A DNA stretch of 64,000 bases from Candidatus Poriferisocius sp. (GTDB lineage: Bacteria > Actinomycetota > Acidimicrobiia > Acidimicrobiales > Bin134): contig NZ_OZ244793.1 in assembly GCF_965219775.1 (NCBI RefSeq), positions 1,844,757 through 1,908,756 of the forward strand, in the 5' to 3' direction. The notes under the pieces are model-generated. The model ran no database searches. It was not told the DNA's origin and saw only the letters and a program-made list of their open reading frames with translations. Below are positions 1 to 64,000 of the stretch, one piece after another. Numbering within the stretch: position 1 is the stretch's first letter; the number at the start of each line of letters is the position of its first letter. The position numbers and the translations under genes are program-made.

Positions 1-195
1 GGCGAGGTCGGACAGGTCGAAATAGGAGGTACCCGGAGCGAAGTCGGCCAGGAAGTCGCAGTCGCTTCGCTCGGTGTCGTCGCCGCGAGCGGTTGACCCG
101 ACGAGGGCGATGGAGGTGGCGTTGTGGCGCCGGGCGGCGTCGACAATGGCACTCCGATGGACCCCGAGAATGGTGTCGCGACGAGTCACGAACAC
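1..195 (-). CDS. nucleotidyltransferase-domain protein (MNT/antitoxin-like), N-terminal part only; the gene runs off the left edge
   Basis: My own minus-strand translation from GTG at 195 (or 189) reads VFVTRRDTILGVHRSAIVDAARRHNATSIALVGSTARGDDTERSDCDFLADFAPGTSYFDLSDLA. The GS-x-ARG...SD-x-DFL pattern is typical of DNA-pol-beta-type nucleotidyltransferases. It is absent from the ORF track because it is truncated by the window edge. Confidence 0.45.
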   Translation of the reverse strand, partial: MFVTRRDTILGVHRSAIVDAARRHNATSIALVGSTARGDDTERSDCDFLADFAPGTSYFDLSDLA

Positions 196-248
196 AACTG
201 TACCGGCGGGACCACTGGGAAGGGAGGGGCCCCAGCCACTCCTCTCGG

Positions 249-1379
249 CTAGGCCGGGGTGAGGTGGGGGGCTCGGAAGTGGGGGATGACGTGGTGGCCG
301 AATTGGCGGATGGTTTCGAGCATGACCTCTTGGGGGATGGTGCCCATTTGGATCATGCACATGATCTCGTCGCAGCCGATGGCCTCCAGCTCGCTCACGT
401 AGCGGATGGCGTCCTCGTAGTTCCCGTAGGCGTGCTCGATGTTGAACGTGCTGGTGGCGTTGGGGCTGAGCGGGATGTTCATCTCGCTGATCTTGGCGTG
501 GACGTTGCCCACCGCCTCGTCGATGGCCGCCGCGGTGTCCTCGTCGGCTGAGCCGGCCCTCGGCGGGGGCGTGCCCAGGTTCCAGTGCATGATGGCCTCG
601 GCGAAGAACCGCTGGCCCCTGGCCCCGATGCGGAAGGCCTCCTCCCGGTCATCGAGGATGGTGGTGGGGCACAACGCCGAGAACCAGTCGTTGGGGTGGT
701 CGCTCACGAACCGCTCCCCCGAGCGGGTGGCGATGGCCTCGTCGTAGGTCTCCTTCATCAGCCGTATCTCGTCGGCCCCGGCGAACCCCAGCACCAGCGC
801 CCCGATGCCCAACTCGGCGGCCAGCTTCACGGTGTCCACCTTGGTGCAGGCCAGATACAACGGCGGATGGGGGTCCTGCACCGGCCGGGGCAGAATGGGA
901 TGGGGCGAGATGTCCAACAGCCCCTCCCACTCGAACTCCTCGTCCCGCCAGCAGTTGGCGATGATCCGCAGCGACTCCTCCACCTGGGCGTACGTGTCCT
1001 CGGGGCGAACCCCGAACGCCGACATCTCCTGGAGGGTGGCCCCCCGACCGGCCCCCACGTCCAGGCGGCCCCCCGACAACACATCCAGCATGGCGATGCG
1101 CTCCGCCGCCCGCAACGGGTGGTTGTAGCCGAAGGGCATGCACACCACCCCGTGCCCGATGCGGATGCGGGAAGTGCGGGCCGCCACCCACGTCAAGAAG
1201 ATCTCCGGAGCGCTCATGTGGGCGTACCACTTGAGGCAGTGGTGCTCCACCGCCCACACCCGGTCGAAACCCACCTCCTCGGCCAGCACCGCCTGATCCA
1301 CGCAGTCGCGGATCACCTGCTGCTCGAACTCCCGGGAAGGGTCGGCCATCTGGGCTTCGAAAATCATGGAGAACTTCAC
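249..1379 (-). CDS. LLM-class (luciferase-like) flavin-dependent oxidoreductase
   Basis: ORF 249..1436. The KFSMIFEAQ... N-terminus and GFDRVWAVEHH motif are typical of luciferase-like monooxygenases. I trimmed the start to GTG 1379 (ATG 1367 is an alternative); the start is uncertain. Confidence 0.8.
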   Translation of the reverse strand: MKFSMIFEAQMADPSREFEQQVIRDCVDQAVLAEEVGFDRVWAVEHHCLKWYAHMSAPEIFLTWVAARTSRIRIGHGVVCMPFGYNHPLRAAERIAMLDVLSGGRLDVGAGRGATLQEMSAFGVRPEDTYAQVEESLRIIANCWRDEEFEWEGLLDISPHPILPRPVQDPHPPLYLACTKVDTVKLAAELGIGALVLGFAGADEIRLMKETYDEAIATRSGERFVSDHPNDWFSALCPTTILDDREEAFRIGARGQRFFAEAIMHWNLGTPPPRAGSADEDTAAAIDEAVGNVHAKISEMNIPLSPNATSTFNIEHAYGNYEDAIRYVSELEAIGCDEIMCMIQMGTIPQEVMLETIRQFGHHVIPHFRAPHLTPA

Positions 1380-1488
1380 CCGGCCATTGAACCACCTTGG
1401 CCCCGTCGGCCCCGAACGCAAGCACCAACGAGCCACCCCGTCCGCCCGATAGGCCCAGCGGGAGACCCCTGGCTACCATCAACAGCAC

Positions 1489-2712
1489 ATGGACTTCGAC
1501 GAGACCCCCGAAGAGGCCGCCTTCCGGGCCGAGTGCATCGACTGGCTGGACGCCAACATGCCCCCCGACGGCGGCGGCCCCCGTGACCAGAACGCCACCA
1601 CCATCACCGACCCCGAGGTGGAGAAGGCCTACGTGGCCCGGTGCAAGGCCTGGCAGCGCACCAAGTACGACGGAGGCTGGGGATCGATCACCTGGCCCAC
1701 CGAGTACGGCGGCAAGGGCCTGAGCGGCATCCACGACGGCATCTTCAAGGACGAGGAGGCCCGCCGGGTGTCGGCCACCGGAGTGTTCGCCGTGGGCATC
1801 GGCATGACCGGCCCCACCATCATCGCCCACGGCACCGACGCCCAAAAGGAGCGCTACCTGCCCGCCATGTTGAAGGGCGACGAGGTGTGGTGCCAGCTCT
1901 TCTCGGAGCCCGTCGCCGGATCCGACCTCGGCGGGCTGCGCACCACTGCGGTGCGAGACGGCGACGAGTGGGTGATCAACGGCCAGAAGGTGTGGACGTC
2001 GGGCGCCCAGTTCAGCGACTGGGGCATCCTGTTAACCCGCACCGACCCCGACCAGCCCAAGCACCGGGGCATCACCTACTTCCTGTTGGACATGCGCACC
2101 CCGGGCATCGAGGTGCGCCCCCTGGTGCAGATCACCGGCGCCGCCCACTTCAACGAGGTGTTCCTGTCGGACGTGCGCATCCCCCACGAGAACATCCTGG
2201 GCGAGGTGAACGCCGGGTGGGGGCCGATCATGACCACTTTGGCCAACGAGCGCACCGCCATCGGGGGCAGCACCGGGCGCACCGGCATCGACCAACTGGT
2301 GAAGCTGGCCCGTGACACCGGCTGCGACCGCGACCCGGTGATCCGCCAGGAACTGGCCAAGGCCTACACCCGCATGGAGGTCCTGCGCTACCAGGGCTAC
2401 CGGGTGCGCACCGCTTCGAGTCGGGGGGAACCGCCCGGCCCGGAGAGTTCCACCATGAAGCTGGCCATCTCCCTGCACAGCGGGCTGATGGGCGACCTGG
2501 TGATGGCCATGAACGGGGCGACGGGGATGCTGAGCGGCGACGACGCCCACGACAAGGGCCGCTGGCAGCAGGAGTTTCTGGGCCAGTGGTCGGTGCGCAT
2601 CGGGGGCGGCACCGACAACATCCAGCGCAACACCATCGGCGAGAAGGTGCTGGGCCTACCCCCCGACATCCGGGTGGACAAGGGCGTGGCCTTCCGCGAC
2701 ATTCCCTCCTGA
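1489..2712 (+). CDS. acyl-CoA dehydrogenase family protein
   Basis: 407-aa ORF with an ACAD-like N-terminus (MDFDETPEEAAFRAE..), middle and C-terminal domains (WVINGQKVWTSGA, GGTDNIQRNTIGE). Confidence 0.9.
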   Translation: MDFDETPEEAAFRAECIDWLDANMPPDGGGPRDQNATTITDPEVEKAYVARCKAWQRTKYDGGWGSITWPTEYGGKGLSGIHDGIFKDEEARRVSATGVFAVGIGMTGPTIIAHGTDAQKERYLPAMLKGDEVWCQLFSEPVAGSDLGGLRTTAVRDGDEWVINGQKVWTSGAQFSDWGILLTRTDPDQPKHRGITYFLLDMRTPGIEVRPLVQITGAAHFNEVFLSDVRIPHENILGEVNAGWGPIMTTLANERTAIGGSTGRTGIDQLVKLARDTGCDRDPVIRQELAKAYTRMEVLRYQGYRVRTASSRGEPPGPESSTMKLAISLHSGLMGDLVMAMNGATGMLSGDDAHDKGRWQQEFLGQWSVRIGGGTDNIQRNTIGEKVLGLPPDIRVDKGVAFRDIPS

Positions 2713-3618
2713 TCAGGTCGCGCCGTAGACGGGGGCGGGTGCCGGAGACTCGGCGATGGAGGCGTGGACGGCGTCGCCCGCCTCGGCCACCGTGAACTTG
2801 CGGCCGATGTCCACCACGTGGCCGTGCTGCCAGCCGTCGCACACGTTGAGGGCGCCCCCGGCCACCTCGAACACCCGGCCGGTCACGTCGCAGGCGTCCG
2901 ACCCCAGCCACACCACCAGCGGTGAGGCGTTGGCCGGATCCTTGTCGTCCCATCCCTCGGGGGCCTCGGCCTCGTACATGATGCCTGCGGTCATGCGGGT
3001 GCGGGCGTCGGGGGCGATGCCGTTCACCATCACCCCGTAGCGCCCCCACTCGGCGGCCTGCTGAATGGTGAGGGCGGCCACCCCGGCCTTGGCGGCGGCG
3101 TAGTTGCCTTGGCCGATGGAACCCAATAGCCCCGCCCCGGAACTGGTGTTGACGACCCGCCCGGCCACGTCCTCGCCCGCCTTCGACCGATCCCGCCAGT
3201 GGGCGATGGCGTGGCGGGCCGGGGCGAAGTGCCCCTTCAGATGGACCCGCATGATGGCGTCCCACTCCGACTCGCTCATGTTGGCCAGCATCCGATCCCG
3301 CAGGAACCCGGCGTTGCACACCAGCGTGTCGAGGCGACCCCACCGCTCCACGGCTTGGGCGACCATGGCCTCGGCCTGGTCCCAGTCGGCCACGTCGGCG
3401 GCGTTGGCCTCGGCCTCACCCCCCAAGGCCCGAATCTCGGCCACCACCTCTTGAGCGGGCGCGGACGCCCCACCGGAGCCGTCGCGGTCCACCCCCAGGT
3501 CGTTCACCAGCACCCGGGCCCCGTGGGCCGCGAACTCCAGGGCGTGGGCCCGCCCCAGCCCGCGGGCGGCCCCGGTGATCACCACCACCCGTCCCTCGGC
3601 CATGGCCTCGGCGGCCAT
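2713..3618 (-). CDS. SDR-family oxidoreductase (hydroxyacyl-CoA dehydrogenase-like)
   Basis: VVVITGAARGLGRAHA Rossmann motif, NAG, and YAAAK active-site motif. It is convergent with and abuts the ACAD stop. Confidence 0.9.
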   Translation of the reverse strand: MAAEAMAEGRVVVITGAARGLGRAHALEFAAHGARVLVNDLGVDRDGSGGASAPAQEVVAEIRALGGEAEANAADVADWDQAEAMVAQAVERWGRLDTLVCNAGFLRDRMLANMSESEWDAIMRVHLKGHFAPARHAIAHWRDRSKAGEDVAGRVVNTSSGAGLLGSIGQGNYAAAKAGVAALTIQQAAEWGRYGVMVNGIAPDARTRMTAGIMYEAEAPEGWDDKDPANASPLVVWLGSDACDVTGRVFEVAGGALNVCDGWQHGHVVDIGRKFTVAEAGDAVHASIAESPAPAPVYGAT

Positions 3619-4776
3619 CTAGAACCCCGGGTTCAGCTCGGAGGCCACGATCCACATGGCGAAGTACTGGGCGGCGCCCCCGTAGGCGTGGCCGATGGCG
3701 GTACGGGCCCCCTCCACTTGGTACTCACCGGCGGTGCCCCGCACCTGGTTGGCCGCCTCCAGACAGCGGATCATGCCCGACGCCCCGATGGGGTTGGACG
3801 ACAACACCCCGCCCGACATGTTCACCGGGAACGACCCCCCCAGCTCGGTGTCGCCCGCGTCGGTCATCTTCCACCCCTCGCCCTCGGCGGCGATGTCGTG
3901 ACCCTCCAGCCACATGGGCTCGTACCACGAGAAGGGCACGTACAGCTCCGCGCAATCGATCTGCTCCCGGGGATTGGTGATGCCCGCCTTGGCGTACAGG
4001 GCCGCTGAGCAGTCCACCCCGGCCTGGGGTCGCACGGTGTCGCGCCCGGGGAACTGACCGAACTCGGTGCGCTTGGCGTGGGCGATGACCCACGCCGGGG
4101 TGCGGCCCGACTTGCGGACGATGTCGTCGTTGCCCAGCACCATGGCGGCGGCCCCGTCCGACGACGGGCACGACTCCAAGAAGTGCAACGGATCCCACAA
4201 CATGGGCGACTCCCGCACCTTCTCCACCGAGATGTCGGGCAGATGGAGGTGGGCGTAGGGGTTCTTCAGGGCGTTCAAGCGGTCTTTCACCGCCACCTGC
4301 CAGCCGATGTGCTCGGGCGCCTTGGACCGGGCGATGTAGTTGCGGATCCAGGGGGCGAACGACCCGCCGGCACCCTGGCCACCGCTCTTGCCCCCCGACA
4401 GGGCCCAGGTGGCGTTGCCCTCCGACTGCTTCTCGTAGGCCACGGTCAACACCGTGTCGTACAGGCCCGACTCCACCAGGTTGGCCGCCGAGATGGCGGT
4501 GGACGCCCCCACCGACCCGGCGGTGTGGACCCGGTGGATGGGCTTGCCCACCGCACCCAGGGCATCGCACAGGCTCAACAGGGGCATCATCACCCCTTCG
4601 AGGGCGTCGGGGGCCTTGCCCAACACGATGGCGTCGATGTCGTCGAGGCCGGCCCCGGCGTCCTCCAGGGCCCGGAAGGCGGCCTCCCGCACCAGTCCGT
4701 CCAGGGTCAGATCGTCACGGCGGCGCTTGTACTTGGTTTGGCCCACACCGAGCACCGCACAGGGTCGAGGCGCCAT
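3619..4776 (-). CDS. thiolase-like protein (SCP-x / lipid-transfer type)
   Basis: This is the C-terminal 385 aa of ORF 3619..5979, starting MAPRPCAVLGVGQTKYKRR. The ATG at 4776 overlaps the upstream stop (TGATG). The rest of the long ORF is a GC-rich read-through artefact. Confidence 0.85.
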   Translation of the reverse strand: MAPRPCAVLGVGQTKYKRRRDDLTLDGLVREAAFRALEDAGAGLDDIDAIVLGKAPDALEGVMMPLLSLCDALGAVGKPIHRVHTAGSVGASTAISAANLVESGLYDTVLTVAYEKQSEGNATWALSGGKSGGQGAGGSFAPWIRNYIARSKAPEHIGWQVAVKDRLNALKNPYAHLHLPDISVEKVRESPMLWDPLHFLESCPSSDGAAAMVLGNDDIVRKSGRTPAWVIAHAKRTEFGQFPGRDTVRPQAGVDCSAALYAKAGITNPREQIDCAELYVPFSWYEPMWLEGHDIAAEGEGWKMTDAGDTELGGSFPVNMSGGVLSSNPIGASGMIRCLEAANQVRGTAGEYQVEGARTAIGHAYGGAAQYFAMWIVASELNPGF

Positions 4777-5843
4777 CAGCTTTCTCCTTCCAGCACGCAG
4801 ATCAGGTTCTGCTGCAACACCGGGCCACTGGAGGCGTGCGCCACCCCCCGCCGGGCCCCGCCGTCGGTAATGAGCCGGGCCAACTCGATCACCCGAGTCA
4901 GACCGACGGCCATGAACGGGCTGCCGGTGAGCGGGCCGCCCGAGCGGTTCACCACCGTGTGGTCGCCCAGGCCGAGGGCATTGCGCAGGATGATCTCCTC
5001 GGGGCTGAAGGTCACGGTGAGCTCGGCGGCGTCCACCGGGCCGTCGTGCAGCCCCACCCGCTCGGCCGCGGTGCGAACCGACGGGGAGTCGGTGAGGTCG
5101 CGCAGCGTGGGGTGGTGCGATTCGATGCGGTGGTCGATGGCCCGGATCCACACCGGGTTGTCGCACAACTCCCGAGCCTTGTCGGCCCGGGCGATGATCA
5201 TGGCCGCGGCCCCGTCGCTCACCGGCGGGCAGTCGTGGCGGCGCAGGGGATCCTGCACATAGGGCTCGGCCAGCAGCTCGTCGGGCGACCGGTGGCCGCT
5301 GAGTTGGGCGTAGGGGTTGTCGGCGGCGTTGGCCAGGCTGCGCGAGACCACCTCGGCGAAGTCCCGCTCGGTGGCCTTGCCCGCTTCGATGAGGGCCCGG
5401 GCCTGGAATCCGGCCTGGGTCTGGGGGTCGAGGCCGAGGGGGGCGTGAACGTAGGGGTCGGTCTGCAGCGAGAACCCCTCCCGGTAGCTGCCCGGCGAGC
5501 ACTTGCCCGACCCCGACACCAACACGGTGTCGATGTCGCCCGACTGCAGCCGCACGAACCCCTCGAACAGGGCCCAGGCGCCGTCCATCTCCACGTGGCT
5601 CTCGTACACCGGCGGCCACGCCCCCACCGCGTCGATGTTCATCACGAAGGCGAAGGGCATGCCCGACAGGTAGTCGCAGCTCCCGGCGATGGTGAAGTCG
5701 ATGTCGTGGCGATCCATGCCCACCTGCTCGATCACCGAGTTCACGCACGACATGATCATGGCGGGCTCGCTGTTGTCGAACTGGGCGTAGGAGGGGGTCT
5801 GCTCGAACGCGACGATGGCCACGTCCTCGGCCAGGCTTACCAT
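4776..5843 (-). CDS. thiolase-like protein, second subunit/paralog
   Basis: From ORF 4776..5981 starting at MVSLAEDVAIVAFEQTP (ATG 5843). The start overlaps the DUF35 gene stop (ATGGTAA). Confidence 0.8.
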   Translation of the reverse strand: MVSLAEDVAIVAFEQTPSYAQFDNSEPAMIMSCVNSVIEQVGMDRHDIDFTIAGSCDYLSGMPFAFVMNIDAVGAWPPVYESHVEMDGAWALFEGFVRLQSGDIDTVLVSGSGKCSPGSYREGFSLQTDPYVHAPLGLDPQTQAGFQARALIEAGKATERDFAEVVSRSLANAADNPYAQLSGHRSPDELLAEPYVQDPLRRHDCPPVSDGAAAMIIARADKARELCDNPVWIRAIDHRIESHHPTLRDLTDSPSVRTAAERVGLHDGPVDAAELTVTFSPEEIILRNALGLGDHTVVNRSGGPLTGSPFMAVGLTRVIELARLITDGGARRGVAHASSGPVLQQNLICVLEGES

Positions 5844-6832
5844 GAGTGCTCCTTGAGCTGCTCGGCGGGTACGTCGGGCTCGCCGGTGGGCTCGAAGCGC
5901 ACGTACACCGTCTCGGGGATGGTGCCGTAGCGGTTGTCGATGTCGCCCACCGAGCGGTCCTCGGGATCCCGCCACACACACCGCATTCGCATCCCCACCC
6001 GCATGTCGGTCACCGGGATGTCACGGATGTCGATGCCGATGACCGGCTGGTCGGCCCCGTCGAACAGGATGGAGCAGCGTACGTAGGGCTCGGTCTCGGT
6101 CTGGCCGTAGTACTGCACCGGGTTGAGCTCGGTGAAGGCCACCACCGTGCCCACATCGGCCACCTCCACCTCGTCGTCCGGGCCCATCAGCACCCGGGAC
6201 ATGTTGTCGAAGCCCCGACTGGGCACGTACACCTTGCCCGACACCGGGCTGCGCTGGCCGATGATCTTGCCGTCGAGCAACCCTTGGGCGAAGCGGGCCC
6301 TATGGGGGTAAAGGGGCTCGTTGATGCGCAGGCTGATGAGGTGCTCGGTGATGGTCACCGGGTCGTCGCCGGGCTCGATGGTCTGGGGGACGGCTTGGGC
6401 CTCGGGCACGAAGTAGACGTCGGTGATGCTGCCGTGGCGTTCGGACCGGAACTGGGCGGCCACCCGCATGCCGGTGCTCAGGGCGTCGGGGTCACCGCCG
6501 GTGTCCACCGCGTGAAGCAGGGGCGTGTCGGCCCCGTCCAGCTTGACGAAGGCGAAGGCGAAAGGCTCGTCGAAGGGGTGGCGGGCCGAGGGCTCGGCCA
6601 CCCACGTCCAGTTCACCACCTCCCCGCCGGGGCCCACCTCCACCAGGTCGGGCTCCAGGGTGGCGAAAGTGTCGGGGTCGAACTCCATCGGCGGGCACAG
6701 CACCCGGTCGCCGCACCGCTGGCCCAGGATCTTGCCGTCGCGCAGGCCGGTCAGAAACGGTCCGATGACCGGTCCGGTGGTGCGGGTGTAGGGGTACTCG
6801 AGGGTGTAGTCCACGTCATGCAGGGCAGCCAC
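5837..6832 (-). CDS. DUF35-type OB-fold / Zn-ribbon protein (two OB modules)
   Basis: 331-aa ORF. GxxLxGxRC and OB-fold-like segments occur twice (ILGQRCGDRVLCPP and IIGQRSPVSGKVYVPS). It is translationally coupled to the thiolase-like genes. Confidence 0.75.
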   Translation of the reverse strand: MAALHDVDYTLEYPYTRTTGPVIGPFLTGLRDGKILGQRCGDRVLCPPMEFDPDTFATLEPDLVEVGPGGEVVNWTWVAEPSARHPFDEPFAFAFVKLDGADTPLLHAVDTGGDPDALSTGMRVAAQFRSERHGSITDVYFVPEAQAVPQTIEPGDDPVTITEHLISLRINEPLYPHRARFAQGLLDGKIIGQRSPVSGKVYVPSRGFDNMSRVLMGPDDEVEVADVGTVVAFTELNPVQYYGQTETEPYVRCSILFDGADQPVIGIDIRDIPVTDMRVGMRMRCVWRDPEDRSVGDIDNRYGTIPETVYVRFEPTGEPDVPAEQLKEHSW

Positions 6833-6901
6833 GAAATCCAGTCCACCACACCCCCGCCGGCTTTCCCAAGGCAGGCGGGTTGGCGCGGCGGCGATGACAG
6901 G

Positions 6902-8035
6902 TCAGCGCAGGGACGAGAAGAACTCGACCACGTCGGCGGTGAACAGGTCGGGGGCGTCGAGGGCGGCGAAGTGGCCGCCGCGGGGCATCTCGGTCCAGCG
7001 GACGATGTTGTACCAGTACTCGGCCCAGGGCCGGGCCGGGAAGATGCCGTCGCCGGGGAAGCGGGCGTACGCGGTGGGCACCTCCACGCGGCGGTCGGGG
7101 GCGGCGGCACCCCGGCCTCCGGTGCGGGTCTCGTAGTAGAGGCGGTTGGCCGAGGCGATGGTGCCGGTCACCCAGTAGACCATCACGTTGGTCAACAGGT
7201 CCTCGGTGGTGAAGCACTCGTCGGGGCTCCCGTCGGGGCCGATGTCGCTCCAGGCCTTGAACTTCTCCACGATCCAGGCGGCCAGCCCGGCCGGGGAGTC
7301 GTTGAGCCCCACCGACAGGGTTTGGGGGCGGGTGGCCTGCTGTTCCCGGTAGCCCCGCTCCACCCGGTTGCGGGCCCCGGCGTCCACCCGGTGGGCCCGC
7401 TCCTCGTCGTTGAGGTCGCGCACCGCCCCCGGCGGGGGCTCCGGCACGATCAACAGGTTCAGGTGGATGCCCACCAGCCGCTCGGGGGCCTGCAGGGCCA
7501 TCTGGGACGACACCGTCGAGCCCCAGTCACCCCCCTGGGCCCCGAACCGCTCGTAGCCCAAGCGGCTCATCAACTCGAGAGCGGCGGCGGCCATGCGCTT
7601 GGGCGTCCACCCCGGATCCGAGGTGGGCCCGGAGAAGCCGTAGCCGGGCAGCGACGGGCACACCACGTGGAAGTGCTGGCGCAGCGGGTCGATCACCTTG
7701 GCGAATTCGGTGAACGACCCCGGCCAGCCGTGGTGGATAACCAGGGGCTGGGCCTCGGGGTTGCGGCTGCGGGCGTGGACGAAGTGGATGTTCTGGCCGT
7801 CGATCTCGGTGGTGTACTGGGGGAACCGGTTGAGCCGGGCCTCCACGGCCCGCCAGTCGAACTCGTGGCGCCACCGGCGGCACAGCTCCCGCAGGTAGTC
7901 CAGGTCGATCCCCTCGTTCCAGCCCGCGCCGGGCAGCGGCTCGAACCACCGGGTGGCGTCCAGGCGGTGGTGCAGATCGTCGATCACCTCGTCGCCCACC
8001 TCGATGGCGAACGGCACCACCGCCGCCCCACTCAT
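6902..8035 (-). CDS. epoxide hydrolase (alpha/beta hydrolase with EH N-terminal domain)
   Basis: The N-terminal DDLHHRLDATRW...LRELCRRW, HGWPGSF oxyanion motif and GGDWGS nucleophile elbow are typical of microsomal-type epoxide hydrolases. Confidence 0.85.
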   Translation of the reverse strand: MSGAAVVPFAIEVGDEVIDDLHHRLDATRWFEPLPGAGWNEGIDLDYLRELCRRWRHEFDWRAVEARLNRFPQYTTEIDGQNIHFVHARSRNPEAQPLVIHHGWPGSFTEFAKVIDPLRQHFHVVCPSLPGYGFSGPTSDPGWTPKRMAAAALELMSRLGYERFGAQGGDWGSTVSSQMALQAPERLVGIHLNLLIVPEPPPGAVRDLNDEERAHRVDAGARNRVERGYREQQATRPQTLSVGLNDSPAGLAAWIVEKFKAWSDIGPDGSPDECFTTEDLLTNVMVYWVTGTIASANRLYYETRTGGRGAAAPDRRVEVPTAYARFPGDGIFPARPWAEYWYNIVRWTEMPRGGHFAALDAPDLFTADVVEFFSSLR

Positions 8036-8088
8036 CGCCGGCTCTCCCCTGGGGTTGGCTTCATGCGGTTGCGCTCATTCGTTTGGCC

Positions 8089-8943
8089 TCACTCGGTGCG
8101 GTTGTGGAGGGGGCCGGGGGGGAGGCGGCCGTCGGTGTCGGTGAAGCCGTAGGCGTCGGCCAGGGTGCGGGCGGCCACGGCCTGGCCCGTGTACTGGGCC
8201 CGGTCGGGGTCAACGGCCAGGGCGGTCACCGCCCGCCCGGTGAACCGGGGGGACTCGGCGGCGCCCACGTCGAGACTCGGGGGCAGCTCCATCCCCGACG
8301 CCACCGCCACGTCGATCCGCTCGGTGCGCACAAAGCCGGGCCACACCGACACCATCGACACCCCGGTGTCGGCCAGCTCCCGGGCGCAGTCGGCGGTCAT
8401 CCGGTCGAGGGCGCACTTGCCCACCCCGTAGGCCACGTGCCAGGCGTACTCGGCCGCCCCCGAGGAGCTGATGTTGGCGATCAGCCCGTCGCCCTGGCCG
8501 ATCATCACCGGGGCGGCCAGCACCGAGGCCACGTAGGCCGACCGGGTGCCCACGTCCATCATGTCGTCCCAGTTGGACAGGGGCACCTCCCAGAACGGCA
8601 GGCCCGAGGTCAGCTCGTCGGGAATGGCGAAGGCGTTGTTCACCACCACGTCGAGGCGACCGCACTCGGCGGCGATCCGGTCGAACACGGCCCTCACGGC
8701 GTCGTCGTCACGGTGGTCACAGGCCACCGCCACCGCCGTGCCCCCGGCCTCGGTGATCTCCGCCGCGGTGGCCCCCACCGTGCCGGGCAGGGGGTGCTGG
8801 CCCGCGTCGGTGGTGCGACCGGTGACGTACACCGTCGCCCCGGCCGCGCCCAGCTCCAGGGCGCACCCCTTGCCGATCCCCCGGCTGGCCCCGGTGACCA
8901 ACGCCACCTTGCCGGCCAGCGGCGTTCCCTCGTACATGCTCAT
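8089..8943 (-). CDS. SDR-family oxidoreductase
   Basis: KVALVTGASRGIGKG Rossmann motif, NNAF, and YGVGK catalytic motif. Confidence 0.85.
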   Translation of the reverse strand: MSMYEGTPLAGKVALVTGASRGIGKGCALELGAAGATVYVTGRTTDAGQHPLPGTVGATAAEITEAGGTAVAVACDHRDDDAVRAVFDRIAAECGRLDVVVNNAFAIPDELTSGLPFWEVPLSNWDDMMDVGTRSAYVASVLAAPVMIGQGDGLIANISSSGAAEYAWHVAYGVGKCALDRMTADCARELADTGVSMVSVWPGFVRTERIDVAVASGMELPPSLDVGAAESPRFTGRAVTALAVDPDRAQYTGQAVAARTLADAYGFTDTDGRLPPGPLHNRTE

Positions 8944-8968
8944 GGTGGGCCCTCCCCGCCGGCCGCCC

Positions 8969-9799
8969 TCAGGCGGGGGCGGCCACGGTCAGGCGGGCCA
9001 TCTCCCGGCGCTGCGGATAGTGGTCGGCCACCGCGAAGTGCTGGGTGCAACGCTCGTCCCACACGATGACGTCGCCCTCGGTCCACTCGTAGCGGATGGT
9101 GTAGTTGGGCTGGGTGGCGTGCTCATAGAGCATGTCCAAGATGGCGTCACTCTCGGCCCGGTCGAACCCCACCAGGTGGCTGGTGAAGTTCTGGTTGACG
9201 TTGAGATGGCGGCGCCCGGTGTCGGGATGCACGGCGATCACCGGACGCTCGACGCCGGGGTACTGCTCCCGGGTGCGGTCCACCAGCTCGCCGCCCGCCT
9301 TGGAGATGAACGCCTGACCCGGCCCCATGTCGTGCCAGGCCACCAGGCCCTCCAGCCGTTCCGCCAGGGCCTCGGACAGGCCGTCGTAGGCGGCGTACAT
9401 GCTGGCGAACATGGTGTCGCCCCCGCGGGGAGGCATGTCCACGGCCCGCAGGCTGCCCACGATGGGGGCGTCGGGATCCCAGGTGACGTCGGTGTGCCAT
9501 TTGTCCTGGTAGGGCGGATGGGCCTCGTCGTCGACGATGCGCTCCACCTTGGCCTCCAACGCCCCGGCCACCCGGCCGATGGGGTGGATGTAGGGCCGCC
9601 CCCAGGGGGCCAAGAGGGCCATCTGCTGGTCGTCGTCGATGGCCTGGTCGGGAAAGACCAACACCAGATGCTCCAACAGCAGCCTGTACAGCTCGTCCTG
9701 GGCGTCCGGGTCCCGCGGTTCTCGCAGGTCGATGTTGCCGACGCGGGCGCCGAGCACCCCGCCGATGGGTTCCACCTGCCATTGCGTCATGTCGGACAC
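8969..9799 (-). CDS. TauD/TfdA-family Fe(II)/2-oxoglutarate-dependent dioxygenase
   Basis: WHTDVTW (His-x-Asp facial triad), GGDTMFASM, and a C-terminal WDERCTQH are typical of TauD-like dioxygenases. Confidence 0.85.
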   Translation of the reverse strand: MSDMTQWQVEPIGGVLGARVGNIDLREPRDPDAQDELYRLLLEHLVLVFPDQAIDDDQQMALLAPWGRPYIHPIGRVAGALEAKVERIVDDEAHPPYQDKWHTDVTWDPDAPIVGSLRAVDMPPRGGDTMFASMYAAYDGLSEALAERLEGLVAWHDMGPGQAFISKAGGELVDRTREQYPGVERPVIAVHPDTGRRHLNVNQNFTSHLVGFDRAESDAILDMLYEHATQPNYTIRYEWTEGDVIVWDERCTQHFAVADHYPQRREMARLTVAAPA

Positions 9800-9802
9800 C
9801 TC

Positions 9803-10459
9803 CTAGAAAAACCCACGGCCTTGCACGGCTGCGCTGGCCATCCAGACCTCGAAGTCCTGGATGGACTGGGCCATGGCCTGGCCGATCAGGTCGAGCTTGC
9901 GCACCTGGTCGATGCGGGCGCCGGCCTGCTCCAGCTCCCGCTTGGACAAAATCTCCCCGAAGATCCCGCAGGCGTGGGCCAAGCAGATGATGACCACGTC
10001 GCGGGGGCTGGGGATGTCGTCGCTGAACAGCACCCCCATGATCCGCAGCTTGACCTCCCGCTCGGCCTCGCCGTCCACCAGGGGATACCGGCGCGACCGG
10101 AACACCCACAAGAAGCGGTCGTCCTCACGCTCGAGGATGCCCTTGTCCACCAGCCGTACCAGGGCCTCTTCCCGGATTTGCGGCCCTTGCCGGGCGAGCT
10201 GCTCCACCCAATGGCGGGCGTCGCTCTCCTCGCCCTCGGCGATCATGGCCAGGGCCGGATCCAACAGGCTGTCGCCCAGCGGGGTGGCATCCACCAGCAT
10301 CAGGTTCTCCAGGTCGGTGTCGATGCGGTTCTCCATGGCCAGCTCCATCAGCACCGCTCCGGCCACTGCCCGGTCCATGGACGACTGGGGGATGCTGATG
10401 AACTTCCCGTCGTCGTCGCGCAACAAAAGGAGCATGATCTCCTCGACGAACCTCAGCAT
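9803..10459 (-). CDS. GPP34/GOLPH3-family protein
   Basis: From ORF 9803..10510. MLRFVEEIMLLLLRDDDGKF... and the helical repeat pattern are typical of bacterial GPP34 proteins. The start is set to ATG 10459, 6 nt after AGGAGG; ATG 10465 is an alternative. Confidence 0.7.
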   Translation of the reverse strand: MLRFVEEIMLLLLRDDDGKFISIPQSSMDRAVAGAVLMELAMENRIDTDLENLMLVDATPLGDSLLDPALAMIAEGEESDARHWVEQLARQGPQIREEALVRLVDKGILEREDDRFLWVFRSRRYPLVDGEAEREVKLRIMGVLFSDDIPSPRDVVIICLAHACGIFGEILSKRELEQAGARIDQVRKLDLIGQAMAQSIQDFEVWMASAAVQGRGFF

Positions 10460-10648
10460 GAGCATCCTCCTTCTATCGGGACGGGCCGTGGGGCCGGGTC
10501 GTGCGGGCAAGCCGCCGTGGGGGCAGGTCTCACCAAGACGTTAGCGACAGGCGACGGTCGGTTCGCCCGTCCACGGTGAAATTCTGCCCGCCACGGCTGG
10601 CTGCCATGGTCAGTTGCCGGGGCCAATGGCCACGGCGGGTTGGCGGGG

Positions 10649-11863
10649 CTAATTGCCGCCCTCGGTGAGCTCCACGGTGCGACGGGCGAAGTCGTTGCCG
10701 TACACGTCGTAGCCCGCGGCCACCAGGTTGGCCACCGCCTCCTCGGCGATGTCGGTGCGGAAGGCACCGTCGTCGGGCGCGGCCGCCAGGATGCCCTGGG
10801 AGGTGGCCACCTCCACCGTCTGGTCGTAGAGGGCCTGGTCCATCACGCCCACCCCGCCGGGGGACGGCCAGATGAGGGCGTTGATCTCGTTCATCATCCA
10901 CGCCTGGTGGGCGGGCCCACCGAACGGCGGGGAGGCGTTCACCACCACGTCGACGCACTCCTGGAAGTTGTCGCGGCAGTGGATCCAGCCCCGCAGCGAC
11001 GCTTCCACGAAGCGCACCGCCGTGTCGCGGTATTCGGGGTCGTCCGCCAACCGGTCGGCGTCGGCCCAGATGGCGTCCTGCAGCATGGCCGTGCCCACGT
11101 CGTTCCAGTCGATGACGGTCAGGTCCTCGGGCTGGAACAACTCGCCGGTCTCGGGGTTGATGGTCTCCAACACCAGGGCATACTCGTTGTAGGTCATGGC
11201 CTGGGCGGCGTCGATGTCGCCGTTGATGAGCGCCGTCATGTTGAAGTCCTGCTGCACCAAGGTGACGTCGGACTGGGGATCCAGGCCCACGCTGACCAGC
11301 CCGGCGAAGAGCTCGAACTCGTTGCCGAAGCCCCAGTTGCCCACGTTCTTGCCCGCCAAATCGGCCGGACCATTGATGCCCGCGTCGGCGAAGGACACCT
11401 GCAGGGTACCGCTGCGCTGGAACACCTGGGCGATGTTGGTGATGTCCAACCCCTCCTCGCGGGGCACGAGCCCCCGTGGCACCCAGGAAATGGCGAAGTC
11501 GGCCCCCCCGGAGTCGAGCACCGTGGCGGGCACGATGTCGACACCGCCGTCGATGATGGTCACCTCCAGGCCCACATCCTCGTAGAAGCCCAGGTCACGG
11601 GCCGCAAAGTAGCCGGCGAACTGCGACTGGGGCACCCACTGGAGCTGCAACGAGACCTCACGGAGTTCCTCGGACTCCTCGGTGGCCGGTGCGGGGGCCT
11701 CGGTGGGCTCCGGGGTGGACGGTGCGGCCGTGGGATCGGGCTCGGGGGCGCTGTCATCGTCGTCGTTGCCGCATCCGGCCAGTACCAGGCCGAACACGAC
11801 CAGCACGGCCAGCAGCCGCCACACGGTCCCTTTGGGCCCTTTGCGCATCCTGTTTGCTTTCAT
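10649..11863 (-). CDS. ABC transporter substrate-binding lipoprotein, NMT1/THI5 (SsuA/ThiY-like) family
   Basis: Signal peptide plus lipobox (LVLAGCGNDDDD), a low-complexity linker, then LQLQWVPQSQFAGYF, typical of NMT1/THI5-like binding proteins. Confidence 0.8.
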   Translation of the reverse strand: MKANRMRKGPKGTVWRLLAVLVVFGLVLAGCGNDDDDSAPEPDPTAAPSTPEPTEAPAPATEESEELREVSLQLQWVPQSQFAGYFAARDLGFYEDVGLEVTIIDGGVDIVPATVLDSGGADFAISWVPRGLVPREEGLDITNIAQVFQRSGTLQVSFADAGINGPADLAGKNVGNWGFGNEFELFAGLVSVGLDPQSDVTLVQQDFNMTALINGDIDAAQAMTYNEYALVLETINPETGELFQPEDLTVIDWNDVGTAMLQDAIWADADRLADDPEYRDTAVRFVEASLRGWIHCRDNFQECVDVVVNASPPFGGPAHQAWMMNEINALIWPSPGGVGVMDQALYDQTVEVATSQGILAAAPDDGAFRTDIAEEAVANLVAAGYDVYGNDFARRTVELTEGGN

Positions 11864-11944
11864 GGTTCACCACTGATCCGGAGATCATTCCTTTCTGGAG
11901 AGCGATTTGCCGGACGGCAAGCCGCGGTCTTGGTTGTTGGTCGA

Positions 11945-12724
11945 CTAGGGGCGGTCACCTCGGGAGCGGATGAGTGCGTGCCACGGCATCGCCACCCGTT
12001 CCAGCACCGTGACCACCACGTACAGCACGGCGCCGATGCCGGTGCCCGCCAGCACCGCGGCCCAGGCGTCGTCGTAGCGGGTGAGGCCCGCCGATTGGGT
12101 GATCAACGGGCCCAGGGCGTCCTGGCGACCGCCGAAGTACTCGGCCACGATGGCGGCGATCACCGCCAGCGAGGTGGCCAGCTTGAGGGCGGTGAAGAAG
12201 TAGGGCAGGGCGTTGGGAATCCGCACCTCCCGGGTGATGCGAAAGCGCCCGGCGGCGTACGACTCCATGAGCTCGATCTGGCTGCGGTCCACCTGGGTGA
12301 GCCCCCGGGTGGTGTTGATGAAGATGGGGAAGAACACCAGCGCCACCACGATGGCCTGATTGGAGCGGGGGGAGGTGACCCCGAGCCAGTTGTTGAGGAT
12401 CGGGGCCAAGGCGATGATGGGGATGGCGTTGACCGCCACCGCCAGGGGGGTGATGGTCTCATTGGCGGTGCGGAACCGGGTGACCAACAGGGCGGCCACC
12501 GCACCGAGCACCACGCCGGCCACCAGACCGGTGACCACCACGAAGCCGGTGATGCGGGCCCCCCGGTACACCACGTCCCAGTTGTGGATGAGCGCGCCCA
12601 CGATCTCGCTCGGTGCGGGCAGCACGAACCCGTCGGGGTCGGTCCAACGCAGCACCGCCTCCCACAGACCGAAGATCACCACCCCGGTCACGAAGGGAGC
12701 CAAGAGGCGCTCGGGCGCGCTCAT
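11945..12724 (-). CDS. ABC transporter permease (SsuC/TauC-type BPD family)
   Basis: 259-aa polytopic membrane protein with an EAA-like loop. Its start overlaps the ATPase stop (ATGA-type coupling). Confidence 0.85.
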   Translation of the reverse strand: MSAPERLLAPFVTGVVIFGLWEAVLRWTDPDGFVLPAPSEIVGALIHNWDVVYRGARITGFVVVTGLVAGVVLGAVAALLVTRFRTANETITPLAVAVNAIPIIALAPILNNWLGVTSPRSNQAIVVALVFFPIFINTTRGLTQVDRSQIELMESYAAGRFRITREVRIPNALPYFFTALKLATSLAVIAAIVAEYFGGRQDALGPLITQSAGLTRYDDAWAAVLAGTGIGAVLYVVVTVLERVAMPWHALIRSRGDRP

Positions 12725-13560
12725 GCTTCTTCTTCTCGCAGGGCGGTGCGCACTTCGGTGACCTTGGCGAAGAAGGCGGGGTCGTCACGGGTGGCGGCGC
12801 TGCGTTCGCCGAGGTCGACGGGGATGGTGGCCGCGATCCGGCCCGGACGAGGTGACATCACCACCACCCGGGTGGACAGGTACACCGCTTCGGGAATGGA
12901 GTGGGTGACGAACACCAACGTGGTCCCGGTCTCCGTCCAGATGCGCAGGAGTTCGTCCTGCATGTGCTCGCGGGTCATCTCGTCGAGGGCCCCGAACGGC
13001 TCGTCCATCAGCAACAACGACGGGCGAAACGCCAGCGCCCGGGCAATGGCCACCCGCTGTTGCATGCCGCCGGACAACTCCGACGGATGGTGGCCGGCGA
13101 ACTCCCCGAGCTTCACCAACTCCAGCATCTCGGTGGCCCGCCGGCGGCGATCGGACTTGGACCAACCCATCAGCTCCAGGGGCAACTCGATGTTCTTGAC
13201 CACGCTGCGCCAGTCGAACAGCCCGGCGGTCTGGAAGGCCATGCCGTAGTCCCGGTCGAGGCGGGCCTGCTCGGCGGGCTTGGCGTTGACCAGCACCGAC
13301 CCCGAGGTGGGGGCCACCAGCGAGGCGATCAACCGCAACAGGGTGCTCTTGCCGCACCCCGACGGGCCGATGAGGGTGACGAACTCCCCAGGGGCCACCG
13401 CCAGATCGATCTCGGCCAGGGCGTCCACCTGATTGGCCCGGCCCGGGTTGAACACCTTGGTGACCCCCTGGATGTCGATCACCAGCGAGGGCCCGGCGTC
13501 ATCGGCAGGATCCGGCGCGGTCGGGGCGGCCACCTCGTCCACCGGGGGTTGCTCGCTCAT
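12721..13560 (-). CDS. ABC transporter ATP-binding protein
   Basis: Part of ORF 12721..14109 beginning MSEQPPVDEV (ATG 13560). Walker A GPSGCGKST, signature LSGGMQQRV, Walker B LLLMDEP. Confidence 0.9.
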   Translation of the reverse strand: MSEQPPVDEVAAPTAPDPADDAGPSLVIDIQGVTKVFNPGRANQVDALAEIDLAVAPGEFVTLIGPSGCGKSTLLRLIASLVAPTSGSVLVNAKPAEQARLDRDYGMAFQTAGLFDWRSVVKNIELPLELMGWSKSDRRRRATEMLELVKLGEFAGHHPSELSGGMQQRVAIARALAFRPSLLLMDEPFGALDEMTREHMQDELLRIWTETGTTLVFVTHSIPEAVYLSTRVVVMSPRPGRIAATIPVDLGERSAATRDDPAFFAKVTEVRTALREEEA

Positions 13561-14582
13561 GAGATCGACCCTTCGCCGTGACGGCCCACCACCACGCGCT
13601 CGGCCGCGCTGACCACCAGGAACACGAAGATCCCCAAAGCGGCGGCCCCCAGCACGCTGGCGAACAAGCGGTCGGGACCGGTGGTGTAGTTGAACGCCTC
13701 CCGCAGGATCCGCCGACCGAGGCCACCCTCCACTCCGGCGGAGATCTCCCCCACGATGGCCCCCACAATGCTGGCCGTCGCTGCGATCTTGAGGGCGGCG
13801 AACAGGTAGGGCAAGGAGGCGGGCAGGCGGAGACGCCACAGCGTCTGGCCCCAGTTGGCGGCGTAGGAGGCCATCAGCTCGGCGTTTTCGGGGCGCGGCG
13901 ACTGCAGGCCCCGCAGTCCGTTCACCGCCACCGGGAAGAAGGTCAGGTAGGTGGCGATGACCGAGACCGACATCCAGTCCTGCCACTCCCACGGGAAGAC
14001 ATCGAAGTTCTTGCGCCCCCAGATCACCACGATGGGGGCGATGGCGATGAGCGGGATGGTCTGGCTGGCGATCACGAACGGGAGGAGCCCCTCCTCGAGA
14101 CGTCGCCATTGGGCCAAGACCAAGGCGATGGCCATGCCGATCACCAGGCCCACTACGAAGCCGGCGAAGGCCTCCCGCAGGGTGAACAACGCCTCGTCGA
14201 ACAGGATGAGCACGTAGATGCGGTCGCGGCCCCCGGGGACCTCGCCGAACTGGCCGATGATCTCACCCAGTGGCGGCATGTTCAGATCGTTGGAACGGGG
14301 CAGCATCGACCCCACCACCGGCCAGTCCTTCTGGTCGTCGTCGATGGCCTGACCGACCGCTTTGTACCCGGTGTAGAGCCCGGCGAGCAGGGCCAAGAAG
14401 ACCACGAAGGTGACCGTCCGGCGTACCACCCGGCCCATGACGTCGCGGCGATCCTGTTGGGCCGCCCGCTGCCGCATGAGGTGGTCACGCACCAGGGGAT
14501 CGCCGTGGCCCACAGAGGCGTGGGTGGCAGGGTCGGCGGCAGCGTCGGTGGTCGGGTCGACGGCAGGCTCGGCGGTCGGCAT
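13557..14582 (-). CDS. ABC transporter permease (second permease of the same system)
   Basis: 341-aa polytopic protein, paralogous in layout to 11945..12724. Its stop overlaps the ATPase start. Confidence 0.8.
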   Translation of the reverse strand: MPTAEPAVDPTTDAAADPATHASVGHGDPLVRDHLMRQRAAQQDRRDVMGRVVRRTVTFVVFLALLAGLYTGYKAVGQAIDDDQKDWPVVGSMLPRSNDLNMPPLGEIIGQFGEVPGGRDRIYVLILFDEALFTLREAFAGFVVGLVIGMAIALVLAQWRRLEEGLLPFVIASQTIPLIAIAPIVVIWGRKNFDVFPWEWQDWMSVSVIATYLTFFPVAVNGLRGLQSPRPENAELMASYAANWGQTLWRLRLPASLPYLFAALKIAATASIVGAIVGEISAGVEGGLGRRILREAFNYTTGPDRLFASVLGAAALGIFVFLVVSAAERVVVGRHGEGSIS

Positions 14583-14594
14583 CGGGGGCTGGTC

Positions 14595-15596
14595 CTAGCC
14601 GTTCATGGCGGGGATGATCCGCTGACCGTAGGCGTTGAGGGTCTCGTCCTTCTGGTCGTGCATCAGGTAGATGGCGAACTGGTCCACCCCCAGGGACTCC
14701 AGCTCCCGGAGCCGGGCCAGATGGGACTGCTCGTCGCCGAGGAGGCAGAAGCGGTCGATGATCTCGTCGGGCACGAAATCGGTGTGGTCGTGGCCCGCCT
14801 TGCCGTGGCCGGAATAGTCGTAGCCCTGGCGGCCCGCGATGTAGTCGGTGAGGGCCTGGGGCACGCCGGCGCCCTGGTCGCCGTAGCGGGCCACCAGATC
14901 GGCCACGTGGTTGCCCACCATCCCACCGAACCAGCGGCACTGCTCCCGCTGGTGGGCCACGTCGGGGCCTACGTAGGCCGGGGCGGCCACGCAGATGTAG
15001 AGGCTGTCGGGGTCGCGGCCCGCGTCGGCGGCGGCCCGGCGCACGGCGGCGATGGTCCACTCGGCAATGGCCGGGTCGGCCAACTGCAGGATGAAGCCGT
15101 CGGTCTCGCTCCCGCACAACTGCAGCGCCTTGGGTCCGTAGGCGGCCATCAGCACCTTGAGTTCCGAGGCCCGGGCCCAGGGGAATTGCTGCTCGGTGCC
15201 GTTGTAGGTGGCGGTGCGCCCCTCGGCCAGGTCCTTGATCACCCCCATGGCCTCCCGCAGGGTGGCCAGGTTGCAGGGCGGACGACCGATGACCCGCAAC
15301 GCCGAGTCGCCCCGGCCGATGCCGCACACCGTGCGGTTGCCGAACATGTCGTTGAGGGTGGCAAACAGCGACCCGGTGACCGTCCAGTCGCGGGTGCCGG
15401 GGTTGGTGACCATCGGACCCACCACCATGCGGTTGGTGGCCGACAGCATCTGGCTGTAGACCACGAAGGGCTCCTGCCACAGCACGTGGCTGTCGAACGT
15501 CCAGCCGTAGGAGAAGCCCAGCGACTCGGCCCGCCGGGCCAGGTCCACCACCCGCCACGCCGGGGGGTCGGTCTGCAAAACGACGCCGAAGTCCAT
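14595..15596 (-). CDS. LLM-class oxidoreductase of the F420-dependent (Mer-like) subgroup; cofactor assignment is inferred
   Basis: MDFGVVLQTDPP..., VGPMVTNPGTRDW and CGIGRGDSA resemble methylene-H4MPT-reductase-like F420 enzymes of actinobacteria. It lies between the ABC importer genes and mmsA. Confidence 0.75.
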   Translation of the reverse strand: MDFGVVLQTDPPAWRVVDLARRAESLGFSYGWTFDSHVLWQEPFVVYSQMLSATNRMVVGPMVTNPGTRDWTVTGSLFATLNDMFGNRTVCGIGRGDSALRVIGRPPCNLATLREAMGVIKDLAEGRTATYNGTEQQFPWARASELKVLMAAYGPKALQLCGSETDGFILQLADPAIAEWTIAAVRRAAADAGRDPDSLYICVAAPAYVGPDVAHQREQCRWFGGMVGNHVADLVARYGDQGAGVPQALTDYIAGRQGYDYSGHGKAGHDHTDFVPDEIIDRFCLLGDEQSHLARLRELESLGVDQFAIYLMHDQKDETLNAYGQRIIPAMNG

Positions 15597-15641
15597 GGTT
15601 ACCCCCTCGCCGGGCCGTGGCCGGGTCGGCTCGGCCCCCGT

Positions 15642-17129
15642 TCACTCATTGGTCGGAAATCCCAGGTCGACCGCGCTGGTGGCCGGATCGGGCCAGCGGG
15701 AGGTGATCACCTTGGGCCGGGTGTAGAAGCGGATCCCCTCGGGGCCGTACATGGTGGTGTCGCCGAACAGGGAGTCCTTCCACCCGCCGAAGGAGTGGTA
15801 GCCCACCGGGACCGGAATGGGCACGTTGATGCCCACCATGCCCGCGTCGGCGTCCTCTTGGAACTGGCGGGCCGCCCCACCGTCGCGGGTGAAGATGGCG
15901 GCCCCGTTGCCCCACGGGTTGTCGGCGATCAGCCCCACCGCCTCGCCGTAGGTGTCGCAGCGCACCACGCACAGCACCGGGCCGAAGATCTCGTCCCGGT
16001 AGGCGTCCATGGCGGGGGTCACGTGATCGAGCAGCGACACCCCCAGGAAGAAGCCGCCGCCGTCGAAGCGGGCGCGGCGGCCGTCCACCACCACGGTGGC
16101 CCCCTGATCGGCGGCCCCGCCGACGTAGCCCGCCACCCGGTCCCGGTGCTCGGCGGTGATGAGCGGCCCCATGTCGGAGGCCGGGTCGGTACCGTCGCCG
16201 ATGACCAGCTTCTCCATGCGCACCTTGATGGCCTCCACCAAGGGGTCGGCCACGTCACCCACGGCGGCCACCACCGAGATGGCCATGCACCGCTCCCCGG
16301 CGGATCCGTAGGCGGCCGACACCGCCGAGTCGGCGGCCAACTCGATGTCGGCATCGGGCAGCACCACCATGTGGTTCTTGGCCCCGCCCAGGGCCTGCAC
16401 CCGCTTGCCGTGGGCGGTGCCGGTGGCGTACACGTACCGGGCGATGGGGGTGGAGCCCACGAAGCCGGCCGCCTTCACGTCGGGATGGGCCAGCAGCCGA
16501 TCCACCGCCACCTTGTCGCCGTGGACCACGTTGAGCACGCCGGGGGGGAAGCCCGCCTCGCCGAACAGCTCGGCGATGAACAGCGGGGCCGACGGGTCGC
16601 GCTCGGAGGGCTTGAGCACGAACGTGTTGCCGCAAACGACGGCGTTGGGCACCATCCACAGCGGCACCATGGCCGGGAAGTTGAACGGGGTGATGCCCGC
16701 CACCACCCCGAGGGGGCGGCGCACCGAGTAGACGTCGACCCCGGTGGAGGCGGCCTCGTTGTGGCTGCCCTTGAGGTGCTCGGCCAGCCCACAGGCGAAC
16801 TCGATGTTCTCCACGGCCCGGGCCACTTCGCCGCGGGCGTCGCTGTGGACTTTGCCGTGCTCGGCGGTCAGGCGGGTGGCGATCTCGTCGGCATTGTCCA
16901 CCACCAGGTTGCGGAAGGCGAACATCAAAGCGGTGCGTCGGGCAATCGACGTGGCCCCCCAGTCCTCGAAGGCGGCCCGGGCCGAGGCCACCGCGGCGTC
17001 CACCTCGTCGGCCGAGGCCAACGGCACCTCGCCGGTCTGTTGCCCGGTGGCCGGGTTGTAGACCGCCGAGGTGCGCCCCGATGCCCCGGCCACCGGCCGG
17101 CCGTCGATCAAGTGGTGAATCTCTTGCAT
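15642..17129 (-). CDS. mmsA: CoA-acylating (methyl)malonate-semialdehyde dehydrogenase
   Basis: 495-aa aldehyde dehydrogenase with the MmsA-type N-terminus (HLIDGRPV...), catalytic GERCMA and no thioester-hydrolysing Glu context. It is adjacent to pyrimidine and beta-alanine genes. Confidence 0.88.
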   Translation of the reverse strand: MQEIHHLIDGRPVAGASGRTSAVYNPATGQQTGEVPLASADEVDAAVASARAAFEDWGATSIARRTALMFAFRNLVVDNADEIATRLTAEHGKVHSDARGEVARAVENIEFACGLAEHLKGSHNEAASTGVDVYSVRRPLGVVAGITPFNFPAMVPLWMVPNAVVCGNTFVLKPSERDPSAPLFIAELFGEAGFPPGVLNVVHGDKVAVDRLLAHPDVKAAGFVGSTPIARYVYATGTAHGKRVQALGGAKNHMVVLPDADIELAADSAVSAAYGSAGERCMAISVVAAVGDVADPLVEAIKVRMEKLVIGDGTDPASDMGPLITAEHRDRVAGYVGGAADQGATVVVDGRRARFDGGGFFLGVSLLDHVTPAMDAYRDEIFGPVLCVVRCDTYGEAVGLIADNPWGNGAAIFTRDGGAARQFQEDADAGMVGINVPIPVPVGYHSFGGWKDSLFGDTTMYGPEGIRFYTRPKVITSRWPDPATSAVDLGFPTNE

Positions 17130-17156
17130 GCGTTCCTCCTGTAGACGCCCCTGGGC

Positions 17157-18566
17157 TCAGATGAGGTACGAGCTGAGGCCCCGGCGCAGGTACCGGCCGT
17201 CGCCCATGGCGCCCAGGTACCGGTCGTTGTCGATGATGACCTGGCCTCGGGACAGCACGGTGTCCACGTGGCCGGTGACCTCGAACCCCTCGTAGGCCGA
17301 GTGGTCGATGTTCATGTGGTGGTTCTCCACGCTGATGGTCCAGGTGGCCGCCGGGTCGTAGATCACCACGTCGGCGTCGGCCCCCGGTTGGATGGCCCCC
17401 TTGCGGGGGTAGAGGCCCATCATGCGCGCCGGGGTGGTCGAGCACAGCTCCACCCACCGGGGCAGGGTGATCTCCCCGGTGACCACCCCCTGGTAGATCA
17501 TGTCCATCCGGTGCTCCACCCCGCCGATGCCGTTGGGAATGGCCCGGAAGTCGTCCACGCCCAACTCCTTTTGCTCCTTCATGCAGAACGGGCAGTGATC
17601 GGTGGACACCACCGCCAGGTCGTTGGTGCGCAGGCCCTTCCACAGTTCGTTCTGATGGTGCTCGTGGCGGGGCCGGATGGGGGTGGAGCACACGTAAGCG
17701 GCGCCGTCCCAACCCTGGTCGAGGTGCTCCTCCAGGCTGAAGTACAGGTACTGGGGGCAGGTCTCGGCGAACACGTTGGCCCCGTCGTTGCGGGCGATGG
17801 CCACCTGCTCGAGGGCCTGCTTGGCCGACAGGTGCACGATGTAGAGGGGGGCGGCGCCCACCTTGGCCAACTGGATGGCCCGGTGGGTGGCCTCCGACTC
17901 GAACTCGGCCCGGCGCACGTAGCCGTGGTTCACCGGGTCGGTCTCGCCCCGCTCGAAGGCCTGCTGGGCCAACACGTCGATGGCGATGCCGTTCTCGGCG
18001 TGCATCATCAACAGCCCGCCGTTGCCCGCGCACTGCTGCATGGCCCGCAGGATCTGGCCGTCGTCGCTGTAGAAGACGCCGGGGTAGGCCATGAACAGCT
18101 TGAAGCTGGTGACCCCCTCGTTCACCAGCAGGTCCATCTCCTTGAGGGCGGCGTCGGTGACGTCGCCGATGATCATGTGGAAGCCGTAGTCGATGGCGCA
18201 GCGACCCTCGGCCTGCTCCATGCGGGCGTCGAAGCACTCCCGCACGTCGAGGCCGTAGCTCTGGGTGGCGAAGTCCACGATGGTGGTGGTGCCCCCCCAG
18301 GCGGCCGCCCGGGTGCCGGTCTCGAAGTCGTCGGAGGCCACGGTGCCCCCGAACGGCAGCTCCATGTGGGTGTGGACGTCCACCCCGCCGGGGACCACCA
18401 GCTTGCCGGTGGCGTCGATCACCCGGTCGGCCCCGCCCTCGGCAGCCACCGCCAATGCCGATCCCGGTTGCAGCACCCCGGCGATGACCTCACCGTCGAT
18501 CAGCACCTCGGCGGGGTCGGCCCCGGTGGAACTCACCACCGTTCCGTTCTTGATCAGCGTGGTCAT
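17157..18566 (-). CDS. dihydropyrimidinase / D-hydantoinase
   Basis: IKNGTVV...GGVDVHTHMELPFGGT...TTTIVDF, plus a carboxylated-Lys region FKLFMAY, typical of cyclic amidohydrolases of the dihydropyrimidinase type. Confidence 0.9.
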   Translation of the reverse strand: MTTLIKNGTVVSSTGADPAEVLIDGEVIAGVLQPGSALAVAAEGGADRVIDATGKLVVPGGVDVHTHMELPFGGTVASDDFETGTRAAAWGGTTTIVDFATQSYGLDVRECFDARMEQAEGRCAIDYGFHMIIGDVTDAALKEMDLLVNEGVTSFKLFMAYPGVFYSDDGQILRAMQQCAGNGGLLMMHAENGIAIDVLAQQAFERGETDPVNHGYVRRAEFESEATHRAIQLAKVGAAPLYIVHLSAKQALEQVAIARNDGANVFAETCPQYLYFSLEEHLDQGWDGAAYVCSTPIRPRHEHHQNELWKGLRTNDLAVVSTDHCPFCMKEQKELGVDDFRAIPNGIGGVEHRMDMIYQGVVTGEITLPRWVELCSTTPARMMGLYPRKGAIQPGADADVVIYDPAATWTISVENHHMNIDHSAYEGFEVTGHVDTVLSRGQVIIDNDRYLGAMGDGRYLRRGLSSYLI

Positions 18567-18594
18567 GGTGCTTGCCTCCCTGTCGAACTCGCCG

Positions 18595-19893
18595 TCATTC
18601 CCGACCGTCGATCTCGGCGATGGTGTCCACCAGGGCGGCCACCCCTTCGTCGATCTCGGCCTCGCTCACGTCCAGCATGGGGGTGATGCGGATGGCGTTG
18701 CCGTACAGGCCGCCCTTGCCCACCAACAGGCCCCGCTGTTTGCAGCCCTCCAGTATCCGGCCCGCCCGGTCGGCGTCGGGCTCGATGCCGCCGGGCACCA
18801 CCATCTCGATGGCCTGCATGAGCCCCCGGCCCCGCAACTCGGCGATCCACGGCGTGCGGTCCACCACCGGGGCCAGGGCGTCGCGGAGTCGCCCGCCCAT
18901 GCGCCGGGCGTTGCCCTGCAGGTCGTTGTCGCGTACGTAGCGCAGGGTGGCCAGCCCGGCCGCGGTGGACAGCGGGTTGCCGCCGAAGGTGGAGAAGCTC
19001 AGCTTGGTGATGGTGTCCATGATCTCGGCCCGGGCCACGATGCCCGCCAGCGTGATCCCGTTGCCCACCCCCTTGGCGAAGGTCAACATGTCGGGCACGA
19101 TGTCGTGGGCCTGGTAGCCCCAGAAGTGCTCGCCGGTGCGCCCCCAGCCGGTTTGCACCTCGTCGCTCACGAACAGGATGCCCCGGTTGGCCAGCACTTT
19201 GTGCAGCGACCCGAAGAAGCCGTCGGGGGGCGTGGCGAAGCCGCCCACCCCCTGGATGGGCTCGGCGATGAGGCAGGCCACGTCGCCGGTGGTCGCCATG
19301 TCGATGATCTGGCGGAGGTCGTCGGTGCAGGCCTCGGTGAACTCGTCGTCGTCGAGGTGGCGGAAGGGGCTGCGCAGCCGGTAGGCCCCGTGGACGAAGT
19401 TCACCGACAACCCCGACAGGGCGGTGGACAGCCACGACGAGTGCGAGGTGATGGCCTGGGCGGTGAACGAGCGGCCGTGGTAGCTGTTGCGCATGGCCAG
19501 CACTTCGTTGGAGTTGCGGTAGCTGGTAGCCAACAACATGGCGGTGTCGTTGGCCTCCGACCCCGAGGTGGTGAAGAAGACCCGGGCGTCGGGGATGCCG
19601 CTGATGGCGGCGATCTCCTCGGCCAGTTCGATCATGGGCTCGCTGAGGTAGAGCGTGGAGGTGTGCAGCACCTTGGCGGCCTGGTGTTGGATGGCCTCGG
19701 TGACCGCCGGGTTGTTGTGCCCCACCATGGTGGTGAGCACGCCGCCGAAGAAGTCCAGGAAGCGGTTGCCCTCCACGTCCCACACGTAGCCCCCCTGTCC
19801 CCGGTCGATGCTGATGGGATCGGCGTAGAGCGGCTTCAGGTAGGAGGGCAGCACCGCCCGGTAGCGCTGGTGCAGGTCGGCGTTGGTGGTCAC
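18595..19893 (-). CDS. class-III (omega) aminotransferase, candidate beta-alanine aminotransferase
   Basis: 432 aa with SGSEANDTA, DEVQTGWGRTG and a TFAKGVGNG PLP-Lys motif. Confidence 0.88.
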   Translation of the reverse strand: MTTNADLHQRYRAVLPSYLKPLYADPISIDRGQGGYVWDVEGNRFLDFFGGVLTTMVGHNNPAVTEAIQHQAAKVLHTSTLYLSEPMIELAEEIAAISGIPDARVFFTTSGSEANDTAMLLATSYRNSNEVLAMRNSYHGRSFTAQAITSHSSWLSTALSGLSVNFVHGAYRLRSPFRHLDDDEFTEACTDDLRQIIDMATTGDVACLIAEPIQGVGGFATPPDGFFGSLHKVLANRGILFVSDEVQTGWGRTGEHFWGYQAHDIVPDMLTFAKGVGNGITLAGIVARAEIMDTITKLSFSTFGGNPLSTAAGLATLRYVRDNDLQGNARRMGGRLRDALAPVVDRTPWIAELRGRGLMQAIEMVVPGGIEPDADRAGRILEGCKQRGLLVGKGGLYGNAIRITPMLDVSEAEIDEGVAALVDTIAEIDGRE

Positions 19894-19903
19894 GGGAGGG
19901 GGC

Positions 19904-20746
19904 CTAGGCCTCGGTGAGCGGGCCGTACATATCGGGGCGGCGGTCGCGGTAGAAGGCCCACTGGGCCCGGACCTCGTCGATCATGGCGAAGTCCAGGTCG
20001 CGGATCACCAGCTCCTCGTTCTGGTCCGAGGCCGGATCATCCACGAACTGGCCGCGGGGGTTGGCGAAGTACGAGGTGCCGTAGAAGTCGTTGTCGCCCA
20101 ACGGCTCCACGCCCACCCGGTTGATGGCCCCCACGAAGTACATGTTGGCCGCGGCCGACGCCGTCTGTTCGAGCTGCCACAGGTAGGCCGACAGGCCCCG
20201 GCTGGTGGCCGAGGGGTTGAACACGACCTGGGCGCCGTTGAGCCCGAGCGCCCGCCACCCCTCGGGGAAATGGCGGTCGTAGCAGATGTACACGCCGACC
20301 CGGCCCACCGCAGTGTCGAACACCGGGTAGCCCAGGTTGCCGGGGCGGAAGTAGAACTTCTCCCAGAAGCCCTTCACCTGGGGGATGTGGGTCTTGCGGT
20401 ACTTGCCCAGGTAGGTGCCGTCGGCGTCGATCACCGCCGCGGTGTTGTAGAGGATGCCCGGCTGCTCCTCCTCGTACATGGGCAGCACCATCACCATGCC
20501 GTGGCGGGCGGCGATCTCCTGGAATCGCTTGGTGGTGGGGCCGTCGGGAATGGCCTCGGCGTAGCGGTAGTACTCGGCCTCCTGCACTTGGCAGAAATAG
20601 GGGCCGTAGAACAGCTCCTGGAAGCACATGACCTGGGTGCCCGCAGCCGCCGCCTCGGCCGTGTACTTCTCGTGCTGGTCGATCATCGACTCCTGGTCGC
20701 CGGTCCAGGCGACCTGCACGATGGCTGCTCTGACCACGTCGGACAT
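19904..20746 (-). CDS. beta-ureidopropionase (nitrilase-superfamily N-carbamoyl-beta-alanine amidohydrolase)
   Basis: C-terminal 280 aa of ORF 19904..22105, from MSDVVRAAIVQ (ATG 20746, GGAGGTG upstream). CFQE...DGPTT...GKYRKTHIP...ICYDRHFPE...FNPSAT is colinear with eukaryote-type beta-alanine synthase. Confidence 0.88.
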   Translation of the reverse strand: MSDVVRAAIVQVAWTGDQESMIDQHEKYTAEAAAAGTQVMCFQELFYGPYFCQVQEAEYYRYAEAIPDGPTTKRFQEIAARHGMVMVLPMYEEEQPGILYNTAAVIDADGTYLGKYRKTHIPQVKGFWEKFYFRPGNLGYPVFDTAVGRVGVYICYDRHFPEGWRALGLNGAQVVFNPSATSRGLSAYLWQLEQTASAAANMYFVGAINRVGVEPLGDNDFYGTSYFANPRGQFVDDPASDQNEELVIRDLDFAMIDEVRAQWAFYRDRRPDMYGPLTEA

Positions 20747-20943
20747 GGGGCACCTCCGAAGCTCTCCGGCGACGCCGACGAGGGCCACGTCTCGACGGCA
20801 CGGCCTTGAGGAATAAACCCCCGATTCTTGCTGATGGCGAGGCCCGGAATCAAGAGGCCTCTCGCCCGCCTGCGGCTGGGTTCGGCTGGGTTGGCCCTGT
20901 CCGGCTACCCCGAGGAGACGGGGTGGTGGACGCGGTTCGGCGG

Positions 20944-22260
20944 CTACGAGGAGACGGGGTGGGCCAGCACCCGGTCGAGTTCGGCGTGCATGTTCACCAG
21001 GCGGCAGTCGAAGTCGCCCAACACCAGCTCGTCGATGCCGTCGGAGGCCATGCCGGCCTGCACCCGGCCGATGCCGTCGAGGTCCTGGTTCACCACCTCG
21101 GCGATGACCGTGCCCTCGGGGAACTCGATCATCTCCGGGGGCGGGCCGGCGCCGTTGTGCGATCCCAATCGGTGGAACAACCAGAAGTCGAAGTGGGAGC
21201 GTCCGGGGTGGTCGCCGGGGCGGGCCCGGAAGATGGTGAACAGGTCGCTGTGCACGTTCAACACCACGTTGGGGAATACCAGGTAGTGGTAGTCGTCGAG
21301 GATCTGCTCGTCGTTGTAGTGGGTGAAGTCCACCCCTTCGGCGGCCGCCCGACCGCGCACCTTGTCCACCGCCCAGTCCCGGGCGCTGCGGCCGTCCAGG
21401 TCGGGGTGGTCGCCCGGCGCCATCCCCAGCATGGAGCTGTAGTTGTCCACGAAGGCCTGGGCCACCTGGGCCTGGTCGGCGTCGGGGAACCGGGGCGATC
21501 CGACCCCCAGGGGGATCTTCATCATGGAGTGGCCCCGGTCCCACAGTTCGTAGGTGGTGTTGAGGGCGTCCATGAACCCCCGCAGCCCGGGGTGCAGGCC
21601 CTCCACGTGGTAGGCCTCGTTGAAGGCGTCCACCGTGGTCTTCCAGTTGCCGGCCAGCGGAATGGTCCACGAGGCGGTGAGGGTTCGTTCGTCCAGCTTG
21701 AACGGGGCCAGGGTGGACGGCACCGGGTCGAGGAACTCCTCCAGGTCGGGGCCGTCGGGCGTGGGGTTGATGAACACCATCTGGTGCCACACCCCCAGCC
21801 GCACGGGGGCCAGCGACAGGTCGTCGTTGGCGATCACGCCGAAGTTCTTGCGGTACACCACCTCTCGCAGGGAGCCGTCGAGGCCGTAGCACCAGTCGTG
21901 GAAGCCGCAGCGCAGCTCGTCGGCGTGGCCCTTGCCCTCGCACAACCGGAACCCCCGGTGGCGACAGGCGTTGTGGAAGGCCCGTAACTCGCCGTCGTGG
22001 TCGCGCACCACCAGATAGCTCTGGTCGCCGATGCGGTACTCGCACCAGTCGCCGGGCTCGGCCACGTCGGTGGTCAAACAGGCGAGCTGCCAGGTGGCGG
22101 GCCACAGCCGCCGCCGCTCCAGGGCGGCGAACTCCTCCTCCAGGTAGCGGCCCTTGGGCAACCGGGCCGGGAGACCCGCGCCGTCGCCCGCCCGGAGGCG
22201 GTACCGATCGAACTCTGGTGCCTTGGTGGGGGCGGCCTTGGTGGTGGCGGCCGGGCTCAT
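20944..22260 (-). CDS. Rieske [2Fe-2S] aromatic-ring-hydroxylating oxygenase, alpha subunit
   Basis: Rieske motif CRHRGFRLC...CGFHDWCY. The C-terminal catalytic domain has a mononuclear-iron region (NEAYHVEGLH). Confidence 0.85.
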   Translation of the reverse strand: MSPAATTKAAPTKAPEFDRYRLRAGDGAGLPARLPKGRYLEEEFAALERRRLWPATWQLACLTTDVAEPGDWCEYRIGDQSYLVVRDHDGELRAFHNACRHRGFRLCEGKGHADELRCGFHDWCYGLDGSLREVVYRKNFGVIANDDLSLAPVRLGVWHQMVFINPTPDGPDLEEFLDPVPSTLAPFKLDERTLTASWTIPLAGNWKTTVDAFNEAYHVEGLHPGLRGFMDALNTTYELWDRGHSMMKIPLGVGSPRFPDADQAQVAQAFVDNYSSMLGMAPGDHPDLDGRSARDWAVDKVRGRAAAEGVDFTHYNDEQILDDYHYLVFPNVVLNVHSDLFTIFRARPGDHPGRSHFDFWLFHRLGSHNGAGPPPEMIEFPEGTVIAEVVNQDLDGIGRVQAGMASDGIDELVLGDFDCRLVNMHAELDRVLAHPVSS

Positions 22261-22297
22261 CGGTACCGGTCGAGGTCTGGTGCGGGGGCGGCCTTGG

Positions 22298-24043
22298 TCA
22301 TCGAGCGCCGCGCACCAGGCGTCCGGGGCGGGCGCCGGTGTCGGAGCCGTGGCTGCGGGTGACCTCCCCGGCCACCAGGGTGGCCACGTAGCCCACGGCT
22401 TCCTGGTCGAGGCGGCGACCCCCGGCGGGCAGGTCGTGGACCACCCTCGGCGAGCGCAGGGTCAACGCCTGGTGGTCGATCACGTTCACGTCGGCCCGCT
22501 TGCCCACCTCCAGGGTGCCCCGGTCGCCCAGCCCGTACAGGGCGGCGGTGTCGTGGGTCTGCTTCTTCACCACCCACTCCAGGGGGAGTTGCTCGCCCCG
22601 GCTGCGGTCGCGGGTCCAGTGGGTGAGCATGAAGGTGGGGATGGAGGCGTCGCAGATCATGCCGCAGTGGGCGCCCCCGTCGGACAGGCCCGACACCCCG
22701 GCGGGATGCAGGAGCTGCTCGCGAATGACGTCGTGGTTCTCCTCGAAGTAGTTGAACATGGGCAGCATCATCAGGGCGTGGCCGTCGTCCTCCAGGCACA
22801 GGTCGTAGAGCATCTCCATGGGTTCCACGCCCCGAGCCTCGGCCAGAGCCGCCACCGTGCGGTCACCGGTGGGCTCGTAGTCGGGCGGATCGCCGATCAC
22901 GTACAGCCGGTGGAGCATCCTGGCCACCAGGGCGGGCATCTGGTCGAACAGCACGTTGGGGTTGGGCGGCAGGTCGTCTTCGGCCAGGATGGCCTGGCGG
23001 ACCGCCGGGGTGCGGAGTTCGGCCACCAGCTCGTCGAAGGGCAGGTGGGCCCGGGAGACGAAGTTCGGGCGCTTGGCGAAGGCGTGATTGGTCTGCAGGC
23101 CGATCAGCATCCCGAACGGGCGGCCGGCGATCTGGGGATACACCCGGGCGCCCTCGTCGGTGGCCCGCAGGGACTCGTCCATCATCTCCCGCCACAGGTC
23201 GGGGGCCCCGTCCACCTGCAGGAGGGCGAACGACACCGGCACGTCGAAGCGGGCCGACAGCCGCCGCATCCAGTCCATTTCCTTGGGCGGGGCCACCAAG
23301 TCGAGCCCGGCGGCTCCGGCGGGGGCCAGCTCGAACACCCCGGCCCCGGCGTCGGCCAGGGCCCGGCCCAGCCCGAACAGCTCGTCCTCGGCGGCGAACG
23401 TGCCCGGCACCGGCTCGCCGTCGATGGCCCGGTGGCCCAGCGTGCGGGAGGTGGACACCCCCAGCGCCCCGGCCTCCAGGGCCTCCCGGCTTATGGCGTA
23501 CATGGCCTCGATGTCGGCGGGGGTGGCGGGCTCGTTGCGGGCCCCCCGCTCGCCCATCACGTAGCCCCGCACCGCCCCGTGGGCCACCTGGGTGGCCACG
23601 TCGATGGACAGGCGGCGCTCGTCGAGCACGTCCAGATACTCGGGGAAGGTCTCCCACCCCCACGAGATGCCCTCCGACAGGGCGGCGCCGGGGATGTCCT
23701 CCACCCCTTCCATGAGCTGGATGAGCCATTCCTCGGTGCCGGGCCGCACCGGGGCGAACCCCACCCCGCAGTTGCCCATGACCACGGTGGTCACCCCGTG
23801 GCCCGACGACGGCTGGAGCTTCTCGTCCCAGGTCACCTGGCCGTCGTAGTGGGTGTGGCAGTCCACGAAGCCCGGTGTCACCACCAGGCCGTCGGCGTCG
23901 ATGGTGGTGGCCGCTTCGGGGGCCGGGCCGCCGCTGCGGTCCACCACGGCCACCTTGCCGTCCTTGATGCCGATGTGGCCGGTGAACCGGTCGGCCCCGG
24001 TCCCGTCCACCACGGTGCCATTGGCAATCACCTTGTCCAGCAC
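22298..24043 (-). CDS. N-acyl-D-amino-acid deacylase (D-aminoacylase) family amidohydrolase
   Basis: 581 aa with IANGTVVDGTG...GFVDCHTHYDGQVTWD. GTG start at 24043, 7 nt after GGGGGAGG. Confidence 0.85.
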   Translation of the reverse strand: MLDKVIANGTVVDGTGADRFTGHIGIKDGKVAVVDRSGGPAPEAATTIDADGLVVTPGFVDCHTHYDGQVTWDEKLQPSSGHGVTTVVMGNCGVGFAPVRPGTEEWLIQLMEGVEDIPGAALSEGISWGWETFPEYLDVLDERRLSIDVATQVAHGAVRGYVMGERGARNEPATPADIEAMYAISREALEAGALGVSTSRTLGHRAIDGEPVPGTFAAEDELFGLGRALADAGAGVFELAPAGAAGLDLVAPPKEMDWMRRLSARFDVPVSFALLQVDGAPDLWREMMDESLRATDEGARVYPQIAGRPFGMLIGLQTNHAFAKRPNFVSRAHLPFDELVAELRTPAVRQAILAEDDLPPNPNVLFDQMPALVARMLHRLYVIGDPPDYEPTGDRTVAALAEARGVEPMEMLYDLCLEDDGHALMMLPMFNYFEENHDVIREQLLHPAGVSGLSDGGAHCGMICDASIPTFMLTHWTRDRSRGEQLPLEWVVKKQTHDTAALYGLGDRGTLEVGKRADVNVIDHQALTLRSPRVVHDLPAGGRRLDQEAVGYVATLVAGEVTRSHGSDTGARPGRLVRGAR

Positions 24044-24141
24044 AGCACTACCTCCCCCTTGTCCGGCCCGTTGTCCGGATTGGCCCTTGGTGGGCCTAGT
24101 TTGTCGCCGTTGACGGCTGGTTGTCGACTACTGGTTGCCGG

Positions 24142-25884
24142 TTAGTGGCCGTTGGTGGCCCCGGCCCGGAGCAGCTTGCCGGGAGTGGCCCCGGTGGACA
24201 CCCCGTGGCGGCGGGTCACCACGCCGCTCACCATGGTGGCCACGTACCCGGTGGCCTGCTGGTCGAACCGCTGTCCGCCGGCGGGCAGGTCGGCCACCAA
24301 CTTCGGCGGGTGCAGCGTGAGCCGGTCGTGGTCGATGATGTTCAGGTCGGCCTTCATGCCCGGCTCCAGGGTGCCCCGGTCGGTCAGGCCGAACAGCCGA
24401 GCGGTGTCACGGGACTGCTTCTGCACCACGTACTCCAGCGGAAGCCGCTCGCCCCGCCGGCGGTCGCGGGCCCAGAAGGTGAGCAGCCAGGTGGGCATGG
24501 AGGCGTCGCAGATGGCCCCGCAGTGGGCACCGCCGTCGGACAGCCCCGACACCCCCGAGGGGTGCAGGAACATCTCCCGCACGGCATCGGCGTTGCCGTC
24601 GCTGTAGTTGAGGAACGGGAACAACAACAGGGCCCGCCCGTCGTCCTCCAGCAGGAGTTCGTACAGCAGGTCTTCGGTGTCGCGCCCCTGGGCCTCGGCG
24701 ATGGCGGCCACCGACCGCTCCGGGCCGGGCTCGTAGTCGGGCGGGTCGCCCAGCACATAGATGCGTTGAAGCTGGGTGCCCATGTACTCGGCGAACGGGT
24801 TGGTGAACGAACTCGACTCGGCCAGGATGGCCGCCTTGCGCTCGGGTCGGCGGAGTTCGGCCACCAGCTCGGCCAGGGGCAGCTCGGCGATCTCGGCGAA
24901 GCTGGGGCGGCTGCTGAAGGCGTGGTTGGTCTGCAGCCCGATGAGCACGCCGTTGCAGCGGGGGGCCACCTGGGGGTGGAGTTGGGCGCCCTCGGCGGCG
25001 GCGTCGGCCGACAGATCCATGATCTCCCGCCACATCCCGGGGGCGGCGTCGATCTGCACCAGGGCGAAGGTGACCGGGCGGCCGGTGGCGGCCGACAGGC
25101 GGCGCATCCAGTCGACCTCCTTGGCCGGGGCGGCCAGGTCCTCGCCGACCACGCCGGCGGGGGCCAGCTCGTACAGGCCGTGGCCCACCTCGGCCAGGGC
25201 CTCGCCGATGCCGAACAACTCGTCCTCGGCGGCGAAAGTGCCGGGCACCGGTTCGCCGTCGATGGCTTTGTGGGCGATGGTGCGCGACGTGGAGAAGCCG
25301 AAGGCCCCGGCCCGCAGGGCGTCGGCCACGATCTCGCGCATCTGGGCGATGTCCTCGGGGTTGGCCGGTTCGTTGCGGGCGCCCCGCTCCCCCATCACGT
25401 AGGCCCGCACGGCGCCGTGGGGCACCTGGCAGCCGATGTCCATCGACAAGGGCTTGCGCTCCAGGGCGTCGAGGTACTCGGGGAAGGTCTCCCACTCCCA
25501 GGTGATGCCCTCCGAAAGGGCGGCGCCGGGGATGTCCTCCACCCCCTCCATGAGCTGGATGAGCCACTCCTCGGTGCCGGGTCGCACCGGGGCGAACCCC
25601 ACCCCGCAGTTGCCCATCATCACGGTGGTCACCCCGTGGTGGGCCGACGGCTCCAGCACCGGGTCCCAGGTCACCTGGCCGTCGTAGTGGGTGTGGCAGT
25701 CCACGAAGCCCGGCGTCACCACCAGGCCGTCGGCGTCGATGATCTCGTCGGCCCGGAGGTCGGGGTTGCCCCCGGCGTACACCCCGGAGATGCGGTCCCC
25801 GTCGATGGCCACGTCGCCCACGAACGGCTCACCCCCCGTCCCGTCCACGATCAAACCACCGGAGATCACCACGTCATGTGCCAT
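24142..25884 (-). CDS. N-acyl-D-amino-acid deacylase family amidohydrolase (tandem paralog)
   Basis: 580 aa, colinear with 22298..24043 along the full length (same GFVDCHTHYDGQVTWD and MGNCGVGFAPVRPGTEEWLIQLMEGVEDIPGAALSEGI blocks). Confidence 0.85.
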   Translation of the reverse strand: MAHDVVISGGLIVDGTGGEPFVGDVAIDGDRISGVYAGGNPDLRADEIIDADGLVVTPGFVDCHTHYDGQVTWDPVLEPSAHHGVTTVMMGNCGVGFAPVRPGTEEWLIQLMEGVEDIPGAALSEGITWEWETFPEYLDALERKPLSMDIGCQVPHGAVRAYVMGERGARNEPANPEDIAQMREIVADALRAGAFGFSTSRTIAHKAIDGEPVPGTFAAEDELFGIGEALAEVGHGLYELAPAGVVGEDLAAPAKEVDWMRRLSAATGRPVTFALVQIDAAPGMWREIMDLSADAAAEGAQLHPQVAPRCNGVLIGLQTNHAFSSRPSFAEIAELPLAELVAELRRPERKAAILAESSSFTNPFAEYMGTQLQRIYVLGDPPDYEPGPERSVAAIAEAQGRDTEDLLYELLLEDDGRALLLFPFLNYSDGNADAVREMFLHPSGVSGLSDGGAHCGAICDASMPTWLLTFWARDRRRGERLPLEYVVQKQSRDTARLFGLTDRGTLEPGMKADLNIIDHDRLTLHPPKLVADLPAGGQRFDQQATGYVATMVSGVVTRRHGVSTGATPGKLLRAGATNGH

Positions 25885-25983
25885 CGCCCCATCCTAGGCC
25901 TCCTCACCCACCCCCATCCCACCCCGCACGGGGTCGGCAGGCCCGGCCTTCGGCGGCCCGCACCGTGCCGGGCGGGGGTGGGG

Positions 25984-25989
25984 TAGCAT
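25984..25989 (+). promoter_or_regulatory. candidate -10 hexamer (TAGCAT) positioned for a leaderless arsC-like transcript
   Basis: TAGCAT matches the TAnnnT consensus and ends 6 nt before ATG 25996. No Shine-Dalgarno sequence lies between them. This is pattern only. Confidence 0.3.
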
Positions 25990-25995
25990 CTCGCC

Positions 25996-26346
25996 ATGGC
26001 TGAGATCGCCGTGTATCACAACCCTGGTTGAGGCAAGTCCCGGGGCGCGCTGGAGATTCTCGAGGCGCGCGGCGTCGAGTTCGACGTCATCAAGTACCTG
26101 GACACCCCCCTCAGCCGGTCCGACCTGGAGCGGTTCCTGGAGATGCTGCCCAACGAACCCTCCGAGCTGGTTCGGCGCGACAACCACTTCAAGCAACTCG
26201 GGCTGGACATCGACGACTATCAGGAGGCCGATGCGGTGATCGACCTGTTGCTGGAGCACCCCAAGCTGATGCAGCGCCCGGTGGTGGTGCGGGGTGACCG
26301 GGCGGTGATCGCCCGGCCCTCGGAGCTGGTCGAAGAGCTGTTGTGA
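25996..26346 (+). CDS. ArsC/Spx/YffB-family redox protein with an in-frame TGA (26029..26031) at the catalytic Cys position; either a selenocysteine candidate or a nonsense pseudogene
   Basis: Manual frame-1 translation gives MAEIAVYHNPG-TGA-GKSRGALEILEARGVEFDVIKYLDTPLSRSDLERFLEMLPNEPSELVRRDNHFKQLGLDIDDYQEADAVIDLLLEHPKLMQRPVVVRGDRAVIARPSELVEELL (116 codons). It is colinear with R773 ArsC (IYHNPACGTSR...NRP). The ORF track shows only 26143..26346. The stop overlaps the next gene's GTG (GTGA). Confidence 0.6.
26045..26070 (+). other. GC-rich hairpin 14 nt downstream of the in-frame UGA (bacterial SECIS-like position)
   Basis: GCGCGCT (26045-51) pairs with GGCGCGC (26064-70), giving 6 GC pairs plus one G-U. 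The 12-nt loop GGAGAUUCUCGA can form a further 3-bp GAG/CUC stem. Confidence 0.4.
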
Positions 26347-27188
26347 CCACGACACCGGTGACGGCGCGCTCGGGGGGAGAAATGCTGGTGGCGGGCCCCG
26401 GCGGGCTGCCCTTCCCGGTGGCCGCGGTGTGGCGGCGGGCGCTGGCCCGGCTCATCGACGCCATCACCGTGTTCTTCATTCAGTGGATGCTCACGGTGAT
26501 CCAGTTGCTGTGGTTCATGGACGACGTGTCCACCCGCTGGCAGCCCGACCCCTGGGGGCGGGCGTCGGCCGCCGTGCTGGTGTACGTGTTCTTCCACTTC
26601 GTCTACACCATGGTGTTCCTGCGCTGGAACGAGGGGCAGACCCCGGCCATGGACCTCATGAACCTCCGGGCGGTGCGCACCGCCGACGGCAGCCATCTCG
26701 GGCTGGGCCGGTGTGCGCTCCGCTGGCTGGTGGGCGGGGCGTCGTGGGCGGTGCCGCCGGTGCTGTTCGGCGGGCTGGTGGTGAACGCCGCCACCTACTT
26801 GCCGGTGGCCTTCGACCGCCGTCGCCGCACGGTGTCGGATTGGCTGGCGGGTACCACGGTGATCGCGTACGACCGCGACAAGGAGGATCCCGGCGACCAG
26901 CCCGACGAGGTGCTCGACGAGTTCGGCCGACCCCTGTCGGTTCGGGCCCAGATTCGGCGCAAGTACGGGCTGTTGGGGATCTTCGGCGGCATCGGTGATC
27001 TGCCCGGCCGCCGCCGCAATCAGCCCCCCGCCGGCCGCCAACCGTCTCGGGATTCCCGGCGGCGCCAAGATTCGCTTACCATGTCGGCCACAACCAGGTC
27101 GGCATCGACACGACCGGGAGGCGGCGCCACCGAGGCCCGCCGCCCCGGGTCGGTCGGAGAACAACGGGGGGAGAGCCGTGGAAGCTGA
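26343..27188 (+). CDS. RDD-family membrane protein with a basic, disordered C-terminal tail
   Basis: WRRALARLIDAI... then TM segments then ...RRRRTVSDWLAGTTVI, giving the R-D-D signature positions. The GTG start overlaps the arsC-like stop. The end overlaps the dppD-like start by 11 nt. Confidence 0.7.
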   Translation: MTTTPVTARSGGEMLVAGPGGLPFPVAAVWRRALARLIDAITVFFIQWMLTVIQLLWFMDDVSTRWQPDPWGRASAAVLVYVFFHFVYTMVFLRWNEGQTPAMDLMNLRAVRTADGSHLGLGRCALRWLVGGASWAVPPVLFGGLVVNAATYLPVAFDRRRRTVSDWLAGTTVIAYDRDKEDPGDQPDEVLDEFGRPLSVRAQIRRKYGLLGIFGGIGDLPGRRRNQPPAGRQPSRDSRRRQDSLTMSATTRSASTRPGGGATEARRPGSVGEQRGESRGS

Positions 27189-28248
27189 GCGTCCGCTGCT
27201 GGAGGTGGAGAACCTCCGCACCTATTTCGACACGCCCAGGGGAATCCTCAAGGCGGTCGACGGGGTGAGCTTCTCGTTGGACAAGGGAGAGACCATCGGC
27301 ATCGTGGGCGAGTCGGGGTCGGGCAAGTCGGTGCTGGTGCGGTCGATCATGAACATCTTGACCAGCAACGCCATCGTGCCCGACGGCTCCGAGGTGTTCT
27401 TCGACGGCAAGGACACCCGCAACCTGAGCCGCAGCGAGGCCAAGCACTTCTGGGGTACCCAGATGGCCATGATCTTCCAGGACCCGATGACCTCGCTCAA
27501 CCCGGTCAAGAAGGTGGGGGTGCAGATCACCGAGTCGATCCGCTACCACCTCGGGGCCTCCAAGCAGGAGGCCATGGACCGGGCGCTGGAGCTGATGGTG
27601 CAGGTGGGCATCCCCGAGCCCCGCAAGCGGCTCCGGGAGTATCCCCACCAGTTGTCCGGCGGGATGCGCCAGCGGGTCACCATCGCCATTGCCTTGGCCT
27701 GCAACCCCAAGCTGCTGATCGCCGACGAGCCCACCACCGCGCTGGACGTGACCGTGCAAAAGCAGATCCTCGACCTTTTGGGCTCGCTGCAGGACGAGCT
27801 GGGCATGGCCATGATCCTCATCACCCACGACCTCGGCGTGGTGGCCGGCCGGGCCCGGCGCATCGGGGTGATGTACGCCGGGAAGATGGTGGAGACGGCC
27901 GACACCACCACGCTGTTCCACCACATGAACCACCCCTACACCGAGGCACTGTTCAAGTCGATCCCCCGGGTGGAGCACCAGAGCCACACCCGCCTCGACG
28001 CCATCAGCGGCCGCCCGCCCGACATGGTGCTGGAGCTGGTGGGCTGCCGGTTCGCCCCCCGGTGCCGTTATGCGCAGGAGCGGTGCCTCACCGAGGAGCC
28101 GGAGCTGTTCGACACCGGCCAGACCGGCCACCGCCAGGCCTGCTTCTACCCGGTGGGGTCGACGGAGAACGCCCAGGCGCTGGCCGCCAACCAGGAGTCC
28201 GGGATCACCGCCGCGGGCTTGGACCTGACCGCCGCCGCGGTGTCCTAG
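27178..28248 (+). CDS. oligopeptide/dipeptide-type ABC transporter ATP-binding protein (DppD/OppD-like)
   Basis: From ORF 26995..28248, GTG 27178 after [21 protein letters not shown], Walker [18 protein letters not shown], and a C-terminal oligopeptide-ABC extension with a Cys cluster ([14 protein letters not shown]). Confidence 0.85.
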
Positions 28249-28281
28249 CGCGGCAAGCACCCAATCGAGGAGGACTCAGCA

Positions 28282-29298
28282 ATGGCTGGAACAGGCAAGG
28301 CCCACATGAGGGGCGATCAGGCCCTGGTGTCGGTGGAGGACCTGGTGGTGGAGTTCCCCGCCGGTAGACGAGCGGTGGTCCACGCCGTGTCGGGCATCAG
28401 CTTCGACATCCTGGAGGGCGAGACCCTGGGCGTGGTGGGCGAGTCGGGCTGCGGCAAGTCCACCACCGGTCGGGCCATGATGCAGTTGCCGTCCCCCACG
28501 TCGGGATCGGTGCGCTTCGACGGGGTGGAGATGACCGATCTGTCCAAGGAGGACCTGCGCCGGACCCGCACCCGGATGCAGATGATCTTCCAGGACCCGA
28601 TTTCGTCGCTGAATCCCCGGCGCAAGGTGAAGGACATCGTGGCCGAGGGCTTGTCGATCTGGCACAACGACAGCGGTGCCCAGTCGTCCCAGAAGGTGAA
28701 CGAGGTGCTCGACGCCGTGGGGCTCGACCCCGAGGTGGTGTCCGACCGGCGGCCCCACCAGTTCTCCGGGGGCCAGTGCCAGCGCATCTGCATCGCCCGG
28801 GCCCTGGTGCTCGACCCCAAGGTGATCATCTGCGACGAGCCGGTGTCGGCCCTCGACGTATCGGTGCAGGCCCAGATCCTCAACCTGCTGGAGGAGATGA
28901 AGGACCGTTACGGGCTGACGCTGGTGTTCATCGCCCACGACCTGGCCGTGGTCAAGAACGTGTCCGACCGGGTGGTGGTGATGTATCTGGGCAAGGTGTG
29001 CGAGGTGGCCGGCCCCGACACCCTCTACGCCCATCCCGCCCACCCCTACACCGACGTGCTGCTGGCCTCCATTCCCGAGCCCGACCCCGACCAGCCGGTG
29101 TCCGACCGCCAGATCACCGGCGAGCTGCCGTCGCCCATCAACCCGCCGTCGGGATGTCGGTTCCGCACCCGGTGCGAGAAGGTGCAGGACTTGTGCTCCA
29201 CCGAGGAGCCGGAACTCCGGGAGATCGCCCCCGACCACTACGTGGCCTGCCATTTCCCCAATGAGGTGCCCGTCAGCGTCAACGGCAACGGCGCGTAG
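28282..29298 (+). CDS. oligopeptide/dipeptide-type ABC transporter ATP-binding protein (DppF/OppF-like)
   Basis: ATG after GAGGAGG. Walker A GESGCGKST, FSGGQCQRI, and C-terminal GCRFRTRCEKVQDLC. Confidence 0.85.
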   Translation: MAGTGKAHMRGDQALVSVEDLVVEFPAGRRAVVHAVSGISFDILEGETLGVVGESGCGKSTTGRAMMQLPSPTSGSVRFDGVEMTDLSKEDLRRTRTRMQMIFQDPISSLNPRRKVKDIVAEGLSIWHNDSGAQSSQKVNEVLDAVGLDPEVVSDRRPHQFSGGQCQRICIARALVLDPKVIICDEPVSALDVSVQAQILNLLEEMKDRYGLTLVFIAHDLAVVKNVSDRVVVMYLGKVCEVAGPDTLYAHPAHPYTDVLLASIPEPDPDQPVSDRQITGELPSPINPPSGCRFRTRCEKVQDLCSTEEPELREIAPDHYVACHFPNEVPVSVNGNGA

Positions 29299-29302
29299 TC
29301 GC

Positions 29303-29332
29303 CGACCCTGTTGCTACAGGGCTACAGGGTCG
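29303..29332. terminator. hairpin between the convergent dppF-like and GNAT genes (no U-tract)
   Basis: CGACCCTGT (29303-11) pairs with ACAGGGTCG (29324-32). An alternative shorter pairing uses the first ACAGGG. It is embedded in three copies of CTACAGGG. Confidence 0.35.
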
Positions 29333-29767
29333 CTACAGGGTGTAGCGGTAGACGTTGGTGTCGCGAACCTCGAAGCCGAGGCGCAGATAGAGGCGGTTGG
29401 CGGCTTCCCTCGAGGGGCGGGAGGTGAGGTCCACGGTCACTGCGCCGGCTCGTTGTGCCATCTCCAACGCCACCTCGTTGAGGGCGCGGCCCACGCCCAG
29501 GCCGCGGTGGCTCTCGTCCACCACCACGTCCTCGATGATGGCCCGCAACCCGGTGGGGATGCGCACCACCACCAGGGTCAGGCTGCCAACGATGTCGCCG
29601 TTGCCGGAGCGGGCCACCAACAGCCGGGTGGCGTCCGAGGCGACAATCTCGCCCAGGGCCTCAGCCGACGGCGGGGGGTTGGACGACGACAACTGCGGGG
29701 TCAGTCGCCGGAAGGCCTCCTCCAGCTCGGTGTTGACCTCGGTGGCCTCGGTGACCTCAACCGCCAT
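29333..29767 (-). CDS. GNAT-family N-acetyltransferase
   Basis: 144 aa with the acetyl-CoA motif HRGLGVGRALNEVALEMAQRAG. Confidence 0.85.
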   Translation of the reverse strand: MAVEVTEATEVNTELEEAFRRLTPQLSSSNPPPSAEALGEIVASDATRLLVARSGNGDIVGSLTLVVVRIPTGLRAIIEDVVVDESHRGLGVGRALNEVALEMAQRAGAVTVDLTSRPSREAANRLYLRLGFEVRDTNVYRYTL

Positions 29768-29876
29768 GGCGGGAGACTACCGACCCGGAGGCTCGTCGGC
29801 ATTCACCCAGAACACGTCACCCGATGCCGCTGAGTCCAAGAAGGAGAACCGGGGCGGGGGGCGATAGTTTGGGCGG

Positions 29877-30767
29877 GTGCCGTTGACCACCTGGCTACGA
29901 GGGACACCCGGCGGGCGACCGGCCCTGGTGGCCGCGTTCACCGGGTGGAACGATGCGGGCGACGCCGCCTCGGGGGCCTTGGCGTGGCTGGCCGCACGTT
30001 GGGAGACCAGCGATCTGGCCACGCTGGATCCCGAACCCTTCTACGACTTCGCCGACACCCGCCCCCAGCTCCAACTCAACGACGACGGCACCCGCTCGCT
30101 CATCTGGCCCAGCAACGACCTGCTGGCCGCCACCATCCCCGGCGTCGAAACCGCCGACGGCGACGACACCGAGGTTGCCTTGCTGGTGGGCACGGAGCCG
30201 CAACTCAAGTGGCGGACCTTCAGCCAACAGATCGTGGAGATGGCCCGACGGCTCGACAGCCCCATGGTGGTCACCGTCGGGGCCTTGCTGGCCGACGTAC
30301 CCCACACCCGACCCACCCCCATCTACGGCAGCAGCGACAATCCGGCCGTGGCCGAACAACTGGGGCTCACACCGTCGGCCTACGAGGGACCCACCGGCAT
30401 CGTGGGAGTGCTCCACAACGCCTGTTCCCGAGCGGGACTGCACACCGCCTCGCTGTGGGCGGCGGTGCCGGGCTACGCCTCGGAGATCCCCTCTCCCAAG
30501 GCCTCGCTGGCCCTCATACGCAGGCTGGGGACGCTGCTCGACATCTCACCCGAAACTTCCGAGCTGGAGGAAATGGCCGAAAGCTACGAACGTCACGTGT
30601 CCGAGTTGGCCGCCCAAGCCGACGAGACCTCCGACTACATCGCCCAACTGGAGAGCGCCTACGACCAACAGGCCGAGGAATCCGACGAGATGGACGACAT
30701 GAGCTCCACCGACCCCGACGAACTCGTCCACCAAATCGAACAATTCCTCCGCGACCAACCCACCTGA
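29877..30767 (+). CDS. PAC2-family (proteasome-assembly-chaperone-like) protein
   Basis: GTG start. LVAAFTGWNDAGDAASGA and an acidic C-terminal tail are typical of actinobacterial PAC2 proteins. Confidence 0.8.
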   Translation: MPLTTWLRGTPGGRPALVAAFTGWNDAGDAASGALAWLAARWETSDLATLDPEPFYDFADTRPQLQLNDDGTRSLIWPSNDLLAATIPGVETADGDDTEVALLVGTEPQLKWRTFSQQIVEMARRLDSPMVVTVGALLADVPHTRPTPIYGSSDNPAVAEQLGLTPSAYEGPTGIVGVLHNACSRAGLHTASLWAAVPGYASEIPSPKASLALIRRLGTLLDISPETSELEEMAESYERHVSELAAQADETSDYIAQLESAYDQQAEESDEMDDMSSTDPDELVHQIEQFLRDQPT

Positions 30768-30776
30768 CCTCCCCCC

Positions 30777-31646
30777 GTGCCCGACAACCAGAGCAACGAA
30801 GACGACACAGCCCAAGCCCCAGCAGACCTCGCCGGACAGGTCCGGGACATCACCGTCAGCGGCCTACCCCCCGGCTACGACTACAAGGCAACCCGCCACG
30901 CCGATGTCATTCTCAAGGAGGCCTTTCCCAACCGATTTCACGACCTGAGAAGGGCACTGGAGCAATTCAATCCCACTCTCGATGAACTTAGAAGGGGCGG
31001 GGGTGGAAGAACTGTCTTCGTGAAGCGGTTCGATGAGTCTCTGGCTACTCAACTCGAGCAAGACACCAGAATCTGGGGTAAGCAGAAAATCTCCATCGAA
31101 AAGGCAATTGGATTCGAAGGCAACCTGACACCTGTGTCGAAAGTAAGGAGCCATGAGATCGATATGTTCGGCCTCGGATCCCTGGAGCAGCCACTTCCTG
31201 GCATCGCGGTAGAGATGGAATGGAACAACAAGGATCCCTTCTTCGATCGTGACCTCATCAACTTCCAAGCACTTCACCACGAGGGGGCAATCGCCGTCGG
31301 GGTCGTTGTCACCCGAGGTAGAGGTCTTCAAGACCTCATTTCGGGCGTCATACAGAGCAAGGATGGTGGGTTCAAGTACGGTGGATCCACCACCCACTGG
31401 GACAAACTGATCCCCAGAGTCAACCTCGGTGGCGGTGGCGAGTGTCCGCTTCTGCTCATAGGCATTCTGCCCGAACGCATCCAAGGCATCGAGCTGGCCG
31501 AGAGAGTCCGGGCGAAATTGGATGAAGCTGAAACACTGAGAGCGTCGTGGCGTGACACTTTTGCTAGTTGGGAAGAAGCCAAGCCAATCTATGAGGAAAT
31601 GCGTAGAGAGGCGTTTGGCCTCATGCCACCTGTTGGAAGCGAGTGA
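30777..31646 (+). CDS. type II restriction endonuclease, BglII/BamHI-fold (predicted)
   Basis: YKATRHADVILKE resembles the BglII N-terminus (YNHADEILNP). EIDMFG...GIAVEMEWNNKDPFFDRDLINF...AIAVGVVVTRG parallels BglII IDFGKRDTLVEVQFSNYPFLLNN...KVAIIITKG. It is convergent with a methyltransferase, and GC is visibly lower than in the flanks. Confidence 0.6.
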   Translation: MPDNQSNEDDTAQAPADLAGQVRDITVSGLPPGYDYKATRHADVILKEAFPNRFHDLRRALEQFNPTLDELRRGGGGRTVFVKRFDESLATQLEQDTRIWGKQKISIEKAIGFEGNLTPVSKVRSHEIDMFGLGSLEQPLPGIAVEMEWNNKDPFFDRDLINFQALHHEGAIAVGVVVTRGRGLQDLISGVIQSKDGGFKYGGSTTHWDKLIPRVNLGGGGECPLLLIGILPERIQGIELAERVRAKLDEAETLRASWRDTFASWEEAKPIYEEMRREAFGLMPPVGSE

Positions 31647-31666
31647 AATTATGGAGGCTCGATTGC

Positions 31667-32518
31667 TCAGCGATAGGCAGGGTAGGTCTGGCCTCTTGGG
31701 GTGACGCCCTCTTCAGCTTCAAGGCCCCAGGAGACCCAGCCTGCTCTTGGGTAGCGGGCGAACATTTCCAGGTAGGGGCCAGGGGAACAGCCTTCAATGA
31801 TCTCATATTGCTCATCGGGCTTGCGCGAATGCTCCCGCTTGCGGGTTTCGATCATGTTCACCTGGCTGCGGCCGGGTGCCAGGGTTCTCATGCTGCCCCG
31901 GACCCCGAACAAGATCAGCTCGGTGACGTTACGGAAGTAGAACCCGACTCCTCTACCGTCGGGCCCACCGTCCTTGCGTCGCTTGGCCCACACGATGTTC
32001 GACTTGTAGGTGAAGCCCCAGGACTCCATCACCTGCAGCCCGTCGGCTATCAGCGCGTTCGGCACCCACAGATAGAGGTGTGCCTTGTCGGACACGATCT
32101 CCGGAAGGGGAAGGGCCCGAATCTCGGCAGTGGTCATCGTGTCGTACCGGGAGAGCCGCCGATGCTCGGGGGCGACCTTGCCGGTGCGGTTCATGAACCG
32201 CCAGGGTGGATCAGCGAGGACCGTGGAGAACGGCCCTCCCTCCAGCAAGCGAAGATCGTCGGCCACTGGCAAGGCCCCTGGCTTCGGCTCGGCCGCCGCA
32301 GCCAACTCTTCCCTCGACTTGGGCAACACCCGGATTTCGTGTCCCAGCACATCGGCCAGAGCGGCCAGGGTGGAAATCTGCGGGTTGTGACCGTTGCCGG
32401 AAAGCAGCCGCCGGACCGATGCGGGCTGCGTGCCGGCCAGCCGGGCCAACTCGGACTTCGACAGCCCCGCCCTGCGGCGGGCGTCGTCCAACTCCGTCAA
32501 CAACACGTTCGAGGCCAT
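31667..32518 (-). CDS. MT-A70-family DNA N6-adenine methyltransferase with an N-terminal XRE-type HTH domain
   Basis: The N-terminus LSKSELARLAGTQPASVRRLLSG is an HTH. The catalytic DPPW motif (VLADPPWRF) and the downstream NVTELILFG...HSRKP are typical of MT-A70. Confidence 0.85.
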   Translation of the reverse strand: MASNVLLTELDDARRRAGLSKSELARLAGTQPASVRRLLSGNGHNPQISTLAALADVLGHEIRVLPKSREELAAAAEPKPGALPVADDLRLLEGGPFSTVLADPPWRFMNRTGKVAPEHRRLSRYDTMTTAEIRALPLPEIVSDKAHLYLWVPNALIADGLQVMESWGFTYKSNIVWAKRRKDGGPDGRGVGFYFRNVTELILFGVRGSMRTLAPGRSQVNMIETRKREHSRKPDEQYEIIEGCSPGPYLEMFARYPRAGWVSWGLEAEEGVTPRGQTYPAYR

Positions 32519-32520
32519 CT

Positions 32521-32630
32521 GATTCTGACCGTAACACCTGAGTTACGTCTCCTGGGGTATTTGGGGGGCGCTTCCGAGCCCGAGTGAGAGCGCCACCATA
32601 CAGACGCCCGGTGACAGCTTGCGCGCTCCC
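32521..32630 (-). repeat. copy A of a ~110-bp upstream module (promoter/5' leader) directly preceding the methyltransferase start
   Basis: Aligns base-for-base at offset 1135 with 33656..33765, with scattered mismatches. It contains TGTCAC-N10-TATGGT and the hairpin GGCGCT...AGCGCC. Confidence 0.75.
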
Positions 32631-32662
32631 TGCCACGCGACACGTTTCTGCCGCCCGGCACC

Positions 32663-33622
32663 TCACCGGATTTCGGGGTCCGGGCCGTCGGAGAAGGCCC
32701 AGCCGATAACCCGAGCGGCGCGAGCAGGCCTGCTCTTGGGTGCCGACGCAAGCCGCTTGCGGAAGAGCTCTTCAAGGTTCTCAACGGCAGGCGGGGCGTC
32801 GGCCCAAACCAGCTCGTCGTAGCCTTCTGGCTTCAGGGGGGCGCCCTCGCCATCTGGGATCATCCCGTAGAGGTCCCAGGATCGGTACCTGATCATGTCG
32901 CGGACCACAGGATGCGTGTCGGTGGTCTTGGCGAGGAAAGCCGGGGTGCAACACACGTTCCACAGGGCCGTGTAGGAGTGAGGATCCTTTGAGGTCGGCC
33001 AGACGTGGTTGAACTGCACGTCCGGCCCCTTCTTACGCTGTGCCGCCCACAAGAACACACGAGTCGGTGTGGTGTTGTCGTCGTAGAGCACGGTCCCATG
33101 GGGCGGCAGTTCGGCGATCTCATCGCGCCTGGTTGCGTCGCGCACCACGGGGAAGATCGCCTTGCCCTCGGACTGTTCCACTGTTGCAGGATCGAGGAAG
33201 ATCGTATGGGCAGCCACCGCAGCCTCGACCGAGCGGTAGCCGGCGCCCGCCAACACCTCATCGAGGAGCTTCGCCCCATCCTGAATCACCGGTCTGGACC
33301 CTCGACGGCCGGACGCTGACAGCCGAAATGGTGCCGAGCCTCCCGCCTCAGTCCCGCCCACCGACCCAGCAGTTGGATCCAGGGCTGCCCTGCGGTACTG
33401 CCCCCGCCCAATTCGCTCGAGGTCTGCCCATCCGTAGCTTGATACTCCGCGCACCATGTGACTGCATACGTGGTTCCTGATCGTGGACGACTTCCAACGG
33501 GACCAGTTCGACTCAACCTCCCGGACGATTTCTTCGACCGCAAACACCTGTGGGCCGTGCTGGCCCTCAAGAAGGCTCATCGCCTCCATGACTGCTTCCC
33601 TGCACGTCCTAGGCTGCATCAT
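32663..33622 (-). CDS. hypothetical protein: N-terminal winged-helix-like domain plus uncharacterised C-terminal domain (possible His-Me/HNH-like nuclease; speculative)
   Basis: 319-aa ORF. The N-terminus (CREAVMEAMSLL...TIRNHV...LERIGRGQYRR) resembles Mrr_N-type wHTH domains. The C-terminus has DVQFNHVWP...LWNVCCTPAFLAKTTDTH. It is preceded by repeat copy B. I recognise no confident family. Confidence 0.55.
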   Translation of the reverse strand: MMQPRTCREAVMEAMSLLEGQHGPQVFAVEEIVREVESNWSRWKSSTIRNHVCSHMVRGVSSYGWADLERIGRGQYRRAALDPTAGSVGGTEAGGSAPFRLSASGRRGSRPVIQDGAKLLDEVLAGAGYRSVEAAVAAHTIFLDPATVEQSEGKAIFPVVRDATRRDEIAELPPHGTVLYDDNTTPTRVFLWAAQRKKGPDVQFNHVWPTSKDPHSYTALWNVCCTPAFLAKTTDTHPVVRDMIRYRSWDLYGMIPDGEGAPLKPEGYDELVWADAPPAVENLEELFRKRLASAPKSRPARAARVIGWAFSDGPDPEIR

Positions 33623-33655
33623 GAGTCTCCAACTCCGGGTTCGAGAGTAGACCTC

Positions 33656-33765
33656 GATCCTGACCGCAACATCTGGATGAAGTCTCCTGGGGCATTTGAG
33701 GGGCGCTTCCGAGCCCGAGTGAAAGCGCCACCCTACAGACGCCCGGTGACAACTCCCGCGCCTCA
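33656..33765 (-). repeat. copy B of the ~110-bp upstream module, 33 nt upstream of the hypothetical gene start
   Basis: See copy A. It contains GTTGTCAC-N10-TAGGGT and the hairpin GGCGCTT...AAGCGCC. Confidence 0.75.
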
Positions 33766-33928
33766 GCCCCGCAACAGAGTTCTGCTGCTCAGTGAACGGG
33801 GGGTGGGTCTGTGAGCGCCCGCTGGTTGTCGCGTTCTGCGCTCATCGAAATTCGCGTTGTCGTGGGGGGTGTGGGTGGCTGGGACCCCCCCGGACAGCCC
33901 CAACACACCACCGGTTGTCGCGACGGAT

Positions 33929-33943
33929 CAGCCATGATGGCTG
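33929..33943. promoter_or_regulatory. perfect palindrome CAGCCAT-G-ATGGCTG (operator-like)
   Basis: 7-bp arms with a 1-nt spacer, read directly. It lies within an array of GTTGTC(G/A) motifs in non-coding DNA. Confidence 0.3.
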
Positions 33944-34026
33944 GTTGTCATGTCAGCGACCGACCGGTGGTGGCCGTCGTGTTATTCTGAGCGAACCCCA
34001 CCGAGGTGAGCAGCCTCGGCCTGACG

Positions 34027-34057
34027 GCCCCAACCACCTGGTTGGGGCTGTTTCTTT
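34027..34057 (+). terminator. intrinsic terminator-like hairpin with a T-rich tail, with no annotated gene upstream
   Basis: GCCCCAACC-acct-GGTTGGGGC (9-bp stem) is followed by tgTTTCTTTg. A second hairpin CCGAGG-tgagcag-CCTCGG (34001..34019) precedes it. Confidence 0.5.
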
Positions 34058-34355
34058 GCCGGGCTGGGACGGCGCGGGTTGAGATCGGCTGGCGCATGGG
34101 GGTGGTGGTCTCGGGGCCCCGGAATGTCCGCGACCTGCGTGCGGCAGTGCTCAAGCCTGAGGGCATTCCTCAGGCTCCAGCAAGTGGGGAGGCAATCCAA
34201 GTACCGGGGCGGTCGCCGCGGCCGTGCGGGCCCACGAAGGGGCGCCATGAGCCGGCCGGTTACTCGCAGCATCTGACTGACCCAGTGCTCGGCACGGATT
34301 ACCCGGTCCGGTCGTGTGGGGATGGACCTCTTCTTCTGGTGGGGCAGGGGGATGT

Positions 34356-34377
34356 TGTCACTGGTGGTGGGTAGGGT
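34356..34377 (+). promoter_or_regulatory. promoter-like module TGTCAC-N10-TAGGGT
   Basis: It has the same architecture and the same flanks (GTTGTCAC...TAGGGTGG) as the module in repeat copy B. Confidence 0.3.
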
Positions 34378-34457
34378 GGGGGCATGGATTTTGGGGTTGT
34401 GACCTGGGGTTTTGTGCCGACCGGTGGGTCGGGGAGGACCGATGTTCGGTTGGGTTG

Positions 34458-34478
34458 TGTCACCGGGGCCGGTAGAAT
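34458..34478 (+). promoter_or_regulatory. promoter-like module TGTCACCGGGG-N4-TAGAAT upstream of the DUF222-HNH gene
   Basis: TAGAAT is a -10-like hexamer 58 nt upstream of GTG 34536. TGTCACCGGG is shared with repeat copies A and B. Confidence 0.4.
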
Positions 34479-34535
34479 GACATCAGTGTTATTCAGCCCG
34501 GTTGGTCCGGGGGCCGTCTTCGGGGAGGAGGGGTC

Positions 34536-35750
34536 GTGAGCAGAACTGTTGGGAGCACTTCAGAGGCCACCCCCAGAGGCGCCGGGGCGGTGGTGTGGCC
34601 GGTGCCGGTGGACGTGGGTTCGTTGTCCGATGACCGGTTGCGGGACCGGTTGGGGGTGATCGGGCGGGCGGAGTCTTGTTTGTCGGCCATGAAGGCACAG
34701 ACGTTGGCCGAGTTGGCTCGTCGTCACAGTCCGGTGGAAGCAGGCAGGATCGCCCGGCAGGAAACCCGGTCGTCGAAGCGGGCCGCCCGCACCGAGGTGG
34801 AAACCGCAGGGCGCCTCGCCGGGCTGGCTGCCACTTCCGACGCGTTGGGTGCCGGGGTGATACCCGCCGGTCACGCCCGGTTGATCGCCCGGGCCGCATC
34901 CGAGGGGCCGATCGACGAGTCGTTGATGGTGCAAGCAGCCACCCACCAGGACTACGACACGTTCGCCCGGACCATGGCCCGCCACCAACACGAAGCCTCC
35001 GGTGACGACGGCCACGCCCTCCACGAACACAGACTCCAGAAGCGCAGTGCCCGGGTGTTCACCCGACCCGAGTCCGGCATGTTCGTGCTCTCCGCAGAGT
35101 TCGACCCGATCACCGGGGCCCACATCGACACCGTGTTGGCCGCCAAAGTACGTGAACTGTGGAACCAAGAAGACCCCAAAGCCCGGCGCAGTTCCCAACA
35201 GCGCACGGCCGACGCGTTGGCCGAGTTGATCCTCGAACCCGAAAAAGGCAAAACAGCAGGCACCGCCCTGTTGGTCGTCGCCGACTACGACGTCGTCAAC
35301 CAACAACTCACCGACGCCCGCCTCTCCGACGGGACCCCCATCCCCGCCGCCGAACTGGTCCGGTTGGCGTGTGACGCCGACATCCTGCCCGGCGTGTACC
35401 GGGCCGCCACCCAAGAAATGAACCTCGGCCGCAAACGCCGCACCGCCACCACCACCCAACGAGCCGCCCTCACCTACCGGGACCAACACTGCATCGGATG
35501 CGGCACCACCGCCCACCGATGCTTCGCCCACCACATCAAATTCTGGTCCGAAGGCGGCCCCACCGACCTCGCCAACCTCGCACTCGTCTGCAACGACTGC
35601 CACCACAACATCCACGACCACCACTGGACCGTCACCCACAACCCCCACACCAACCGGTGGCACACCCACCCCCCACCCGACCCCTTCCCCACCCACGGAA
35701 CCACCAACACCCCACCCCCACCCCAAACCAACCCCATACTCCGAAAATGA
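34536..35750 (+). CDS. DUF222-domain HNH endonuclease (REP13E12-like family)
   Basis: GTG start after GGGGAGGAGGGG. The helical DUF222 N-terminus (MKAQTLAELARR) and the HNH motif CIGCG...AHHIKFWSEGGPTDLANLALVCNDCHHNIH are typical of the actinobacterial family. Confidence 0.85.
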   Translation: MSRTVGSTSEATPRGAGAVVWPVPVDVGSLSDDRLRDRLGVIGRAESCLSAMKAQTLAELARRHSPVEAGRIARQETRSSKRAARTEVETAGRLAGLAATSDALGAGVIPAGHARLIARAASEGPIDESLMVQAATHQDYDTFARTMARHQHEASGDDGHALHEHRLQKRSARVFTRPESGMFVLSAEFDPITGAHIDTVLAAKVRELWNQEDPKARRSSQQRTADALAELILEPEKGKTAGTALLVVADYDVVNQQLTDARLSDGTPIPAAELVRLACDADILPGVYRAATQEMNLGRKRRTATTTQRAALTYRDQHCIGCGTTAHRCFAHHIKFWSEGGPTDLANLALVCNDCHHNIHDHHWTVTHNPHTNRWHTHPPPDPFPTHGTTNTPPPPQTNPILRK

Positions 35751-35754
35751 AGAA

Positions 35755-36444
35755 TCAGGGGCGCCAGGGTGGGGTGCGGGGGGGATCGAAGAGGAACTCG
35801 ACGGGGTCGCCGCGAATGGCGGCGAAGGCGTGGGTCAACCACCACTCGCTGTTGCGCATGCCCTCGGGCAGGTTGTCCGGTCCGTAGAACCCCACGGCTC
35901 GGCATTCCAGGGGGTGGGGGGTCAGCTCACCGCCCACCGCCCGGCACAGAAACACCAGGGAGTACATGGGCACGGTGGTGAACCCCCGGCGCAGGCCGTC
36001 GTGGATGGCGATGGGCCGCTCCACCTCGCACGCGATGCCGGTCTCCTCGGCCACCTCCTTCACCACGATCTCCGACGGGGAGTAGCCCACATCGGCCCAG
36101 CCGGTGGGATACAGCCACACCCCCGAGTCGGCCCGCTGCACCAGCAGGATCTCCCCGTCGTCGTTGCCCACCACCGCGCCCACGGCCACCTTGGGGGTCA
36201 CGTAACCGGGCACCCCGTCGCCCACCGACTTCATCCACTCGGCCACGAACCGGTCGGGCGTCCACCCGGCGCTCAGGGTGGCCGCGATGTCGGCGGCCAC
36301 GTGCAGCACCTCCTCGAAACGCTCCTGCTCGTAGCGGTTCTCCGTGAAGGCCAGTCCGGTGCGGGCGATGCCGGCCAGGGTCTCCGACCACCGCCGCAAG
36401 TCGTCGTGGCCCGCCATCGGCGCAGGCTCGCTGCTATCGGTCAT
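35755..36444 (-). CDS. NUDIX hydrolase with a Nudix N-terminal helical domain
   Basis: Nudix box GGELTPHPLE... and GxxxxxExxxxxxREVxEETG-like VVKEVAEETG. The N-terminal WSETLAGIARTGLAFTENRYEQERF also fits. The start is set to ATG 36444 because the ORF-track start at 36483 is TTG. Confidence 0.8.
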   Translation of the reverse strand: MTDSSEPAPMAGHDDLRRWSETLAGIARTGLAFTENRYEQERFEEVLHVAADIAATLSAGWTPDRFVAEWMKSVGDGVPGYVTPKVAVGAVVGNDDGEILLVQRADSGVWLYPTGWADVGYSPSEIVVKEVAEETGIACEVERPIAIHDGLRRGFTTVPMYSLVFLCRAVGGELTPHPLECRAVGFYGPDNLPEGMRNSEWWLTHAFAAIRGDPVEFLFDPPRTPPWRP

Positions 36445-36496
36445 GGTCGGGGCCGCCGGAACGACCCTTCCGGTGGCGGCCAAAAGCGCCGGTCAT

Positions 36497-38836
36497 TCAT
36501 CCCCGTATGGTGCAACTGTCGATGGCATGGTTCAGCGCCCGCTTGATCTCGCTGATGTAGTCGGGGTCGGTCACCTTCTCGCCCTGGGCGTCACGGAGGT
36601 AGTAGGCGTGGACCACGTCGCCGCCCAAGTCCTGCACCTTGGCGCTCAAGATGTCGAGATCGAGCTGGGACAGGGCACTGGTCACCCGGCTGAGCAGGCC
36701 GACGCGGGACTTGGTGGCCAACTCCACGATGGTGGCGGTGGACGACAGCTCGTTGTCCACGGTCAGCTTGGGGGGCACCACCGGCGGGGACGATTCGTTG
36801 ATGGCCGTCCCGTAGGCGTTGATGCGCTCGGTGAGCCGGGCCTCGATGGCCAACCGGCCAGCCAGAGCCTGCTCGACGTGGCCGGTGACCTGGGGCCAGT
36901 CGATGGGCAACCCCAGGATGCTCTCCACCTGGAACCGCTCCAAGGCCATCCCGTACTCGGAATGGGCCGCGGCCAACAGCACCCGCAGGCCGTTGAGGGC
37001 CAACACGCCGGCCACCCGGGAGAACATGCCGTGGCGGTCGGGGGCGAGCACCGTCAGGGTGTCGCCGTCGCCCAGCACGATGCGGCGGCCCACCTCCATC
37101 ATGAGGCGCTGTTCGGGAGTGGGGAAGCGGGAGGTGATCTCGTCGATGCTGCCCCCCTCGGCCACGTGGGCGCAGCGAGCCACCAACTCCTGCACCAGCC
37201 CCGACTTCCAGTTGCTCCACGCCGAGGGGCCGGTGGCCCGGGAATCGGCCTCGGTGAGCGCTCCCAACAGGCGCAGCGTGTCCACCGAGCGCACCTTGCG
37301 GGACACCTCGGCGATGGTGTCGGGATCCTCCAAGTCGCGCCGGGTGGCCACGTCGGGCAGCAGGAGATGATGCTCCACCAGGGCCACCAGCACATCCACA
37401 TCAGTGGGGGGAAAGCCCATGCGGTGGGTGATGTCGGACACCAACTCCATGCCCACCTCGGTGTGGTCGCCGGGATACCCCTTGCCGATGTCGTGGAGCC
37501 AAGCGCCTATCACCAACAGGTCGGGCCGATCCACCCGCTCCACCAGCTCGGCGGCCAACGCGGCGGCCTCGCACAGGTGCCGATCCACGGTGAACTGGTG
37601 GTAGGGGTTGCGTTGAGGCCGGCTGCGGGTGGGCTCCCACTCGGGCAGGATGCGAACGAACAGTTCCGACTGGTCAAGGGCCTCGATGGCGGGCAGGGCG
37701 GCCTTTCCGGCCAACAACAGGTCCACCAGCAACCCGCGGGCGGGGTCGGGCCACGGGTCGGGCATGGGGGCCATGTGTTCCCGGAGCTGATCCAGGCCCT
37801 CCCTGTCCATGCGCAATTGGTGGGTGGCCGCCGCTCGGGCAAAGCGCAGGGCGGTACAGGGATCGGTGAGGTCCGCTTCGGGATCGAGCACGGCCAGACC
37901 CCCGGCGGCGAACACCCCATCGCCGATGGCGGCCTCGGCGGGGGCGGCGCTGGTGCGCTTACGGCGCAGGCGGCGCTCATTGGCCGGTTCGGGCTGTTGC
38001 CACCTAAACCAGTACTCGTCGCTGATCCAGGATATGGACCGACCGGCGGCGGCCACGTCGGCCATCAGCACGTCGGCGTCGGCATACTCCAGCGCAGCGG
38101 CCACCGCGTCCTGATCCTCCAGTTGCAGGGTGTCGCCGGGGCGGCCGGTCACCCGGTGCAGTTCCACCCGAGCCGCCAGCAGCACCTCGTAGCCGTCGCG
38201 CAGCTTGCGCTTGTCGGCGTCGTCCACCGGGAATCCGGCGGCCTCGGCCCAGCGCAGGGCGTGTACGTCCCGCAACCCGCCCCGGCCCTCCTTCAGTTCG
38301 GGTGACACCTTGAAGGCCACCTCGCCGCTGTGGGCATGGCGGTCGGCCACCCGCGTGGCCATTTCCGGCAACCACTGCTGGGCCCGACGCCGCCACTGGT
38401 TGGCGGTGTAGTCGATCAGATCCTGGGTGAGGGCCTCGTCGCCCGCGATGTGGCGGGCCTCCAACAGCGATGTGGCGGTGTCCAGGTCGACCTTGGTCAG
38501 CTCCTTGGCCTCCTTGGGCGACCGCACCGAGTGCCCCAACTTGAGCCCCTCGTCCCACACCGGATACCAGAGCCGGGAGGCGATCTCGCTGATGTCGAGG
38601 CGATCCCGGTGCAGCAGTTGCACGTCGATGTCGCTCTGGGGGCTGAGCTCGGCCCGGCCGTAGCCCCCCACCGCCACCAGCGCCACCCCGTCGTGATCCT
38701 CCACCTCGGCGTCGAAGATGGCCTGGAGCCATTCATCCACGTGACGGGACAGGGATCGGCACAACACCGTGCCCGACAGGCCGCTCTCGGCCAGAAACTG
38801 TTCCCGGTTCAGCTTGCCCGCGGTCGTCGGTGCCAT
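36497..38836 (-). CDS. glnD: [protein-PII] uridylyltransferase / uridylyl-removing enzyme
   Basis: 779 aa with a nucleotidyltransferase domain (GGYGRAELSPQSDIDV), an HD domain (LHDIGKG) and two C-terminal ACT-like domains. Confidence 0.9.
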   Translation of the reverse strand: MAPTTAGKLNREQFLAESGLSGTVLCRSLSRHVDEWLQAIFDAEVEDHDGVALVAVGGYGRAELSPQSDIDVQLLHRDRLDISEIASRLWYPVWDEGLKLGHSVRSPKEAKELTKVDLDTATSLLEARHIAGDEALTQDLIDYTANQWRRRAQQWLPEMATRVADRHAHSGEVAFKVSPELKEGRGGLRDVHALRWAEAAGFPVDDADKRKLRDGYEVLLAARVELHRVTGRPGDTLQLEDQDAVAAALEYADADVLMADVAAAGRSISWISDEYWFRWQQPEPANERRLRRKRTSAAPAEAAIGDGVFAAGGLAVLDPEADLTDPCTALRFARAAATHQLRMDREGLDQLREHMAPMPDPWPDPARGLLVDLLLAGKAALPAIEALDQSELFVRILPEWEPTRSRPQRNPYHQFTVDRHLCEAAALAAELVERVDRPDLLVIGAWLHDIGKGYPGDHTEVGMELVSDITHRMGFPPTDVDVLVALVEHHLLLPDVATRRDLEDPDTIAEVSRKVRSVDTLRLLGALTEADSRATGPSAWSNWKSGLVQELVARCAHVAEGGSIDEITSRFPTPEQRLMMEVGRRIVLGDGDTLTVLAPDRHGMFSRVAGVLALNGLRVLLAAAHSEYGMALERFQVESILGLPIDWPQVTGHVEQALAGRLAIEARLTERINAYGTAINESSPPVVPPKLTVDNELSSTATIVELATKSRVGLLSRVTSALSQLDLDILSAKVQDLGGDVVHAYYLRDAQGEKVTDPDYISEIKRALNHAIDSCTIRG

Positions 38837-38882
38837 GGGCGCGACCCTAGTGGCTCTTGCCGGTGGTCGGAGCGGTGACCAC

Positions 38883-38919
38883 GGCCCGCCGCGCCATTAC
38901 CGCCGCAGAGCGGCGGGCC
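38883..38919 (-). other. 10-bp GC hairpin in the 99-bp amt-glnD spacer (possible attenuator or processing site)
   Basis: GGCCCGCCGC (38883-92) pairs with GCGGCGGGCC (38910-19). The loop is 17 nt and there is no U-tract. Confidence 0.3.
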
Positions 38920-38935
38920 TGCTGGTCAGGGGCAA

Positions 38936-40129
38936 CTAGTGGTTGTAGGCCAACTCGGCGTGCTGGGTCTGATCAAGGCCGGTGACCTCTTCCTCCACGG
39001 TGGCCCGCAGCCCCATGGTGGCCTTGAGCACCCGGGCGATCACGTAGGTGACCACGAAGCTGTAGGCCATCACCGCCACGATGGATATGACCTGGTTCAA
39101 CAACAGCTCCCCGCCGCCGAAGAAGACACCGTTGATGAAGTCGCCGCCGGGAACCGCACCGGCGTCGGCGAAGAATCCGATGAGGACCCCGCCGATGATG
39201 CCGCCGAACATGTGGACGCCGACCACATCCAAGCTGTCGTCGTAGTTGAAGTGTCGCTTGAGGCTGATGGCCAGAAAGCACAGCACGCCGGCGGCCGCGC
39301 CAATGACGATGGCCGCCAAGGCGCCCACGAACCCGGCGGCCGGGGTGATGGCCACCAGACCGGCAACCACCCCGGACGCAATGCCCAGTGAGGTGGGCTT
39401 GCCCCCGCGAATGATCTCGATCACCATCCAGCCGCACATGCCCGCGGCTGCGGCCAAGAATGTCGTCAGGAACGCGTGGGCCGCCGCCCCATCGGCAGCC
39501 AGGGCCGACCCGGCGTTGAAGCCGAACCAGCCGAACCACAGGATGCCGGCACCCAACATCACGAACGGCAGGTTGTGGGGCAGATCCACGTCGGCCGGCC
39601 AACCCCGCCGGGGGCCGAGGACCATCACGAGGGCCAGAGCGGCAATGCCGGCGTTGATGTGGATGGCCGTTCCTCCGGCGAAGTCGTGGGCGGGCAGCTC
39701 CTTGATCCAACCCTCTCCCGCGTAGATCCAGTAGACCACTGGGGAATACACCAGGAACGACCACAGCGGGACGAAGACGGCCCAGGCGCTGAACTTCATG
39801 CGGGCGGCCACCGCCCCGGAGATCAGCGCCGGGGTGATGACGGCAAAGGTCATCCCGAACACGAACTCCCGCTTGGACACCTCGTCGTCGAGGCCCTCCA
39901 GGAATAGGGCGTCGAAATCGCCGAACAGGGGGAAACTCCAGTTACCGGAGGCGAACCCGTAGCCGAAGAGCACCCACAAGATGGGAACCACCCCCAGGCA
40001 GTAGAGGTTCATATTCAGCATGTTGAGCATGTTCTTGGCCCCGACCATGCCGCCGTAGAACAGCGCCAAGCCCGGCACCATGAACATCACCAAAGCCGCG
40101 CACACCAGAACCCATGCGGTATCGCCCAT
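38936..40129 (-). CDS. amt: ammonium transporter
   Basis: 397-aa, 11-TM Amt/MEP family protein with DFAGGTAIHINAG and GVHMFGGIIG motifs. Confidence 0.9.
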   Translation of the reverse strand: MGDTAWVLVCAALVMFMVPGLALFYGGMVGAKNMLNMLNMNLYCLGVVPILWVLFGYGFASGNWSFPLFGDFDALFLEGLDDEVSKREFVFGMTFAVITPALISGAVAARMKFSAWAVFVPLWSFLVYSPVVYWIYAGEGWIKELPAHDFAGGTAIHINAGIAALALVMVLGPRRGWPADVDLPHNLPFVMLGAGILWFGWFGFNAGSALAADGAAAHAFLTTFLAAAAGMCGWMVIEIIRGGKPTSLGIASGVVAGLVAITPAAGFVGALAAIVIGAAAGVLCFLAISLKRHFNYDDSLDVVGVHMFGGIIGGVLIGFFADAGAVPGGDFINGVFFGGGELLLNQVISIVAVMAYSFVVTYVIARVLKATMGLRATVEEEVTGLDQTQHAELAYNH

Positions 40130-40207
40130 GTCTCCTCCTTCGATGAACCCTTGGTTCCATCAGAGTTGGCTCTTGGTGGGCCAGCTTAGTGGACCCCGGC
40201 CCTCCGG

Positions 40208-40678
40208 TTACGGGGACTGCGTCTCGGTGGCGGCCCGGCGGCGGCGATGGACGAACGCCTTGGCCGCCCCCCACTCCAGCCCCGGCTGGTGCAGATCGGG
40301 GTGCAGATCGGCAAAGGTGGCCGGGGCCAGGTCGTAGACGTCCTCGGGGAAGCGGGTGGCGGCAAAATGGTCCCGCGCCACCGGGGCAACCCCAGCCTGC
40401 CGCAGCACCTCGGTGGGAAACCGGACCGCCCGGCGGACCACGGCGAGGGGATTCTCCCGCTGCTGATCGATGTCGGCGGCCAACAGGTCGGCCACCTCGT
40501 CGCCCACAGCGGCGGCCGCGGCCTGCCCGGCGGCCTGCGCGGCCCGCTGGATCTCCGGTGACACATCACCCAGGCGCCGCTGCACGGCGGCCACCACCCA
40601 ATCGGGCATCGCCCGGCGGATGCCGTCAGCTAGCTCTTGCCCATGGGCCGCCAGTTGCTCCTCTGGGGTCGCCGTCAA
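40208..40678 (-). CDS. hypothetical protein (helical, Ala-rich)
   Basis: 156-aa ORF with plausible composition. I recognise no family. Confidence 0.5.
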   Translation of the reverse strand: MTATPEEQLAAHGQELADGIRRAMPDWVVAAVQRRLGDVSPEIQRAAQAAGQAAAAAVGDEVADLLAADIDQQRENPLAVVRRAVRFPTEVLRQAGVAPVARDHFAATRFPEDVYDLAPATFADLHPDLHQPGLEWGAAKAFVHRRRRAATETQSP

Positions 40679-40743
40679 CTTGGCCGCCGCTCAGAGGCCA
40701 CGGTGCTCACCGGGCGTCCGCTCACCGGGAGCAATCGTCGCCT

Positions 40744-41520
40744 TCACAAGGCGGCGTTGAGGTTGCCCGAGCGCAGGCCCTGCAGATCGACGGTGACGTC
40801 GCGGTACCCGGCCTGATGCAGGGCGGCCACCACGTCCTCCCGCTGGGCCACCACCGCCTCCAACCGGTCGAGGGGCACCTCGATGCGGGCCAGGGTGCCG
40901 TGGTGGCGCACCCGCAGCTCGCCGAACCCCAGGGCCCGCAGGGCGGCCTCGGCATCGGCCACCGAGGCCAGCGCCCCCAGGGTCACCGGAGTTCCGTAGG
41001 GGATCCGGGAGGCCAAACAGGGTGCGGCCGGCTTGTCCCAGGTGCGCAACCCGTACCGCCGGGACCACTGGCGCACATCGGCCTTGGAGAATCCGGCATC
41101 CACCAAGGGGAAGCGAGCTCCCCGTTCGGCGGCGGCTCTCTGGCCGGGTCGGTGATCCACCAGATCGTCGGTGTTCACACCCAGCAACACGGTGGCCGAT
41201 CGAGCCTCCGCCACCGGGGCCAAGGCGTCCATGAGGGCGTCCTTGCACCAGTAGCAGCGGTCCCCGTCGTTGGCCACGTAGGCGGCCCGCTCCATTTCCT
41301 GGGTGTGCACCTCGCGCCACACCAGGCCCAACTCCCCGGCCAGGGCCGCGCAGTCCTGCCTCTCGGCCGGGGCCAGCGACGGGGACACCGCGGTGACCGC
41401 CTCGGCCCGGTCGCCCAGCTCGTCGTAGGCCACCCAGGCCAACAGCGACGAATCGACACCCCCGCTGAAGGCCACCACCACCCGATCCAGCCCCGCCAGG
41501 TCGCGCCGCAAACGCTCCAT
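40744..41520 (-). CDS. larE: PP-loop ATP pyrophosphatase, LarE-like sulfur transferase family
   Basis: C-terminal 258 aa of ORF 40744..43965, from MERLRRDLAGLDRVVVAFSGGVDSS (SGGxDS PP-loop) ...CLASRIPYGT. The family call is moderate and the symbol is tentative. Confidence 0.7.
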   Translation of the reverse strand: MERLRRDLAGLDRVVVAFSGGVDSSLLAWVAYDELGDRAEAVTAVSPSLAPAERQDCAALAGELGLVWREVHTQEMERAAYVANDGDRCYWCKDALMDALAPVAEARSATVLLGVNTDDLVDHRPGQRAAAERGARFPLVDAGFSKADVRQWSRRYGLRTWDKPAAPCLASRIPYGTPVTLGALASVADAEAALRALGFGELRVRHHGTLARIEVPLDRLEAVVAQREDVVAALHQAGYRDVTVDLQGLRSGNLNAAL

Positions 41521-41622
41521 GTCGCCCACCGCACCATTGTGGCCCCCGAACCGATGCCGAAGAAATGCAGAGCCCCCTCGGGATCGAGCCAGGTGTGGTC
41601 GCCACAACCTAAGGTAGCCGGC

Positions 41623-42906
41623 GTGGGCAAGACGGCAGCGGTGCTCGGGCTCATGGGCTGCATCCTGTTGGCCTGGGCCGCGTCGGCTTCCACCCAGCCC
41701 GACACCGGCCCTGACACCGCCTCCCAAGCGCTGGAGGGAACCATCCGGTTGGGCTTCGACCAGTTCTTCGCCGACGTGGAAATCGTGGCCACCACCACCG
41801 ACGGCGCCGAAGTGGGGCGGGCCACCACCGACGAGAGCGGCCGGTGGTCGATCGTGGTGCCCGCACCGGGCGACTACGCGGTCACCATCACCACCGACAC
41901 GCTCCCCGAGGGGCTTTCGCTGCGCGAGGGCCAGGACGCCACCGTGGTGGCCACCCTCGAACCGGACCAACCCCGGCGGGCGGTGGTCTTTGCCGTGGGG
42001 GGCGCCCCCCAGGGGACCCCGTTCGGCGAGCGTTTCGCCCAGACCCTGTTCAGCGGGTTCAAGTTCGGGCTGATCATCGCCATGAGCGCCATCGGACTGT
42101 CGCTCATCTACGGCACCACCGGGTTGGTCAACTTCGCCCACGGCGAGCTGGTCACCTTCGGGGCGGTGATCGCCTGGTACTTCAACAGCTCCTGGGGTGA
42201 TTTGAACCTGATCTGGGCCGCGGTGTTGACGCTGGTGGTCTGCGGGACACTTGGCGCGGGGTTGGAGTCGGGGCTGTTCCGCCCGCTGCGGGCCCGGAAG
42301 CTGGGTATCTTCCAGCTCGTGGTGATCACCATCGGCATGTCGCTGGCCGGTCGCCAGCTCATTCAGCTCTTCTTCGGCGCGGAGCCGCTGCCCTACGCCG
42401 ACTACCAGGTGCAGGACCGCTGGGAGTTCGGCCCGTGGTCGGTCACTCCCCGGGAGCTGGCCACCATCGGGGTGATCGTGGTGGTGCTGATCGCCATCGG
42501 GGTGATGTTCCAGAAGACGCGATTCGGCAAGGCCACCCGGGCGGTGGCCGACAACGCCGAGCTGGCCGCGGTGTCGGGCATCAACGTCAACCGGGTGATC
42601 CTGGTGGTGTGGATCCTGGGGGCCGCCCTGGCCGGGCTGGGTGGCGTGTTCCAGGGGCTCGACACCGACATCGACCCCTTCCTGGGCTTCCAGCTCTTGT
42701 TGTTGATCTTCGCCGGGGTCGAGCTGGGGGGGTTGGGCACCGCCTACGGTGCCCTGGTCGGGTCGCTCATCATCGGCGTGTCCACCGAGCTGAGCACGCT
42801 GTGGATCTCGCCCGAACTCAAGTTCGTGGTCCCGCTGGCGGTGCTCATCGTGGTGCTGCTGGTGCGACCGCAGGGCCTGTTCGGCCTGAGGGAACGGGTG
42901 GGTTAG
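41623..42906 (+). CDS. livH: branched-chain amino-acid ABC permease (LivH family) with a ~135-aa N-terminal secreted extension
   Basis: From ORF 40189..42906. GTG 41623 follows AAGGTAG. Signal-peptide-like AAVLGLMGCILLAWAASAS is followed by a beta-rich segment (GRWSIVVPAPGDYAVTITTD), then the canonical LivH core from FAQTLFSGFKFGLIIAMSAIGLSLIYGTTGLVNFAHGE. Confidence 0.8.
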   Translation: MGKTAAVLGLMGCILLAWAASASTQPDTGPDTASQALEGTIRLGFDQFFADVEIVATTTDGAEVGRATTDESGRWSIVVPAPGDYAVTITTDTLPEGLSLREGQDATVVATLEPDQPRRAVVFAVGGAPQGTPFGERFAQTLFSGFKFGLIIAMSAIGLSLIYGTTGLVNFAHGELVTFGAVIAWYFNSSWGDLNLIWAAVLTLVVCGTLGAGLESGLFRPLRARKLGIFQLVVITIGMSLAGRQLIQLFFGAEPLPYADYQVQDRWEFGPWSVTPRELATIGVIVVVLIAIGVMFQKTRFGKATRAVADNAELAAVSGINVNRVILVVWILGAALAGLGGVFQGLDTDIDPFLGFQLLLLIFAGVELGGLGTAYGALVGSLIIGVSTELSTLWISPELKFVVPLAVLIVVLLVRPQGLFGLRERVG

Positions 42907-43914
42907 GTGGAGTTCGACATCATCTTCGGCAACGCCGCCCGAGCGGCCTTCGGACCCGAGGCGGTGATTCTGGCCTTGGCCGCCACCGGCTTGAACGTCC
43001 ACTTCGGCTTCACCGGGCTGCTCAACTTCGGCCAGGTGGGGTTCATGCTGCTCGGGGCCTACGGCACCAGCGTCTCGGTGGCCACCTTCGGGTGGTCGCT
43101 GTGGTTGGGGATCCCCGTCGGCCTGTTGGTGGCCGTGGCCCTGGCGGTGGCCCTGGGCTTTCCCACCCTGCGGCTGCAGGCGGTGCTGTTCGCCATCGTC
43201 ACCATTGCGGCCGCCGAGATCATCCGCATCCTCATCGGCTCCACCGACGCCATCGGCCTGACCGGCGGGCCGCTCAGCATCAGCTTCGACGCCGGTTCGT
43301 TCTTCGATCTGAATCCCTACGCTCACGGACCCCAGGATCGCTACGGGTTCGGCACCTTCTCGTTCACCGGCCAGCAGATGTGGGTGATCACCGTGGGTTG
43401 GGTGCTGGTGGCGCTGGCCAGCCTGGTGGTGTTCCTGATCATGCGCAGCCCCTGGGGTCGGGTGGTCAAGTCCATCCGGGAGGAGCCGGACGCGGCCCGC
43501 AGCCTGGGCAAGAACGTGTTCTTGTACCGGATGCAGGCGTTGATCATCGGCGGGTTCTTCGGCGGGCTGGCCGGCGTGGTCGACGCCATCAAGACGTCGG
43601 GCGCCGATCCCAACGGGTTTCGGCCCCAGGTGACCTTCTTCACCTACACCGCCCTGCTGTTGGGCGGGGCCGCCACGTATCTGGGTCCGGTGCTGGGGGC
43701 CATCTTGTTCTGGTTCCTGCGGGAGTGGATCGAATCGTTCCTGCGTCAGCTCACCGCCGAGGCCTGGCTGCCCGATGTCGTGGCCAACTTCCTGGAGGGC
43801 AGCGAGGGCATCATCAGCGTGTGCATGGTGGGCTTGACCTTGGTGCTGCTCATGTTGTTCCGGCCTCAGGGCATCACCGGCAACCGAACGGAAATGCAGC
43901 TCGATGCCCCCTGA
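42907..43914 (+). CDS. livM: branched-chain amino-acid ABC permease (LivM family)
   Basis: 335-aa polytopic protein with a GTG start immediately after the livH stop. Confidence 0.85.
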   Translation: MEFDIIFGNAARAAFGPEAVILALAATGLNVHFGFTGLLNFGQVGFMLLGAYGTSVSVATFGWSLWLGIPVGLLVAVALAVALGFPTLRLQAVLFAIVTIAAAEIIRILIGSTDAIGLTGGPLSISFDAGSFFDLNPYAHGPQDRYGFGTFSFTGQQMWVITVGWVLVALASLVVFLIMRSPWGRVVKSIREEPDAARSLGKNVFLYRMQALIIGGFFGGLAGVVDAIKTSGADPNGFRPQVTFFTYTALLLGGAATYLGPVLGAILFWFLREWIESFLRQLTAEAWLPDVVANFLEGSEGIISVCMVGLTLVLLMLFRPQGITGNRTEMQLDAP

Positions 43915-44833
43915 CGCGCCCCCGAGCACCATCACGCCGCCCACCGACACCGAGGTGGAGCCCATCTTGACCGTTCACCCGGTGCCGGGAGTGGCCAAGC
44001 CCGACCCCATCTTGGTGATCGAAGGGCTGCAGCGGAGCTTCGGCGGGCTGGTGGCGGTGGACGTGGACCATCTCGAAATCGAGCGGGGCATCGTGACCTC
44101 GTTGATCGGCCCCAACGGGGCGGGCAAAACCACCCTGTTCAACTTGCTGACCGGCTTCGACCGGGCCGACCGAGGTCGGTGGAGCTTCGACGGCCGACCG
44201 GTCACGTCGCCCGCCCCCGATCAACTGGCCCGCCAGGGCATGATCCGCACCTTCCAGCTCACCAAGTCGTTGGCCAAGCTCCCGGTCATCCAGAACGTGC
44301 TACTGGGCGCCCCCAACCAGGTGGGCGAGCGGCTGTGGGCCGCCCCGTTTCGATCGGCCTGGCAGGCCCAGGAGCAGGCCAACATCCACAAGGCCGAGCA
44401 ACTGTTGGATCGGTTCAACCTGGCCCACATGCGCGACGAGTTGGCCGGCACCCTCTCGGGAGGCCAGCGCAAGCTGCTGGAGGTGGCCCGCGCCCTGATG
44501 ACCGACCCCAAGCTGATCATGCTGGATGAGCCCATGGCCGGGGTGAACCCTGCCCTGGCCCAGTCGCTGATGGGCCATGTCACCGCCCTGGCCGTCGACG
44601 GGGTGAGCGTGGTTTTCATCGAGCACGACATGGACGTGGTGACCGGCATCAGCGACTGGGTGGTGGTGCTGGCCCAGGGGAAGGTGATCGCCGAAGGCGG
44701 GCCATGGAAGGTCATCCACGACGACGTGGTGATCGACGCCTACCTGGGGCGGCGCGACCGGGCGACTCAGAACGGCGGCGAGGCCCCTCCGGTCACCGGA
44801 CCGGACGCCGTGGACGAGGGGAGCGGTGCGTGA
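43904..44833 (+). CDS. livG: branched-chain amino-acid ABC ATP-binding protein (LivG family)
   Basis: Walker A GPNGAGKTT, LSGGQRKLLEVARAL, and a C-terminal LivG-type extension. It overlaps the livM end. Confidence 0.85.
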   Translation: MPPDAPPSTITPPTDTEVEPILTVHPVPGVAKPDPILVIEGLQRSFGGLVAVDVDHLEIERGIVTSLIGPNGAGKTTLFNLLTGFDRADRGRWSFDGRPVTSPAPDQLARQGMIRTFQLTKSLAKLPVIQNVLLGAPNQVGERLWAAPFRSAWQAQEQANIHKAEQLLDRFNLAHMRDELAGTLSGGQRKLLEVARALMTDPKLIMLDEPMAGVNPALAQSLMGHVTALAVDGVSVVFIEHDMDVVTGISDWVVVLAQGKVIAEGGPWKVIHDDVVIDAYLGRRDRATQNGGEAPPVTGPDAVDEGSGA

Positions 44834-45570
44834 ACGGCGACGCCAGCCCCCGTTCCTTGTTGCAGGCCCACAACGTGGTGGCCGGCTACCTGCCCGGCAT
44901 CGACATCTTGAACGGCTGCTCGGTGGAGCTGTTCCCCAACGAGATCATCGGGGTGATCGGCCCCAACGGGGCGGGCAAATCCACCCTGTTGAAGGCGATC
45001 TTCGGCTTGGTCGACGTTCGCTCGGGCACCATTCGTCTGGGGGATGACGACATCACCGGCCAGAGCCCCCATGACCTGGTGACCCAGGGCGTCAGCTACG
45101 TGCCGCAAACCCAGAACGTGTTCCCCCGGCTGTCCATCCGGGAGAACCTGGAGATGGGGGTGTTCCAGGCCCCCAAGATGTTCGAGGAGCGGTTCGCCCA
45201 GGTCGCCGAGCTCTTTCCCCTGTTGGCCGAGCGGAGCAGCCAACGAGCCGACGGGCTCTCCGGGGGCGAGCGCCAGATGGTGGCCATCGGTCGGGCGCTC
45301 ATGATGGACCCCAAGGTGGTGCTGTTGGACGAGCCCTCGGCCGGGCTGTCCCCCGCCTATCAGGACCAGGTGTTCGAGCGGATCACCCACATCACCGGCC
45401 TGGGGGTGTCGCTGATCGTGGTGGAGCAGAACGCCCGACGCTGCTTGCAGATTTGTGACCGGGGGTACGTGCTGGACCAAGGCACCAACGCCCACACCGG
45501 CACCGGCGATGACCTGCTGAGCGATCCTCAGGTGATCCAGCTCTACTTGGGCACCCTGGCCCGAGCTTGA
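44830..45570 (+). CDS. livF: branched-chain amino-acid ABC ATP-binding protein (LivF family)
   Basis: GTG 44830 overlaps the livG stop (GTGA). GPNGAGKST, LSGGERQMVAIGRAL, and C-terminal DPQVIQLYLG. Confidence 0.85.
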   Translation: MNGDASPRSLLQAHNVVAGYLPGIDILNGCSVELFPNEIIGVIGPNGAGKSTLLKAIFGLVDVRSGTIRLGDDDITGQSPHDLVTQGVSYVPQTQNVFPRLSIRENLEMGVFQAPKMFEERFAQVAELFPLLAERSSQRADGLSGGERQMVAIGRALMMDPKVVLLDEPSAGLSPAYQDQVFERITHITGLGVSLIVVEQNARRCLQICDRGYVLDQGTNAHTGTGDDLLSDPQVIQLYLGTLARA

Positions 45571-45573
45571 GCA

Positions 45574-45603
45574 GCGGCGTCAAACCGGACGCCGCCGCTT
45601 TCG
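45574..45603 (+). terminator. intrinsic terminator-like hairpin after livF
   Basis: GCGGCGTC-aaaccg-GACGCCGC (8-bp stem) is followed by cgcTTTcgg. Confidence 0.45.
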
Positions 45604-45633
45604 GCGACGCCCGGCCCGCGCCACGAGATGGGA

Positions 45634-48102
45634 TTACGAATCCAGGTCCACGTCTTGGCTGTCGATGGGTACCAGGGCGCCGTCTTGGAATTGGGCGATG
45701 ATGTAACGGCCCCAGGTGGGGTCGCCCACCGCGTCGAGGTCCAACGGACCCGACACCCCGTCGTAATCGATGTCGGCCCCGTCGGCCAACAACCCGGCGC
45801 ACTGCTCATAAGTCGTGCACTTGGTGCCCCCACCAGTCACCGCCTGCACCTGATTGATGATCTCGGTGCCGTCGGTGGAACCCGCCGCCAACGCCGCCAA
45901 CGCCATCACCACCACACAGTCGTACGCCTGACCACCGTAAATCACGTTCCCGTCGGTGATCTCCGCCAACCGGTCGCTGAACTCCGCACCACCGGCCGCG
46001 CCGATCAACTTCATCCCGTCCAACACATTCGCATCCGACGGATCCACCGCAGCAGCCAGATTCGGGTCGAAAATACCATCGGCCCCGTACATCACCGACG
46101 CAGGAACCCCCGCCTCCAACGCACCCCGGATGATCTGCGCGCCCTCGCTGAACGAGATCAACACCACCGCATCGGCACCCATCGCCGACACCTCACCCAA
46201 CGTCGCATCGAAACTCGTCTCATCCGGCGAATACAAGATGACCTGCGAAGCCACCCCGAAGTCATCCAGACCCGACTCCATCAAACCGGCCAACGCACTC
46301 CCGTAATCATCGGCCCGGGCCACAATCGCCACATTCGTCGCCCCATCAGCAGCCACCACATTCGCGATGATCGGCGACACCGCCTCATCCGGCGGCACCG
46401 TCCGGAAGTAATACCCCGCGTTGTCCTGCGTCGAAAACGACGGCGACGTGTTCGACGGCGAACACTGCGGCACCCGCGCGTCATACAACGTCTGAATGAA
46501 CGACTGCGAAATACCCGACGCCGCCGCACCCACAATCACATGAGCACCCTCACCCAACAAACGGTTCACCGCCTCCACCGCAACATCAGGATCCGTACCC
46601 GTATCACCCGTCAACAACGACACCGCACCACCAGCAGCCTGAATATCCTCAACCGCCAACCGGGCACCCTCAACCATCGGCGGCGCCAAAAACGCCAACG
46701 CACCCGTCTCCGGCATCACCCGACCAATCACCAACTCCGGCTGCTCACCCGAAGCGGCGCCGTCGCCCGGATCCTCGTCCATGGCTCCGAGATTGACGTC
46801 TTGGCTGTCGATGGGTACCAGGGCGCCGTCTTGGAATTGGGCGATGATGTAACGGCCCCAGGTGGGGTCGCCCACCGCGTCGAGGTCCAACGGACCCGAC
46901 ACCCCGTCGTAATCGATGTCGGCCCCGTCGGCCAACAACCCGGCGCACTGCTCATAAGTCGTGCACTTGGTGCCCCCACCAGTCACCGCCTGCACCTGAT
47001 TGATGATCTCGGTGCCGTCGGTGGAACCCGCCGCCAACGCCGCCAACGCCATCACCACCACACAGTCGTACGCCTGACCACCGTAAATCACGTTCCCGTC
47101 GGTGATCTCCGCCAACCGGTCGCTGAACTCCGCACCACCGGCCGCGCCGATCAACTTCATCCCGTCCAACACATTCGCATCCGACGGATCCACCGCAGCA
47201 GCCAGATTCGGGTCGAAAATACCATCGGCCCCGTACATCACCGACGCAGGAACCCCCGCCTCCAACGCACCCCGGATGATCTGCGCGCCCTCGCTGAACG
47301 AGATCAACACCACCGCATCGGCACCCATCGCCGACACCTCACCCAACGTCGCATCGAAACTCGTCTCATCCGGCGAATACAAGATGACCTGCGAAGCCAC
47401 CCCGAAGTCATCCAGACCCGACTCCATCAAACCGGCCAACGCACTCCCGTAATCATCGGCCCGGGCCACAATCGCCACATTCGTCGCCCCATCAGCAGCC
47501 ACCACATTCGCGATGATCGGCGACACCGCCTCATCCGGCGGCACCGTCCGGAAGTAATACCCCGCGTTGTCCTGCGTCGAAAACGACGGCGACGTGTTCG
47601 ACGGCGAACACTGCGGCACCCGCGCGTCATACAACGTCTGAATGAACGACTGCGAAATACCCGACGCCGCCGCACCCACAATCACATGAGCACCCTCACC
47701 CAACAAACGGTTCACCGCCTCCACCGCAACATCAGGATCCGTACCCGTATCACCCGTCAACAACGACACCGCACCACCAGCAGCCTGAATATCCTCAACC
47801 GCCAACCGGGCACCCTCAACCATCGGCGGCGCCAAAAACGCCAACGCACCCGTCTCCGGCATCACCCGACCAATCACCAACTCCACATCACCAGCCGGCG
47901 CGGGAGCGGGGGCGGCGGTCTCGTCCGGTTCGGGCGCGGCCGTGGCATCGGCGGTGGGCTGGGCATCGGCCCCGTCGGGCTGATCGTCGTCGTCGTTCCC
48001 ACAGGCGGTGGCCACCAGGGCCAGAACCGCCAGACCGGCCAGCATCCGCAGCCAGAACTTGGACATCGTCTTGCCCTTTGCCGTGTTCGTTGCCGTAGTC
48101 AT
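45634..48102 (-). CDS. LivK-like (type I periplasmic binding fold) substrate-binding lipoprotein containing two identical binding-domain copies
   Basis: ORF 45634..48201. Likely start is ATG 48102 (GGAGG 10 nt upstream) or ATG 48066. Lipobox LVATAC. The 363-aa block ELVIGRVMPETGALAFL...ALVPIDSQDV occurs twice, joined by NLGAMDEDPGDGAASGEQP. Confidence 0.8.
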   Translation of the reverse strand: MTTATNTAKGKTMSKFWLRMLAGLAVLALVATACGNDDDDQPDGADAQPTADATAAPEPDETAAPAPAPAGDVELVIGRVMPETGALAFLAPPMVEGARLAVEDIQAAGGAVSLLTGDTGTDPDVAVEAVNRLLGEGAHVIVGAAASGISQSFIQTLYDARVPQCSPSNTSPSFSTQDNAGYYFRTVPPDEAVSPIIANVVAADGATNVAIVARADDYGSALAGLMESGLDDFGVASQVILYSPDETSFDATLGEVSAMGADAVVLISFSEGAQIIRGALEAGVPASVMYGADGIFDPNLAAAVDPSDANVLDGMKLIGAAGGAEFSDRLAEITDGNVIYGGQAYDCVVVMALAALAAGSTDGTEIINQVQAVTGGGTKCTTYEQCAGLLADGADIDYDGVSGPLDLDAVGDPTWGRYIIAQFQDGALVPIDSQDVNLGAMDEDPGDGAASGEQPELVIGRVMPETGALAFLAPPMVEGARLAVEDIQAAGGAVSLLTGDTGTDPDVAVEAVNRLLGEGAHVIVGAAASGISQSFIQTLYDARVPQCSPSNTSPSFSTQDNAGYYFRTVPPDEAVSPIIANVVAADGATNVAIVARADDYGSALAGLMESGLDDFGVASQVILYSPDETSFDATLGEVSAMGADAVVLISFSEGAQIIRGALEAGVPASVMYGADGIFDPNLAAAVDPSDANVLDGMKLIGAAGGAEFSDRLAEITDGNVIYGGQAYDCVVVMALAALAAGSTDGTEIINQVQAVTGGGTKCTTYEQCAGLLADGADIDYDGVSGPLDLDAVGDPTWGRYIIAQFQDGALVPIDSQDVDLDS
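45650..46738. repeat. copy 1 of the 1089-bp direct repeat (period 1146 bp)
   Basis: Identical to 46796..47884 wherever I compared. The boundaries were read at nucleotide level. Translations in three ORF-track frames (+ and -) are letter-identical between copies (for example 45956..46306 = 47102..47452 and 46281..46535 = 47427..47681). Confidence 0.9.
46796..47884. repeat. copy 2 of the 1089-bp direct repeat
   Basis: See copy 1. The copies are separated by a unique 57-bp linker (46739..46795). Confidence 0.9.
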
Positions 48103-48175
48103 TGCCTCAAGACCTCCAAGGAACTCGTCATCGCATTGTAGGGGGCGGCGGTGACAGTGTGGGGACAGCCGCCGA

Positions 48176-48865
48176 TCATTTTGCCAGATGGGACACCGCA
48201 TCGGTGATAGAGGTCACCATGCCGGTGTAGAAGGGGCCGAACTCGGCGTAGCGGGCCGAGGCGGTGTCGTAGCGCATGGTGTAGACCACGTCCTTGAGGT
48301 CGTCGGGCCGGGTGCAGAACAGGGTCACGCCCCACTCGTGGTCGTCGATGCCCGTCGACCCGGTGATGAGCTGCACCACCCGCCCCGAGAACGTCCTCCC
48401 GGTGGCCCCGTGCTCGTACATCAGCTCCCGTCGCTGCTCATAGGCCAGCTCGTACCAGTTCTGGTCGACGTTGCGCCGTTTGGACATGGGATAGAAGCAC
48501 CACGCCGGTTTCCCCGGCGGGGGCAACTCGGGATACAGGCGGGCCTGCTTGGTGTCGTCGGGCAGGCCCGCGGCGTACTCCGACAACTCGGTGAGCGAGA
48601 CGTAGGAGTCCACCACCTCCAGCCGGGCCCGGGCCAGCGCCGACTGCAGGTCGCGCAGCTTCCACAGATCAGCGTGCAACGCCATGACGGCCAGGTCGGC
48701 CTTGTGGCCCAGCACCACCACCGGCACCACCTGCACGCCGTCGGCCACGGCGGCATCCACCGCTTGGACCACGGCGGCCGCGTCGGTGACCGGCGTGGTC
48801 CGACAGAACAGGTGCACCACCCCGACGCCCTGGGCGGGCTCGACCGGGGACCGGGGAGCGTTCAC
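48176..48865 (-). CDS. hemQ: chlorite-dismutase-family coproheme decarboxylase (HemQ/ChdC)
   Basis: From ORF 48176..49036. WCFYPMSKRR...NWY...RRELMYEHG...GIDDHEWGVTLF is typical of actinobacterial HemQ. The GTG 48865 start is chosen to avoid overlap with the upstream gene and is uncertain. Confidence 0.78.
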   Translation of the reverse strand: MNAPRSPVEPAQGVGVVHLFCRTTPVTDAAAVVQAVDAAVADGVQVVPVVVLGHKADLAVMALHADLWKLRDLQSALARARLEVVDSYVSLTELSEYAAGLPDDTKQARLYPELPPPGKPAWCFYPMSKRRNVDQNWYELAYEQRRELMYEHGATGRTFSGRVVQLITGSTGIDDHEWGVTLFCTRPDDLKDVVYTMRYDTASARYAEFGPFYTGMVTSITDAVSHLAK

Positions 48866-48881
48866 GGAGGCGGGGAGGCGG

Positions 48882-49178
48882 TCAGCCGAATCCGTCCACC
48901 AGAACGGCGAAGTGGCGGCTGGTGGCCTCCAGGCGCTTGCCCACCACGGCCCGATAGGCCTCCGAGGCCCACACCTCTTTGGCCTTCTCCTTGGTGTCGA
49001 ACTTGAGCACCACCGTCTGGTGGCCGGCGGTGTCACCCTCCATCACTTCCGAGGCGGTGTCGAACGCCACCACCTCGCAGTTCTCCCCCACGCCGAGCGC
49101 CGGGGCCGACGCCGCCATGTACTCCCCGTAGAGGTCGGGGTTGTCCACCTGGTAATTCACGATCAGATACGCTGGCAT
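48882..49178 (-). CDS. DUF1330-domain protein
   Basis: 98 aa with MPAYLIVNYQVDNPDLYGEY... typical of DUF1330 (dimeric alpha/beta barrel). Confidence 0.75.
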   Translation of the reverse strand: MPAYLIVNYQVDNPDLYGEYMAASAPALGVGENCEVVAFDTASEVMEGDTAGHQTVVLKFDTKEKAKEVWASEAYRAVVGKRLEATSRHFAVLVDGFG

Positions 49179-50550
49179 GGTCTTTGCCTACCAGGTCGCC
49201 CGACCCCGCACCAACAAGTGCGCGACGACCTCCGGGCGTGTCGCGTGGGGGAAGTTGACCCTCGGCGCGCTGCTCCTGGGGGCCACCCTGCTCCTGGCGG
49301 CGGCCTGTGGCTCTTCCGACGGCCCCGAGCCTGCGTCGGCCCCACCCGCACCCACCGCCACCGCCGAGCCCACTGCTCCTGAGCCCCCCGCCACGGCACC
49401 GGCCACCCCTGAGCCCACGCCGGAGCCCACCCCGGCACCCCCCACCGACGAGCCGCACGAACCCACACCGGCCGAGGCCGCCGCCCGAGCCCTGTCGCTC
49501 GAGGACGCGGTGGGCCAGCTTCTGCTCATCGGGTTCCGTGGCCCCCAGCTCGACGCCACCACCGCCGCCGAACTCGACCGGATCAAGCCCGGCGGGGTCA
49601 TCCTGTTCGATTACGACGTGCCCAGCGGGGGCGAGCAGCCCCGCAACATCGTTTCCCCCGAACAGCTCCGGGGACTTATCGCCGACCTGCAGTCGCAAGC
49701 GGCCATCCCCTACTTCGTGGCCGTGGACGCCGAGGGCGGGTTCGTGAACCGGCTGAAGGAGAGATACGGGTTCACCGCCGTGGTCCCGTCGGCCCAGACC
49801 CTCGGCCAGGGGCCGGTGGGCGACACCGCGGCGGCCGCCGAGGCGTTGGCCGTGCAGCTCGACGACCTGGGCATCAACTGGAACCTGGCGCCGGTGGTGG
49901 ACGTCAACGTCCATCCCGAGAGCCCGGCCATCGGGGCCTACGAACGCTCGTTCAGCGCCGACCCGATAGTGGTGGTGGAACACGCCGAGGCCTTCGTGGG
50001 CGCCCTGCAGGAACGCCGGGTGATCCCCACCCTGAAGCACTTTCCCGGCCACGGCAGCGCGGTGGGCGACACCCATCTCGGGGTCACCGACGTGACCGAC
50101 AGCTACGCCAGGGAGGAGGAGTTGGCCCCTTACCGCATGATGATCGACGGCGGCTACGACGACGTGGTGATGACCGCCCACATCGTCAACCGGAATCTGG
50201 ACGCCTCGGCCTCCCCGGCCACCCTGTCATCGGCCATCATGACCGGCCTGCTCCGCGACGAGTTGGGCTTTGCCGGGGTGGTGGTGTCCGACGACATGCA
50301 GATGGGCGCCATCGTGGAGCGGTACCGCCTGGATCAGGCGGTGATCGCGGCGGTGGCCGCCGGGGTGGATGTGATCCTCATCGCCAACCAAACCGGCGAC
50401 TACGACCTCAGCCAGGTGGAGGCGGTGAAGCAGGCCCTCCTCGACGCGGTGGCCAGCGGGGCCATCAGCGCCGAGCGCGTCTACGAGTCGGTGGTCCGCA
50501 TCATGGACCTCAAGCTCGAGTACGGCATCATCCCGTCCGGCCCGAGCTGA
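49177..50550 (+). CDS. glycoside hydrolase family 3 lipoprotein (NagZ-like beta-N-acetylhexosaminidase)
   Basis: Lipobox LLLAAACGSS, a Pro/Thr-rich linker, then GGVILF...AVDAEGG...KHFPGHG...VVSDDMQMGA. ATG 49177 overlaps the divergent DUF1330 ATG (CATG), so the true start may be downstream (for example TTG 49255). Confidence 0.8.
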   Translation: MVFAYQVARPRTNKCATTSGRVAWGKLTLGALLLGATLLLAAACGSSDGPEPASAPPAPTATAEPTAPEPPATAPATPEPTPEPTPAPPTDEPHEPTPAEAAARALSLEDAVGQLLLIGFRGPQLDATTAAELDRIKPGGVILFDYDVPSGGEQPRNIVSPEQLRGLIADLQSQAAIPYFVAVDAEGGFVNRLKERYGFTAVVPSAQTLGQGPVGDTAAAAEALAVQLDDLGINWNLAPVVDVNVHPESPAIGAYERSFSADPIVVVEHAEAFVGALQERRVIPTLKHFPGHGSAVGDTHLGVTDVTDSYAREEELAPYRMMIDGGYDDVVMTAHIVNRNLDASASPATLSSAIMTGLLRDELGFAGVVVSDDMQMGAIVERYRLDQAVIAAVAAGVDVILIANQTGDYDLSQVEAVKQALLDAVASGAISAERVYESVVRIMDLKLEYGIIPSGPS

Positions 50551-50591
50551 TCCGACCGGCCAGGAACTCGTCGGATGGGTCTTCGTGACCG

Positions 50592-52229
50592 TCAGCCGCG
50601 GGTGAACAGGAAGGTGCCTCCGGGGTGGCCGCCGCCGGTGCTGGCCACCGCCACCTCGGCATCGGCCACCTGCCGGCCGCCGCCGTGGCCCCGGAGTTGC
50701 ACCACCGCCTCGTGCAGGAACCCGTAGCCGTGCAACCGGCCGGCCGAGAGCTGCCCGCCGTGGGGGTTGAGCGGCAGCTCCCCGCCGAGGGCGATCCGAT
50801 GACCGCCCTCCACATACGCGGCTCCTTCGCCACGGCCGCAGAATCCCAGCCCCTCCAACCACGACAGGGCGTTGAAGCTGAACCCGTCGTACAACAGGGC
50901 CACGTCCACATCGGCGGGCACCAGATCGGTGCGCTGCCACAGATGGGCCGACGGTCCGTCCACCATGGGCTCGTGGAGCAGCGTGCCCTGGTCCCAGGAC
51001 ATCCGCTCGGCCATCTGGGTGCCCACGGCCTCGACCAACACCGGCGGGTGGGGGCGGTCGTAAGCCGTGTCCACCGCCGACACCACCAGGGCCACCGAAC
51101 CGTCGCAGGGCACGTCGCAGTCGAACAGGCCGAACGGGGTGGTGATCATGCGGGCGCCCAGGTAGTCGTCGATGGTCAACGGGGCCTTGTAGATGGCGTA
51201 GGAATTGTGGGCCGCCCCCGCTCGGGCCGTCACCGGGATCCACCCCAGTTGCTCCCGGGTGGCGCCGTAACGGTGGAAGTAGTGGCTGGCCATGAGCGCA
51301 ATCCAGTTGCCCGCCGACATGGCCCCGTAGGGCAGGCGCCACTCCATGTCACCCGACACCCGCCTGGCCCCGTCCACCCCGCTGTTGCGGCGATTGCCCC
51401 AGGCGATCGAGGTGGTCTCCCACACGGTGCGAAAGCACAGCACGTGGCGGCACAGCCCGGCGGCCACGGCCAACATGGCGTTCACCACCGCGCCGCTCTG
51501 GCCGGGGGTTTCCATCGTGCCGCAGAACCAGGTGGGGGCGATGCCCAGGGCCTCGGCCACCGGATAGATGCCGCCCTCGGAGTGTCCGCCGTCCTTGGCC
51601 CCGCCCCCCGGATAAGTGGACAGGCCGTCGATGTCGTCCATGGTCAGACCTGCGTCGGCCACCGCGGCCCGGCAGGCGTCGATGGCCAGGCTCAACGGGG
51701 GACGGCCCAACCGACGCCCCACCTCCGACATGCCGATCCCGGTGAGGGCCACCTGAGACTCGAACTTCTCGGTTCGGACCATGGGGGCGGGCGGGGCCGG
51801 GACGGGCTCGGGAAAAGTCGCATCCTCGGCGACCGGTTCCCCGGTGGGGGCGAACACCGGCAGCCACACGTCGTCGTGCTGCTCGAATCGCACCGCCACC
51901 GGCAGGCCGATGGCCACGGTGTCAGGCTCGGCGTCCACGATCAGGGTGGTCAGCCGCACCAGCGGGTCGTCCTCGAGGGCCACCACGGCGATCACGTAGG
52001 GGATTTCCATGTCGGGCAGCCACGGCTGATGGTTGACGGTGACCCCCGCCACCGTGGCCCGACCCGACACCGCCCTCACCTCAGGGGGGCGGCCGCACCC
52101 CGGGCAGCCCACGGTGGGCGGATGGAGATAGCGCCCGCACGCCTCGCAGTACTGGAACCGCAGAGTCCCGTCGGCGCCGGATGTCCAGAAGAACTCGTTC
52201 TCGGGGGTCAGCTTGGGCAGTGGGCGCAC
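50592..52229 (-). CDS. fusion protein: N-terminal DUF35 Zn-ribbon/OB-fold plus C-terminal thiolase-like (SCP-x type) domain
   Basis: GTG 52229 lies 6 nt after AAAGGAG. The N-terminus FWTSGADGTLRFQYCEACGRYLHPPTVGCPGCG is a DUF35 Zn ribbon. A Pro-rich linker follows, then a thiolase-like body (ALTGIGMSEVGRRLGR...). Confidence 0.8.
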   Translation of the reverse strand: MRPLPKLTPENEFFWTSGADGTLRFQYCEACGRYLHPPTVGCPGCGRPPEVRAVSGRATVAGVTVNHQPWLPDMEIPYVIAVVALEDDPLVRLTTLIVDAEPDTVAIGLPVAVRFEQHDDVWLPVFAPTGEPVAEDATFPEPVPAPPAPMVRTEKFESQVALTGIGMSEVGRRLGRPPLSLAIDACRAAVADAGLTMDDIDGLSTYPGGGAKDGGHSEGGIYPVAEALGIAPTWFCGTMETPGQSGAVVNAMLAVAAGLCRHVLCFRTVWETTSIAWGNRRNSGVDGARRVSGDMEWRLPYGAMSAGNWIALMASHYFHRYGATREQLGWIPVTARAGAAHNSYAIYKAPLTIDDYLGARMITTPFGLFDCDVPCDGSVALVVSAVDTAYDRPHPPVLVEAVGTQMAERMSWDQGTLLHEPMVDGPSAHLWQRTDLVPADVDVALLYDGFSFNALSWLEGLGFCGRGEGAAYVEGGHRIALGGELPLNPHGGQLSAGRLHGYGFLHEAVVQLRGHGGGRQVADAEVAVASTGGGHPGGTFLFTRG

Positions 52230-52299
52230 GGCGGGCTCCTTTCACCCCTTGGCCAGGCGTCCCCTCGGGGACATGCCCCCCGTGGTCGACACCCGACGG

Positions 52300-53097
52300 C
52301 TATTGCTCGGCTGGGGTGTACCGGTTGAGTTGACCATCGCGGACAAAGCCGGTCAAGCACAAGCCCGCGGCCGCCGCGGTCTCCACCGCCAACGCCGACG
52401 GGGCGCTGACCGCCACCAACTCGGCGAACCCGGCCGCCCAAGCCTTCTGCACCATCTCGAACGAGGCCCGACCGCTCACGAACAAGCCCCGACCCTCGGC
52501 GGGCAGCTCGCCGTCCAACAGCAGGCGGCCCACTACTTTGTCGACCGCGTTGTGGCGGCCGATGTCCTCCCGCACCAGGCGGGGCTCACCGTCGGCCCCA
52601 AAGGCAGCGGCCGCATGCACGCCTCCGGTGGCGCCGAACAGCTCCTGGAAGGCCCGAACCCGTTCGGGCACCGCGGCCAGCACGTCGGCGGGCATCGGCG
52701 GCCCGTTGGGCGACAGGGGGCGCAGACGCTCCCGGAGGGCGTCGATGCTCTCGGCGCCGCACAACCCGCAGGACGAGGTGGTGAGGCCGAGGCGAGGGGT
52801 GGCCGGGGGGGCGCCGTCGGTGGCCACCGTGACCAGGTTGTACTCGGTGTCGGCGGCCGGCCCGTTGGCGCAGTAGCGGACCGAGGTGATCCGGGCGTCG
52901 CCCAACAGCCCCTCGGTGAAGCAGAACCCGGCGGCCAACTCGAAGTCGTGGCCCGGGGTGCGCATGGTGGTGGTGACCACCACCTCGTCGAGTTGGATGG
53001 TGAGCGGCTCCTCCACCACCAGGTCGTCGGGGCGCCGGTGCTCGTGGCTCCCGTCCCAGTGGCGCACCAACACCCGCCGGGACCGGCTCCGGGTCAT
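52300..53097 (-). CDS. fdhD: formate dehydrogenase accessory sulfurtransferase
   Basis: EEPLTIQL...MRTPGHDFELAAGFCFTEGLL...SSCGLCG is typical of FdhD. The start overlaps the upstream stop (ATGA). Confidence 0.85.
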   Translation of the reverse strand: MTRSRSRRVLVRHWDGSHEHRRPDDLVVEEPLTIQLDEVVVTTTMRTPGHDFELAAGFCFTEGLLGDARITSVRYCANGPAADTEYNLVTVATDGAPPATPRLGLTTSSCGLCGAESIDALRERLRPLSPNGPPMPADVLAAVPERVRAFQELFGATGGVHAAAAFGADGEPRLVREDIGRHNAVDKVVGRLLLDGELPAEGRGLFVSGRASFEMVQKAWAAGFAELVAVSAPSALAVETAAAAGLCLTGFVRDGQLNRYTPAEQ

Positions 53098-53564
53098 GCC
53101 CGCCGGTACATTTCCGAGACCACATGGTGCTGGAGTTCCAGCCCCATGGCCGCCATGGCCAGCGAGGAGAACAACACCTCGCCGTTGACCCAGAAGCGCC
53201 GCTGGGTGGCGGTCACCGGCTTGGCCGTGGGCGTGCCCAACACGGCGGTGGACGCCAGTTGGATGTCGCAGCCCGCCACGGTGCCCTCCAGGATCTCGGC
53301 GATACCCGAGGGCTGCGCCACCACCAGCTCCACCCGGCCATCACCCTGGGGCCGCAGGTAGCCGGCCTCGGCGTGGACCGGCACCCCGGTGCCGGCGTCG
53401 GTGGTCTTCTGGGCGTAGGCCACGAACGGCTTGCCCACGTGGGTGAACGAGACCTCCTCGGCGTAGGAGAAGTCCTCGATGGTGGGGTACGCCCCCATAC
53501 CGGTTCCCCGCCACGTTCCCAGCAGGAACGCCAGCGGCACGCACGCCGGGTGCAGTTCGGCCAT
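53094..53564 (-). CDS. nitrobindin / FABP-like heme-binding beta-barrel (DUF1794, THAP4-like)
   Basis: LAFLLGTWRGTGMGAYPTIEDFSYAEEVSFTHVGKPF... is typical of the bacterial nitrobindin family. Confidence 0.75.
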   Translation of the reverse strand: MAELHPACVPLAFLLGTWRGTGMGAYPTIEDFSYAEEVSFTHVGKPFVAYAQKTTDAGTGVPVHAEAGYLRPQGDGRVELVVAQPSGIAEILEGTVAGCDIQLASTAVLGTPTAKPVTATQRRFWVNGEVLFSSLAMAAMGLELQHHVVSEMYRRA

Positions 53565-53668
53565 GCCACAGGCTACCGCTGCCGACGCCCCGACCGGGAT
53601 GCCGGGGCGCAGGGCCCGGGGCGTACTACTGCCCCGGGTCGGCGAGCGTCGGGTTGGGTCCGAGAACC

Positions 53669-55315
<1,647 letters not shown>

Positions 55316-55350
55316 CTATCGGCGATTCCTCTCGGCGGAGTGCCGGTCGT

Positions 55351-55377
55351 TTAGCACTCTCAGCACGAGACTGCTAA
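55351..55377. promoter_or_regulatory. CIRCE element (HrcA operator) upstream of groEL
   Basis: TTAGCACTC-N9-GACTGCTAA against the consensus TTAGCACTC-N9-GAGTGCTAA (one mismatch). It lies 57 nt upstream of the groEL start. Confidence 0.85.
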
Positions 55378-55432
55378 AGGTTACCGACGAGGCGGGGAAA
55401 CGCCAAACCCAAGTGGTGCGTCGAGGAGGAAA

Positions 55433-55708
55433 TCAGCCGCCCGCCACCGCGGGCACGATGGCCACGGTCTGGCCGTCGGGAACCGAGGTGGCCAGGCCAT
55501 CGGCGAAGCGCACGTCGTCGTCGTCCACGAACAGGTTGACGTAGCGATGGAGTCCGCCCGACTCGTCGATCAGTCGGTCCTGAAACCCGGGGTGAGCGGC
55601 GTCGAGTGAGGCGATCACCTCACGCACGGTGGCGCCCTCGACGCTGACCTCGCTGGCCCCTCCGGACAGCGGGCGAAGGGTGGTCGGTATCCGAACGGTC
55701 ACGCTCAT
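55433..55708 (-). CDS. MoaD/ThiS-family sulfur-carrier protein (C-terminal GG)
   Basis: C-terminal 91 aa of ORF 55433..58030: [17 protein letters not shown]...[14 protein letters not shown], followed by the stop. Confidence 0.75.
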
Positions 55709-55759
55709 GGGCCATGATGCTATTCGGGTGCAGCGCCAAAGACGACTCAGGGACCGAGG

Positions 55760-56662
55760 GTGATGGTGGGCGGACGGCGTTCCTTTTCCGCAGCCGACTT
55801 CGAGGCCGCCGATCTGGTGGACGCCAAGGGGTCGACCACGGTGTCGGTGTGTCTGCCCGCCCGCAACGAGGAGGGCACGGTGGGGAACATCGTGGCCGCG
55901 GTGCGGGCCGAACTCATGGACGCGCCGGGCCTGGTGGACGAGCTGATCGTGATGGACGACCATTCCACCGACCGCACCGCCGAGGTGGCCAAGGCGGCCG
56001 GGGCCACCGTGGTGGCCTGTTCCGACGTGCTGACCCACCTGGGCAACCAGCCGGGCAAGGGCGAGACGCTGTGGAAGTCGCTGTACGTGTCCACCGGCGA
56101 CATCGTGGTGTGGTGCGACAGCGATGTGGCCAACTTCGGCCCCCATTTCATCGTGGGGCTGCTCGGGCCGCTGCTCACCGACCCGTCGGTGGGCTACTGC
56201 AAGGGCTTCTACCACCGCCCGGTGGGGGCCGACCAGCGAGGCGGGGGCCGCACCACCGAGCTGGTGGCCCGACCGCTCATCGCCCTGCTGTTCCCCGAGT
56301 TGGGCCACATCGTGCAGCCCTTGGCCGGGGAGTACGCCGGTCGAAGGGAGCTGCTGGAGCGGGTGCCGTTCGTGCAGGGGTACGGGGTGGAGATGGGGCT
56401 GTTGATCGATGTGTGGCGGTTGGCGGGCCCCGACGCCATCGCCCAGGTGGACCTGGGGGTGCGGGTCCACCGCAATCGCCCGCTGCACGAGCTCTCCTCC
56501 CAGGCCACCGAGGTGCTCCAGGCGGCGTTGCACCGGGCCGACCGCACCCTGGTGAACACGGCCATCACACTGCGCCGCCCCGGATTCGGCGACACCGAGA
56601 TCACCATGCAAGAGCGCCCTCCCCTCATCGAGGTGCCCGGCTACTTCCGTCACGGCCCCTGA
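55760..56662 (+). CDS. gpgS: glucosyl-3-phosphoglycerate synthase (GT81)
   Basis: Colinear with mycobacterial GpgS: LPARNEE...DELIVMDDHSTD...PGKGE.LW...GGGRTTELVARPL...LQPLAGEYA..RELL...GYGVEMGLLID...DAIAQVDLGVRVHRNRPL.EL. Confidence 0.85.
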   Translation: MMVGGRRSFSAADFEAADLVDAKGSTTVSVCLPARNEEGTVGNIVAAVRAELMDAPGLVDELIVMDDHSTDRTAEVAKAAGATVVACSDVLTHLGNQPGKGETLWKSLYVSTGDIVVWCDSDVANFGPHFIVGLLGPLLTDPSVGYCKGFYHRPVGADQRGGGRTTELVARPLIALLFPELGHIVQPLAGEYAGRRELLERVPFVQGYGVEMGLLIDVWRLAGPDAIAQVDLGVRVHRNRPLHELSSQATEVLQAALHRADRTLVNTAITLRRPGFGDTEITMQERPPLIEVPGYFRHGP

Positions 56663-56706
56663 GGTGGCCTCGCGAAGAAAGGCGGCGACCCGCGGGGCCG
56701 GCGCCC

Positions 56707-57696
56707 CTACAGGGTGGCCAGCACGTCGGACACCACCTGGGTGATCAGCCCGGTGGTGTCGGCCATGGCCCGATCGGTGCCGAAGCGCTCGCTCAGGCTC
56801 ACCAGCGGCCCGCCGGTCGACGAGACGGCGGGGTCGGCCCGGCCCACCACCGTCAACACCGGCACGCCCGCCACGGAGGCCATTTCCCACACGCCCCCCA
56901 CCACCTTGCCCTCCACCGACGTGGCGTCCAGGGCTCCCTCCCCGGTGATCACCAGATCGGCCTGCTCGATCCGGCCGTAGAGGTCGACCTCCTCGGCCAA
57001 CAGCTCGAAGCCGCCGCGCAGCTCGGCCCCCACGCAGGCCAACCCTCCGGCCAACCCCCCGGCGGCCCCCGAGCCCTCCAGAGGGCTCACCTCCATGCCG
57101 TACGTCTCGGCGTACACCTGGGCGAGCCGCTGCAAGCGCCGCCGCAGCAGCTCCACCTGGGCCGGACCGGCACCCTTTTGGGGGCCGAACACCTCGGCGG
57201 CGTCCACGAAGCGGGTGGTCACGTCGCACGCCACCGACAGGTCCACCCCCTTGAGCCGCTGGGTGGGGTACAGCGCCCGCAGCGCGCCCAGGCCACCGTC
57301 GGTGGTGGCCGAGCCCCCCACCCCCACCAGGATCCTGCGGGCCCCCCGCTCCAGGGCGGCCTCGATCAACTCCCCGGTGCCGTAGGTGGTGGCCCCCAGG
57401 GGATCGTTGCTCTCGGCCCCGCCCACCAGGGCCAGGCCCGACGCCCGGGCCATCTCGATCACCGCGGTGCGGCGGTCCAGGCGCCACGGGGCCGCCACCG
57501 GATCGCCCAAAGGACCGGTGACGGTGGTGATCCGGTTGGCCCCGCCCAGCACCTCCAGGGTGCCCTCGCCGCCGTCGGCCATGGGAGCGGCGTCCACGGT
57601 GGCCCCCACCGGCCGGGCCGCCTGGGCTATGGCGGCGGTTACCTCCGCCGCCGTGGCCGTGCCCCGGAACTTGTCGGGGGCGGCAACGATGTGCAC
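56707..57696 (-). CDS. glycerate kinase
   Basis: GTG start. IVAAPDKFRGTATAAEV...ADGGEGT...GGSATTDGG...ITGEGALD is typical of the GlxK/GarK family. Confidence 0.85.
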   Translation of the reverse strand: MHIVAAPDKFRGTATAAEVTAAIAQAARPVGATVDAAPMADGGEGTLEVLGGANRITTVTGPLGDPVAAPWRLDRRTAVIEMARASGLALVGGAESNDPLGATTYGTGELIEAALERGARRILVGVGGSATTDGGLGALRALYPTQRLKGVDLSVACDVTTRFVDAAEVFGPQKGAGPAQVELLRRRLQRLAQVYAETYGMEVSPLEGSGAAGGLAGGLACVGAELRGGFELLAEEVDLYGRIEQADLVITGEGALDATSVEGKVVGGVWEMASVAGVPVLTVVGRADPAVSSTGGPLVSLSERFGTDRAMADTTGLITQVVSDVLATL

Positions 57697-57702
57697 GGCG
57701 GC

Positions 57703-58341
57703 TCAGCCAGGTCGCTGGGCCAGGCTGTCGGGTCCGATCAGGATGAGGACGTAGGCGTTGCCCAGCGTGTCGAGGGTGATGCCGCCCGGAGGGGGATCGG
57801 ACATCAAAAAGAACGGTCCGGAACCCACCCCGAGCTGCTCGCCGATGCACTGGGCATCCACCTCGTAGCCCGCCCGGTAGTAGAAGGCCGAACTGGTCTG
57901 GGGGCTGGCGTTCACCGGAGGCAGCGTCACGTAGTTGGCGGCATTCAACTCGCTGGACAACCGGCCGGCCGCCCCGCTCACGTCGGTGCCGTTGGCCACC
58001 AGCACGCTGATGGTGGACGGATCGCGGCACTCCAGTTCATCGGGGGCCGAGGTGACCACCGGCTCCGCGGTGGTGTCGGTCACCGGATCGGGCAGCGGGG
58101 CATCGACGACCACCGGGGGCACGGTGGCGGAGGTGTCGCCGGCGTCGGTCGGGGCCTCCACCGGATCGGCGGTGGCCACCACGTCCGCCGTGGGCTCCAC
58201 CGCGGGGGCGGTCGCCTCGGAGCCCGAATTGTCGTCATCCAGGCCCCGGGCCAAAACGAACGCCCCGGCGGCAAACAGGGCCAGCAACAGGAGCACGCCC
58301 TTGAGGGCCATCTGGTTGTTGGATGATCGGTTCGACTCCAT
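57703..58341 (-). CDS. LytR_C-domain membrane-anchored protein
   Basis: N-terminal TM segment, low-complexity linker, then a C-terminal VLVANGTDVSGAAGRLSSEL... LytR C-terminal-type domain. Confidence 0.7.
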   Translation of the reverse strand: MESNRSSNNQMALKGVLLLLALFAAGAFVLARGLDDDNSGSEATAPAVEPTADVVATADPVEAPTDAGDTSATVPPVVVDAPLPDPVTDTTAEPVVTSAPDELECRDPSTISVLVANGTDVSGAAGRLSSELNAANYVTLPPVNASPQTSSAFYYRAGYEVDAQCIGEQLGVGSGPFFLMSDPPPGGITLDTLGNAYVLILIGPDSLAQRPG

Positions 58342-58362
58342 GGTGCCTCTGGTTCTCGGGAG

Positions 58363-58623
58363 CTAACGGGACGGTTGGCGGCCCACCGAGGGCTGGCCGA
58401 ACTTCGACCGGCGCCGGCGATCGCGCAGCCGCCGCAGGCGCCGGACGACCATGGGGTCGTAGGCCATGGCCTCCGGCTCCTCCAATAGTTCGTTCAGCAA
58501 CTGGTAGTAGCGGGTGGTGGACAACTCGAAGCGCTCGCGGATGGCGGCCTCCTTCGACCCGGTTTCCTGCCACCACGTGCGCTCGAAGTCCAAGATCGCG
58601 CGATCCCGCTGCGTCAGAGCCAT
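58363..58623 (-). CDS. DUF3263-domain protein
   Basis: From ORF 58363..58728, starting at MALTQRDRAILDFERTWW (ATG 58623). The basic C-terminal tail is typical of the small actinobacterial DUF3263 protein. Confidence 0.7.
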   Translation of the reverse strand: MALTQRDRAILDFERTWWQETGSKEAAIRERFELSTTRYYQLLNELLEEPEAMAYDPMVVRRLRRLRDRRRRSKFGQPSVGRQPSR

Positions 58624-58729
58624 GCCACAAGCGTTACCTACGCCAGGGCCATATTCAAGCACCCTCCCCGAACCGACCCCGTATGCTCTGCCCAAGAGCC
58701 CCAGCCGCCTCGCCGGTGCTCCGACCAAC

Positions 58730-58802
58730 GCCCGAGTAGCTCAGTCGGTAGAGCAGCTGTCTTGTAAACAGCCGGTCGCAGGTTCGATTCCTGTCTCGGG
58801 CT
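58730..58802 (+). tRNA. tRNA-Thr (anticodon UGU)
   Basis: Manual cloverleaf: acceptor GCCCGAG/CTCGGGC, D arm GCTC-AGTCGGTA-GAGC, anticodon arm GCTGT-CTTGTAA-ACAGC, variable CGGTC, T arm GCAGG-TTCGATT-CCTGT, discriminator T. No CCA is encoded. Confidence 0.9.
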
Positions 58803-58860
58803 CGATGGGGCCGAGTCTCGGCACCGTCTCGGGCTCCATTTGAACGCCCTCGGTGAAGCC

Positions 58861-59742
58861 CTATGAGGGTGGCGCCGGGCGCGGGCGGTGGCGGGCCACC
58901 TCGAAGCAACCGATGGCGGTGGCCGCCGCCGCGTTGAGCGAGCTGAGGCGACCGGCCAACGGAATGGTGACCACCACGTCGCAGCGTTGGCGGGCCAGGC
59001 GCGACAGCCCCCGGCCTTCGCTGCCCACCACCAGGGCCACCGCCTCGGCGGCCACGTTCATGTCGTACACCGCGGTGGGGGCCGACACGTCCAACCCCAC
59101 CGTCCAGACCCCCAGCTCGCCCAGCCGGGACAGCGCATTGGGGACACCGGGCACCACCGCCATGGGCACGTGCTCCACCGCCCCGGCCGCCGCCTTGGCC
59201 GCTGCCGGGGTGATGTGCGCGGCCCGGTGTCGGCCCAGCACCGCCCCGGTGACCCCGGCGCATTCCGCCGTGCGCAGGGCGGCCCCCACGTTGCCGGGAT
59301 CGGTGACCCCGTCCAGCACCAACAGGAACGCCGGACGGTCCGGGGCCCCTCGAGCCAGATCGTCCAGGTCGCGCTCGGCCAGCGGTGCGGCCCGGGCCAG
59401 CACCCCTTGGGGGGCTTCGGTCACGGCCATGGCCTCGAACTTGGATCGGGCCACCTCCTTGACGGGCACCCGCAGCTCGCCCGCCAACTCCACGATCTGG
59501 GCCAGCATGCCCGAGTGGTTCTGACCGGCGGCGATCACCACCTCGTGGGTGGGGCGAATCCCGGCCACCAGCAGCTCCCGTACCGCCTGGCGGCCCTCCA
59601 CCCGCTCTCCGCCCAGGCCCGCCGACCGTTGGCGACGGGGCTTCCCCGGGCCACCCGGCGGTCGCCGGGAGCCTTGACCCCTCGGTCGGTTTCCGCCCGG
59701 TGGCCGCCCGCCCCGAACTTGTGGTCGCTTGCGGGCGCTCAC
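58861..59742 (-). CDS. rlmB: 23S rRNA (guanosine-2'-O)-methyltransferase, RlmB/TrmH (SpoU) family
   Basis: Arg/Gly-rich N-terminal tail, a SpoU substrate-binding domain (EGRQAVRELL) and SPOUT motifs (NVGAALRTAE, LVVGSEGRGLS, IPLAGRLSSLNAA). Confidence 0.82.
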   Translation of the reverse strand: MSARKRPQVRGGRPPGGNRPRGQGSRRPPGGPGKPRRQRSAGLGGERVEGRQAVRELLVAGIRPTHEVVIAAGQNHSGMLAQIVELAGELRVPVKEVARSKFEAMAVTEAPQGVLARAAPLAERDLDDLARGAPDRPAFLLVLDGVTDPGNVGAALRTAECAGVTGAVLGRHRAAHITPAAAKAAAGAVEHVPMAVVPGVPNALSRLGELGVWTVGLDVSAPTAVYDMNVAAEAVALVVGSEGRGLSRLARQRCDVVVTIPLAGRLSSLNAAAATAIGCFEVARHRPRPAPPS

Positions 59743-60221
59743 CGGCGCTCGATCAGCGTGACCGCCCAGCAGGCCAACCCCTCACCCCGTCCCAGTGCGC
59801 CCAGGGCCTCGGCCCGCTTGCCCTTCACCGCCACCGGAGCGCCGACCACCTCGCCGAGACGGGCCTCCATCTCCGGGCGACGGGGGGCGATCTTGGGGGC
59901 CTCGGTCACCACCGTGCAGTCCACGTTCACCACCCGCCATCCCGCTCCCGAGAGCCGTTCCATCACCGTGCCCAACAACCCCATGCTGTCGGCCCCGGCC
60001 CAGGCCTCGTCGGTGTCGGGGAACAGCATCCCGATGTCGCCCATGCCGGCGGCGCTCAACAGGGCGTCGGCCACGGCGTGGGCCACCGCATCCCCGTCGC
60101 TGTGCCCGATGAGGCCGGCGGCGCCCTCGAACCGCACCCCGCCCAGGATCAAGGGGCGATCCCCGTCGTCGGCGAACCGGTGGGTGTCGAACCCGTGACC
60201 CACTCGCAGATCCCCCGTCAT
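59739..60221 (-). CDS. ispF: 2-C-methyl-D-erythritol 2,4-cyclodiphosphate synthase
   Basis: RVGHGFDTHRF...GHSDGDAVAHAVADALL...FPDTD. The stop overlaps the rlmB start and the start overlaps the ispD stop. Confidence 0.92.
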   Translation of the reverse strand: MTGDLRVGHGFDTHRFADDGDRPLILGGVRFEGAAGLIGHSDGDAVAHAVADALLSAAGMGDIGMLFPDTDEAWAGADSMGLLGTVMERLSGAGWRVVNVDCTVVTEAPKIAPRRPEMEARLGEVVGAPVAVKGKRAEALGALGRGEGLACWAVTLIERR

Positions 60222-60856
60222 GACCTCAACCAGGCCTCGGCGGCGGCCACGTCGTCGGGGTGGGTGATCTTGATGTTCCGAGGATGGCCGGCCACGGTGA
60301 CCACCGGGTGCCCGGCCGCTTCCAGCAGGCCGGCGTCGTCGGTGGCCTCGGCGGCATCGGCGTGGGCGGCCCGCAGCAACTCGGCCCGAAAGGCCTGGGG
60401 GGTCTGCACCGCCTGCAGGGTGCTGCGATCCACCACGCCTCCGTCCACCCGGCGGATGGTATCGGTGACCGGCACCACCGGCACCGCCCCGGCCGCCCCG
60501 GCCCGCACCTCGCCGATGACCCGCTCGTACACGTGGCGGTCGGCCAGCGGACGGGCCGCGTCGTGGACGCAGACCACGGCCGCATCGTCAGGCACGGCGG
60601 CCAATCCCCGTCGCACCGAGGCCGCCCGGCTGGATCCACCGGCCACCACCGCGGTGGCCCGGGAACGCAGCGTCTCGGCCTCGACGTCGCCGGGGGGCAC
60701 CACCACCACCACCCCGTCGCTCACCGCGGCGGCGTGGGCCACGCTGCGGTCCACCACCCGGACACCGGCCAGCTCCACGTACTGCTTGGCCGCCCCGAAC
60801 CGGGTGCCGGACCCGGCGGCCACCACCACGGTCCACACCGACAGGGGCGCGGCCAT
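60218..60856 (-). CDS. ispD: 2-C-methyl-D-erythritol 4-phosphate cytidylyltransferase
   Basis: From ORF 60218..60895 at MAAPLSVWTVVVAAGSGTRFG (ATG 60856)...VQTPQAF...KITHPDD. Confidence 0.88.
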   Translation of the reverse strand: MAAPLSVWTVVVAAGSGTRFGAAKQYVELAGVRVVDRSVAHAAAVSDGVVVVVPPGDVEAETLRSRATAVVAGGSSRAASVRRGLAAVPDDAAVVCVHDAARPLADRHVYERVIGEVRAGAAGAVPVVPVTDTIRRVDGGVVDRSTLQAVQTPQAFRAELLRAAHADAAEATDDAGLLEAAGHPVVTVAGHPRNIKITHPDDVAAAEAWLRS

Positions 60857-60861
60857 CGTGC

Positions 60862-61512
60862 CTACTGGCCCAGGAAATCCAGGACCCGGGCCCAAGCGTC
60901 GGCGGCGTCGGCGGGCCGGTGGGCGGGCCGATCGGGGTCGTGGACGAAACCGTGCTGGGCCCCCTCGTAGGAGGCGATCTGCGTCCCGGTGGCGGCCAGG
61001 GCGGCCACATCGGGGGCGGGGGTGAAGGGATCGTCGGTACCGATGACGGCCATCAGCGGACAGGGGTCGCCGGCGGCCAGCATCTCCAGCGGTTCACCCT
61101 GGCCGGGGCCCCTCCAGTTGTCGGGCAGGCGGATCATGCCGTAGAAGGCGGCCGCCCGGTGGTACCGCCCGGTGGCCGCGGCCTTCAGGGTGTACATGCC
61201 CCCCATGCAGAACCCGGCCACCACCACGGTGGCGCAGCCGGTGGCGCCGGCCGCGGCGGCCACGTCGGCCAGCACCTGGGCGTCGTCCAGCTCGGCGGCC
61301 GCCGACATCCGCTCCTCCACGGTGAGCTGCTCCTGGCCGGGGAACATCTGGGGCGCGCACACCGTCCAGCCCTGTTGGCCGGCGAGGCGGGCCACGTGGT
61401 CGTCGAACAGGGGCCGCAGCCCCATGATGTCGGGAATCAGCACCAGGCCCCGGTCGGCCCCCTCCACCTCGACCAGTTCAGCCGTCGTCCCCGTGGCCAG
61501 CTCGATGCGCAC
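60862..61512 (-). CDS. dienelactone hydrolase family protein
   Basis: 216-aa alpha/beta hydrolase with nucleophile context GFCMGG and a C-terminal HGF. Confidence 0.78.
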   Translation of the reverse strand: MRIELATGTTAELVEVEGADRGLVLIPDIMGLRPLFDDHVARLAGQQGWTVCAPQMFPGQEQLTVEERMSAAAELDDAQVLADVAAAAGATGCATVVVAGFCMGGMYTLKAAATGRYHRAAAFYGMIRLPDNWRGPGQGEPLEMLAAGDPCPLMAVIGTDDPFTPAPDVAALAATGTQIASYEGAQHGFVHDPDRPAHRPADAADAWARVLDFLGQ

Positions 61513-61611
61513 GCCCCTTTTCTACCCCACCGGCGGGGGTGCCATGAACGCAGCGCACCCGTCTCCCCCATCGGCGGGGCGCGGTCGCCGCCGATCTGGG
61601 AGCATGGTCCC

Positions 61612-62598
61612 ATGGCACATCCCCACTTGGAGCTGTCGGCCCGGCCCCGGCGCAACCGGCGAACCCCGGCCATCCGGGCCCTGGTGCGGGAGACCGAGTT
61701 GAGCCCGGCCCACCTCGTGCTCCCCCTGTTCGTCCACCGGGGTCCCGACGAACCCATCGCGTCGATGCCCGGCGTGTACCGCTGGAGCGTGGACGGCCTG
61801 GTGGCCGAGACCCGGCGGGCGGCCGAATTGGGCGTGCAGTCGGTGGTGCTGTTCGAGGCCGCCCCCGACGAACTGAAGACCCCCACCGGCGACGAGGCCT
61901 GGAACCCCGACGGGCTCATTCCCCAGACCATCAAGGCCATCAAGGCGGCGTGCCCCGCCACGGTGGTGATGACCGACGTGGCCCTCGACCCCTACAACAG
62001 CGATGGCCACGACGGCGTGGTGGCCCCCGACGGCACCATCATCAACGACGAGACGGTGGACATTCTGTGCCGCCAAGCCCTGACCCACGCCGACGCCGGG
62101 GCCGACATCGTGGCCCCGAGCGACATGATGGACGGCCGGGTGGGGGCCATCCGGGAGACGCTCGACCACCACGGCCACACCGAGGTGGGCATCTGCGCCT
62201 ACACGGCCAAGTACGCGTCGTCGTTCTTCGGCCCATTCCGGGGCGCCCTCGACTCGGCCCCCCGCTCGGGGGACAAGAAGACCTACCAGATGGACCCGGC
62301 CAACGCCCGGGAGGCCCTGCGGGAGCTGGAGCTGGACACCGCCGAGGGGGCCGACATGGTGATGGTCAAGCCCGCGGGACCGTATCTCGACGTGGTGCGC
62401 CGGTTCGCCGACGCCTCGGTGGTGCCGGTGGCCGCCTACCAGGTGAGCGGCGAGTACCTGATGATCAAGGCGGCGGCCGCCTCCGGCTGGCTGGACGAGC
62501 AGTCGCTGGTGGCCGAGACCCTCACCGGCATCCGCCGGGCCGGGGCCGACGTGATCTTGACCTACTTCGCCGCCGACGCCGCCCGCCTTCTCGGCTGA
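61612..62598 (+). CDS. hemB: porphobilinogen synthase (delta-aminolevulinate dehydratase)
   Basis: From ORF 60919..62598 at ATG 61612: RPRRNRRTPAIRALVRET...PLFV...MVKPAGPYLDVV...YQVSGEY. Confidence 0.92.
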   Translation: MAHPHLELSARPRRNRRTPAIRALVRETELSPAHLVLPLFVHRGPDEPIASMPGVYRWSVDGLVAETRRAAELGVQSVVLFEAAPDELKTPTGDEAWNPDGLIPQTIKAIKAACPATVVMTDVALDPYNSDGHDGVVAPDGTIINDETVDILCRQALTHADAGADIVAPSDMMDGRVGAIRETLDHHGHTEVGICAYTAKYASSFFGPFRGALDSAPRSGDKKTYQMDPANAREALRELELDTAEGADMVMVKPAGPYLDVVRRFADASVVPVAAYQVSGEYLMIKAAAASGWLDEQSLVAETLTGIRRAGADVILTYFAADAARLLG

Positions 62599-62613
62599 GG
62601 GAGGCCGCCCCGA

Positions 62614-64000
62614 TCAGGAGCGGGCTCGGCGGCGGAAGAAGTCGGAGAAGCTGGTGACCACCGCGTGCGAGGGGGCGTCACCCTCCTGGGGCCGGACGTC
62701 GGCCAACAATGCGGTGGACATGCCCAGGGCCTGGGCGGCGTCCAGATGCTCCACGCTCACGTCCACCAGCAGGGTGTTCTCGTAGGGGATGGAGGTGGTC
62801 CGGCGCAGGGCCTCGTAGATGCCGGGGGCGGGCATGCACACCCCCACGTCGCTGCTCACGATCCAGGTGTCCACGCCCACGATCTCCAGCCGCTCCCGCA
62901 ACGCCGACGACCATGCGGCGATGTCGTTGGTCAAACAGGCCACCGGCAACCGGCGGCGGGCCATCTCGGCCATGAAGTCCCGGGCCCCCGAGCGTACGGT
63001 GTACTGGGCCAGGAACTGCTCGGTGAGCTCGGCGGGGTCGTCGTCCAGTCCCAATCCGGTCCACAGCTCGGCCGGGGAGATACGGCCCAGAATCGCCTGG
63101 TGGTGGAGTCGCTGAGCCTCTTCTTCGTCGGCCTCGGACCCACGCTGGGCGGCGAAGGAGGCCAGCAACTCTGCCGGCTCCGCCCCCGGTTCGAGCAGCA
63201 CCCCCAGCGGGTTCAGGACCACCTGGCGCAGCCGGCGGGAGGGAGGCTGTTCGGGGGAGGGGCCGGTGGTGCGGACGGGCGACTCCTCGGAGATGGTGGG
63301 GTCGGTTCGGCGCTCGCGGGCCCGTCGCTCCAGCAGGTAGCCCGCCACCGCGATCAACACCGACAGGCCCACCAGGGCGAAGGCCGCCCAGGCCACCCAC
63401 CGCAGGATCACCGCGGTGCCGCTCTCCTCTTGGGCGGTCATCTCCACGCTCACTGCCCCTTGCCCCAGGGCCAACACCTCCTGCTGTTCGGCCCCCACCG
63501 GCAGATCCAGGGTCAGGATCACCGACACCCCCGACAGCGCGGCGGCGGGATCGCCGATCGGCTCCCCGAAGGGTTCGCCCCCGAGGCGGTCGGTGAGTTC
63601 GGGGTCGGTCAACAGCTCCCAGCCGTCCGACAGGTCGACCACCCCGGCGACCGCATAGTCGGTTTGGGCAAACGACGTGGACCGCTCGAAGGTGAAATCC
63701 CGGAACACCTCCGGCGAGCCGAAGATCTCGGCCAGCACCAGCTCAAGCTGCTGAGGCGAGGCAAAGCTCTTGGACGCGGAGAAGCTGGTCCGGCCCTGGC
63801 CGTCGATGCGGGGGCCGTTGTAGGTCCACCCCGAGGCCGGGTCCTCGATGTCGCCGGTGAGCAGCGAGGAGGTGATGTCGGGGGCCAGAGCGGCCGCCTC
63901 CTGGTCGAGGGCCACGTCCACGGTGACCACCCCCGAGCCGTCCTCGTTGAAGCCGATGCCCACCTCGATGTCCACCTGACAGGCGGTCAGCCCCACCACC
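62614..64000 (-). CDS. membrane protein with an extracytoplasmic N-terminal domain, one TM segment and a cytoplasmic HAD-like hydrolase domain; the 5' end lies beyond the window
   Basis: ORF 62614..63999 is open to the window edge. The first residues, ..VGLTAC, look like the end of a lipoprotein signal. The TM segment is AVILRWVAWAAFALVGLSVLIAVAGYLL. The C-terminal part carries HAD-like motifs (VACLTNDI, VSSDVG, LLVDVS). Confidence 0.6.
   Translation of the reverse strand, partial: VVGLTACQVDIEVGIGFNEDGSGVVTVDVALDQEAAALAPDITSSLLTGDIEDPASGWTYNGPRIDGQGRTSFSASKSFASPQQLELVLAEIFGSPEVFRDFTFERSTSFAQTDYAVAGVVDLSDGWELLTDPELTDRLGGEPFGEPIGDPAAALSGVSVILTLDLPVGAEQQEVLALGQGAVSVEMTAQEESGTAVILRWVAWAAFALVGLSVLIAVAGYLLERRARERRTDPTISEESPVRTTGPSPEQPPSRRLRQVVLNPLGVLLEPGAEPAELLASFAAQRGSEADEEEAQRLHHQAILGRISPAELWTGLGLDDDPAELTEQFLAQYTVRSGARDFMAEMARRRLPVACLTNDIAAWSSALRERLEIVGVDTWIVSSDVGVCMPAPGIYEALRRTTSIPYENTLLVDVSVEHLDAAQALGMSTALLADVRPQEGDAPSHAVVTSFSDFFRRRARS

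Follow-up and report, generated by a model that had tools for sequence, protein, structure and literature searches.

RutA of the Rut pathway is an FMN- and O2-dependent enzyme with the LLM fold (PF00296) that cleaves the uracil ring oxidatively. The gene clusters described for the reductive pyrimidine route, termed Pyd, are built as PydA-PydB-PydC and extended by PydD together with PydE or MSDH (Yin et al. 2019, as cited in PMC12507026; Wang et al. 2020, PMC7332683), the MSDH variant being listed in the legend to Fig. 1C of the latter paper. A related arrangement has been reported in Chloroflexota, where a putative F420 enzyme of PF00296 replaces the DPD-like YgfK/UacX beside the PydB-like SsnA in clusters for reductive uric acid breakdown (PMC12507026, 2025). 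Reduction of the uracil C5=C6 bond has also been attributed to NpsU and SSGG-03002, from napsamycin and mureidomycin biosynthesis, which act on a uridyl-peptide antibiotic and for which in vitro activity was not obtained (PMC10714638). In the literature we searched, we found no description of an F420H2-dependent uracil/thymine reductase.

Here we report the analysis of a 64-kb stretch of DNA, hereafter the window, which carries an operon-like unit for pyrimidine catabolism containing an LLM oxidoreductase of the TIGR03842 family. Our favoured reading, to which we assign a probability of about 0.6, is that this is a complete Pyd-type operon in which step 1 is carried out by the non-homologous, TIM-barrel LLM acting as an F420H2-dependent uracil/thymine reductase, that is, as a functional PydA. 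The TIGR03842 LLM is probably an undescribed and unrelated replacement for dihydropyrimidine dehydrogenase (DPD).

A nine-gene unit encoding pyrimidine catabolism

Nine tightly packed, co-directional genes occupy positions 10649-20746 of the minus strand (Table 1). Reading 5' to 3' they encode a CN-hydrolase, a class-III aminotransferase, a dihydropyrimidinase, MmsA, the LLM, a permease, an ATPase, a second permease and an NMT1 lipoprotein. The first four intergenic gaps are 10, 28, 27 and 45 bp, and permease 1 begins 12 bp past the LLM stop codon. The ATPase start codon then overlaps the permease-1 stop and permease 2 overlaps the ATPase stop, both by 4 bp (ATGA), with 81 bp before the lipoprotein gene. 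No gap inside the unit exceeds 81 bp, and the unit is flanked by 197 bp upstream and 138 bp downstream. The same gene order is found again in independent genomes, and this recurrence, combined with the tight spacing, argues for an operon-like unit and not a chance arrangement.

The CN-hydrolase start codon is preceded at 6 nt by GGAGG. Further upstream lies a conserved motif, a candidate promoter or operator for the unit, which appears as a near-identical block, AATAATCGGAGGTTTATTCCTTAAG, at an equal distance to the ATG in loci L001, L004, L005 and L006. A sigma-70 consensus scan gave no match. Directly upstream on the same strand, both in the window and in its closest relatives, we also observed genes for a Rieske oxygenase and two Amidohydro_3 proteins. 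The gene coordinates and family assignments of a first-pass annotation of this DNA all held in our profile searches; the ABC ATPase at 12721-13560 was unnamed there, yet falls inside the span given for the transporter.

Table 1. Features of the pyrimidine-catabolic unit, listed from 5' to 3' except for the upstream motif
Feature	Position	Strand	Evidence
CN-hydrolase (N-carbamoyl-amine amidohydrolase clade), first gene	19904..20746	-	PF00795, 228 bits
Class-III (GabT-like) aminotransferase	18595..19893	-	PF00202 Aminotran_3, 310 bits
Dihydropyrimidinase / D-hydantoinase (PydB)	17157..18566	-	TIGR02033, 528.5 bits vs cutoff 393
MmsA, CoA-acylating (methyl)malonate-semialdehyde dehydrogenase	15642..17129	-	TIGR01722 MMSDH, 700 bits vs cutoff 448.5
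LLM oxidoreductase, Mer-like F420 subgroup	14595..15596	-	TIGR03842, 575.7 bits vs cutoff 295
ABC permease 1	13557..14582	-	PF00528 BPD_transp_1, 68.9 bits
ABC ATP-binding subunit	12721..13560	-	PF00005, 113.6 bits
ABC permease 2	11945..12724	-	PF00528 BPD_transp_1, 83.3 bits
NMT1/THI5-type substrate-binding lipoprotein	10649..11863	-	PF09084, 111.3 bits vs cutoff 20.5
Conserved upstream motif AAGAATCGGGGGTTTATTCCTCAAG, candidate promoter/operator of the unit	20805..20829	-	In 197-bp intergenic region

Enzymes of steps 2 to 5 and the transporter

The dihydropyrimidinase lies above the TIGR02033 cutoff, providing the PydB feature of a Pyd operon, and its best match in the PDB is the dihydropyrimidinase 3sfw (435 bits), with the D-hydantoinases 4kqn and 1yny also matching. 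The CN-hydrolase reaches no NCBIfam equivalog, scoring 258 bits against the aguB cutoff of 410, and in the PDB its score for N-carbamoylputrescine amidohydrolase (5h8i, 191.7 bits) is close to those for the beta-ureidopropionases 8pt4, 6ftq and 2vhh (about 187 bits). Its recurrent placement beside dihydropyrimidinase suggests that it is the beta-ureidopropionase, PydC, of step 3. For the aminotransferase every NCBIfam match falls under its cutoff, the nearest being GabT/ArgD-type models, and we regard it as a putative beta-alanine/beta-aminoisobutyrate transaminase (PydD-like, step 4). With the aminotransferase and MmsA, the extended Pyd steps are present, and the family assignments support the earlier proposal that steps 2 to 5 of the reductive route are encoded here.

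The importer comprises the NMT1/THI5-type binding protein, two BPD_transp_1 permeases and one ABC_tran ATPase. The binding protein carries a lipoprotein signal ending in LVLAGC (lipobox LAGC) followed by a Pro/Glu/Asp-rich linker, and its nearest solved homologues are 4nmy and the formylaminopyrimidine-binding ThiY (3ix1), suggesting a putative pyrimidine-base binding protein. The nearest NCBIfam models to the ATPase are of the TauB/SaoA type, with scores under their cutoffs. Across related loci, in 42 of the 77 cases that could be evaluated, the gene directly 3' of the LLM encodes an ABC permease, and both an ATPase and a substrate-binding protein are found downstream in 34/67. In seven Streptomyces loci the position of the NMT1-type ABC system is taken by a nucleobase/hydantoin-type permease of the NCS1 family ('cytosine/purines, uracil, thiamine, allantoin'), and this substitution supports the first-pass suggestion that the transporter imports the base.

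Alternatively, the cluster may serve the breakdown of a related N-heterocycle other than uracil or thymine, for example a hydantoin, a dihydro-heterocycle or a pyrimidine with a methyl or other substituent, which the LLM would reduce or oxidise. TIGR02033 enzymes are promiscuous D-hydantoinase/dihydropyrimidinases, as the names of the top PDB matches reflect, and the CN-hydrolase ties with N-carbamoylputrescine amidohydrolase. The Rieske oxygenase and Amidohydro_3 genes directly upstream would fit such a pathway, and paralogous LLM clusters, for example L086, are clearly part of pathways for other heterocycles. However, the aminotransferase and MmsA are suited to beta-alanine and beta-aminoisobutyrate, which arise specifically from uracil and thymine, and the NCS1 and NMT1 transporters both fit nucleobase-like ligands. 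The Rieske and Amidohydro_3 genes are moreover confined to the closest relatives (L001, L002, L004 and L006) and lie about 165-197 bp away from the unit, which places them outside the conserved core. We consider a different heterocycle unlikely.

The LLM oxidoreductase belongs to an F420-class family

The LLM matches TIGR03842 over residues 2-331 of 333. This is a curated NCBIfam 'LLM class F420-dependent' family, labelled in NCBIfam (June 2026) as a 'hypothetical equivalog' family only. The best PDB match is Mer (1z69, E 3.6e-27), which at 98.6 bits is much nearer than the alcohol-dehydrogenase LLMs at about 36 bits. An AF2 model of moderate confidence (pLDDT 76, pTM 0.83) has as its nearest fold Mer with F420 (8qpl, TM 0.78), with Adf, Fgd1 and Fgd2 coming next, and FMN-dependent LLMs rank below the F420 enzymes in both the sequence and the fold comparison. 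With the nearest sequences and folds all F420 enzymes, the cofactor is predicted to be of the F420 class, in agreement with the Mer-like F420 subgroup to which the protein had been assigned at first pass. The protein falls far short of both Mer equivalog models, the scores being 102.9 against 348.7 bits for TIGR03555 and 114.3 against 276 bits for NF002619.

The LLM shares with Mer a V-T-N-P-x-x-R block, which is invariant. At the amino-terminus the sequence MKFGIEF of Mer (1z69) aligns with MDFGVVL of the LLM, placing Val6 opposite Glu6; this valine is invariant in 19 aligned close orthologues, and more distant relatives have Val, Thr or Ser at this position, never Glu. The family-specific residues 236-271 are poorly modelled by AF2, so the model does not allow an active-site argument.

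Thermodynamics also favours the reductase reading, as F420, with an E0' near -340 mV, is a slightly stronger reductant than the NAD(P)H on which canonical DPD depends. Genes for F420 biosynthesis or recycling were not detected among the ORFs scanned in the 64-kb window; one of the Streptomyces loci has an ORF for an FbiC-like FO-synthase directly 3' of the LLM.

RutA shares PF00296 and acts directly on uracil, raising the question of whether the LLM cleaves uracil oxidatively, as an FMN-dependent pyrimidine monooxygenase of the RutA kind. The NCBIfam scan effectively refutes this assignment, which we hold to be highly improbable: the RutA model is absent among the 18 families matched at E<=1e-3, and the strong matches are all F420-class LLM families. 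Neither RutB-F-type partners nor a flavin reductase are found in the unit, and the RutA product, ureidoacrylate, is not a substrate of dihydropyrimidinase, the most constant neighbour of the LLM.

Conserved linkage across genomes

At least 598 species-representative genomes carry a TIGR03842-family LLM. The 80 orthologues that we retrieved are all 67-88% identical to the window protein, and their carriers are almost all Actinomycetota. Linkage to pyrimidine genes had been set beforehand, in the first-pass annotation, as a test whose failure would refute the proposed role of the LLM, and the linkage is strong. Among 67 species-level loci with at least 6 kb of upstream flank, a dihydropyrimidinase gene precedes the LLM on the same strand in 63 and a CN-hydrolase gene in 62. 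The gene immediately 5' of the LLM is dihydropyrimidinase (39) or MmsA (32) in 71 of 76 evaluable loci, with a median gap of 20 bp that is no larger than 60 bp in 61/71.

The aminotransferase and MmsA behave as accessory modules: of the 67 loci, just 23 have the former upstream of the LLM (32 when counted anywhere in the locus) and 25 have the latter there. Streptomyces loci have the order BUP-AT-DHP-LLM with no MmsA, and 15 of 60 loci with both flanks available retain the hydrolase and dihydropyrimidinase while lacking both the aminotransferase and MmsA; 11 of these 15 are also without a binding-protein gene and four have one. Against this variable background the hydrolase, dihydropyrimidinase and LLM stay constant, and the invariant trio corresponds to the logic of PydC-PydB-PydA. 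There are four exceptions to the pattern: the L028 copy is an orphan in an unrelated context, L042 offers no more than an amidohydrolase of 42% identity, a dihydropyrimidinase is missing from L065, and the one in L061 lies at a distance of 9.8 kb. The paralogues P0132 and P0134 (43-44% identity) also adjoin a cyclic amidohydrolase and/or a CN-hydrolase, in one case with an NMT1-type ABC system.

At the level of gene order, synteny shows that the LLM is placed in the pyrimidine pathway, which speaks to its membership and not to the step it performs. A reaction cannot be assigned from synteny alone, and given the orphan copy in L028 the LLM might have no catalytic role in pyrimidine catabolism, being a passenger kept by descent or serving F420 redox balancing. 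However, the linkage has held across Acidimicrobiia and Actinomycetes at 67-88% identity while accessory genes and transporter type were shuffled, which points to selection for co-function as opposed to inheritance of a frozen block, and makes a passenger role very unlikely in our view.

Search for a canonical dihydropyrimidine dehydrogenase

The window had been described at first pass as lacking a DPD, and our searches bear this out. Using tblastn with E. coli PreT and PreA (L084) we obtained no match at E<=1e-3 in the window and 83 related loci, 1.58 Mb in total, and Pfam scans of about 50 window ORFs revealed no DHO_dh (PF01180) or PreT-like protein.

This search covers the window and 83 loci, and a canonical DPD may be encoded elsewhere in the genome. 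If uracil were reduced by such an enzyme, or if the imported substrate were already a dihydropyrimidine, the LLM could be an F420H2-dependent malonate/methylmalonate-semialdehyde reductase, analogous to PydE, RutE or YdfG, that detoxifies the aldehyde made by the aminotransferase. Several F420 LLMs act on an alcohol or carbonyl group, and the matches include Adf (1rhc), Fgd (3b4y) and hydroxymycolic acid dehydrogenase (9fp4); in the Streptomyces loci without MmsA, some enzyme must dispose of the semialdehyde. However, the LLM tracks the dihydropyrimidinase and CN-hydrolase and not the aminotransferase, and in the 15 loci without aminotransferase and MmsA no semialdehyde would be made locally. 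MmsA, which already consumes the semialdehyde, is encoded alongside the LLM in the window as well as in 24 other loci, and the greater similarity to Mer than to the alcohol-dehydrogenase LLMs also argues against this role, which we judge quite unlikely. The suggestion that the LLM is the missing reductase finds support, which is confined to comparative genomics.

Proposed pathway

In the uracil/thymine reductase reading, the NMT1-type lipoprotein, two permeases and ATPase would import uracil and thymine. The LLM would then transfer a hydride from F420H2 to C6, with protonation of C5, yielding 5,6-dihydrouracil or 5,6-dihydrothymine; this is the key claim of the model. Dihydropyrimidinase, an activity assigned through family membership, would open the ring to give the N-carbamoyl-beta-amino acid, from which the CN-hydrolase, placed by clade and with a predicted substrate, would release NH3 and CO2 together with beta-alanine or beta-aminoisobutyrate. 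The class-III aminotransferase may convert these to malonate or methylmalonate semialdehyde, and MmsA, as expected for its family, would oxidise the semialdehydes to acetyl-CoA or propionyl-CoA. Regeneration of F420H2 would fall to Fno or Fgd, with their genes outside the window.

Comparison with known systems

Unlike RutA, the LLM gives no match to the RutA model and its unit contains no Rut partners. The relatives of NpsU and SSGG-03002 are F420 enzymes of the PPOX class, with a split beta-barrel, and not LLMs. With Mer (1z69, 8qpl, 1f07) the LLM shares the (beta/alpha)8 barrel and the G-x-x-V-T-N-x-x-T-R and G-x-G-x-G-D blocks, and in both enzymes F420H2 would be the hydride donor and an electrophilic carbon in an N-heterocycle the acceptor. 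In contrast, identity to Mer is only about 23-27%, the Glu6 that is mutated in 8qq8 (E6Q) is replaced by Val6, and the LLM occurs in an aerobic-type Acidimicrobiia host with no methanopterin context, where its genomic partners are pyrimidine-catabolic genes.

Within the window and the 83 related loci, the DHODH-fold, FMN and Fe-S enzymes PydA, PreT-PreA and clostridial PydAc of Pyd clusters were not found. After step 1 the unit resembles those clusters, with dihydropyrimidinase, ureidopropionase, beta-alanine aminotransferase and malonic semialdehyde dehydrogenase, and with a transporter clustered alongside. It differs in having an F420-class TIM-barrel LLM in a conserved third position, and a ureidopropionase of the nitrilase-superfamily type. 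The Chloroflexota clusters belong to another phylum and to a xanthine/uric acid pathway with SsnA as the partner, and are likewise a bioinformatic prediction (PMC12507026). The likeness to them, drawn from their description and not from sequence, is that a putative F420 enzyme stands in for a DPD-like dearomatising reductase beside a PydB-like cyclic amidohydrolase.

Organisation of the pyrimidine unit

Pfam and NCBIfam scans resolved a unit of nine co-directional minus-strand genes running from 20746 to 10649, with exactly the coordinates and families that the first-pass annotation had read from the DNA. The window has a GC content of ~69% and its proteins are closest to those of Acidimicrobiia metagenome-assembled genomes (MAGs). 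The genes for steps 2 and 5 of reductive pyrimidine catabolism, encoding dihydropyrimidinase and the CoA-acylating methylmalonate-semialdehyde dehydrogenase MmsA, both scored above cutoff. So did the fifth gene, a luciferase-like oxidoreductase (LLM) that had been placed in the F420-type subgroup, and the proposed two-permease ABC importer with an NMT1/THI5-type binding protein was likewise recovered. In the binding protein, a Pro/Glu/Asp-rich linker comes after a lipoprotein signal (...LVLAGC). Read 5' to 3', the genes are separated by 10, 28, 27, 45 and 12 bp, then by two 4-bp ATGA-type overlaps and 81 bp, and the unit is flanked by gaps of 197 bp upstream and 138 bp downstream.

Table. Features of the window, with family matches where available
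Feature	Position	Strand	Match or note
CN-hydrolase	19904-20746	-	PF00795, 228 bits
Class-III aminotransferase	18595-19893	-	PF00202, 310 bits
Dihydropyrimidinase	17157-18566	-	TIGR02033, 528.5 bits (cutoff 393)
MmsA	15642-17129	-	TIGR01722, 700 bits (cutoff 448.5)
LLM	14595-15596	-	TIGR03842, 575.7 bits (cutoff 295)
ABC permease	13557-14582	-	PF00528
ABC ATPase	12721-13560	-	PF00005
ABC permease	11945-12724	-	PF00528
NMT1/THI5-type binding protein	10649-11863	-	PF09084, 111 bits
Other LLM-family gene	249-1436	-	395 aa; all NCBIfam matches below cutoff
Acyl-CoA dehydrogenase, SDR, thiolase-like and ChsH2-type OB-fold genes	1489-6832
TauD-family dioxygenase and GPP34-family protein	8969-10510	-
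Spacer downstream of the unit	10511-10648		138 bp
AAGAATCGGGGGTTTATTCCTCAAG block	20805-20829	-	candidate promoter or operator
Rieske alpha subunit and two Amidohydro_3 proteins	20944-25884	-
BglII-like restriction endonuclease	30777-31646		low-GC island
ORF without family assignment	31643-32587		low-GC island
DUF7669 protein	32663-33622	-	low-GC island
HNH/DUF222 endonuclease	34536-35750		low-GC island
GlnD-type PII uridylyltransferase	36497-38836	-
Ammonium transporter	38936-40129	-
Branched-chain-type ABC permease and ATPase genes	42907-45570
855-aa ORF	45634-48201	-	Peripla_BP_6 in two stretches

A conserved core of three genes

At least 598 genomes encode a relative of the LLM (one genome per species scanned), and we compared the best 80 of these loci, fetched with 10-kb flanks. 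They come from Acidimicrobiia, from many Actinomycetes (Streptomyces, Actinoplanes, Crossiella, Plantactinospora, Marmoricola, Frankiaceae and Streptosporangiaceae) and from two MAGs labelled Pirellulaceae and Binatia. Window proteins were mapped onto the loci by tblastn, and a gene was counted as upstream if it lay on the same strand within 7.5 kb, using the 67 loci with at least 6 kb of upstream sequence. Dihydropyrimidinase was upstream of the LLM in 63 of these and the CN-hydrolase in 62, a linkage to pyrimidine genes whose absence the first-pass annotation would have counted against its proposal and which is strongly present. In contrast, the aminotransferase was upstream in only 23 of the 67 and MmsA in only 25, and 15 of 60 two-flank loci had the hydrolase and dihydropyrimidinase without an aminotransferase or MmsA, four of them with a binding-protein gene. 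CN-hydrolase, dihydropyrimidinase and LLM therefore form the invariant core, with aminotransferase and MmsA as optional add-ons. This trio mirrors the three-enzyme logic PydC-PydB-PydA (beta-ureidopropionase, dihydropyrimidinase and dihydropyrimidine dehydrogenase, DPD), with the LLM in the PydA slot. It also bears on whether the LLM could be a semialdehyde reductase, which we regard as unlikely because the gene tracks dihydropyrimidinase over the aminotransferase and coexists with MmsA.

Immediately 5' of the LLM we found dihydropyrimidinase (39/76 evaluable loci) or MmsA (32/76), and the median gap from the stop codon of the upstream neighbour to the LLM start was 20 bp (60 bp or less in 61 of 71). 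The exceptions were an orphan LLM copy in an unrelated context (L028), a locus whose amidohydrolase was only 42% identical (L042), one without dihydropyrimidinase (L065) and one with dihydropyrimidinase 9.8 kb off (L061). That the LLM is a passenger of the unit, or serves some other role, seems quite improbable.

Absence of a canonical first enzyme from the window and related loci

Known DPD classes are the NADPH-dependent PydA, the NADH-dependent PreT/PreA and the ferredoxin-dependent PydAc. To our knowledge all of them share a DHODH-fold FMN domain. Using authentic E. coli K-12 PreT and PreA as tblastn queries, we obtained no match at E ≤ 1e-3 in the window and 83 related loci (1.58 Mb in total), and Pfam scans revealed no DHO_dh-type or PreT-type protein among the ~50 likely genes across the whole window, so that its reported lack of a canonical DPD stands. 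The other neighbour ORFs of the fetched loci, mapped by tblastn with a relaxed ORF filter, were clustered, and among them no recurrent oxidoreductase fitted as an alternative first enzyme. The next commonest neighbour families were a MocR-type GntR regulator (15 loci), an NCS1 permease, a short-chain dehydrogenase (9 loci), gamma-glutamyltranspeptidase and P450.

The LLM protein

By sequence the nearest solved relatives of the LLM are the F420-dependent methylene-H4MPT reductases (Mer 1z69, E 3.6e-27), followed by F420-dependent hydroxymycolic acid dehydrogenase, Fgd1 and Adf. An AlphaFold model of moderate quality (pLDDT 76, pTM 0.83) is closest to F420-bound Mer (8qpl, TM 0.78) and then to Adf, Fgd1 and Fgd2, with FMN-dependent luciferases and sulfone monooxygenases ranking lower than the F420 enzymes in the same model comparison; a family-specific loop, residues 236-271, has pLDDT below 50. 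The protein is not itself a Mer: the two Mer models give it 102.9 bits (cutoff 348.7) and 114.3 bits (cutoff 276), and in the alignment its Val6 faces Glu6 of Mer, the residue changed in PDB entry 8qq8. We also rejected its identification as RutA, the LLM-fold uracil monooxygenase, as no RutA model was among its NCBIfam matches; a RutA-like oxygenase is for the same reason highly improbable.

The family is unusually conserved, and its invariant family-specific residues include R217, R221-W222-F223, N229-H230, Y259-D260-Y261, H264 and H271. The best matches, 88-91% identical, are from 'Candidatus Poriferisocius', Acidimicrobiia and Acidimicrobiales MAGs, hundreds of Acidimicrobiia sequences fall at 81-91% identity, and the Streptomyces, Actinoplanes and Crossiella orthologues at 67-70%, while full-length relatives beyond these drop fast to 40-50% identity in a library clustered at 50% identity. 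In the June 2026 NCBIfam the label is 'TIGR03842 family LLM class F420-dependent oxidoreductase', with no functional name. In Streptomyces sp. NPDC005820 (L043:11007-13925) a long ORF directly follows the TIGR03842 LLM and contains Radical_SAM in two stretches and a CofH_C domain; it is therefore FbiC/FO-synthase-like, an enzyme of F420 biosynthesis, and as an anecdotal observation its position agrees with F420 use.

The transporter

A window-type ABC permease lies directly 3' of the LLM in 42 of 77 evaluable loci, and in seven Streptomyces loci this position is taken by an NCS1 'cytosine/purines, uracil, thiamine, allantoin' permease (PF02133, 463 bits). Two unrelated transporters, each from a family associated with nucleobase-like ligands, thus alternate at one position, which argues that both may carry the pathway substrate. 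Among solved structures, the NMT1 binding protein is nearest to 4nmy and ThiY (3ix1), the latter binding a formylaminopyrimidine. It is fairly unlikely that the LLM acts on a related but different heterocycle.

Borders and regulation of the unit

Within the 197-bp upstream gap, the AAGAATCGGGGGTTTATTCCTCAAG block is kept almost base for base, at an equal distance from the start codon, in four of the related loci (L001, L004, L005 and L006), where it contains an imperfect inverted repeat, AATAA(N8)TTATT. We consider it a candidate promoter or operator of the unit. Other lineages, among them the Microthrix loci L016 and L017, have a different palindrome, ACTTTG..CAAAGT. A consensus scan gave no sigma-70-like promoter and only chance levels of terminator-like sites, both being uninformative for a high-GC actinobacterium, and an Rfam scan found no riboswitch near the operon, a single tRNA being its sole match.

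The same strand continues directly upstream with three genes. One encodes a Rieske ring-hydroxylating alpha subunit that resembles GbcA only weakly (117.8 bits, cutoff 670), the other two Amidohydro_3 proteins of 580 aa. We rejected these as core members because they are kept only in the closest relatives (L001, L002, L004 and L006) and lie across the 197-bp gap. Directly downstream are genes for a GPP34-family protein and a TauD-family dioxygenase, which scores 223.6 bits where the taurine dioxygenase cutoff is 313; both genes keep this position in the closest relatives. Locus L001 (14975-15889) and the same place in L002 and L003 hold a second LLM gene, of 304 aa, between the NMT1 binding-protein and GPP34 genes; the window has only the 138-bp spacer there, so its lineage either lost this gene or never acquired it.

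Other features of the window

The other LLM-family gene of the window adjoins acyl-CoA dehydrogenase, SDR, thiolase-like and ChsH2-type OB-fold genes, and the neighbourhood at 249-6832 is like one for steroid or lipid side-chain degradation. A lower-GC region at ~30000-35750 (0.61-0.65 against ~0.70) is probably a restriction or mobile island that arrived by horizontal transfer. The adjoining uridylyltransferase and ammonium transporter genes at 36497-40129 are a nitrogen-regulation locus ~16 kb from the pyrimidine operon. The 855-aa Peripla_BP_6 ORF lies in a stretch of extreme GC skew (-0.28) and AT skew (+0.24) and adjoins the branched-chain-type ABC genes.

Proposed pathway

From the genomic context we predict, with a probability of roughly 0.6, that the LLM is a uracil/thymine reductase. 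The ABC system would import uracil and thymine, and the LLM would reduce the base to its 5,6-dihydropyrimidine by hydride transfer from F420H2 to C6. F420 has an E0' of about -340 mV, making it a reductant at least as good as the NAD(P)H of canonical DPD. The dihydropyrimidinase, an established member of its family, would open the ring, and the CN-hydrolase would free NH3, CO2 and the beta-amino acid. This could then pass through the aminotransferase and MmsA, the latter, like the LLM, also of established family membership, to acetyl-CoA or propionyl-CoA. We thus predict that the operon encodes a known pathway whose first enzyme has been exchanged for a non-homologous one with another cofactor.

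If true, this would provide a function for a very conserved and widespread family (at least 598 species-level genomes, orthologues 67-90% identical) and fill a systematic 'missing DPD' gap in metabolic reconstructions of Actinomycetota, including the sponge-associated and marine Acidimicrobiia that are nearest to the window. The physiological roles of F420 in aerobic actinobacteria are a long-standing question, and the coenzyme would gain one in primary nucleobase catabolism. It would also be a clean non-orthologous displacement, with a simple single-domain TIM barrel taking the place of a complex flavin/iron-sulfur enzyme, and the barrel enzyme could serve dihydropyrimidine and beta-amino acid synthesis or fluoropyrimidine handling. 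The prediction is specific and widely distributed, and a single recombinant protein with a single cofactor would be enough to test it directly and cheaply.

Comparison with known systems

What follows step 1 is already known as the (extended) Pyd pathway, whose semialdehyde dehydrogenase (MSDH) variant is listed in PMC7332683. PydA candidates were defined there by DHODH and ferredoxin domains, and an LLM-type enzyme could therefore not surface under that definition. Searches of the openly available full-text literature turned up no paper on a Pyd-pathway DPD of the F420 or LLM type. Chemically, the proposed reaction has its nearest precedent in NpsU/SSGG-03002, the enzyme that reduces C5=C6 of the uracil in uridyl-peptide antibiotics, with in vitro activity not yet obtained (PMC10714638). 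We rejected this enzyme as a homologous precedent, its relatives being PPOX-class and not LLM.

In several Streptomyces the cluster takes the form putative ureidopropionase, aminotransferase, dihydropyrimidinase, LLM and NCS1 permease, and SCO6416 would be the LLM of the S. coelicolor cluster. The hydrolase, dihydropyrimidinase and transporter genes SCO6414, SCO6415 and SCO6417 of that species, which change together in one transcriptome (PMC3897704), match this form.

Distant LLM paralogues also occur in settings of the type 'reduce, open ring, remove carbamoyl group'. P0132 (43% identical to the LLM) is flanked by an Amidohydro_1 gene on one side and a CN-hydrolase on the other, and P0134 (44%) has a CN-hydrolase next in order. 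The metagenome contig carrying P0132 (L086:3728-16022) encodes an NMT1-type ABC importer, Amidohydro_1, LLM, CN_hydrolase, FAA_hydrolase and a second LLM, with two CoA-transferase subunits, a second Amidohydro_1, a class-III Aminotran_3 and a divergent GntR/UTRA regulator. The cluster looks like another catabolic pathway for an N-heterocycle, not yet described, that reuses the module of LLM and cyclic amidohydrolase. Chloroflexota reductive uric-acid clusters without the DPD-like YgfK/UacX were described independently in 2025, with a PF00296 putative F420 enzyme in its place beside the PydB-like SsnA (PMC12507026). We would give even odds to the broader proposal that TIGR03842 is a third, evolutionarily unrelated DPD class (F420H2:uracil/thymine oxidoreductase) and the standard first pyrimidine-catabolic step in many Actinomycetota, within a Mer-like LLM clade of general F420-dependent N-heterocycle dearomatising reductases paired modularly with cyclic amidohydrolases and carbamoyl-hydrolases, as in L086 and the Chloroflexota uric-acid cluster.

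Follow-up and report, generated by a model that had tools for sequence, protein, structure and literature searches.

The gene at 25996..26346 of a 64-kb stretch of DNA (64,000 nucleotides, hereafter the window) from the genome of 'Candidatus Poriferisocius' sp. raises the question of how a protein of the ArsC family can be made from a reading frame that carries a TGA where the catalytic cysteine is expected. In a preliminary description of this DNA the codon was read as a selenocysteine (Sec) codon, with a nonsense mutation as the alternative. Our analysis supports the first of these readings: 25996..26346 very probably encodes a functional 116-residue reductase of the R773/glutaredoxin class of ArsC in which UGA codon 12 is decoded as Sec (Sec-ArsC in what follows). 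The reasons are the presence of TGA at this very codon in 49 genomes that were assembled independently and span several phyla, its pairing with TGC or TGT in homologues, the purifying selection that flanks it along with the constraint on synonymous sites over two downstream hairpins, and the fact that the family has already been catalogued as a selenoprotein (PMC1088965; PMC13188914). The features of the locus are collected in Table 1.

Table 1. Features of the Sec-ArsC locus, with positions numbered from the first nucleotide of the window.
Feature	Position	Strand	Description
Sec-ArsC gene, complete	25996..26346	+	116 codons plus stop; single in-frame TGA
UGA codon 12, predicted Sec	26029..26031	+	homologous to R773 Cys12; motif YHNPG-U-GKS
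Inferred SECIS region, codons 13-31	26032..26088	+	suppressed synonymous variation over both hairpins
Hairpin 1, candidate SECIS core	26045..26070	+	outer stem GCGCGC(U)/G(G)CGCGC; inner stem 26050..26064
Hairpin 2	26071..26088	+	GGCGUCG-AGUU-CGACGUC; loop 26078..26081
RDD-family membrane-protein gene	26343..27188	+	Pfam RDD PF06271, E = 1e-18; candidate GTG start

Read from the ATG at 25996 through the TGA at codon 12 to the stop at 26344..26346, the frame gives MAEIAVYHNPG*GKSRGALEIL...ELL*, the same 116-codon translation that had been obtained previously. As was also pointed out then, the ORF lister reports for this gene a 67-aa piece alone (26143..26346), and the identical contig in ENA carries a public gene call that agrees, with ArsC present as a 67-aa fragment only. 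The orthologue P0099 (OX638350.1) is publicly annotated as 86 aa, and the public translations of two metagenomic homologues (P0001 and P0006), to which code 4 was applied, show W at the Sec position. The GC3 coding signature nonetheless runs unbroken past the TGA (0.97 over the first 90 nt 3' of it), and in a scan of the window for coding signal across in-frame TGAs this was the sole gene of its kind. The stretch 25996..26346 is a real, unannotated ArsC-type gene, split in two by gene callers. In public records the gene appears only as a truncated ArsC fragment, as do its orthologues in the genomes of at least 29 sponge-symbiont species, and such fragmentary or Trp-containing annotations lead to an under-counting of both the selenoproteome size and the arsenic/redox capacity of sponge symbionts.

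Family searches were run with Cys in place of the in-frame stop. The substituted protein matched Pfam ArsC PF03960 (E = 3e-14) and, marginally, the NCBIfam model TIGR00014, arsenate reductase (glutaredoxin), where it scored 108.8 bits and the cut-off is 106.05 (+2.7 bits), while phmmer placed its residues 1-115 on residues 1-115 of R773 ArsC (1I9D/1JZW; E = 1e-19). These three results agree with the colinearity with ArsC proteins that had been described, and the alignment to 1I9D/1JZW confirms that the TGA falls exactly on the codon of catalytic Cys12 of R773 ArsC, with Arg60, Arg94 and Arg107 conserved. Across 30 orthologues the U12 site and R60, R94 and R107 are invariant, and the catalytic-site motif YHNPG-U-GKSR is nearly so. 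The motif U12-G13-K14-S15 is of the UxxS type, with Ser in the fourth position, and there is no Cys anywhere in the translated protein. Two other identities were considered and rejected. The models for the Spx and YffB branch scored far below their cut-offs (20-52 bits for Spx, versus 75-159), and NF041106, the UxxC 'arsenate reductase-like' family, was not among the NCBIfam matches; all of these share Pfam PF03960 with Sec-ArsC, which is UxxS and not UxxC or CxxC. With R773 / E. coli ArsC, the protein has in common the nucleophile at residue 12, the Arg60/Arg94/Arg107 triad and a single redox-active residue. It differs from it in the predicted replacement of Cys12 by Sec, in its length (116 versus 141 residues, the C-terminal tail being missing) and in standing outside an arsR/arsB/ACR3 operon context; the glutathione/glutaredoxin couple used by R773 ArsC may not be the reductant in an actinobacterial host.

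Since a single base separates TGA from TGC, and gene callers give nothing but the 67-aa (ENA contig) and 86-aa (P0099, OX638350.1) fragments, the locus could be taken for a pseudogene, that is, an ordinary ArsC gene of this strain with a recent TGC-to-TGA nonsense mutation. A homologue scan, with one genome per species and with peptide patterns that exclude codon 12, returned 65 loci, of which 62 could be resolved at that codon. It was TGA in 49/62 and TGC or TGT in the other 13/62. The TGA loci correspond to 29 sponge-symbiont Acidimicrobiia of the 'Candidatus Poriferisocius' type and to 20 genomes of other lineages, and the TGA form is found in Myxococcota, Gammaproteobacteria, Opitutales and Microthrix. 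The close orthologues, with 76-98 % nucleotide identity, all (30/30) have 116 codons, one TGA, no second stop and no frameshift. Values of dN/dS were 0.09 for codons 1-11, 0.23 for codons 13-49 and 0.15 for codons 50-116, in line with the conservation on both sides of the TGA that had been noted earlier. It is implausible that one systematic error should affect all these genomes, which were assembled from Illumina and from long reads in different laboratories. Because the TGA is shared across genomes, with 116-codon frames intact, with purifying selection and with synonymous constraint downstream, we reject the nonsense mutation; the orthologue comparison refutes the pseudogene reading, to which we assign virtually no chance.

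The same data bear on whether the locus might yield two products, an 11-residue leader ending at the UGA and a non-catalytic, truncated ArsC started internally at M50 or V31. An internal ATG does exist at 26143, and M50/V31 calls are those made in public annotations. However, codons 13-49 are a run of 37 codons without a start and yet show a GC3 of 0.97 and a dN/dS of 0.23, the catalytic-site motif is kept nearly invariant, and the truncated form would lose not only the nucleophile but also the beta-strand and helix with which the thioredoxin-like fold begins. We regard this arrangement as extremely improbable.

If, as we propose, the UGA is decoded as Sec, the RNA downstream of it is of particular interest. 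At 4- and 6-fold degenerate residues, mean codon entropy was 0.37 in codons 13-31 versus 0.97 in codons 32-116 (Mann-Whitney p = 3e-4), meaning that synonymous variation is about 2.6-fold lower in the former, and the invariant 4-/6-fold codons of the gene all lie at codons 11, 17, 18, 22, 26 or 27. Likewise, dS was 0.23 for codons 13-32 versus 0.51-0.61 elsewhere. Judged from sequence comparison, this suppression over the hairpins is the footprint that one would expect a bacterial SECIS to leave. Taking hairpins 1 and 2 together in the 27 Poriferisocius-type sequences, standard pairs account for 93.6 % of cells, and they drop to 21-54 % when the partner is slid.

The bSECIS model of Zhang and Gladyshev from 2005 is said to place the apical loop roughly 16-37 nt from the UGA, and a G is reportedly usual within the first two apical-loop nucleotides of a bacterial SECIS. 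Hairpin 1, whose existence had been recognized in the preliminary description, begins 13 nt after the UGA; in the minimum-energy fold its apical loop, 24 nt after the UGA and within the range above, is AUU (26056..26058) and not one beginning with GG. The loop reads AUC, AUU or AUA in relatives, and becomes GAUYC only when the closing G-C pair is open, the G being C or A in 7/27 sequences; variable sites of the hairpin are either in the loop or wobble-compatible. A hairpin is present at this position in every Sec clade, with a pairing register that varies, and in distant Acidimicrobiia its loop is GGUC and lies 17-23 nt 3' of the UGA. The hairpin averages -15.0 kcal/mol in Sec forms versus -6.4 in Cys forms. 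Within the window genome, the stability of hairpin 1 was not distinguishable from that of dinucleotide shuffles (z of -0.94 over 62 nt and +0.64 over 46 nt, at 69 % G+C) or of synonymous recodings (p = 0.28), and the case for a SECIS is therefore argued from the comparative evidence. None of the Rfam SECIS models matches, a permissive threshold around the UGA giving chance matches only, and RNAalifold with all clades pooled recovered hairpin 2 alone, since hairpin 1 is paired in a different register from one clade to another. According to the count of the BSepDB authors, bacterial SECIS models miss about 13 % of known selenoprotein genes.

Hairpin 2, which had been overlooked in the preliminary description, has 98.4 % of its cells paired, pair 58-69 showing compensatory changes from G-C to A-U, and in the window its stability exceeds that of 99 % of synonymous recodings. 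Its sequence (GUCGAGUUCGAC) is kept at the nucleotide level across phyla. It is absent in loci L053, L054 and L064, and weaker versions of it also occur in Cys forms. Its AGUU loop has a G in the first two positions but sits 46 nt downstream of the UGA. Hairpin 2 may serve the SECIS as an accessory element, or it may arise in part from the palindrome-like sequence that encodes VEFDV. The SECIS of E. coli fdhF is likewise a hairpin in the coding sequence just 3' of the UGA, and in Sec-ArsC the synonymous sites of that region are constrained. The fdhF loop has a conserved G-U, in contrast with the AUU/AUC loop of hairpin 1, which lacks it; an fdhF-like GU loop is found in Sec-ArsC only in the AGUU of hairpin 2, and the SelB site is a predicted one. 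For a bacterial SECIS located in a coding region, the orthologue set makes an unusually clean comparison possible, and it could be used to refine SECIS models.

The machinery for Sec insertion was searched for at several levels. ARAGORN and Rfam detected a tRNA-Thr only, and no tRNA-Sec, in the 64-kb window, and tblastn with E. coli SelA, SelB and SelD gave no match in either the window or the 65 related loci. Metagenome contigs scanned with a high-G+C back-translation of the SelA motif GDKLLGGPQAG yielded at least 80 loci, mostly of soil type; among the matches listed, nothing was Poriferisocius-like (best tetranucleotide r = 0.81, versus 0.92 for true relatives) and none was similar to proteins encoded in the window. 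Our literature search found no paper linking Poriferisocius to selenocysteine. On the other hand, an enrichment of SelA and SelB has been reported for bins of sponge symbionts, and SelA, SelB and SelD occur together in one bin of the Acidimicrobiia (PMC5649159).

The failure to find this machinery in the window and the related loci, the hairpin 1 loop without the usual G, and the W at the codon-12 position in some public translations (P0001 and P0006, code 4) would all be in keeping with readthrough of the UGA without Sec. Cys, Trp or Gly would then be inserted, by a near-cognate tRNA, a suppressor tRNA or a SelB charged with Cys after loss of selenium metabolism, and the hairpins would act as a read-through stimulator. 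Against this, the site is that of the catalytic Cys of the family, and alternation between UGA and Cys is the standard signature of Sec; a global reassignment of TGA is ruled out because it is the commonest genuine stop in the window (30/48 predicted genes); the same family has been catalogued as a selenoprotein; and Trp or Gly in place of the nucleophile would inactivate the enzyme, yet purifying selection is strong. Readthrough of this type thus appears highly improbable to us. Decoding of the UGA as Sec, the reading that we favor, implies that 'Ca. Poriferisocius' inserts Sec at UGA, which fits the SelA/SelB enrichment mentioned above.

The 'arsenate reductase' UxxS selenoprotein family (COG1393/TIGR00014) goes back to Zhang, Fomenko and Gladyshev, who described it in 2005 on the basis of 14 Sargasso Sea sequences (PMC1088965). 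It has also been catalogued since (PMC13188914; PMC9312934), with MBT3519430.1 as representative in reviews of 2022 and 2026. Sec-ArsC has in common with it the protein family, the Sec position and the U-x-x-S motif (here U-G-K-S), as well as widespread Cys homologues and a stem-loop that follows directly on the UGA. It differs in its host, a sponge-associated member of the Acidimicrobiia ('Ca. Poriferisocius'), in being annotated as fragments of 67 or 86 aa and, as far as a comparison by description goes, in having two adjacent conserved hairpins rather than one. Sec-ArsC is, then, a mis-annotated addition to a selenoprotein family known since 2005, and leaves knowledge of selenoproteins in general unchanged.

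From the comparisons above, we infer Sec insertion at codon 12, a SelB-binding hairpin and the nature of the substrate and reductant along the following lines. When the ribosome reaches the UGA, the SelB·GTP·Sec-tRNA(Sec) complex would be recruited by a stem-loop within the following 60 nt or so and would beat release factor 2; the proposed recruiting element is hairpin 1, whose apical loop lies about 24 nt downstream, and hairpin 2 may assist. In the protein, the selenolate of Sec12 would replace the Cys12 thiolate as nucleophile on arsenate, a related oxyanion or a disulfide-type substrate, which would be held by Arg60, Arg94 and Arg107. The resulting Se-adduct would be resolved by an external low-molecular-weight thiol and a redoxin, because Sec-ArsC has no other Cys. 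Arsenate is put forward as the physiological substrate by analogy with the family to which the sequence belongs.

The genomic context adds to this picture. A neighborhood of ars genes is typical of the ArsC family, although it does not strictly define it. The neighbors of Sec-ArsC are amidohydrolases, an RDD protein, oligopeptide ABC ATPases and a GNAT protein; no arsenic-resistance genes (arsR, arsB/ACR3, arsA/D/H) are near it in the window, and so it is homology that suggests an arsenate-reductase function. In five Sec-form loci from other phyla, too, the neighboring genes have no link to arsenic. Poriferisocius loci share the gene order amidohydrolase / ArsC / RDD / ABC ATPase, and the RDD gene is probably co-transcribed with the Sec-ArsC gene. 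The overlap of the ArsC stop with a GTG start of the next gene (GTGA), which had been offered as a sign that ribosomes normally reach the end of the gene, is present in the window with the candidate RDD start, but an ATGA or GTGA start in frame with the RDD gene is shared by only 15/29 orthologous loci. In the remaining ones the RDD gene is in another frame, and its first possible start lies between about 40 nt upstream and 25 nt downstream of the ArsC stop; the public gene call places the RDD start much later. The argument from translational coupling is thus borne out only in part. At the level of sequence, the ArsC/RDD arrangement is operon-like, and the exact position of the candidate RDD start is one set by prediction.

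The conserved RDD operon and the lack of ars genes make a selenium-dependent redox role beyond arsenic detoxification possible, and a function of this kind, unrelated to arsenic, may be part of the SelA/SelB enrichment in sponge symbionts. The recoding signal, in turn, may be a composite SECIS of two hairpins unlike the fdhF paradigm. A broader scenario, in which Sec-ArsC moved horizontally with its own recoding signal among unrelated marine and sponge bacteria, possibly with a composite SECIS and a redox role other than in arsenic metabolism, is conceivable, although we consider it rather unlikely. The Poriferisocius protein is 65-71 % identical to the Sec forms of Myxococcota and Gammaproteobacteria, and 44-58 % identical to those of other Acidimicrobiia.

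The frame that opens at ATG 25996 reads as had been described from the sequence, with the translation MAEIAVYHNPG*GKSRGALEILEARGVEFDV...ELVEELL*, and the mechanical ORF list contains just its 67-aa tail (26143..26346), as also noted then. When family searches were done with Cys substituted for the TGA, the product matched Pfam ArsC (PF03960, E = 3e-14) and NCBIfam TIGR00014, 'arsenate reductase (glutaredoxin)', scoring 108.8 bits where the curated cut-off is 106.05, while the Spx, YffB and nitrogenase-associated NCBIfam models scored far under their cut-offs. Against solved structures, phmmer aligned residues 1-115 with 1-115 of plasmid R773 ArsC (1I9D/1JZW; E = 1e-19), with codon 12 at the catalytic Cys12, Arg60, Arg94 and Arg107 all kept, and no other cysteine in the product. 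On these alignments the Cys-substituted product is clearly an ArsC-family protein, and the proposal that the TGA falls exactly on the catalytic Cys is borne out. The coding signature is unbroken across the TGA (GC3 = 0.97 in the first 90 nt on its 3' side, in a genome with 69 % G+C and coding GC3 >0.9), and despite this signature start codons are absent for 37 codons past it.

Table. Features of the ArsC gene, its surroundings and its distant homologues.
Feature	Position	Strand	Remarks
ArsC-family frame	25996 (ATG) to stop 26344..26346	+	single in-frame interruption: TGA
In-frame TGA, codon 12	26029..26031	+	sole stop inside the frame
Hairpin 1	26045..26070	+	starts 13 nt past the UGA
Hairpin 2	26071..26088	+	GGCGUCG-AGUU-CGACGUC; adjoins hairpin 1
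Different hairpin, GGUC tetraloop	L053:3025-3070, L054:3031-3076, L064:3034-3079		homologous loci with distant Sec-form ArsC genes
Upstream neighbours		opposite to ArsC	two amidohydrolases, Rieske ring-hydroxylating oxygenase, aminotransferase
Downstream neighbours		same as ArsC	RDD-family membrane protein, two oligopeptide-type ABC ATPases, GNAT acetyltransferase, PAC2 protein

The preliminary description had set against a selenoprotein the alternative of a pseudogene, produced by a single TGC-to-TGA mutation, and had named the codon present in relatives among the checks. Relatives were sought in one genome per bacterial species with peptide patterns that exclude codon 12, and 65 loci were returned. 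The nearest 29 (77-86 % identical) belong to Acidimicrobiia associated with sponges, of which many bear the name 'Candidatus Poriferisocius' and several are represented by closed chromosomes, and 29/29 have TGA at the same codon. TGA was further found in loci from Myxococcota and 'Deltaproteobacteria', Pseudomonadales and other Gammaproteobacteria, Opitutales, other Acidimicrobiia and one Microthrix MAG; overall, codon 12 is TGA in 49 loci and TGC or TGT in 13 homologues. All 30 close orthologues, window included (76-98 % DNA identity), are exactly 116 codons long, with one TGA and zero other stops or frameshifts. Nei-Gojobori dN/dS values of 0.09 (codons 1-11), 0.23 (codons 13-49) and 0.15 (codons 50-116) indicate that both flanks of the TGA, whose conservation had already been remarked upon, are translated and under purifying selection. 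With a TGA common to the relatives, intact frames and selection on both flanks, the pseudogene was rejected. A general reassignment of TGA is also not the case, since it is the stop of 30 of the 48 predicted genes in the window. Alternation of UGA with Cys at the catalytic residue, with conserved flanks, was the criterion for selenoproteins in PMC1088965 and, as far as comparison of sequences goes, is their standard signature. Codon 11 is GGT in 30/30 orthologues, though the genome strongly favours G/C-ending codons, and codons 8-9 (CAC AAC) are also invariant; these codons just 5' of the Sec codon (codons 9-11, window 26020..26028) may respond to a sequence-context requirement.

The predicted hairpin 1 exists, but its loop does not start with GG as had been stated: the minimum-energy fold has the apical loop AUU, without G. 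In most orthologues it reads GCGCG-CUCGAG-AUC-CUCGAG-(U/G)-CGCGC, and in the window one inner-stem mismatch results from a synonymous CTC-to-CTG change. Dinucleotide shuffles folded about equally well (z = -0.94 for a 62-nt stretch, +0.64 for a 46-nt stretch), and when codons were replaced by synonyms according to the codon usage of the window itself, hairpin 2 was the sole hairpin that stood out (p = 0.01; p = 0.28 for hairpin 1). Hairpin stability in the window is thus no evidence for a SECIS element, and the comparative data are much stronger. Among 27 Poriferisocius-type sequences, standard pairs occupy 93.6 % of the cells of the two helices, a figure that falls to 21-54 % once the 3' partner is shifted by 1-3 columns. 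The varying sites are the third loop base, C/U opposite G (still wobble-compatible) and, in hairpin 2, pairs with compensatory changes from G-C to A-U. At four- and sixfold degenerate residues, codon entropy averages 0.37 for codons 13-31 and 0.97 for codons 32-116 (Mann-Whitney p = 3e-4), the six invariant codons of this kind in the whole gene being 11, 17, 18, 22, 26 and 27, and codons 13-32 have a lower dS (0.23) than the rest of the gene (0.51-0.61). The Rfam SECIS models gave no match here, as is to be expected from Rfam's poor coverage of bacterial SECIS elements.

Every Sec clade, the proteobacterial/myxococcal one among them, has a hairpin where hairpin 1 lies, with differing sequence and pairing register. 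In the Sec forms of distant Acidimicrobiia and the 'Ca. Microthrix' MAG, the GGUC tetraloop lies 17-23 nt past the UGA, and this hairpin looks more canonical as a SECIS than that of Poriferisocius. Mean folding energy of the hairpin 1 stretch is -15.0 kcal/mol in Sec forms versus -6.4 in Cys forms (-5.3 to -10.2 in Cys forms of like G+C content), while a weaker hairpin 2 is present in Cys homologues and none in three distant Sec forms; hairpin 2 is partly a by-product of the palindrome-like coding sequence V-E/D-F-D-V. Because of this comparison between clades and with Cys forms, hairpin 1 is taken as the candidate SECIS core, to which hairpin 2 may be an accessory. In myxococcal/gammaproteobacterial Sec forms a 4-bp stem (GGYU...ARRUC; alignment A3 columns 10-13 with 20-23, loci L029-L063) encloses the UGA itself, and three sequences show compensatory changes in it from C-G to U-A.

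No tRNA-Sec, selA, selB or selD was found within the 64-kb window or the 65 related loci, and a metagenome scan for the invariant SelA motif, back-translated for high G+C, gave none attributable to the lineage among the at least 80 matches listed. Indirect support for such machinery comes from a study in which most sponge-symbiont bins, from various phyla, contain SelA together with SelB (Slaby et al., 2017; PMC5649159), and whose Table S4 includes the Acidimicrobiia bin76, with SelA, SelB and SelD, and bin134, with SelD alone, neither being demonstrably Poriferisocius; a 2026 preprint describes the Sec machinery as universal in Actinomarinales, another marine Acidimicrobiia order. Maintenance of the TGA in ~30 species under purifying selection means that a dedicated recoding mechanism must exist, and Sec insertion would be by far the most likely one. 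The observation is confirmed and its interpretation supported: this is very probably a selenoprotein gene.

An 'arsenate reductase' (COG1393, UxxS motif) was among the 15 new selenoprotein families of the Sargasso Sea metagenome, with 14 sequences with predicted SECIS elements (2005; PMC1088965), and reviews from 2022 and 2026 list such selenoproteins with TIGR00014 and representative MBT3519430.1. The window gene shares the U12-G-K-S15 motif and the TIGR00014 match, which assign it to this family, whereas the 'arsenate reductase-like' UxxC family (NF041106) was rejected, there being no NF041106 match. The gene is therefore a mis-annotated new member of a selenoprotein family that was recognized two decades ago, in a host lineage new for it. 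The public call on the identical ENA metagenome contig (ERZ26695579, ctg116106) is the 67-aa 'ArsC' fragment alone; P0099, a homologue from the 3.59-Mb Poriferisocius chromosome OX638350.1, is an N-terminally truncated call of 86 aa, and the ENA metagenome homologues P0001 and P0006 show Trp in place of Sec, having been translated with code 4. Novelty is modest (host lineage, a gene missed by public annotation, a clear SECIS footprint in the orthologue set), and the value lies in annotation and SECIS modelling, not in surprise. The Poriferisocius protein is 65-71 % identical to Myxococcota/Gammaproteobacteria Sec forms versus 44-58 % to those of other Acidimicrobiia, which hints at horizontal transfer.

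The order amidohydrolase / ArsC / RDD / ABC is kept across Poriferisocius loci. The GTGA overlap of the ArsC stop with a GTG, given earlier as a sign of read-through, is present in the window; such a start (ATGA or GTGA) shares the RDD reading frame in 15/29 orthologous loci. Elsewhere the RDD gene opens in another frame, and its first candidate start falls between roughly 40 nt upstream and 25 nt downstream of the ArsC stop. An operon is therefore likely, exact translational coupling being unproven. No arsR, arsB/ACR3 or other arsenic genes lie near the window gene, nor are arsenic genes found beside five Sec-form genes from other phyla.

Elsewhere in the window, a BglII-like restriction endonuclease (30777..31646, +) adjoins an HTH/MT-A70 DNA methyltransferase (31667..32518, -); this pairing and a GC3 of 0.81-0.85, below most of the window, mark 30777..32518 as a probable type II restriction-modification island of acquired origin. 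Next to it are an unannotated 319-aa ORF (32663..33622, -) and a DUF222/HNH endonuclease (34536..35750, +). On the minus strand, an ammonium transporter (38936..40129) adjoins a GlnD-like PII uridylyltransferase (36497..38836; GlnD_UR_UTase, HD and ACT domains), which looks like an ordinary nitrogen-regulation pair unrelated to the ArsC gene. A perfect 1089-bp direct repeat (45650..46738 and 46796..47884, offset 1146 bp) lies within an 855-aa ORF (45634..48201, minus strand) with two periplasmic-binding-protein (Peripla_BP_6) domains, and is either a very recent tandem duplication by which two solute-binding genes became fused, or an artefact of long-read assembly.

Follow-up and report, generated by a model that had tools for sequence, protein, structure and literature searches.

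The DNA between the conserved PAC2 and NUDIX genes (positions 30777-35750) is best read as three independent accessory units in a recombination and defence hotspot: a restriction-modification (R-M) pair with putative autoregulation, a probable stand-alone effector gene (ORF-C), and a DUF222-HNH gene with adjoining non-coding DNA. We assign this reading a probability of roughly 0.7. Positions refer to the window, the whole 64-kb stretch that was analyzed. The host genome belongs to 'Candidatus Poriferisocius' (Acidimicrobiia), a sponge-symbiont actinobacterium. A sequence-only reading had described the region as one low-GC island; its gene calls were correct and its hand counts of G+C (31 of 60 at 30961-31020 and 39 of 60 at 30001-30060) were exact on recount, but the one island resolved into three units with different histories.

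The reduced GC described earlier was confirmed: the region has a GC content of 63.5%, against a mean of 68.8% (sd 2.1) for 5-kb segments, and no other 5-kb segment of the window has a lower value. The R-M part (30777-32518; 60.0%) is the minimum among all 1.74-kb segments. The GC3 values were 0.63 for the endonuclease gene, 0.80 for the methyltransferase gene, 0.75 for ORF-C, and 0.81 for the DUF222-HNH gene, and those of the flanking genes were 0.85-0.93. As the sequence-only reading had stated, no integrase, transposase, or flanking tRNA was found in 30777-35750; the single tRNA in the window lies at 58730.

Table 1. Features at the PAC2-NUDIX junction of the window
Feature	Position	Strand	Basis or remark
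PAC2 gene, left conserved flank	29877..30767	+	Pfam PAC2 1.4e-52
BglII/BstYI-family type II restriction endonuclease, 289 aa	30777..31646	+	Pfam Endonuc-BglII 8.4e-24
HTH-fused MT-A70 methyltransferase, 283 aa	31667..32518	-	Pfam HTH_31 1.3e-08, MT-A70 4.5e-29
MT-A70 domain of methyltransferase	aa 97-267, 31718-32230	-	Pfam
DPPW motif of methyltransferase	32201-32212	-	
XRE-type HTH (HTH_31/HTH_3) of methyltransferase	aa 9-59, 32342-32494	-	Pfam
Methyltransferase promoter/leader, copy 1 of 134-nt direct repeat	32521..32654	-	Conserved in all R-M-positive relatives
18-bp palindrome CGTAAC-N6-GTTACG, putative HTH operator	32530..32547		12 nt upstream of methyltransferase ATG
ORF-C, 319 aa	32663..33622	-	Only a borderline DUF7669 match
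ORF-C C-terminal domain, uncharacterised family	aa 110-319, 32666-33295	-	AF2 pLDDT >90
ORF-C N-terminal small helical domain	aa 8-78, 33389-33601	-	Borderline DUF7669
Methyltransferase promoter/leader copy 2, upstream of ORF-C	33656..33788	-	83% identity to copy 1
Non-coding, hairpin-rich DNA between ORF-C promoter copy and DUF222-HNH gene	33789..34535		Folding z-score ~-4, both strands
DUF222-HNH endonuclease gene, REP13E12-type selfish gene	34536..35750	+	Pfam DUF222 6.8e-15, HNH 5.6e-07
DUF222 domain	34683-35483	+	
HNH domain	35490-35618	+	
NUDIX hydrolase gene, right conserved flank	35755..36483	-	Pfam NUDIX + Nudix_N; orthologues in relatives

The junction in sister species

PAC2 orthologues with 58-83% identity were present in 28 sister genomes. 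The junction is empty in 14/28 sister species, PAC2 being followed directly by NUDIX, which bears out the accessory character proposed earlier. An intact R-M pair stands alone at the junction in 7 of the 28, and in an eighth species it is accompanied by an unrelated ThiF module; about 40% of the sister species carry the pair at exactly this position. In one genome (L007) the endonuclease has an internal deletion, and in another (L012) the methyltransferase is all that is left of the pair. The junction can also be occupied by another R-M system, by an ISL3 transposase, by an HTH+M78+ThiF module, or by some other methylase. Because the pairwise identities of the methyltransferase and of the endonuclease track that of the flanking genes (Spearman 0.65-0.87), the R-M pair appears to be an old resident that has been repeatedly lost or replaced. 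In the flank tree, R-M-positive and empty genomes are interspersed, and the window forms the deepest branch.

The restriction-modification pair

The R-M pair is an ordinary, already annotated type II system. The endonuclease matched the Endonuc-BglII profile with 84.6 bits (cutoff, 26) over profile positions 1-162 of 163, and an identical protein (P0121) is already named a BglII/BstYI family enzyme at NCBI, in agreement with the family proposed from motifs in the sequence-only reading. All motifs quoted there were found in the proteins (AVEMEWNN, AVGVVVTRG, DPPW, and NHVWP...WNVCCTPAFLAKTTDTH; the N-terminal endonuclease motif reads RHADVIL). Residues D129, E146, and E148 are invariant among 26 homologues and are the candidate catalytic residues. 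The GC content of the endonuclease gene is 56%, and the strikingly low GC3 of the pair, despite its apparent age, is awkward for simple vertical descent.

The endonuclease resembles BglII, BstYI, and BamHI (Pfam PF09195) in its strong match along the whole model and in its D...ExE catalytic pattern, whereas an extra C-terminal helical region of ~60 aa sets it apart from these enzymes. We presume that the spacing of the pattern is like that of BamHI. HMMER profile searches of PDB sequences with the endonuclease found neither BglII nor BstYI, and the enzyme therefore represents a distant subfamily. A fold search with the endonuclease model, which was too poor, returned no significant match.

The methyltransferase gene is convergent with the endonuclease gene, with 20 bp between the stop codons, and the Pfam matches substantiate the HTH-fused MT-A70 enzyme and the convergent pair described previously. 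The protein matched the PADLOC type II methyltransferase model at 4.7e-103 and MT-A70/METTL3 relatives in the PDB at 2e-20. The full-length fusion of HTH and MT-A70 is kept in >100 clusters; the NCBI annotation gives just a 199-aa form, which lacks the HTH (P0502).

A putative operator at the methyltransferase gene

The sequence CGTAAC-N6-GTTACG has a single exact match in the 64-kb window. Each of 10 sister loci has one copy of the palindrome, immediately upstream of the HTH-methyltransferase gene; in L007, the half-sites are kept and the center varies. These findings suggest that the palindrome is likely the auto-operator of the methyltransferase, whose HTH would bind it between promoter and ATG and repress the enzyme's own gene. 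The earlier suggestion that the methyltransferase controls itself is plausible given this conserved palindrome at the gene start.

Two characterized systems offer precedents. In M.SsoII and M.Ecl18kI, an N-terminal HTH of ~70 aa binds an operator in the enzyme's own promoter region as a built-in controller (PMC3978073, PMC2760811). The window methyltransferase shares the N-terminal HTH, and operator binding is putative here; in contrast to these C5-cytosine enzymes with divergent R and M genes, it is of the MT-A70 N6-adenine type, and its gene is convergent with that of the endonuclease. The operator of M.SsoII and M.Ecl18kI also controls the endonuclease promoter; a search of the 64-kb window found no second palindrome copy near the endonuclease gene. 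In the RMC system of Acinetobacter baumannii A118, an HTH regulator represses the methyltransferase approximately 50-fold and leaves the endonuclease unaffected, and the methylated motif was measured as m6A in RGATCY (PMC10287943). Compared by description rather than by sequence, that system likewise combines a BglII/BstYI-family endonuclease, an adenine methyltransferase, and an XRE-type HTH, and it is also located in a variable hotspot, with other defence genes around it. However, its HTH is encoded separately, by a gene lying between those of the methyltransferase and the endonuclease, whereas in the window the HTH is fused to the MT-A70 N-terminus and the two R-M genes are convergent. Repression in the window would, as in A118, act on the methyltransferase gene and not on the endonuclease. 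By analogy only, RGATCY with m6A is our best guess for the recognition site.

Alternatively, the palindrome could be a 5'-leader RNA hairpin or a host-factor site, and the HTH could have another target. The palindrome is part of the transcribed leader, where it could form a stem of 7-8 bp. In L018 it is intact before a different, SPPY-type methyltransferase without an HTH, which leaves room for a role with another factor or at the RNA level. We nevertheless consider this explanation unlikely: in 10 loci each palindrome is paired with one HTH-methyltransferase gene, a half-site has decayed in L026, where the methyltransferase also lacks the HTH, as well as in the promoter copy of ORF-C, the size and symmetry suit a dimeric XRE-type operator, and the HTH of the related A118 system represses the methyltransferase gene.

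ORF-C as a separate insertion

ORF-C is bracketed by the 134-nt direct repeat of the methyltransferase promoter/leader, its homology to the closest relative does not extend beyond the coding sequence, and at the PAC2-NUDIX junction it is found in this genome only and is missing in all relatives. On these grounds, ORF-C appears to be a separate, later single-gene insertion. It would be expressed from the duplicated promoter/leader, in which the palindrome is degenerate (CTTCAT-N6-GTTGCG; 4/12 half-site positions changed).

The protein consists of two domains joined by a disordered linker. The sequence-only reading had placed it in no recognised family, and no described family fits. The N-terminus, previously called Mrr_N-like, has a borderline DUF7669 match as its sole counterpart, and in the family this module is small and swappable (DUF7662 or DUF7669). 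The C-terminal domain had no match in Pfam, the PDB, or viral folds, and sequence-profile and fold comparisons with known nucleases returned none; fold matches were weak and non-significant. ORF-C had no Pfam HNH match and no profile similarity to HNH, and the His-Me finger reading of its C-terminal region is unproven. This domain belongs to a large uncharacterised family comprising 554 representative clusters; in many of these the protein stands alone, with a length of ~210 aa. Of the 34 invariant residues, most are polar or aromatic, and the set includes D182, N183, D201, Q203, N205, H206, N222, K232, D235, and H237. The domain is conserved and enzyme-like in character, and its AF2 model is confident.

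Relatives of ORF-C were found beside BREX; beside type I R-M and an OGG-like gene; beside NERD; beside an LmuB-like ATPase and ZacA; beside Mrr_cat, a GajA/Old-like ATPase, and an integrase; beside SLFN-AlbA_2; beside AbiEi; and, in a further context, beside an integrase. Lamassu-, Gabija-, and Zorya-like genes are among these neighbors. One fusion protein on a single metagenomic contig (P0242) joins DUF7662, the ORF-C domain, and PF21790, the OGG-like sensor domain that END nucleases carry in fusion with nuclease effectors (bioRxiv 10.1101/2025.03.31.646159). END nucleases and other single-protein type IV modification-dependent restriction enzymes are modular sensor-plus-effector proteins encoded by single genes in defence islands (bioRxiv 10.1101/2025.03.31.646159), and the ORF-C family is alike in this respect and in the PF21790 domain of one relative. 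Unlike END nucleases, ORF-C of the window is without PF21790, and its presumed effector domain was not PLD, PD-(D/E)XK, HNH, or GTPase in the tests run. ORF-C is probably a stand-alone DNA-targeting defence effector in the style of type IV restriction rather than an R-M subunit.

It is rather improbable that ORF-C is instead a regulator or an enzyme of DNA repair or metabolism, for example the partner of an OGG-like glycosylase, that merely lands in variable regions. The family does lie beside or fused to OGG-like PF21790 genes in three contexts, stand-alone homologues on the Methylorubrum AM1 megaplasmid and in L087 lie away from evident defence islands, and ORF-C had no PADLOC, PHROG, or NCBIfam match. 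However, the majority of the sampled family members lie in classic islands of defence or mobile genes, PF21790 is a documented sensor domain in defence (bioRxiv 10.1101/2025.03.31.646159), and the patchy presence and atypical GC3 of ORF-C suit accessory rather than housekeeping genes.

The DUF222-HNH gene and non-coding DNA

The DUF222-HNH gene, which also matches PHROG HNH families, is missing from the junction in all relatives. Together with ~750 nt of non-coding DNA, this selfish gene would have entered beside the stop codon of the NUDIX gene. No coding periodicity was detected in 33623-34535, which upholds the earlier description of this DNA as non-coding, and 33789..34535 had no Rfam match and no similarity to any compared relative locus. 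REP13E12/DUF222-HNH genes of mycobacteria and other actinobacteria (mentioned in PMC10589994) share the DUF222 plus HNH architecture and the sporadic insertion at differing sites in related genomes; in L030, such a gene lies upstream of PAC2, between ABC-transporter ATPase and GNAT genes. The window differs from this class in having a single copy in 64 kb and in the non-coding DNA that precedes it.

State of the pair and its relation to ORF-C

Decay of the R-M pair has occurred in relatives (L007 and L012), and the candidate sites RGATCY, AGATCT, and GGATCC showed no depletion in R-M-positive genomes. That the pair is decaying or non-functional in the window, leaving effectively an orphan methyltransferase, is nonetheless very unlikely: the endonuclease reading frame is intact, is 73-82% identical to its orthologues, and keeps every residue invariant in the 26 homologues.

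The sequence-only reading had also proposed one three-component restriction or defence module, to which ORF-C would add a DNA-binding effector. Co-regulation in such a module could run through the shared promoter type. ORF-C does adjoin the R-M genes in the orientation of the methyltransferase and behind a copy of its promoter/leader, and a third defence gene accompanies other BglII/BstYI-family systems (AbiD in A. baumannii A118 and an Abi-family gene on a Comamonas plasmid), but the proposal is hardly credible given that the pair occurs at the junction without ORF-C in eight sister species, that 0/12 other ORF-C-family contexts contain this R-M type, and that the promoter copy and the homology borders are as described above.

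Three independent units remain the preferred reading. The endonuclease would cut unmodified DNA, and the MT-A70 (DPPW) N6-adenine methyltransferase would protect the host DNA under the control of its own HTH. ORF-C would act alone on DNA, as a defence effector in the style of type IV restriction.

Composition and gene content of the PAC2|NUDIX junction

The region from 30777 to 35750 of this genome of a sponge-associated acidimicrobiial bacterium, which lies between conserved PAC2 and NUDIX genes, had been read from the sequence as a single accessory island of reduced GC content. A recount reproduced the earlier hand counts exactly (31/60 G+C at 30961-31020 and 39/60 at 30001-30060). The region had a GC content of 63.5%, compared with a mean of 68.8% (sd 2.1) over 5-kb windows, and was the lowest-GC 5 kb within the 64 kb, confirming the reduced GC. 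Its first 1.74 kb reached 60%, the minimum among all windows of that size. The GC3 values of the endonuclease, the methyltransferase, the 319-aa gene (ORF-C), and the DUF222-HNH gene were 0.63, 0.80, 0.75, and 0.81, respectively, and those of the flanking genes ranged from 0.85 to 0.93.

Pfam upheld every gene called earlier across this stretch. Pfam and tRNA searches also agreed with the earlier reading that an integrase, a transposase, and a flanking tRNA are absent from 30777-35750 and its vicinity, and no att-type flanking repeats were found, the sole long repeat being an internal 134-nt promoter duplication. The region does not have the signature of an integrase-mediated genomic island.

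Features of the PAC2|NUDIX junction in the window
Feature	Coordinates	Strand	Support or remark
PAC2	29877-30767	+	Pfam 1.4e-52
Endonuc-BglII endonuclease	30777-31646	+	Pfam 8.4e-24, 84.6 bits (cutoff 26)
HTH_31/HTH_3 + MT-A70 methyltransferase	31667-32518	-	Pfam MT-A70 4.5e-29
Leader, copy 1	32521-32654		134-nt direct repeat
Palindrome CGTAAC-N6-GTTACG	32530-32547		single exact match in the 64-kb window
ORF-C, 319 aa	32663-33622	-	Pfam: borderline DUF7669 only
Leader, copy 2	33656-33788		134-nt direct repeat
Non-coding stretch, 747 nt	33789-34535		no coding periodicity
Long imperfect hairpins	33905-33975, 34022-34047, 34148-34182
DUF222 + HNH	34536-35750	+	Pfam DUF222 6.8e-15, HNH 5.6e-07
C/A-rich proline-coding tract	35662-35745		3' end of DUF222-HNH; GC skew -0.43
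NUDIX	35755-36483	-	Pfam NUDIX and Nudix_N

The public PGAP annotation gives the methyltransferase as 199 aa without its HTH (P0502), compared with 283 aa here, and shortens ORF-C from 319 to 208 aa by leaving off the N-terminal domain (P0002). The long forms of both are conserved in homologues, and the public annotation appears to cut both short.

The restriction-modification pair

The endonuclease gene starts 10 nt past the PAC2 stop codon, and its own stop codon is 20 bp from that of the methyltransferase. The resemblance of its product to BglII, noted earlier at the level of motifs, was borne out as membership of the BglII/BstYI family by a match to the whole Pfam BglII model and by the NCBI name of an identical protein (P0121, "BglII/BstYI family type II restriction endonuclease"). 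Its relatives number more than 2,500, and D129, E146, and E148 (EIDMF...AVEMEWNN) were invariant in 26 homologues. Neither the single sequence nor a profile matched BglII or BstYI (HMMER, PDB sequences), and the protein is distant from the crystallised enzymes. Because the AF2 model was of moderate quality (mean pLDDT 70, catalytic region <50), the fold search was non-significant, the best relevant Foldseek match being BamHI (E=1.1, TM 0.33).

The methyltransferase carries HTH_31 and HTH_3 at aa 9-59 and catalytic motif IV (DPPW) at aa 103-106, as expected of the HTH-fused MT-A70 enzyme that had been called. It matched MT-A70/METTL3-type structures (2e-20) and the PADLOC type II MTase model (4.7e-103). 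Over 100 database clusters keep the full-length fusion, with identities of 70-88%, some of them labelled "IME4/Xre family" by JGI; such fusions are common and already known. Plasmid-borne relatives mostly lack the HTH, and a Comamonas plasmid carries the same R-M type followed by an Abi-family gene. The R-M pair itself is of a routine, already annotated kind.

Site avoidance was analyzed for all 64 six-base palindromes and RGATCY in 230 kb of R-M-positive and 305 kb of R-M-negative loci. RGATCY, AGATCT, and GGATCC were not depleted in the R-M-positive DNA, and with such GATC-type sites undepleted, deducing the recognition site from avoidance was abandoned. The lowest observed/expected ratios in R-M-positive loci belonged to CTTAAG, AAGCTT, CGCGCG, and ACGCGT, which were rejected as avoided sites because their counts were small and the values were non-significant after 64 tests.

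Turnover of cargo among related genomes

Taking one genome for each GTDB species, we retrieved the PAC2 locus and mapped the genes of the window onto the 28 closest loci. The site was empty in 14 of these (among them L010, L011, and L014), with NUDIX approximately 60-90 bp after PAC2. Seven loci (L008, L009, L015, L022, L025, L028, and L029) held only the endonuclease and the full-length HTH-methyltransferase between the flanks. The same pair occurs in L007, where the endonuclease has an internal deletion (locus 10930-11515; aa 12-119 and 204-289 left) and the methyltransferase is intact, so that the system is on its way to becoming an orphan methylase. L017 carries the R-M pair with an HTH and a ThiF/E1-like gene, and L012 kept the methyltransferase, with other genes where the endonuclease would be. 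A different R-M system, consisting of an SPPY-type N4/N6 methylase (approximately 313 aa) and a small endonuclease-like ORF (182 aa; 124 aa in L026), was found in L018 and L026.

ORF-C and DUF222-HNH were present at this site in none of the 28 loci. The contents of the junction thus differ among relatives, indicating a hotspot with changing cargo and a composite 5-kb "island". The earlier description was therefore correct as to an accessory, low-GC stretch and failed as to a single unit. The three-component module proposed from the sequence (R-M pair plus ORF-C) was likewise unsupported, the pair standing alone in seven loci and ORF-C accompanying it at the site in none.

Several further features of these loci were recorded. 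An ISL3 transposase and an M78-peptidase-like gene are likewise present in L018, together with a separate copy of the HTH and of the small ORF beside it. L017 (13884-16575) and L018 (14060-16294) have a common module, an XRE-type HTH plus a 115-aa small ORF, to which L017 adds a 500-aa ThiF/E1-like protein and L018 the M78-peptidase-like gene; this module resembles ubiquitin-like/E1-type defence modules. At 10850-11000 of L011, an empty site, a 15-nt duplication of the PAC2 3' end (GACCAGCCCAGCTGA) surrounds approximately 33 nt of unrelated sequence, a trace that the loss or exchange of cargo may have left behind.

Age of the R-M pair

Between species, pairwise identities of the methyltransferase and endonuclease tracked those of GlnD, NUDIX, and PAC2 (Spearman 0.65-0.87). 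When the flanking proteins were placed on a neighbour-joining tree, genomes with the R-M pair and empty ones were intermixed (L008, with the R-M pair, and the empty L011 are sisters), and the pair is present on both of the deepest branches, those of the window and L028. The simplest reading is that the pair has long resided here and was lost or replaced on many occasions, although this leaves the persistently low GC3 of the endonuclease unexplained. The same pattern would be expected if homologous recombination in the flanks had exchanged the pair.

A conserved leader with a candidate operator

Approximately 110 nt upstream of the methyltransferase are conserved in all R-M-positive relatives. 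This leader ends in an 18-bp palindrome, CGTAAC-N6-GTTACG, located 12 nt before the methyltransferase ATG. Ten relatives have one exact palindrome per locus, always directly upstream of the HTH-methyltransferase, and in L007 the centre varies and the half-sites are kept. The palindrome looks like the operator of a dimeric XRE-type HTH, with the caveat that in L018 it is intact before a methylase without an HTH. A sigma-70 consensus scan of the region returned no sites, so the promoter is putative, assigned from conservation and a TANNNT-like -10 element.

The Acinetobacter baumannii A118 system combines a BglII/BstYI-family endonuclease with m6A methylation in RGATCY; there, an HTH regulator separate from the methyltransferase represses it approximately 50-fold and leaves the endonuclease unaffected (PMC10287943). 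M.SsoII and M.Ecl18kI bind their own promoter regions through an N-terminal HTH (PMC3978073, PMC2760811). On the basis of these precedents and the palindrome pattern, we propose that the HTH domain of the methyltransferase would bind the leader palindrome and repress its own gene. An N-terminal HTH on the methyltransferase and a palindromic candidate operator in its own promoter/leader are shared with SsoII-like regulation. However, SsoII-like systems have a C5-cytosine methyltransferase and divergent R and M genes sharing an operator, whereas the window pair has an MT-A70 enzyme, convergent genes, and no second palindrome near the endonuclease gene. The methyltransferase would work like the SsoII-type built-in controllers and is not a member of that family. 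C-protein control, which involves a separate small controller gene and C-boxes upstream of the endonuclease gene, does not fit the R-M locus, which contains no separate HTH ORF and leaves 10 nt between the PAC2 stop codon and the endonuclease gene.

Insertion of ORF-C behind a duplicated leader

ORF-C is bracketed by the two copies of the 134-nt direct repeat, which are 83% identical (87% over the best 106 nt). Both copies are the methyltransferase leader, extending from approximately 40 nt upstream of a conserved CTGTCAC box to the fourth methyltransferase codon. The copy upstream of ORF-C has a degenerate palindrome, CTTCAT-N6-GTTGCG, with 4/12 half-site positions changed. The DNA similarity between ORF-C and its closest relative (P0001, 72% identity) is confined to the coding sequence; a bare gene has therefore come to lie behind a duplicate of the local promoter. 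Two routes would yield this arrangement: a single crossover of the Campbell type within the leader, or duplication followed by replacement.

Within the genus, three cargo genes that are unrelated to one another (the HTH-methyltransferase, the SPPY methylase, and ORF-C) follow this leader. The different R-M pair behind this leader occupies 10905-12407 in L018 and 3005-4314 in L026.

The DUF222-HNH gene and adjacent non-coding DNA

DUF222-HNH is a typical actinobacterial REP13E12-type gene. A 36%-identical copy lies at another site in L030, inserted between ABC-transporter ATPase and GNAT genes upstream of PAC2; its non-coding leader of approximately 650 nt contains a perfect 73-nt tandem repeat of 2.5 copies (L030 7382-7563).

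The 747-nt non-coding stretch before the window gene gave no Rfam match at E<=1 and no similarity to any fetched locus. A tblastn search with the genes neighbouring ORF-C relatives (OGG-like, NERD, and others) found no pseudogene remnants of these in it. The stretch is hairpin-rich on both strands, with folding z-scores alike on both. A structured or guide-type RNA upstream of DUF222-HNH was rejected on account of the blank Rfam search, the strand-symmetric folding, the lack of a common conserved block in the upstream regions of four DUF222-HNH loci, and the short leader of L091 (260 nt), which shows that a long leader is not universal. The imperfect hairpins of the stretch include CACCACCGGTTGTCGCG...CGACCGACCGGTGGTG, and a GGTTGTCGCG/GGTTGTCATG motif occurs three times. 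The low-complexity tract at the 3' end of the gene comprises CCCACCCCCAC-like repeats and shows partial complementarity to G-rich runs of the non-coding stretch upstream.

ORF-C represents a large family with an unassigned main domain

The long, 319-aa form of ORF-C is genuine, as P0001 matches its first 76 residues at 75% identity. AF2 predicted a helical N-terminus (pLDDT 50-70), a disordered linker (aa 73-110), and a C-terminal domain (aa 110-319) with pLDDT >90. The sole Pfam match was DUF7669 at the N-terminus (23.8 bits, cutoff 23), and in 38/43 relatives the N-terminal module is DUF7662, not DUF7669. The Mrr_N-like winged helix suggested earlier was not recovered, Pfam returning no Mrr_N match and the modelled N-terminus being helical.

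Conservation resides in the C-terminal domain, which gave 272 close matches and, in an exhaustive profile search (E<=1e-3), 554 representative clusters, many of them stand-alone proteins of approximately 210 aa. Thirty-four positions are invariant, including D182, N183, D201, Q203, N205, H206, W221, N222, C224, K232, D235, and H237. In agreement with the sequence-only reading, which had placed the protein in no recognised family, this domain matched nothing in Pfam (HNH-type families included, at E=10 with 43 family members as queries), NCBIfam, PADLOC, or PHROGs. Searches of PDB sequences (single sequence and profile) and phage genomes gave no match, and Foldseek gave no significant match among PDB and viral folds.

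Among the non-significant Foldseek matches (E 2-9) were Cas8-HNH four times, an HNHc protein, and NinG. An hhalign comparison with a small HNH alignment gave a probability of 0.2%, and that with the endonuclease family was negative. In the AF2 model, a strand at 202-206 ending in H206 and a second at 223-227 are followed by helices; this predicted strand-strand-helix order, which includes H206 and N222, would suit the His-Me finger raised in the sequence-only reading, an assignment that stays speculative.

Genomic contexts and possible role of ORF-C relatives

We inspected twelve other genomic contexts of ORF-C relatives. One relative lies beside a BREX-like locus that includes PglZ, BrxC/D, GmrSD-HNH, and a helicase; another adjoins an OGG-like gene, an HTH-M78 gene, and a type I R-M system. 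NERD lies near a third relative, and a fourth adjoins NERD and an LmuB-like ATPase, with ZacA nearby (PADLOC 1e-127). The remainder comprised an adjoining SLFN-AlbA_2 gene; an integrase-bounded island with OGG-like, DUF429, Mrr_cat, and GajA/Old-like genes; a place near DUF222-HNH and AbiEi; an adjoining phage-type integrase; three uninformative places; and a short contig encoding the fusion protein P0242, where the surrounding genes were again uninformative. In L098 (7001-10512), DUF222-HNH lies approximately 1.5 kb from the ORF-C homologue on the same strand, as in the window, which could be a coincidence or a joint preference for variable regions.

P0242 combines DUF7662, the ORF-C domain, and PF21790. 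The last is an inactivated EndoIII/OGG-like sensor of the END nucleases, in which it is fused to PLD, PD-(D/E)XK, or McrB effectors and detects hypermodified phage DNA (bioRxiv 10.1101/2025.03.31.646159). Judged by this architecture, the ORF-C domain appears to sit in the effector slot. Unlike in the END nucleases, PF21790 is not part of the window protein; it is present within the relative P0242 only and as a neighbouring gene of two others. Our best guess, which we place somewhat short of even odds, is that ORF-C acts on its own as a DNA-targeting defence effector, its small N-terminal module serving in recognition; the main alternative is a role in repair or metabolism.

A broader reading is tentatively offered, to which we assign a probability of roughly 0.3. 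The leader may serve as a reusable "expression socket" for swapped defence cargo, and ORF-C may be an effector with an unrecognised catalytic fold (a nuclease or other DNA-acting enzyme) belonging to a widespread single-gene, type IV-style family with exchangeable sensors (DUF7662, DUF7669, or PF21790).

Over approximately 29 species, the junction forms a natural series of empty, R-M only, decayed R-M, different R-M, and R-M plus extra cargo states, and illustrates the turnover of a defence hotspot without an integrase. The reuse of one conserved leader for swapped cargo at such a site merits further work, as does the ORF-C family. This large family, with 554 clusters, occurs in defence islands, and its main domain has neither a Pfam model nor a structural relative; the link of this family to the sensor domain of the END nucleases provides a concrete hypothesis.
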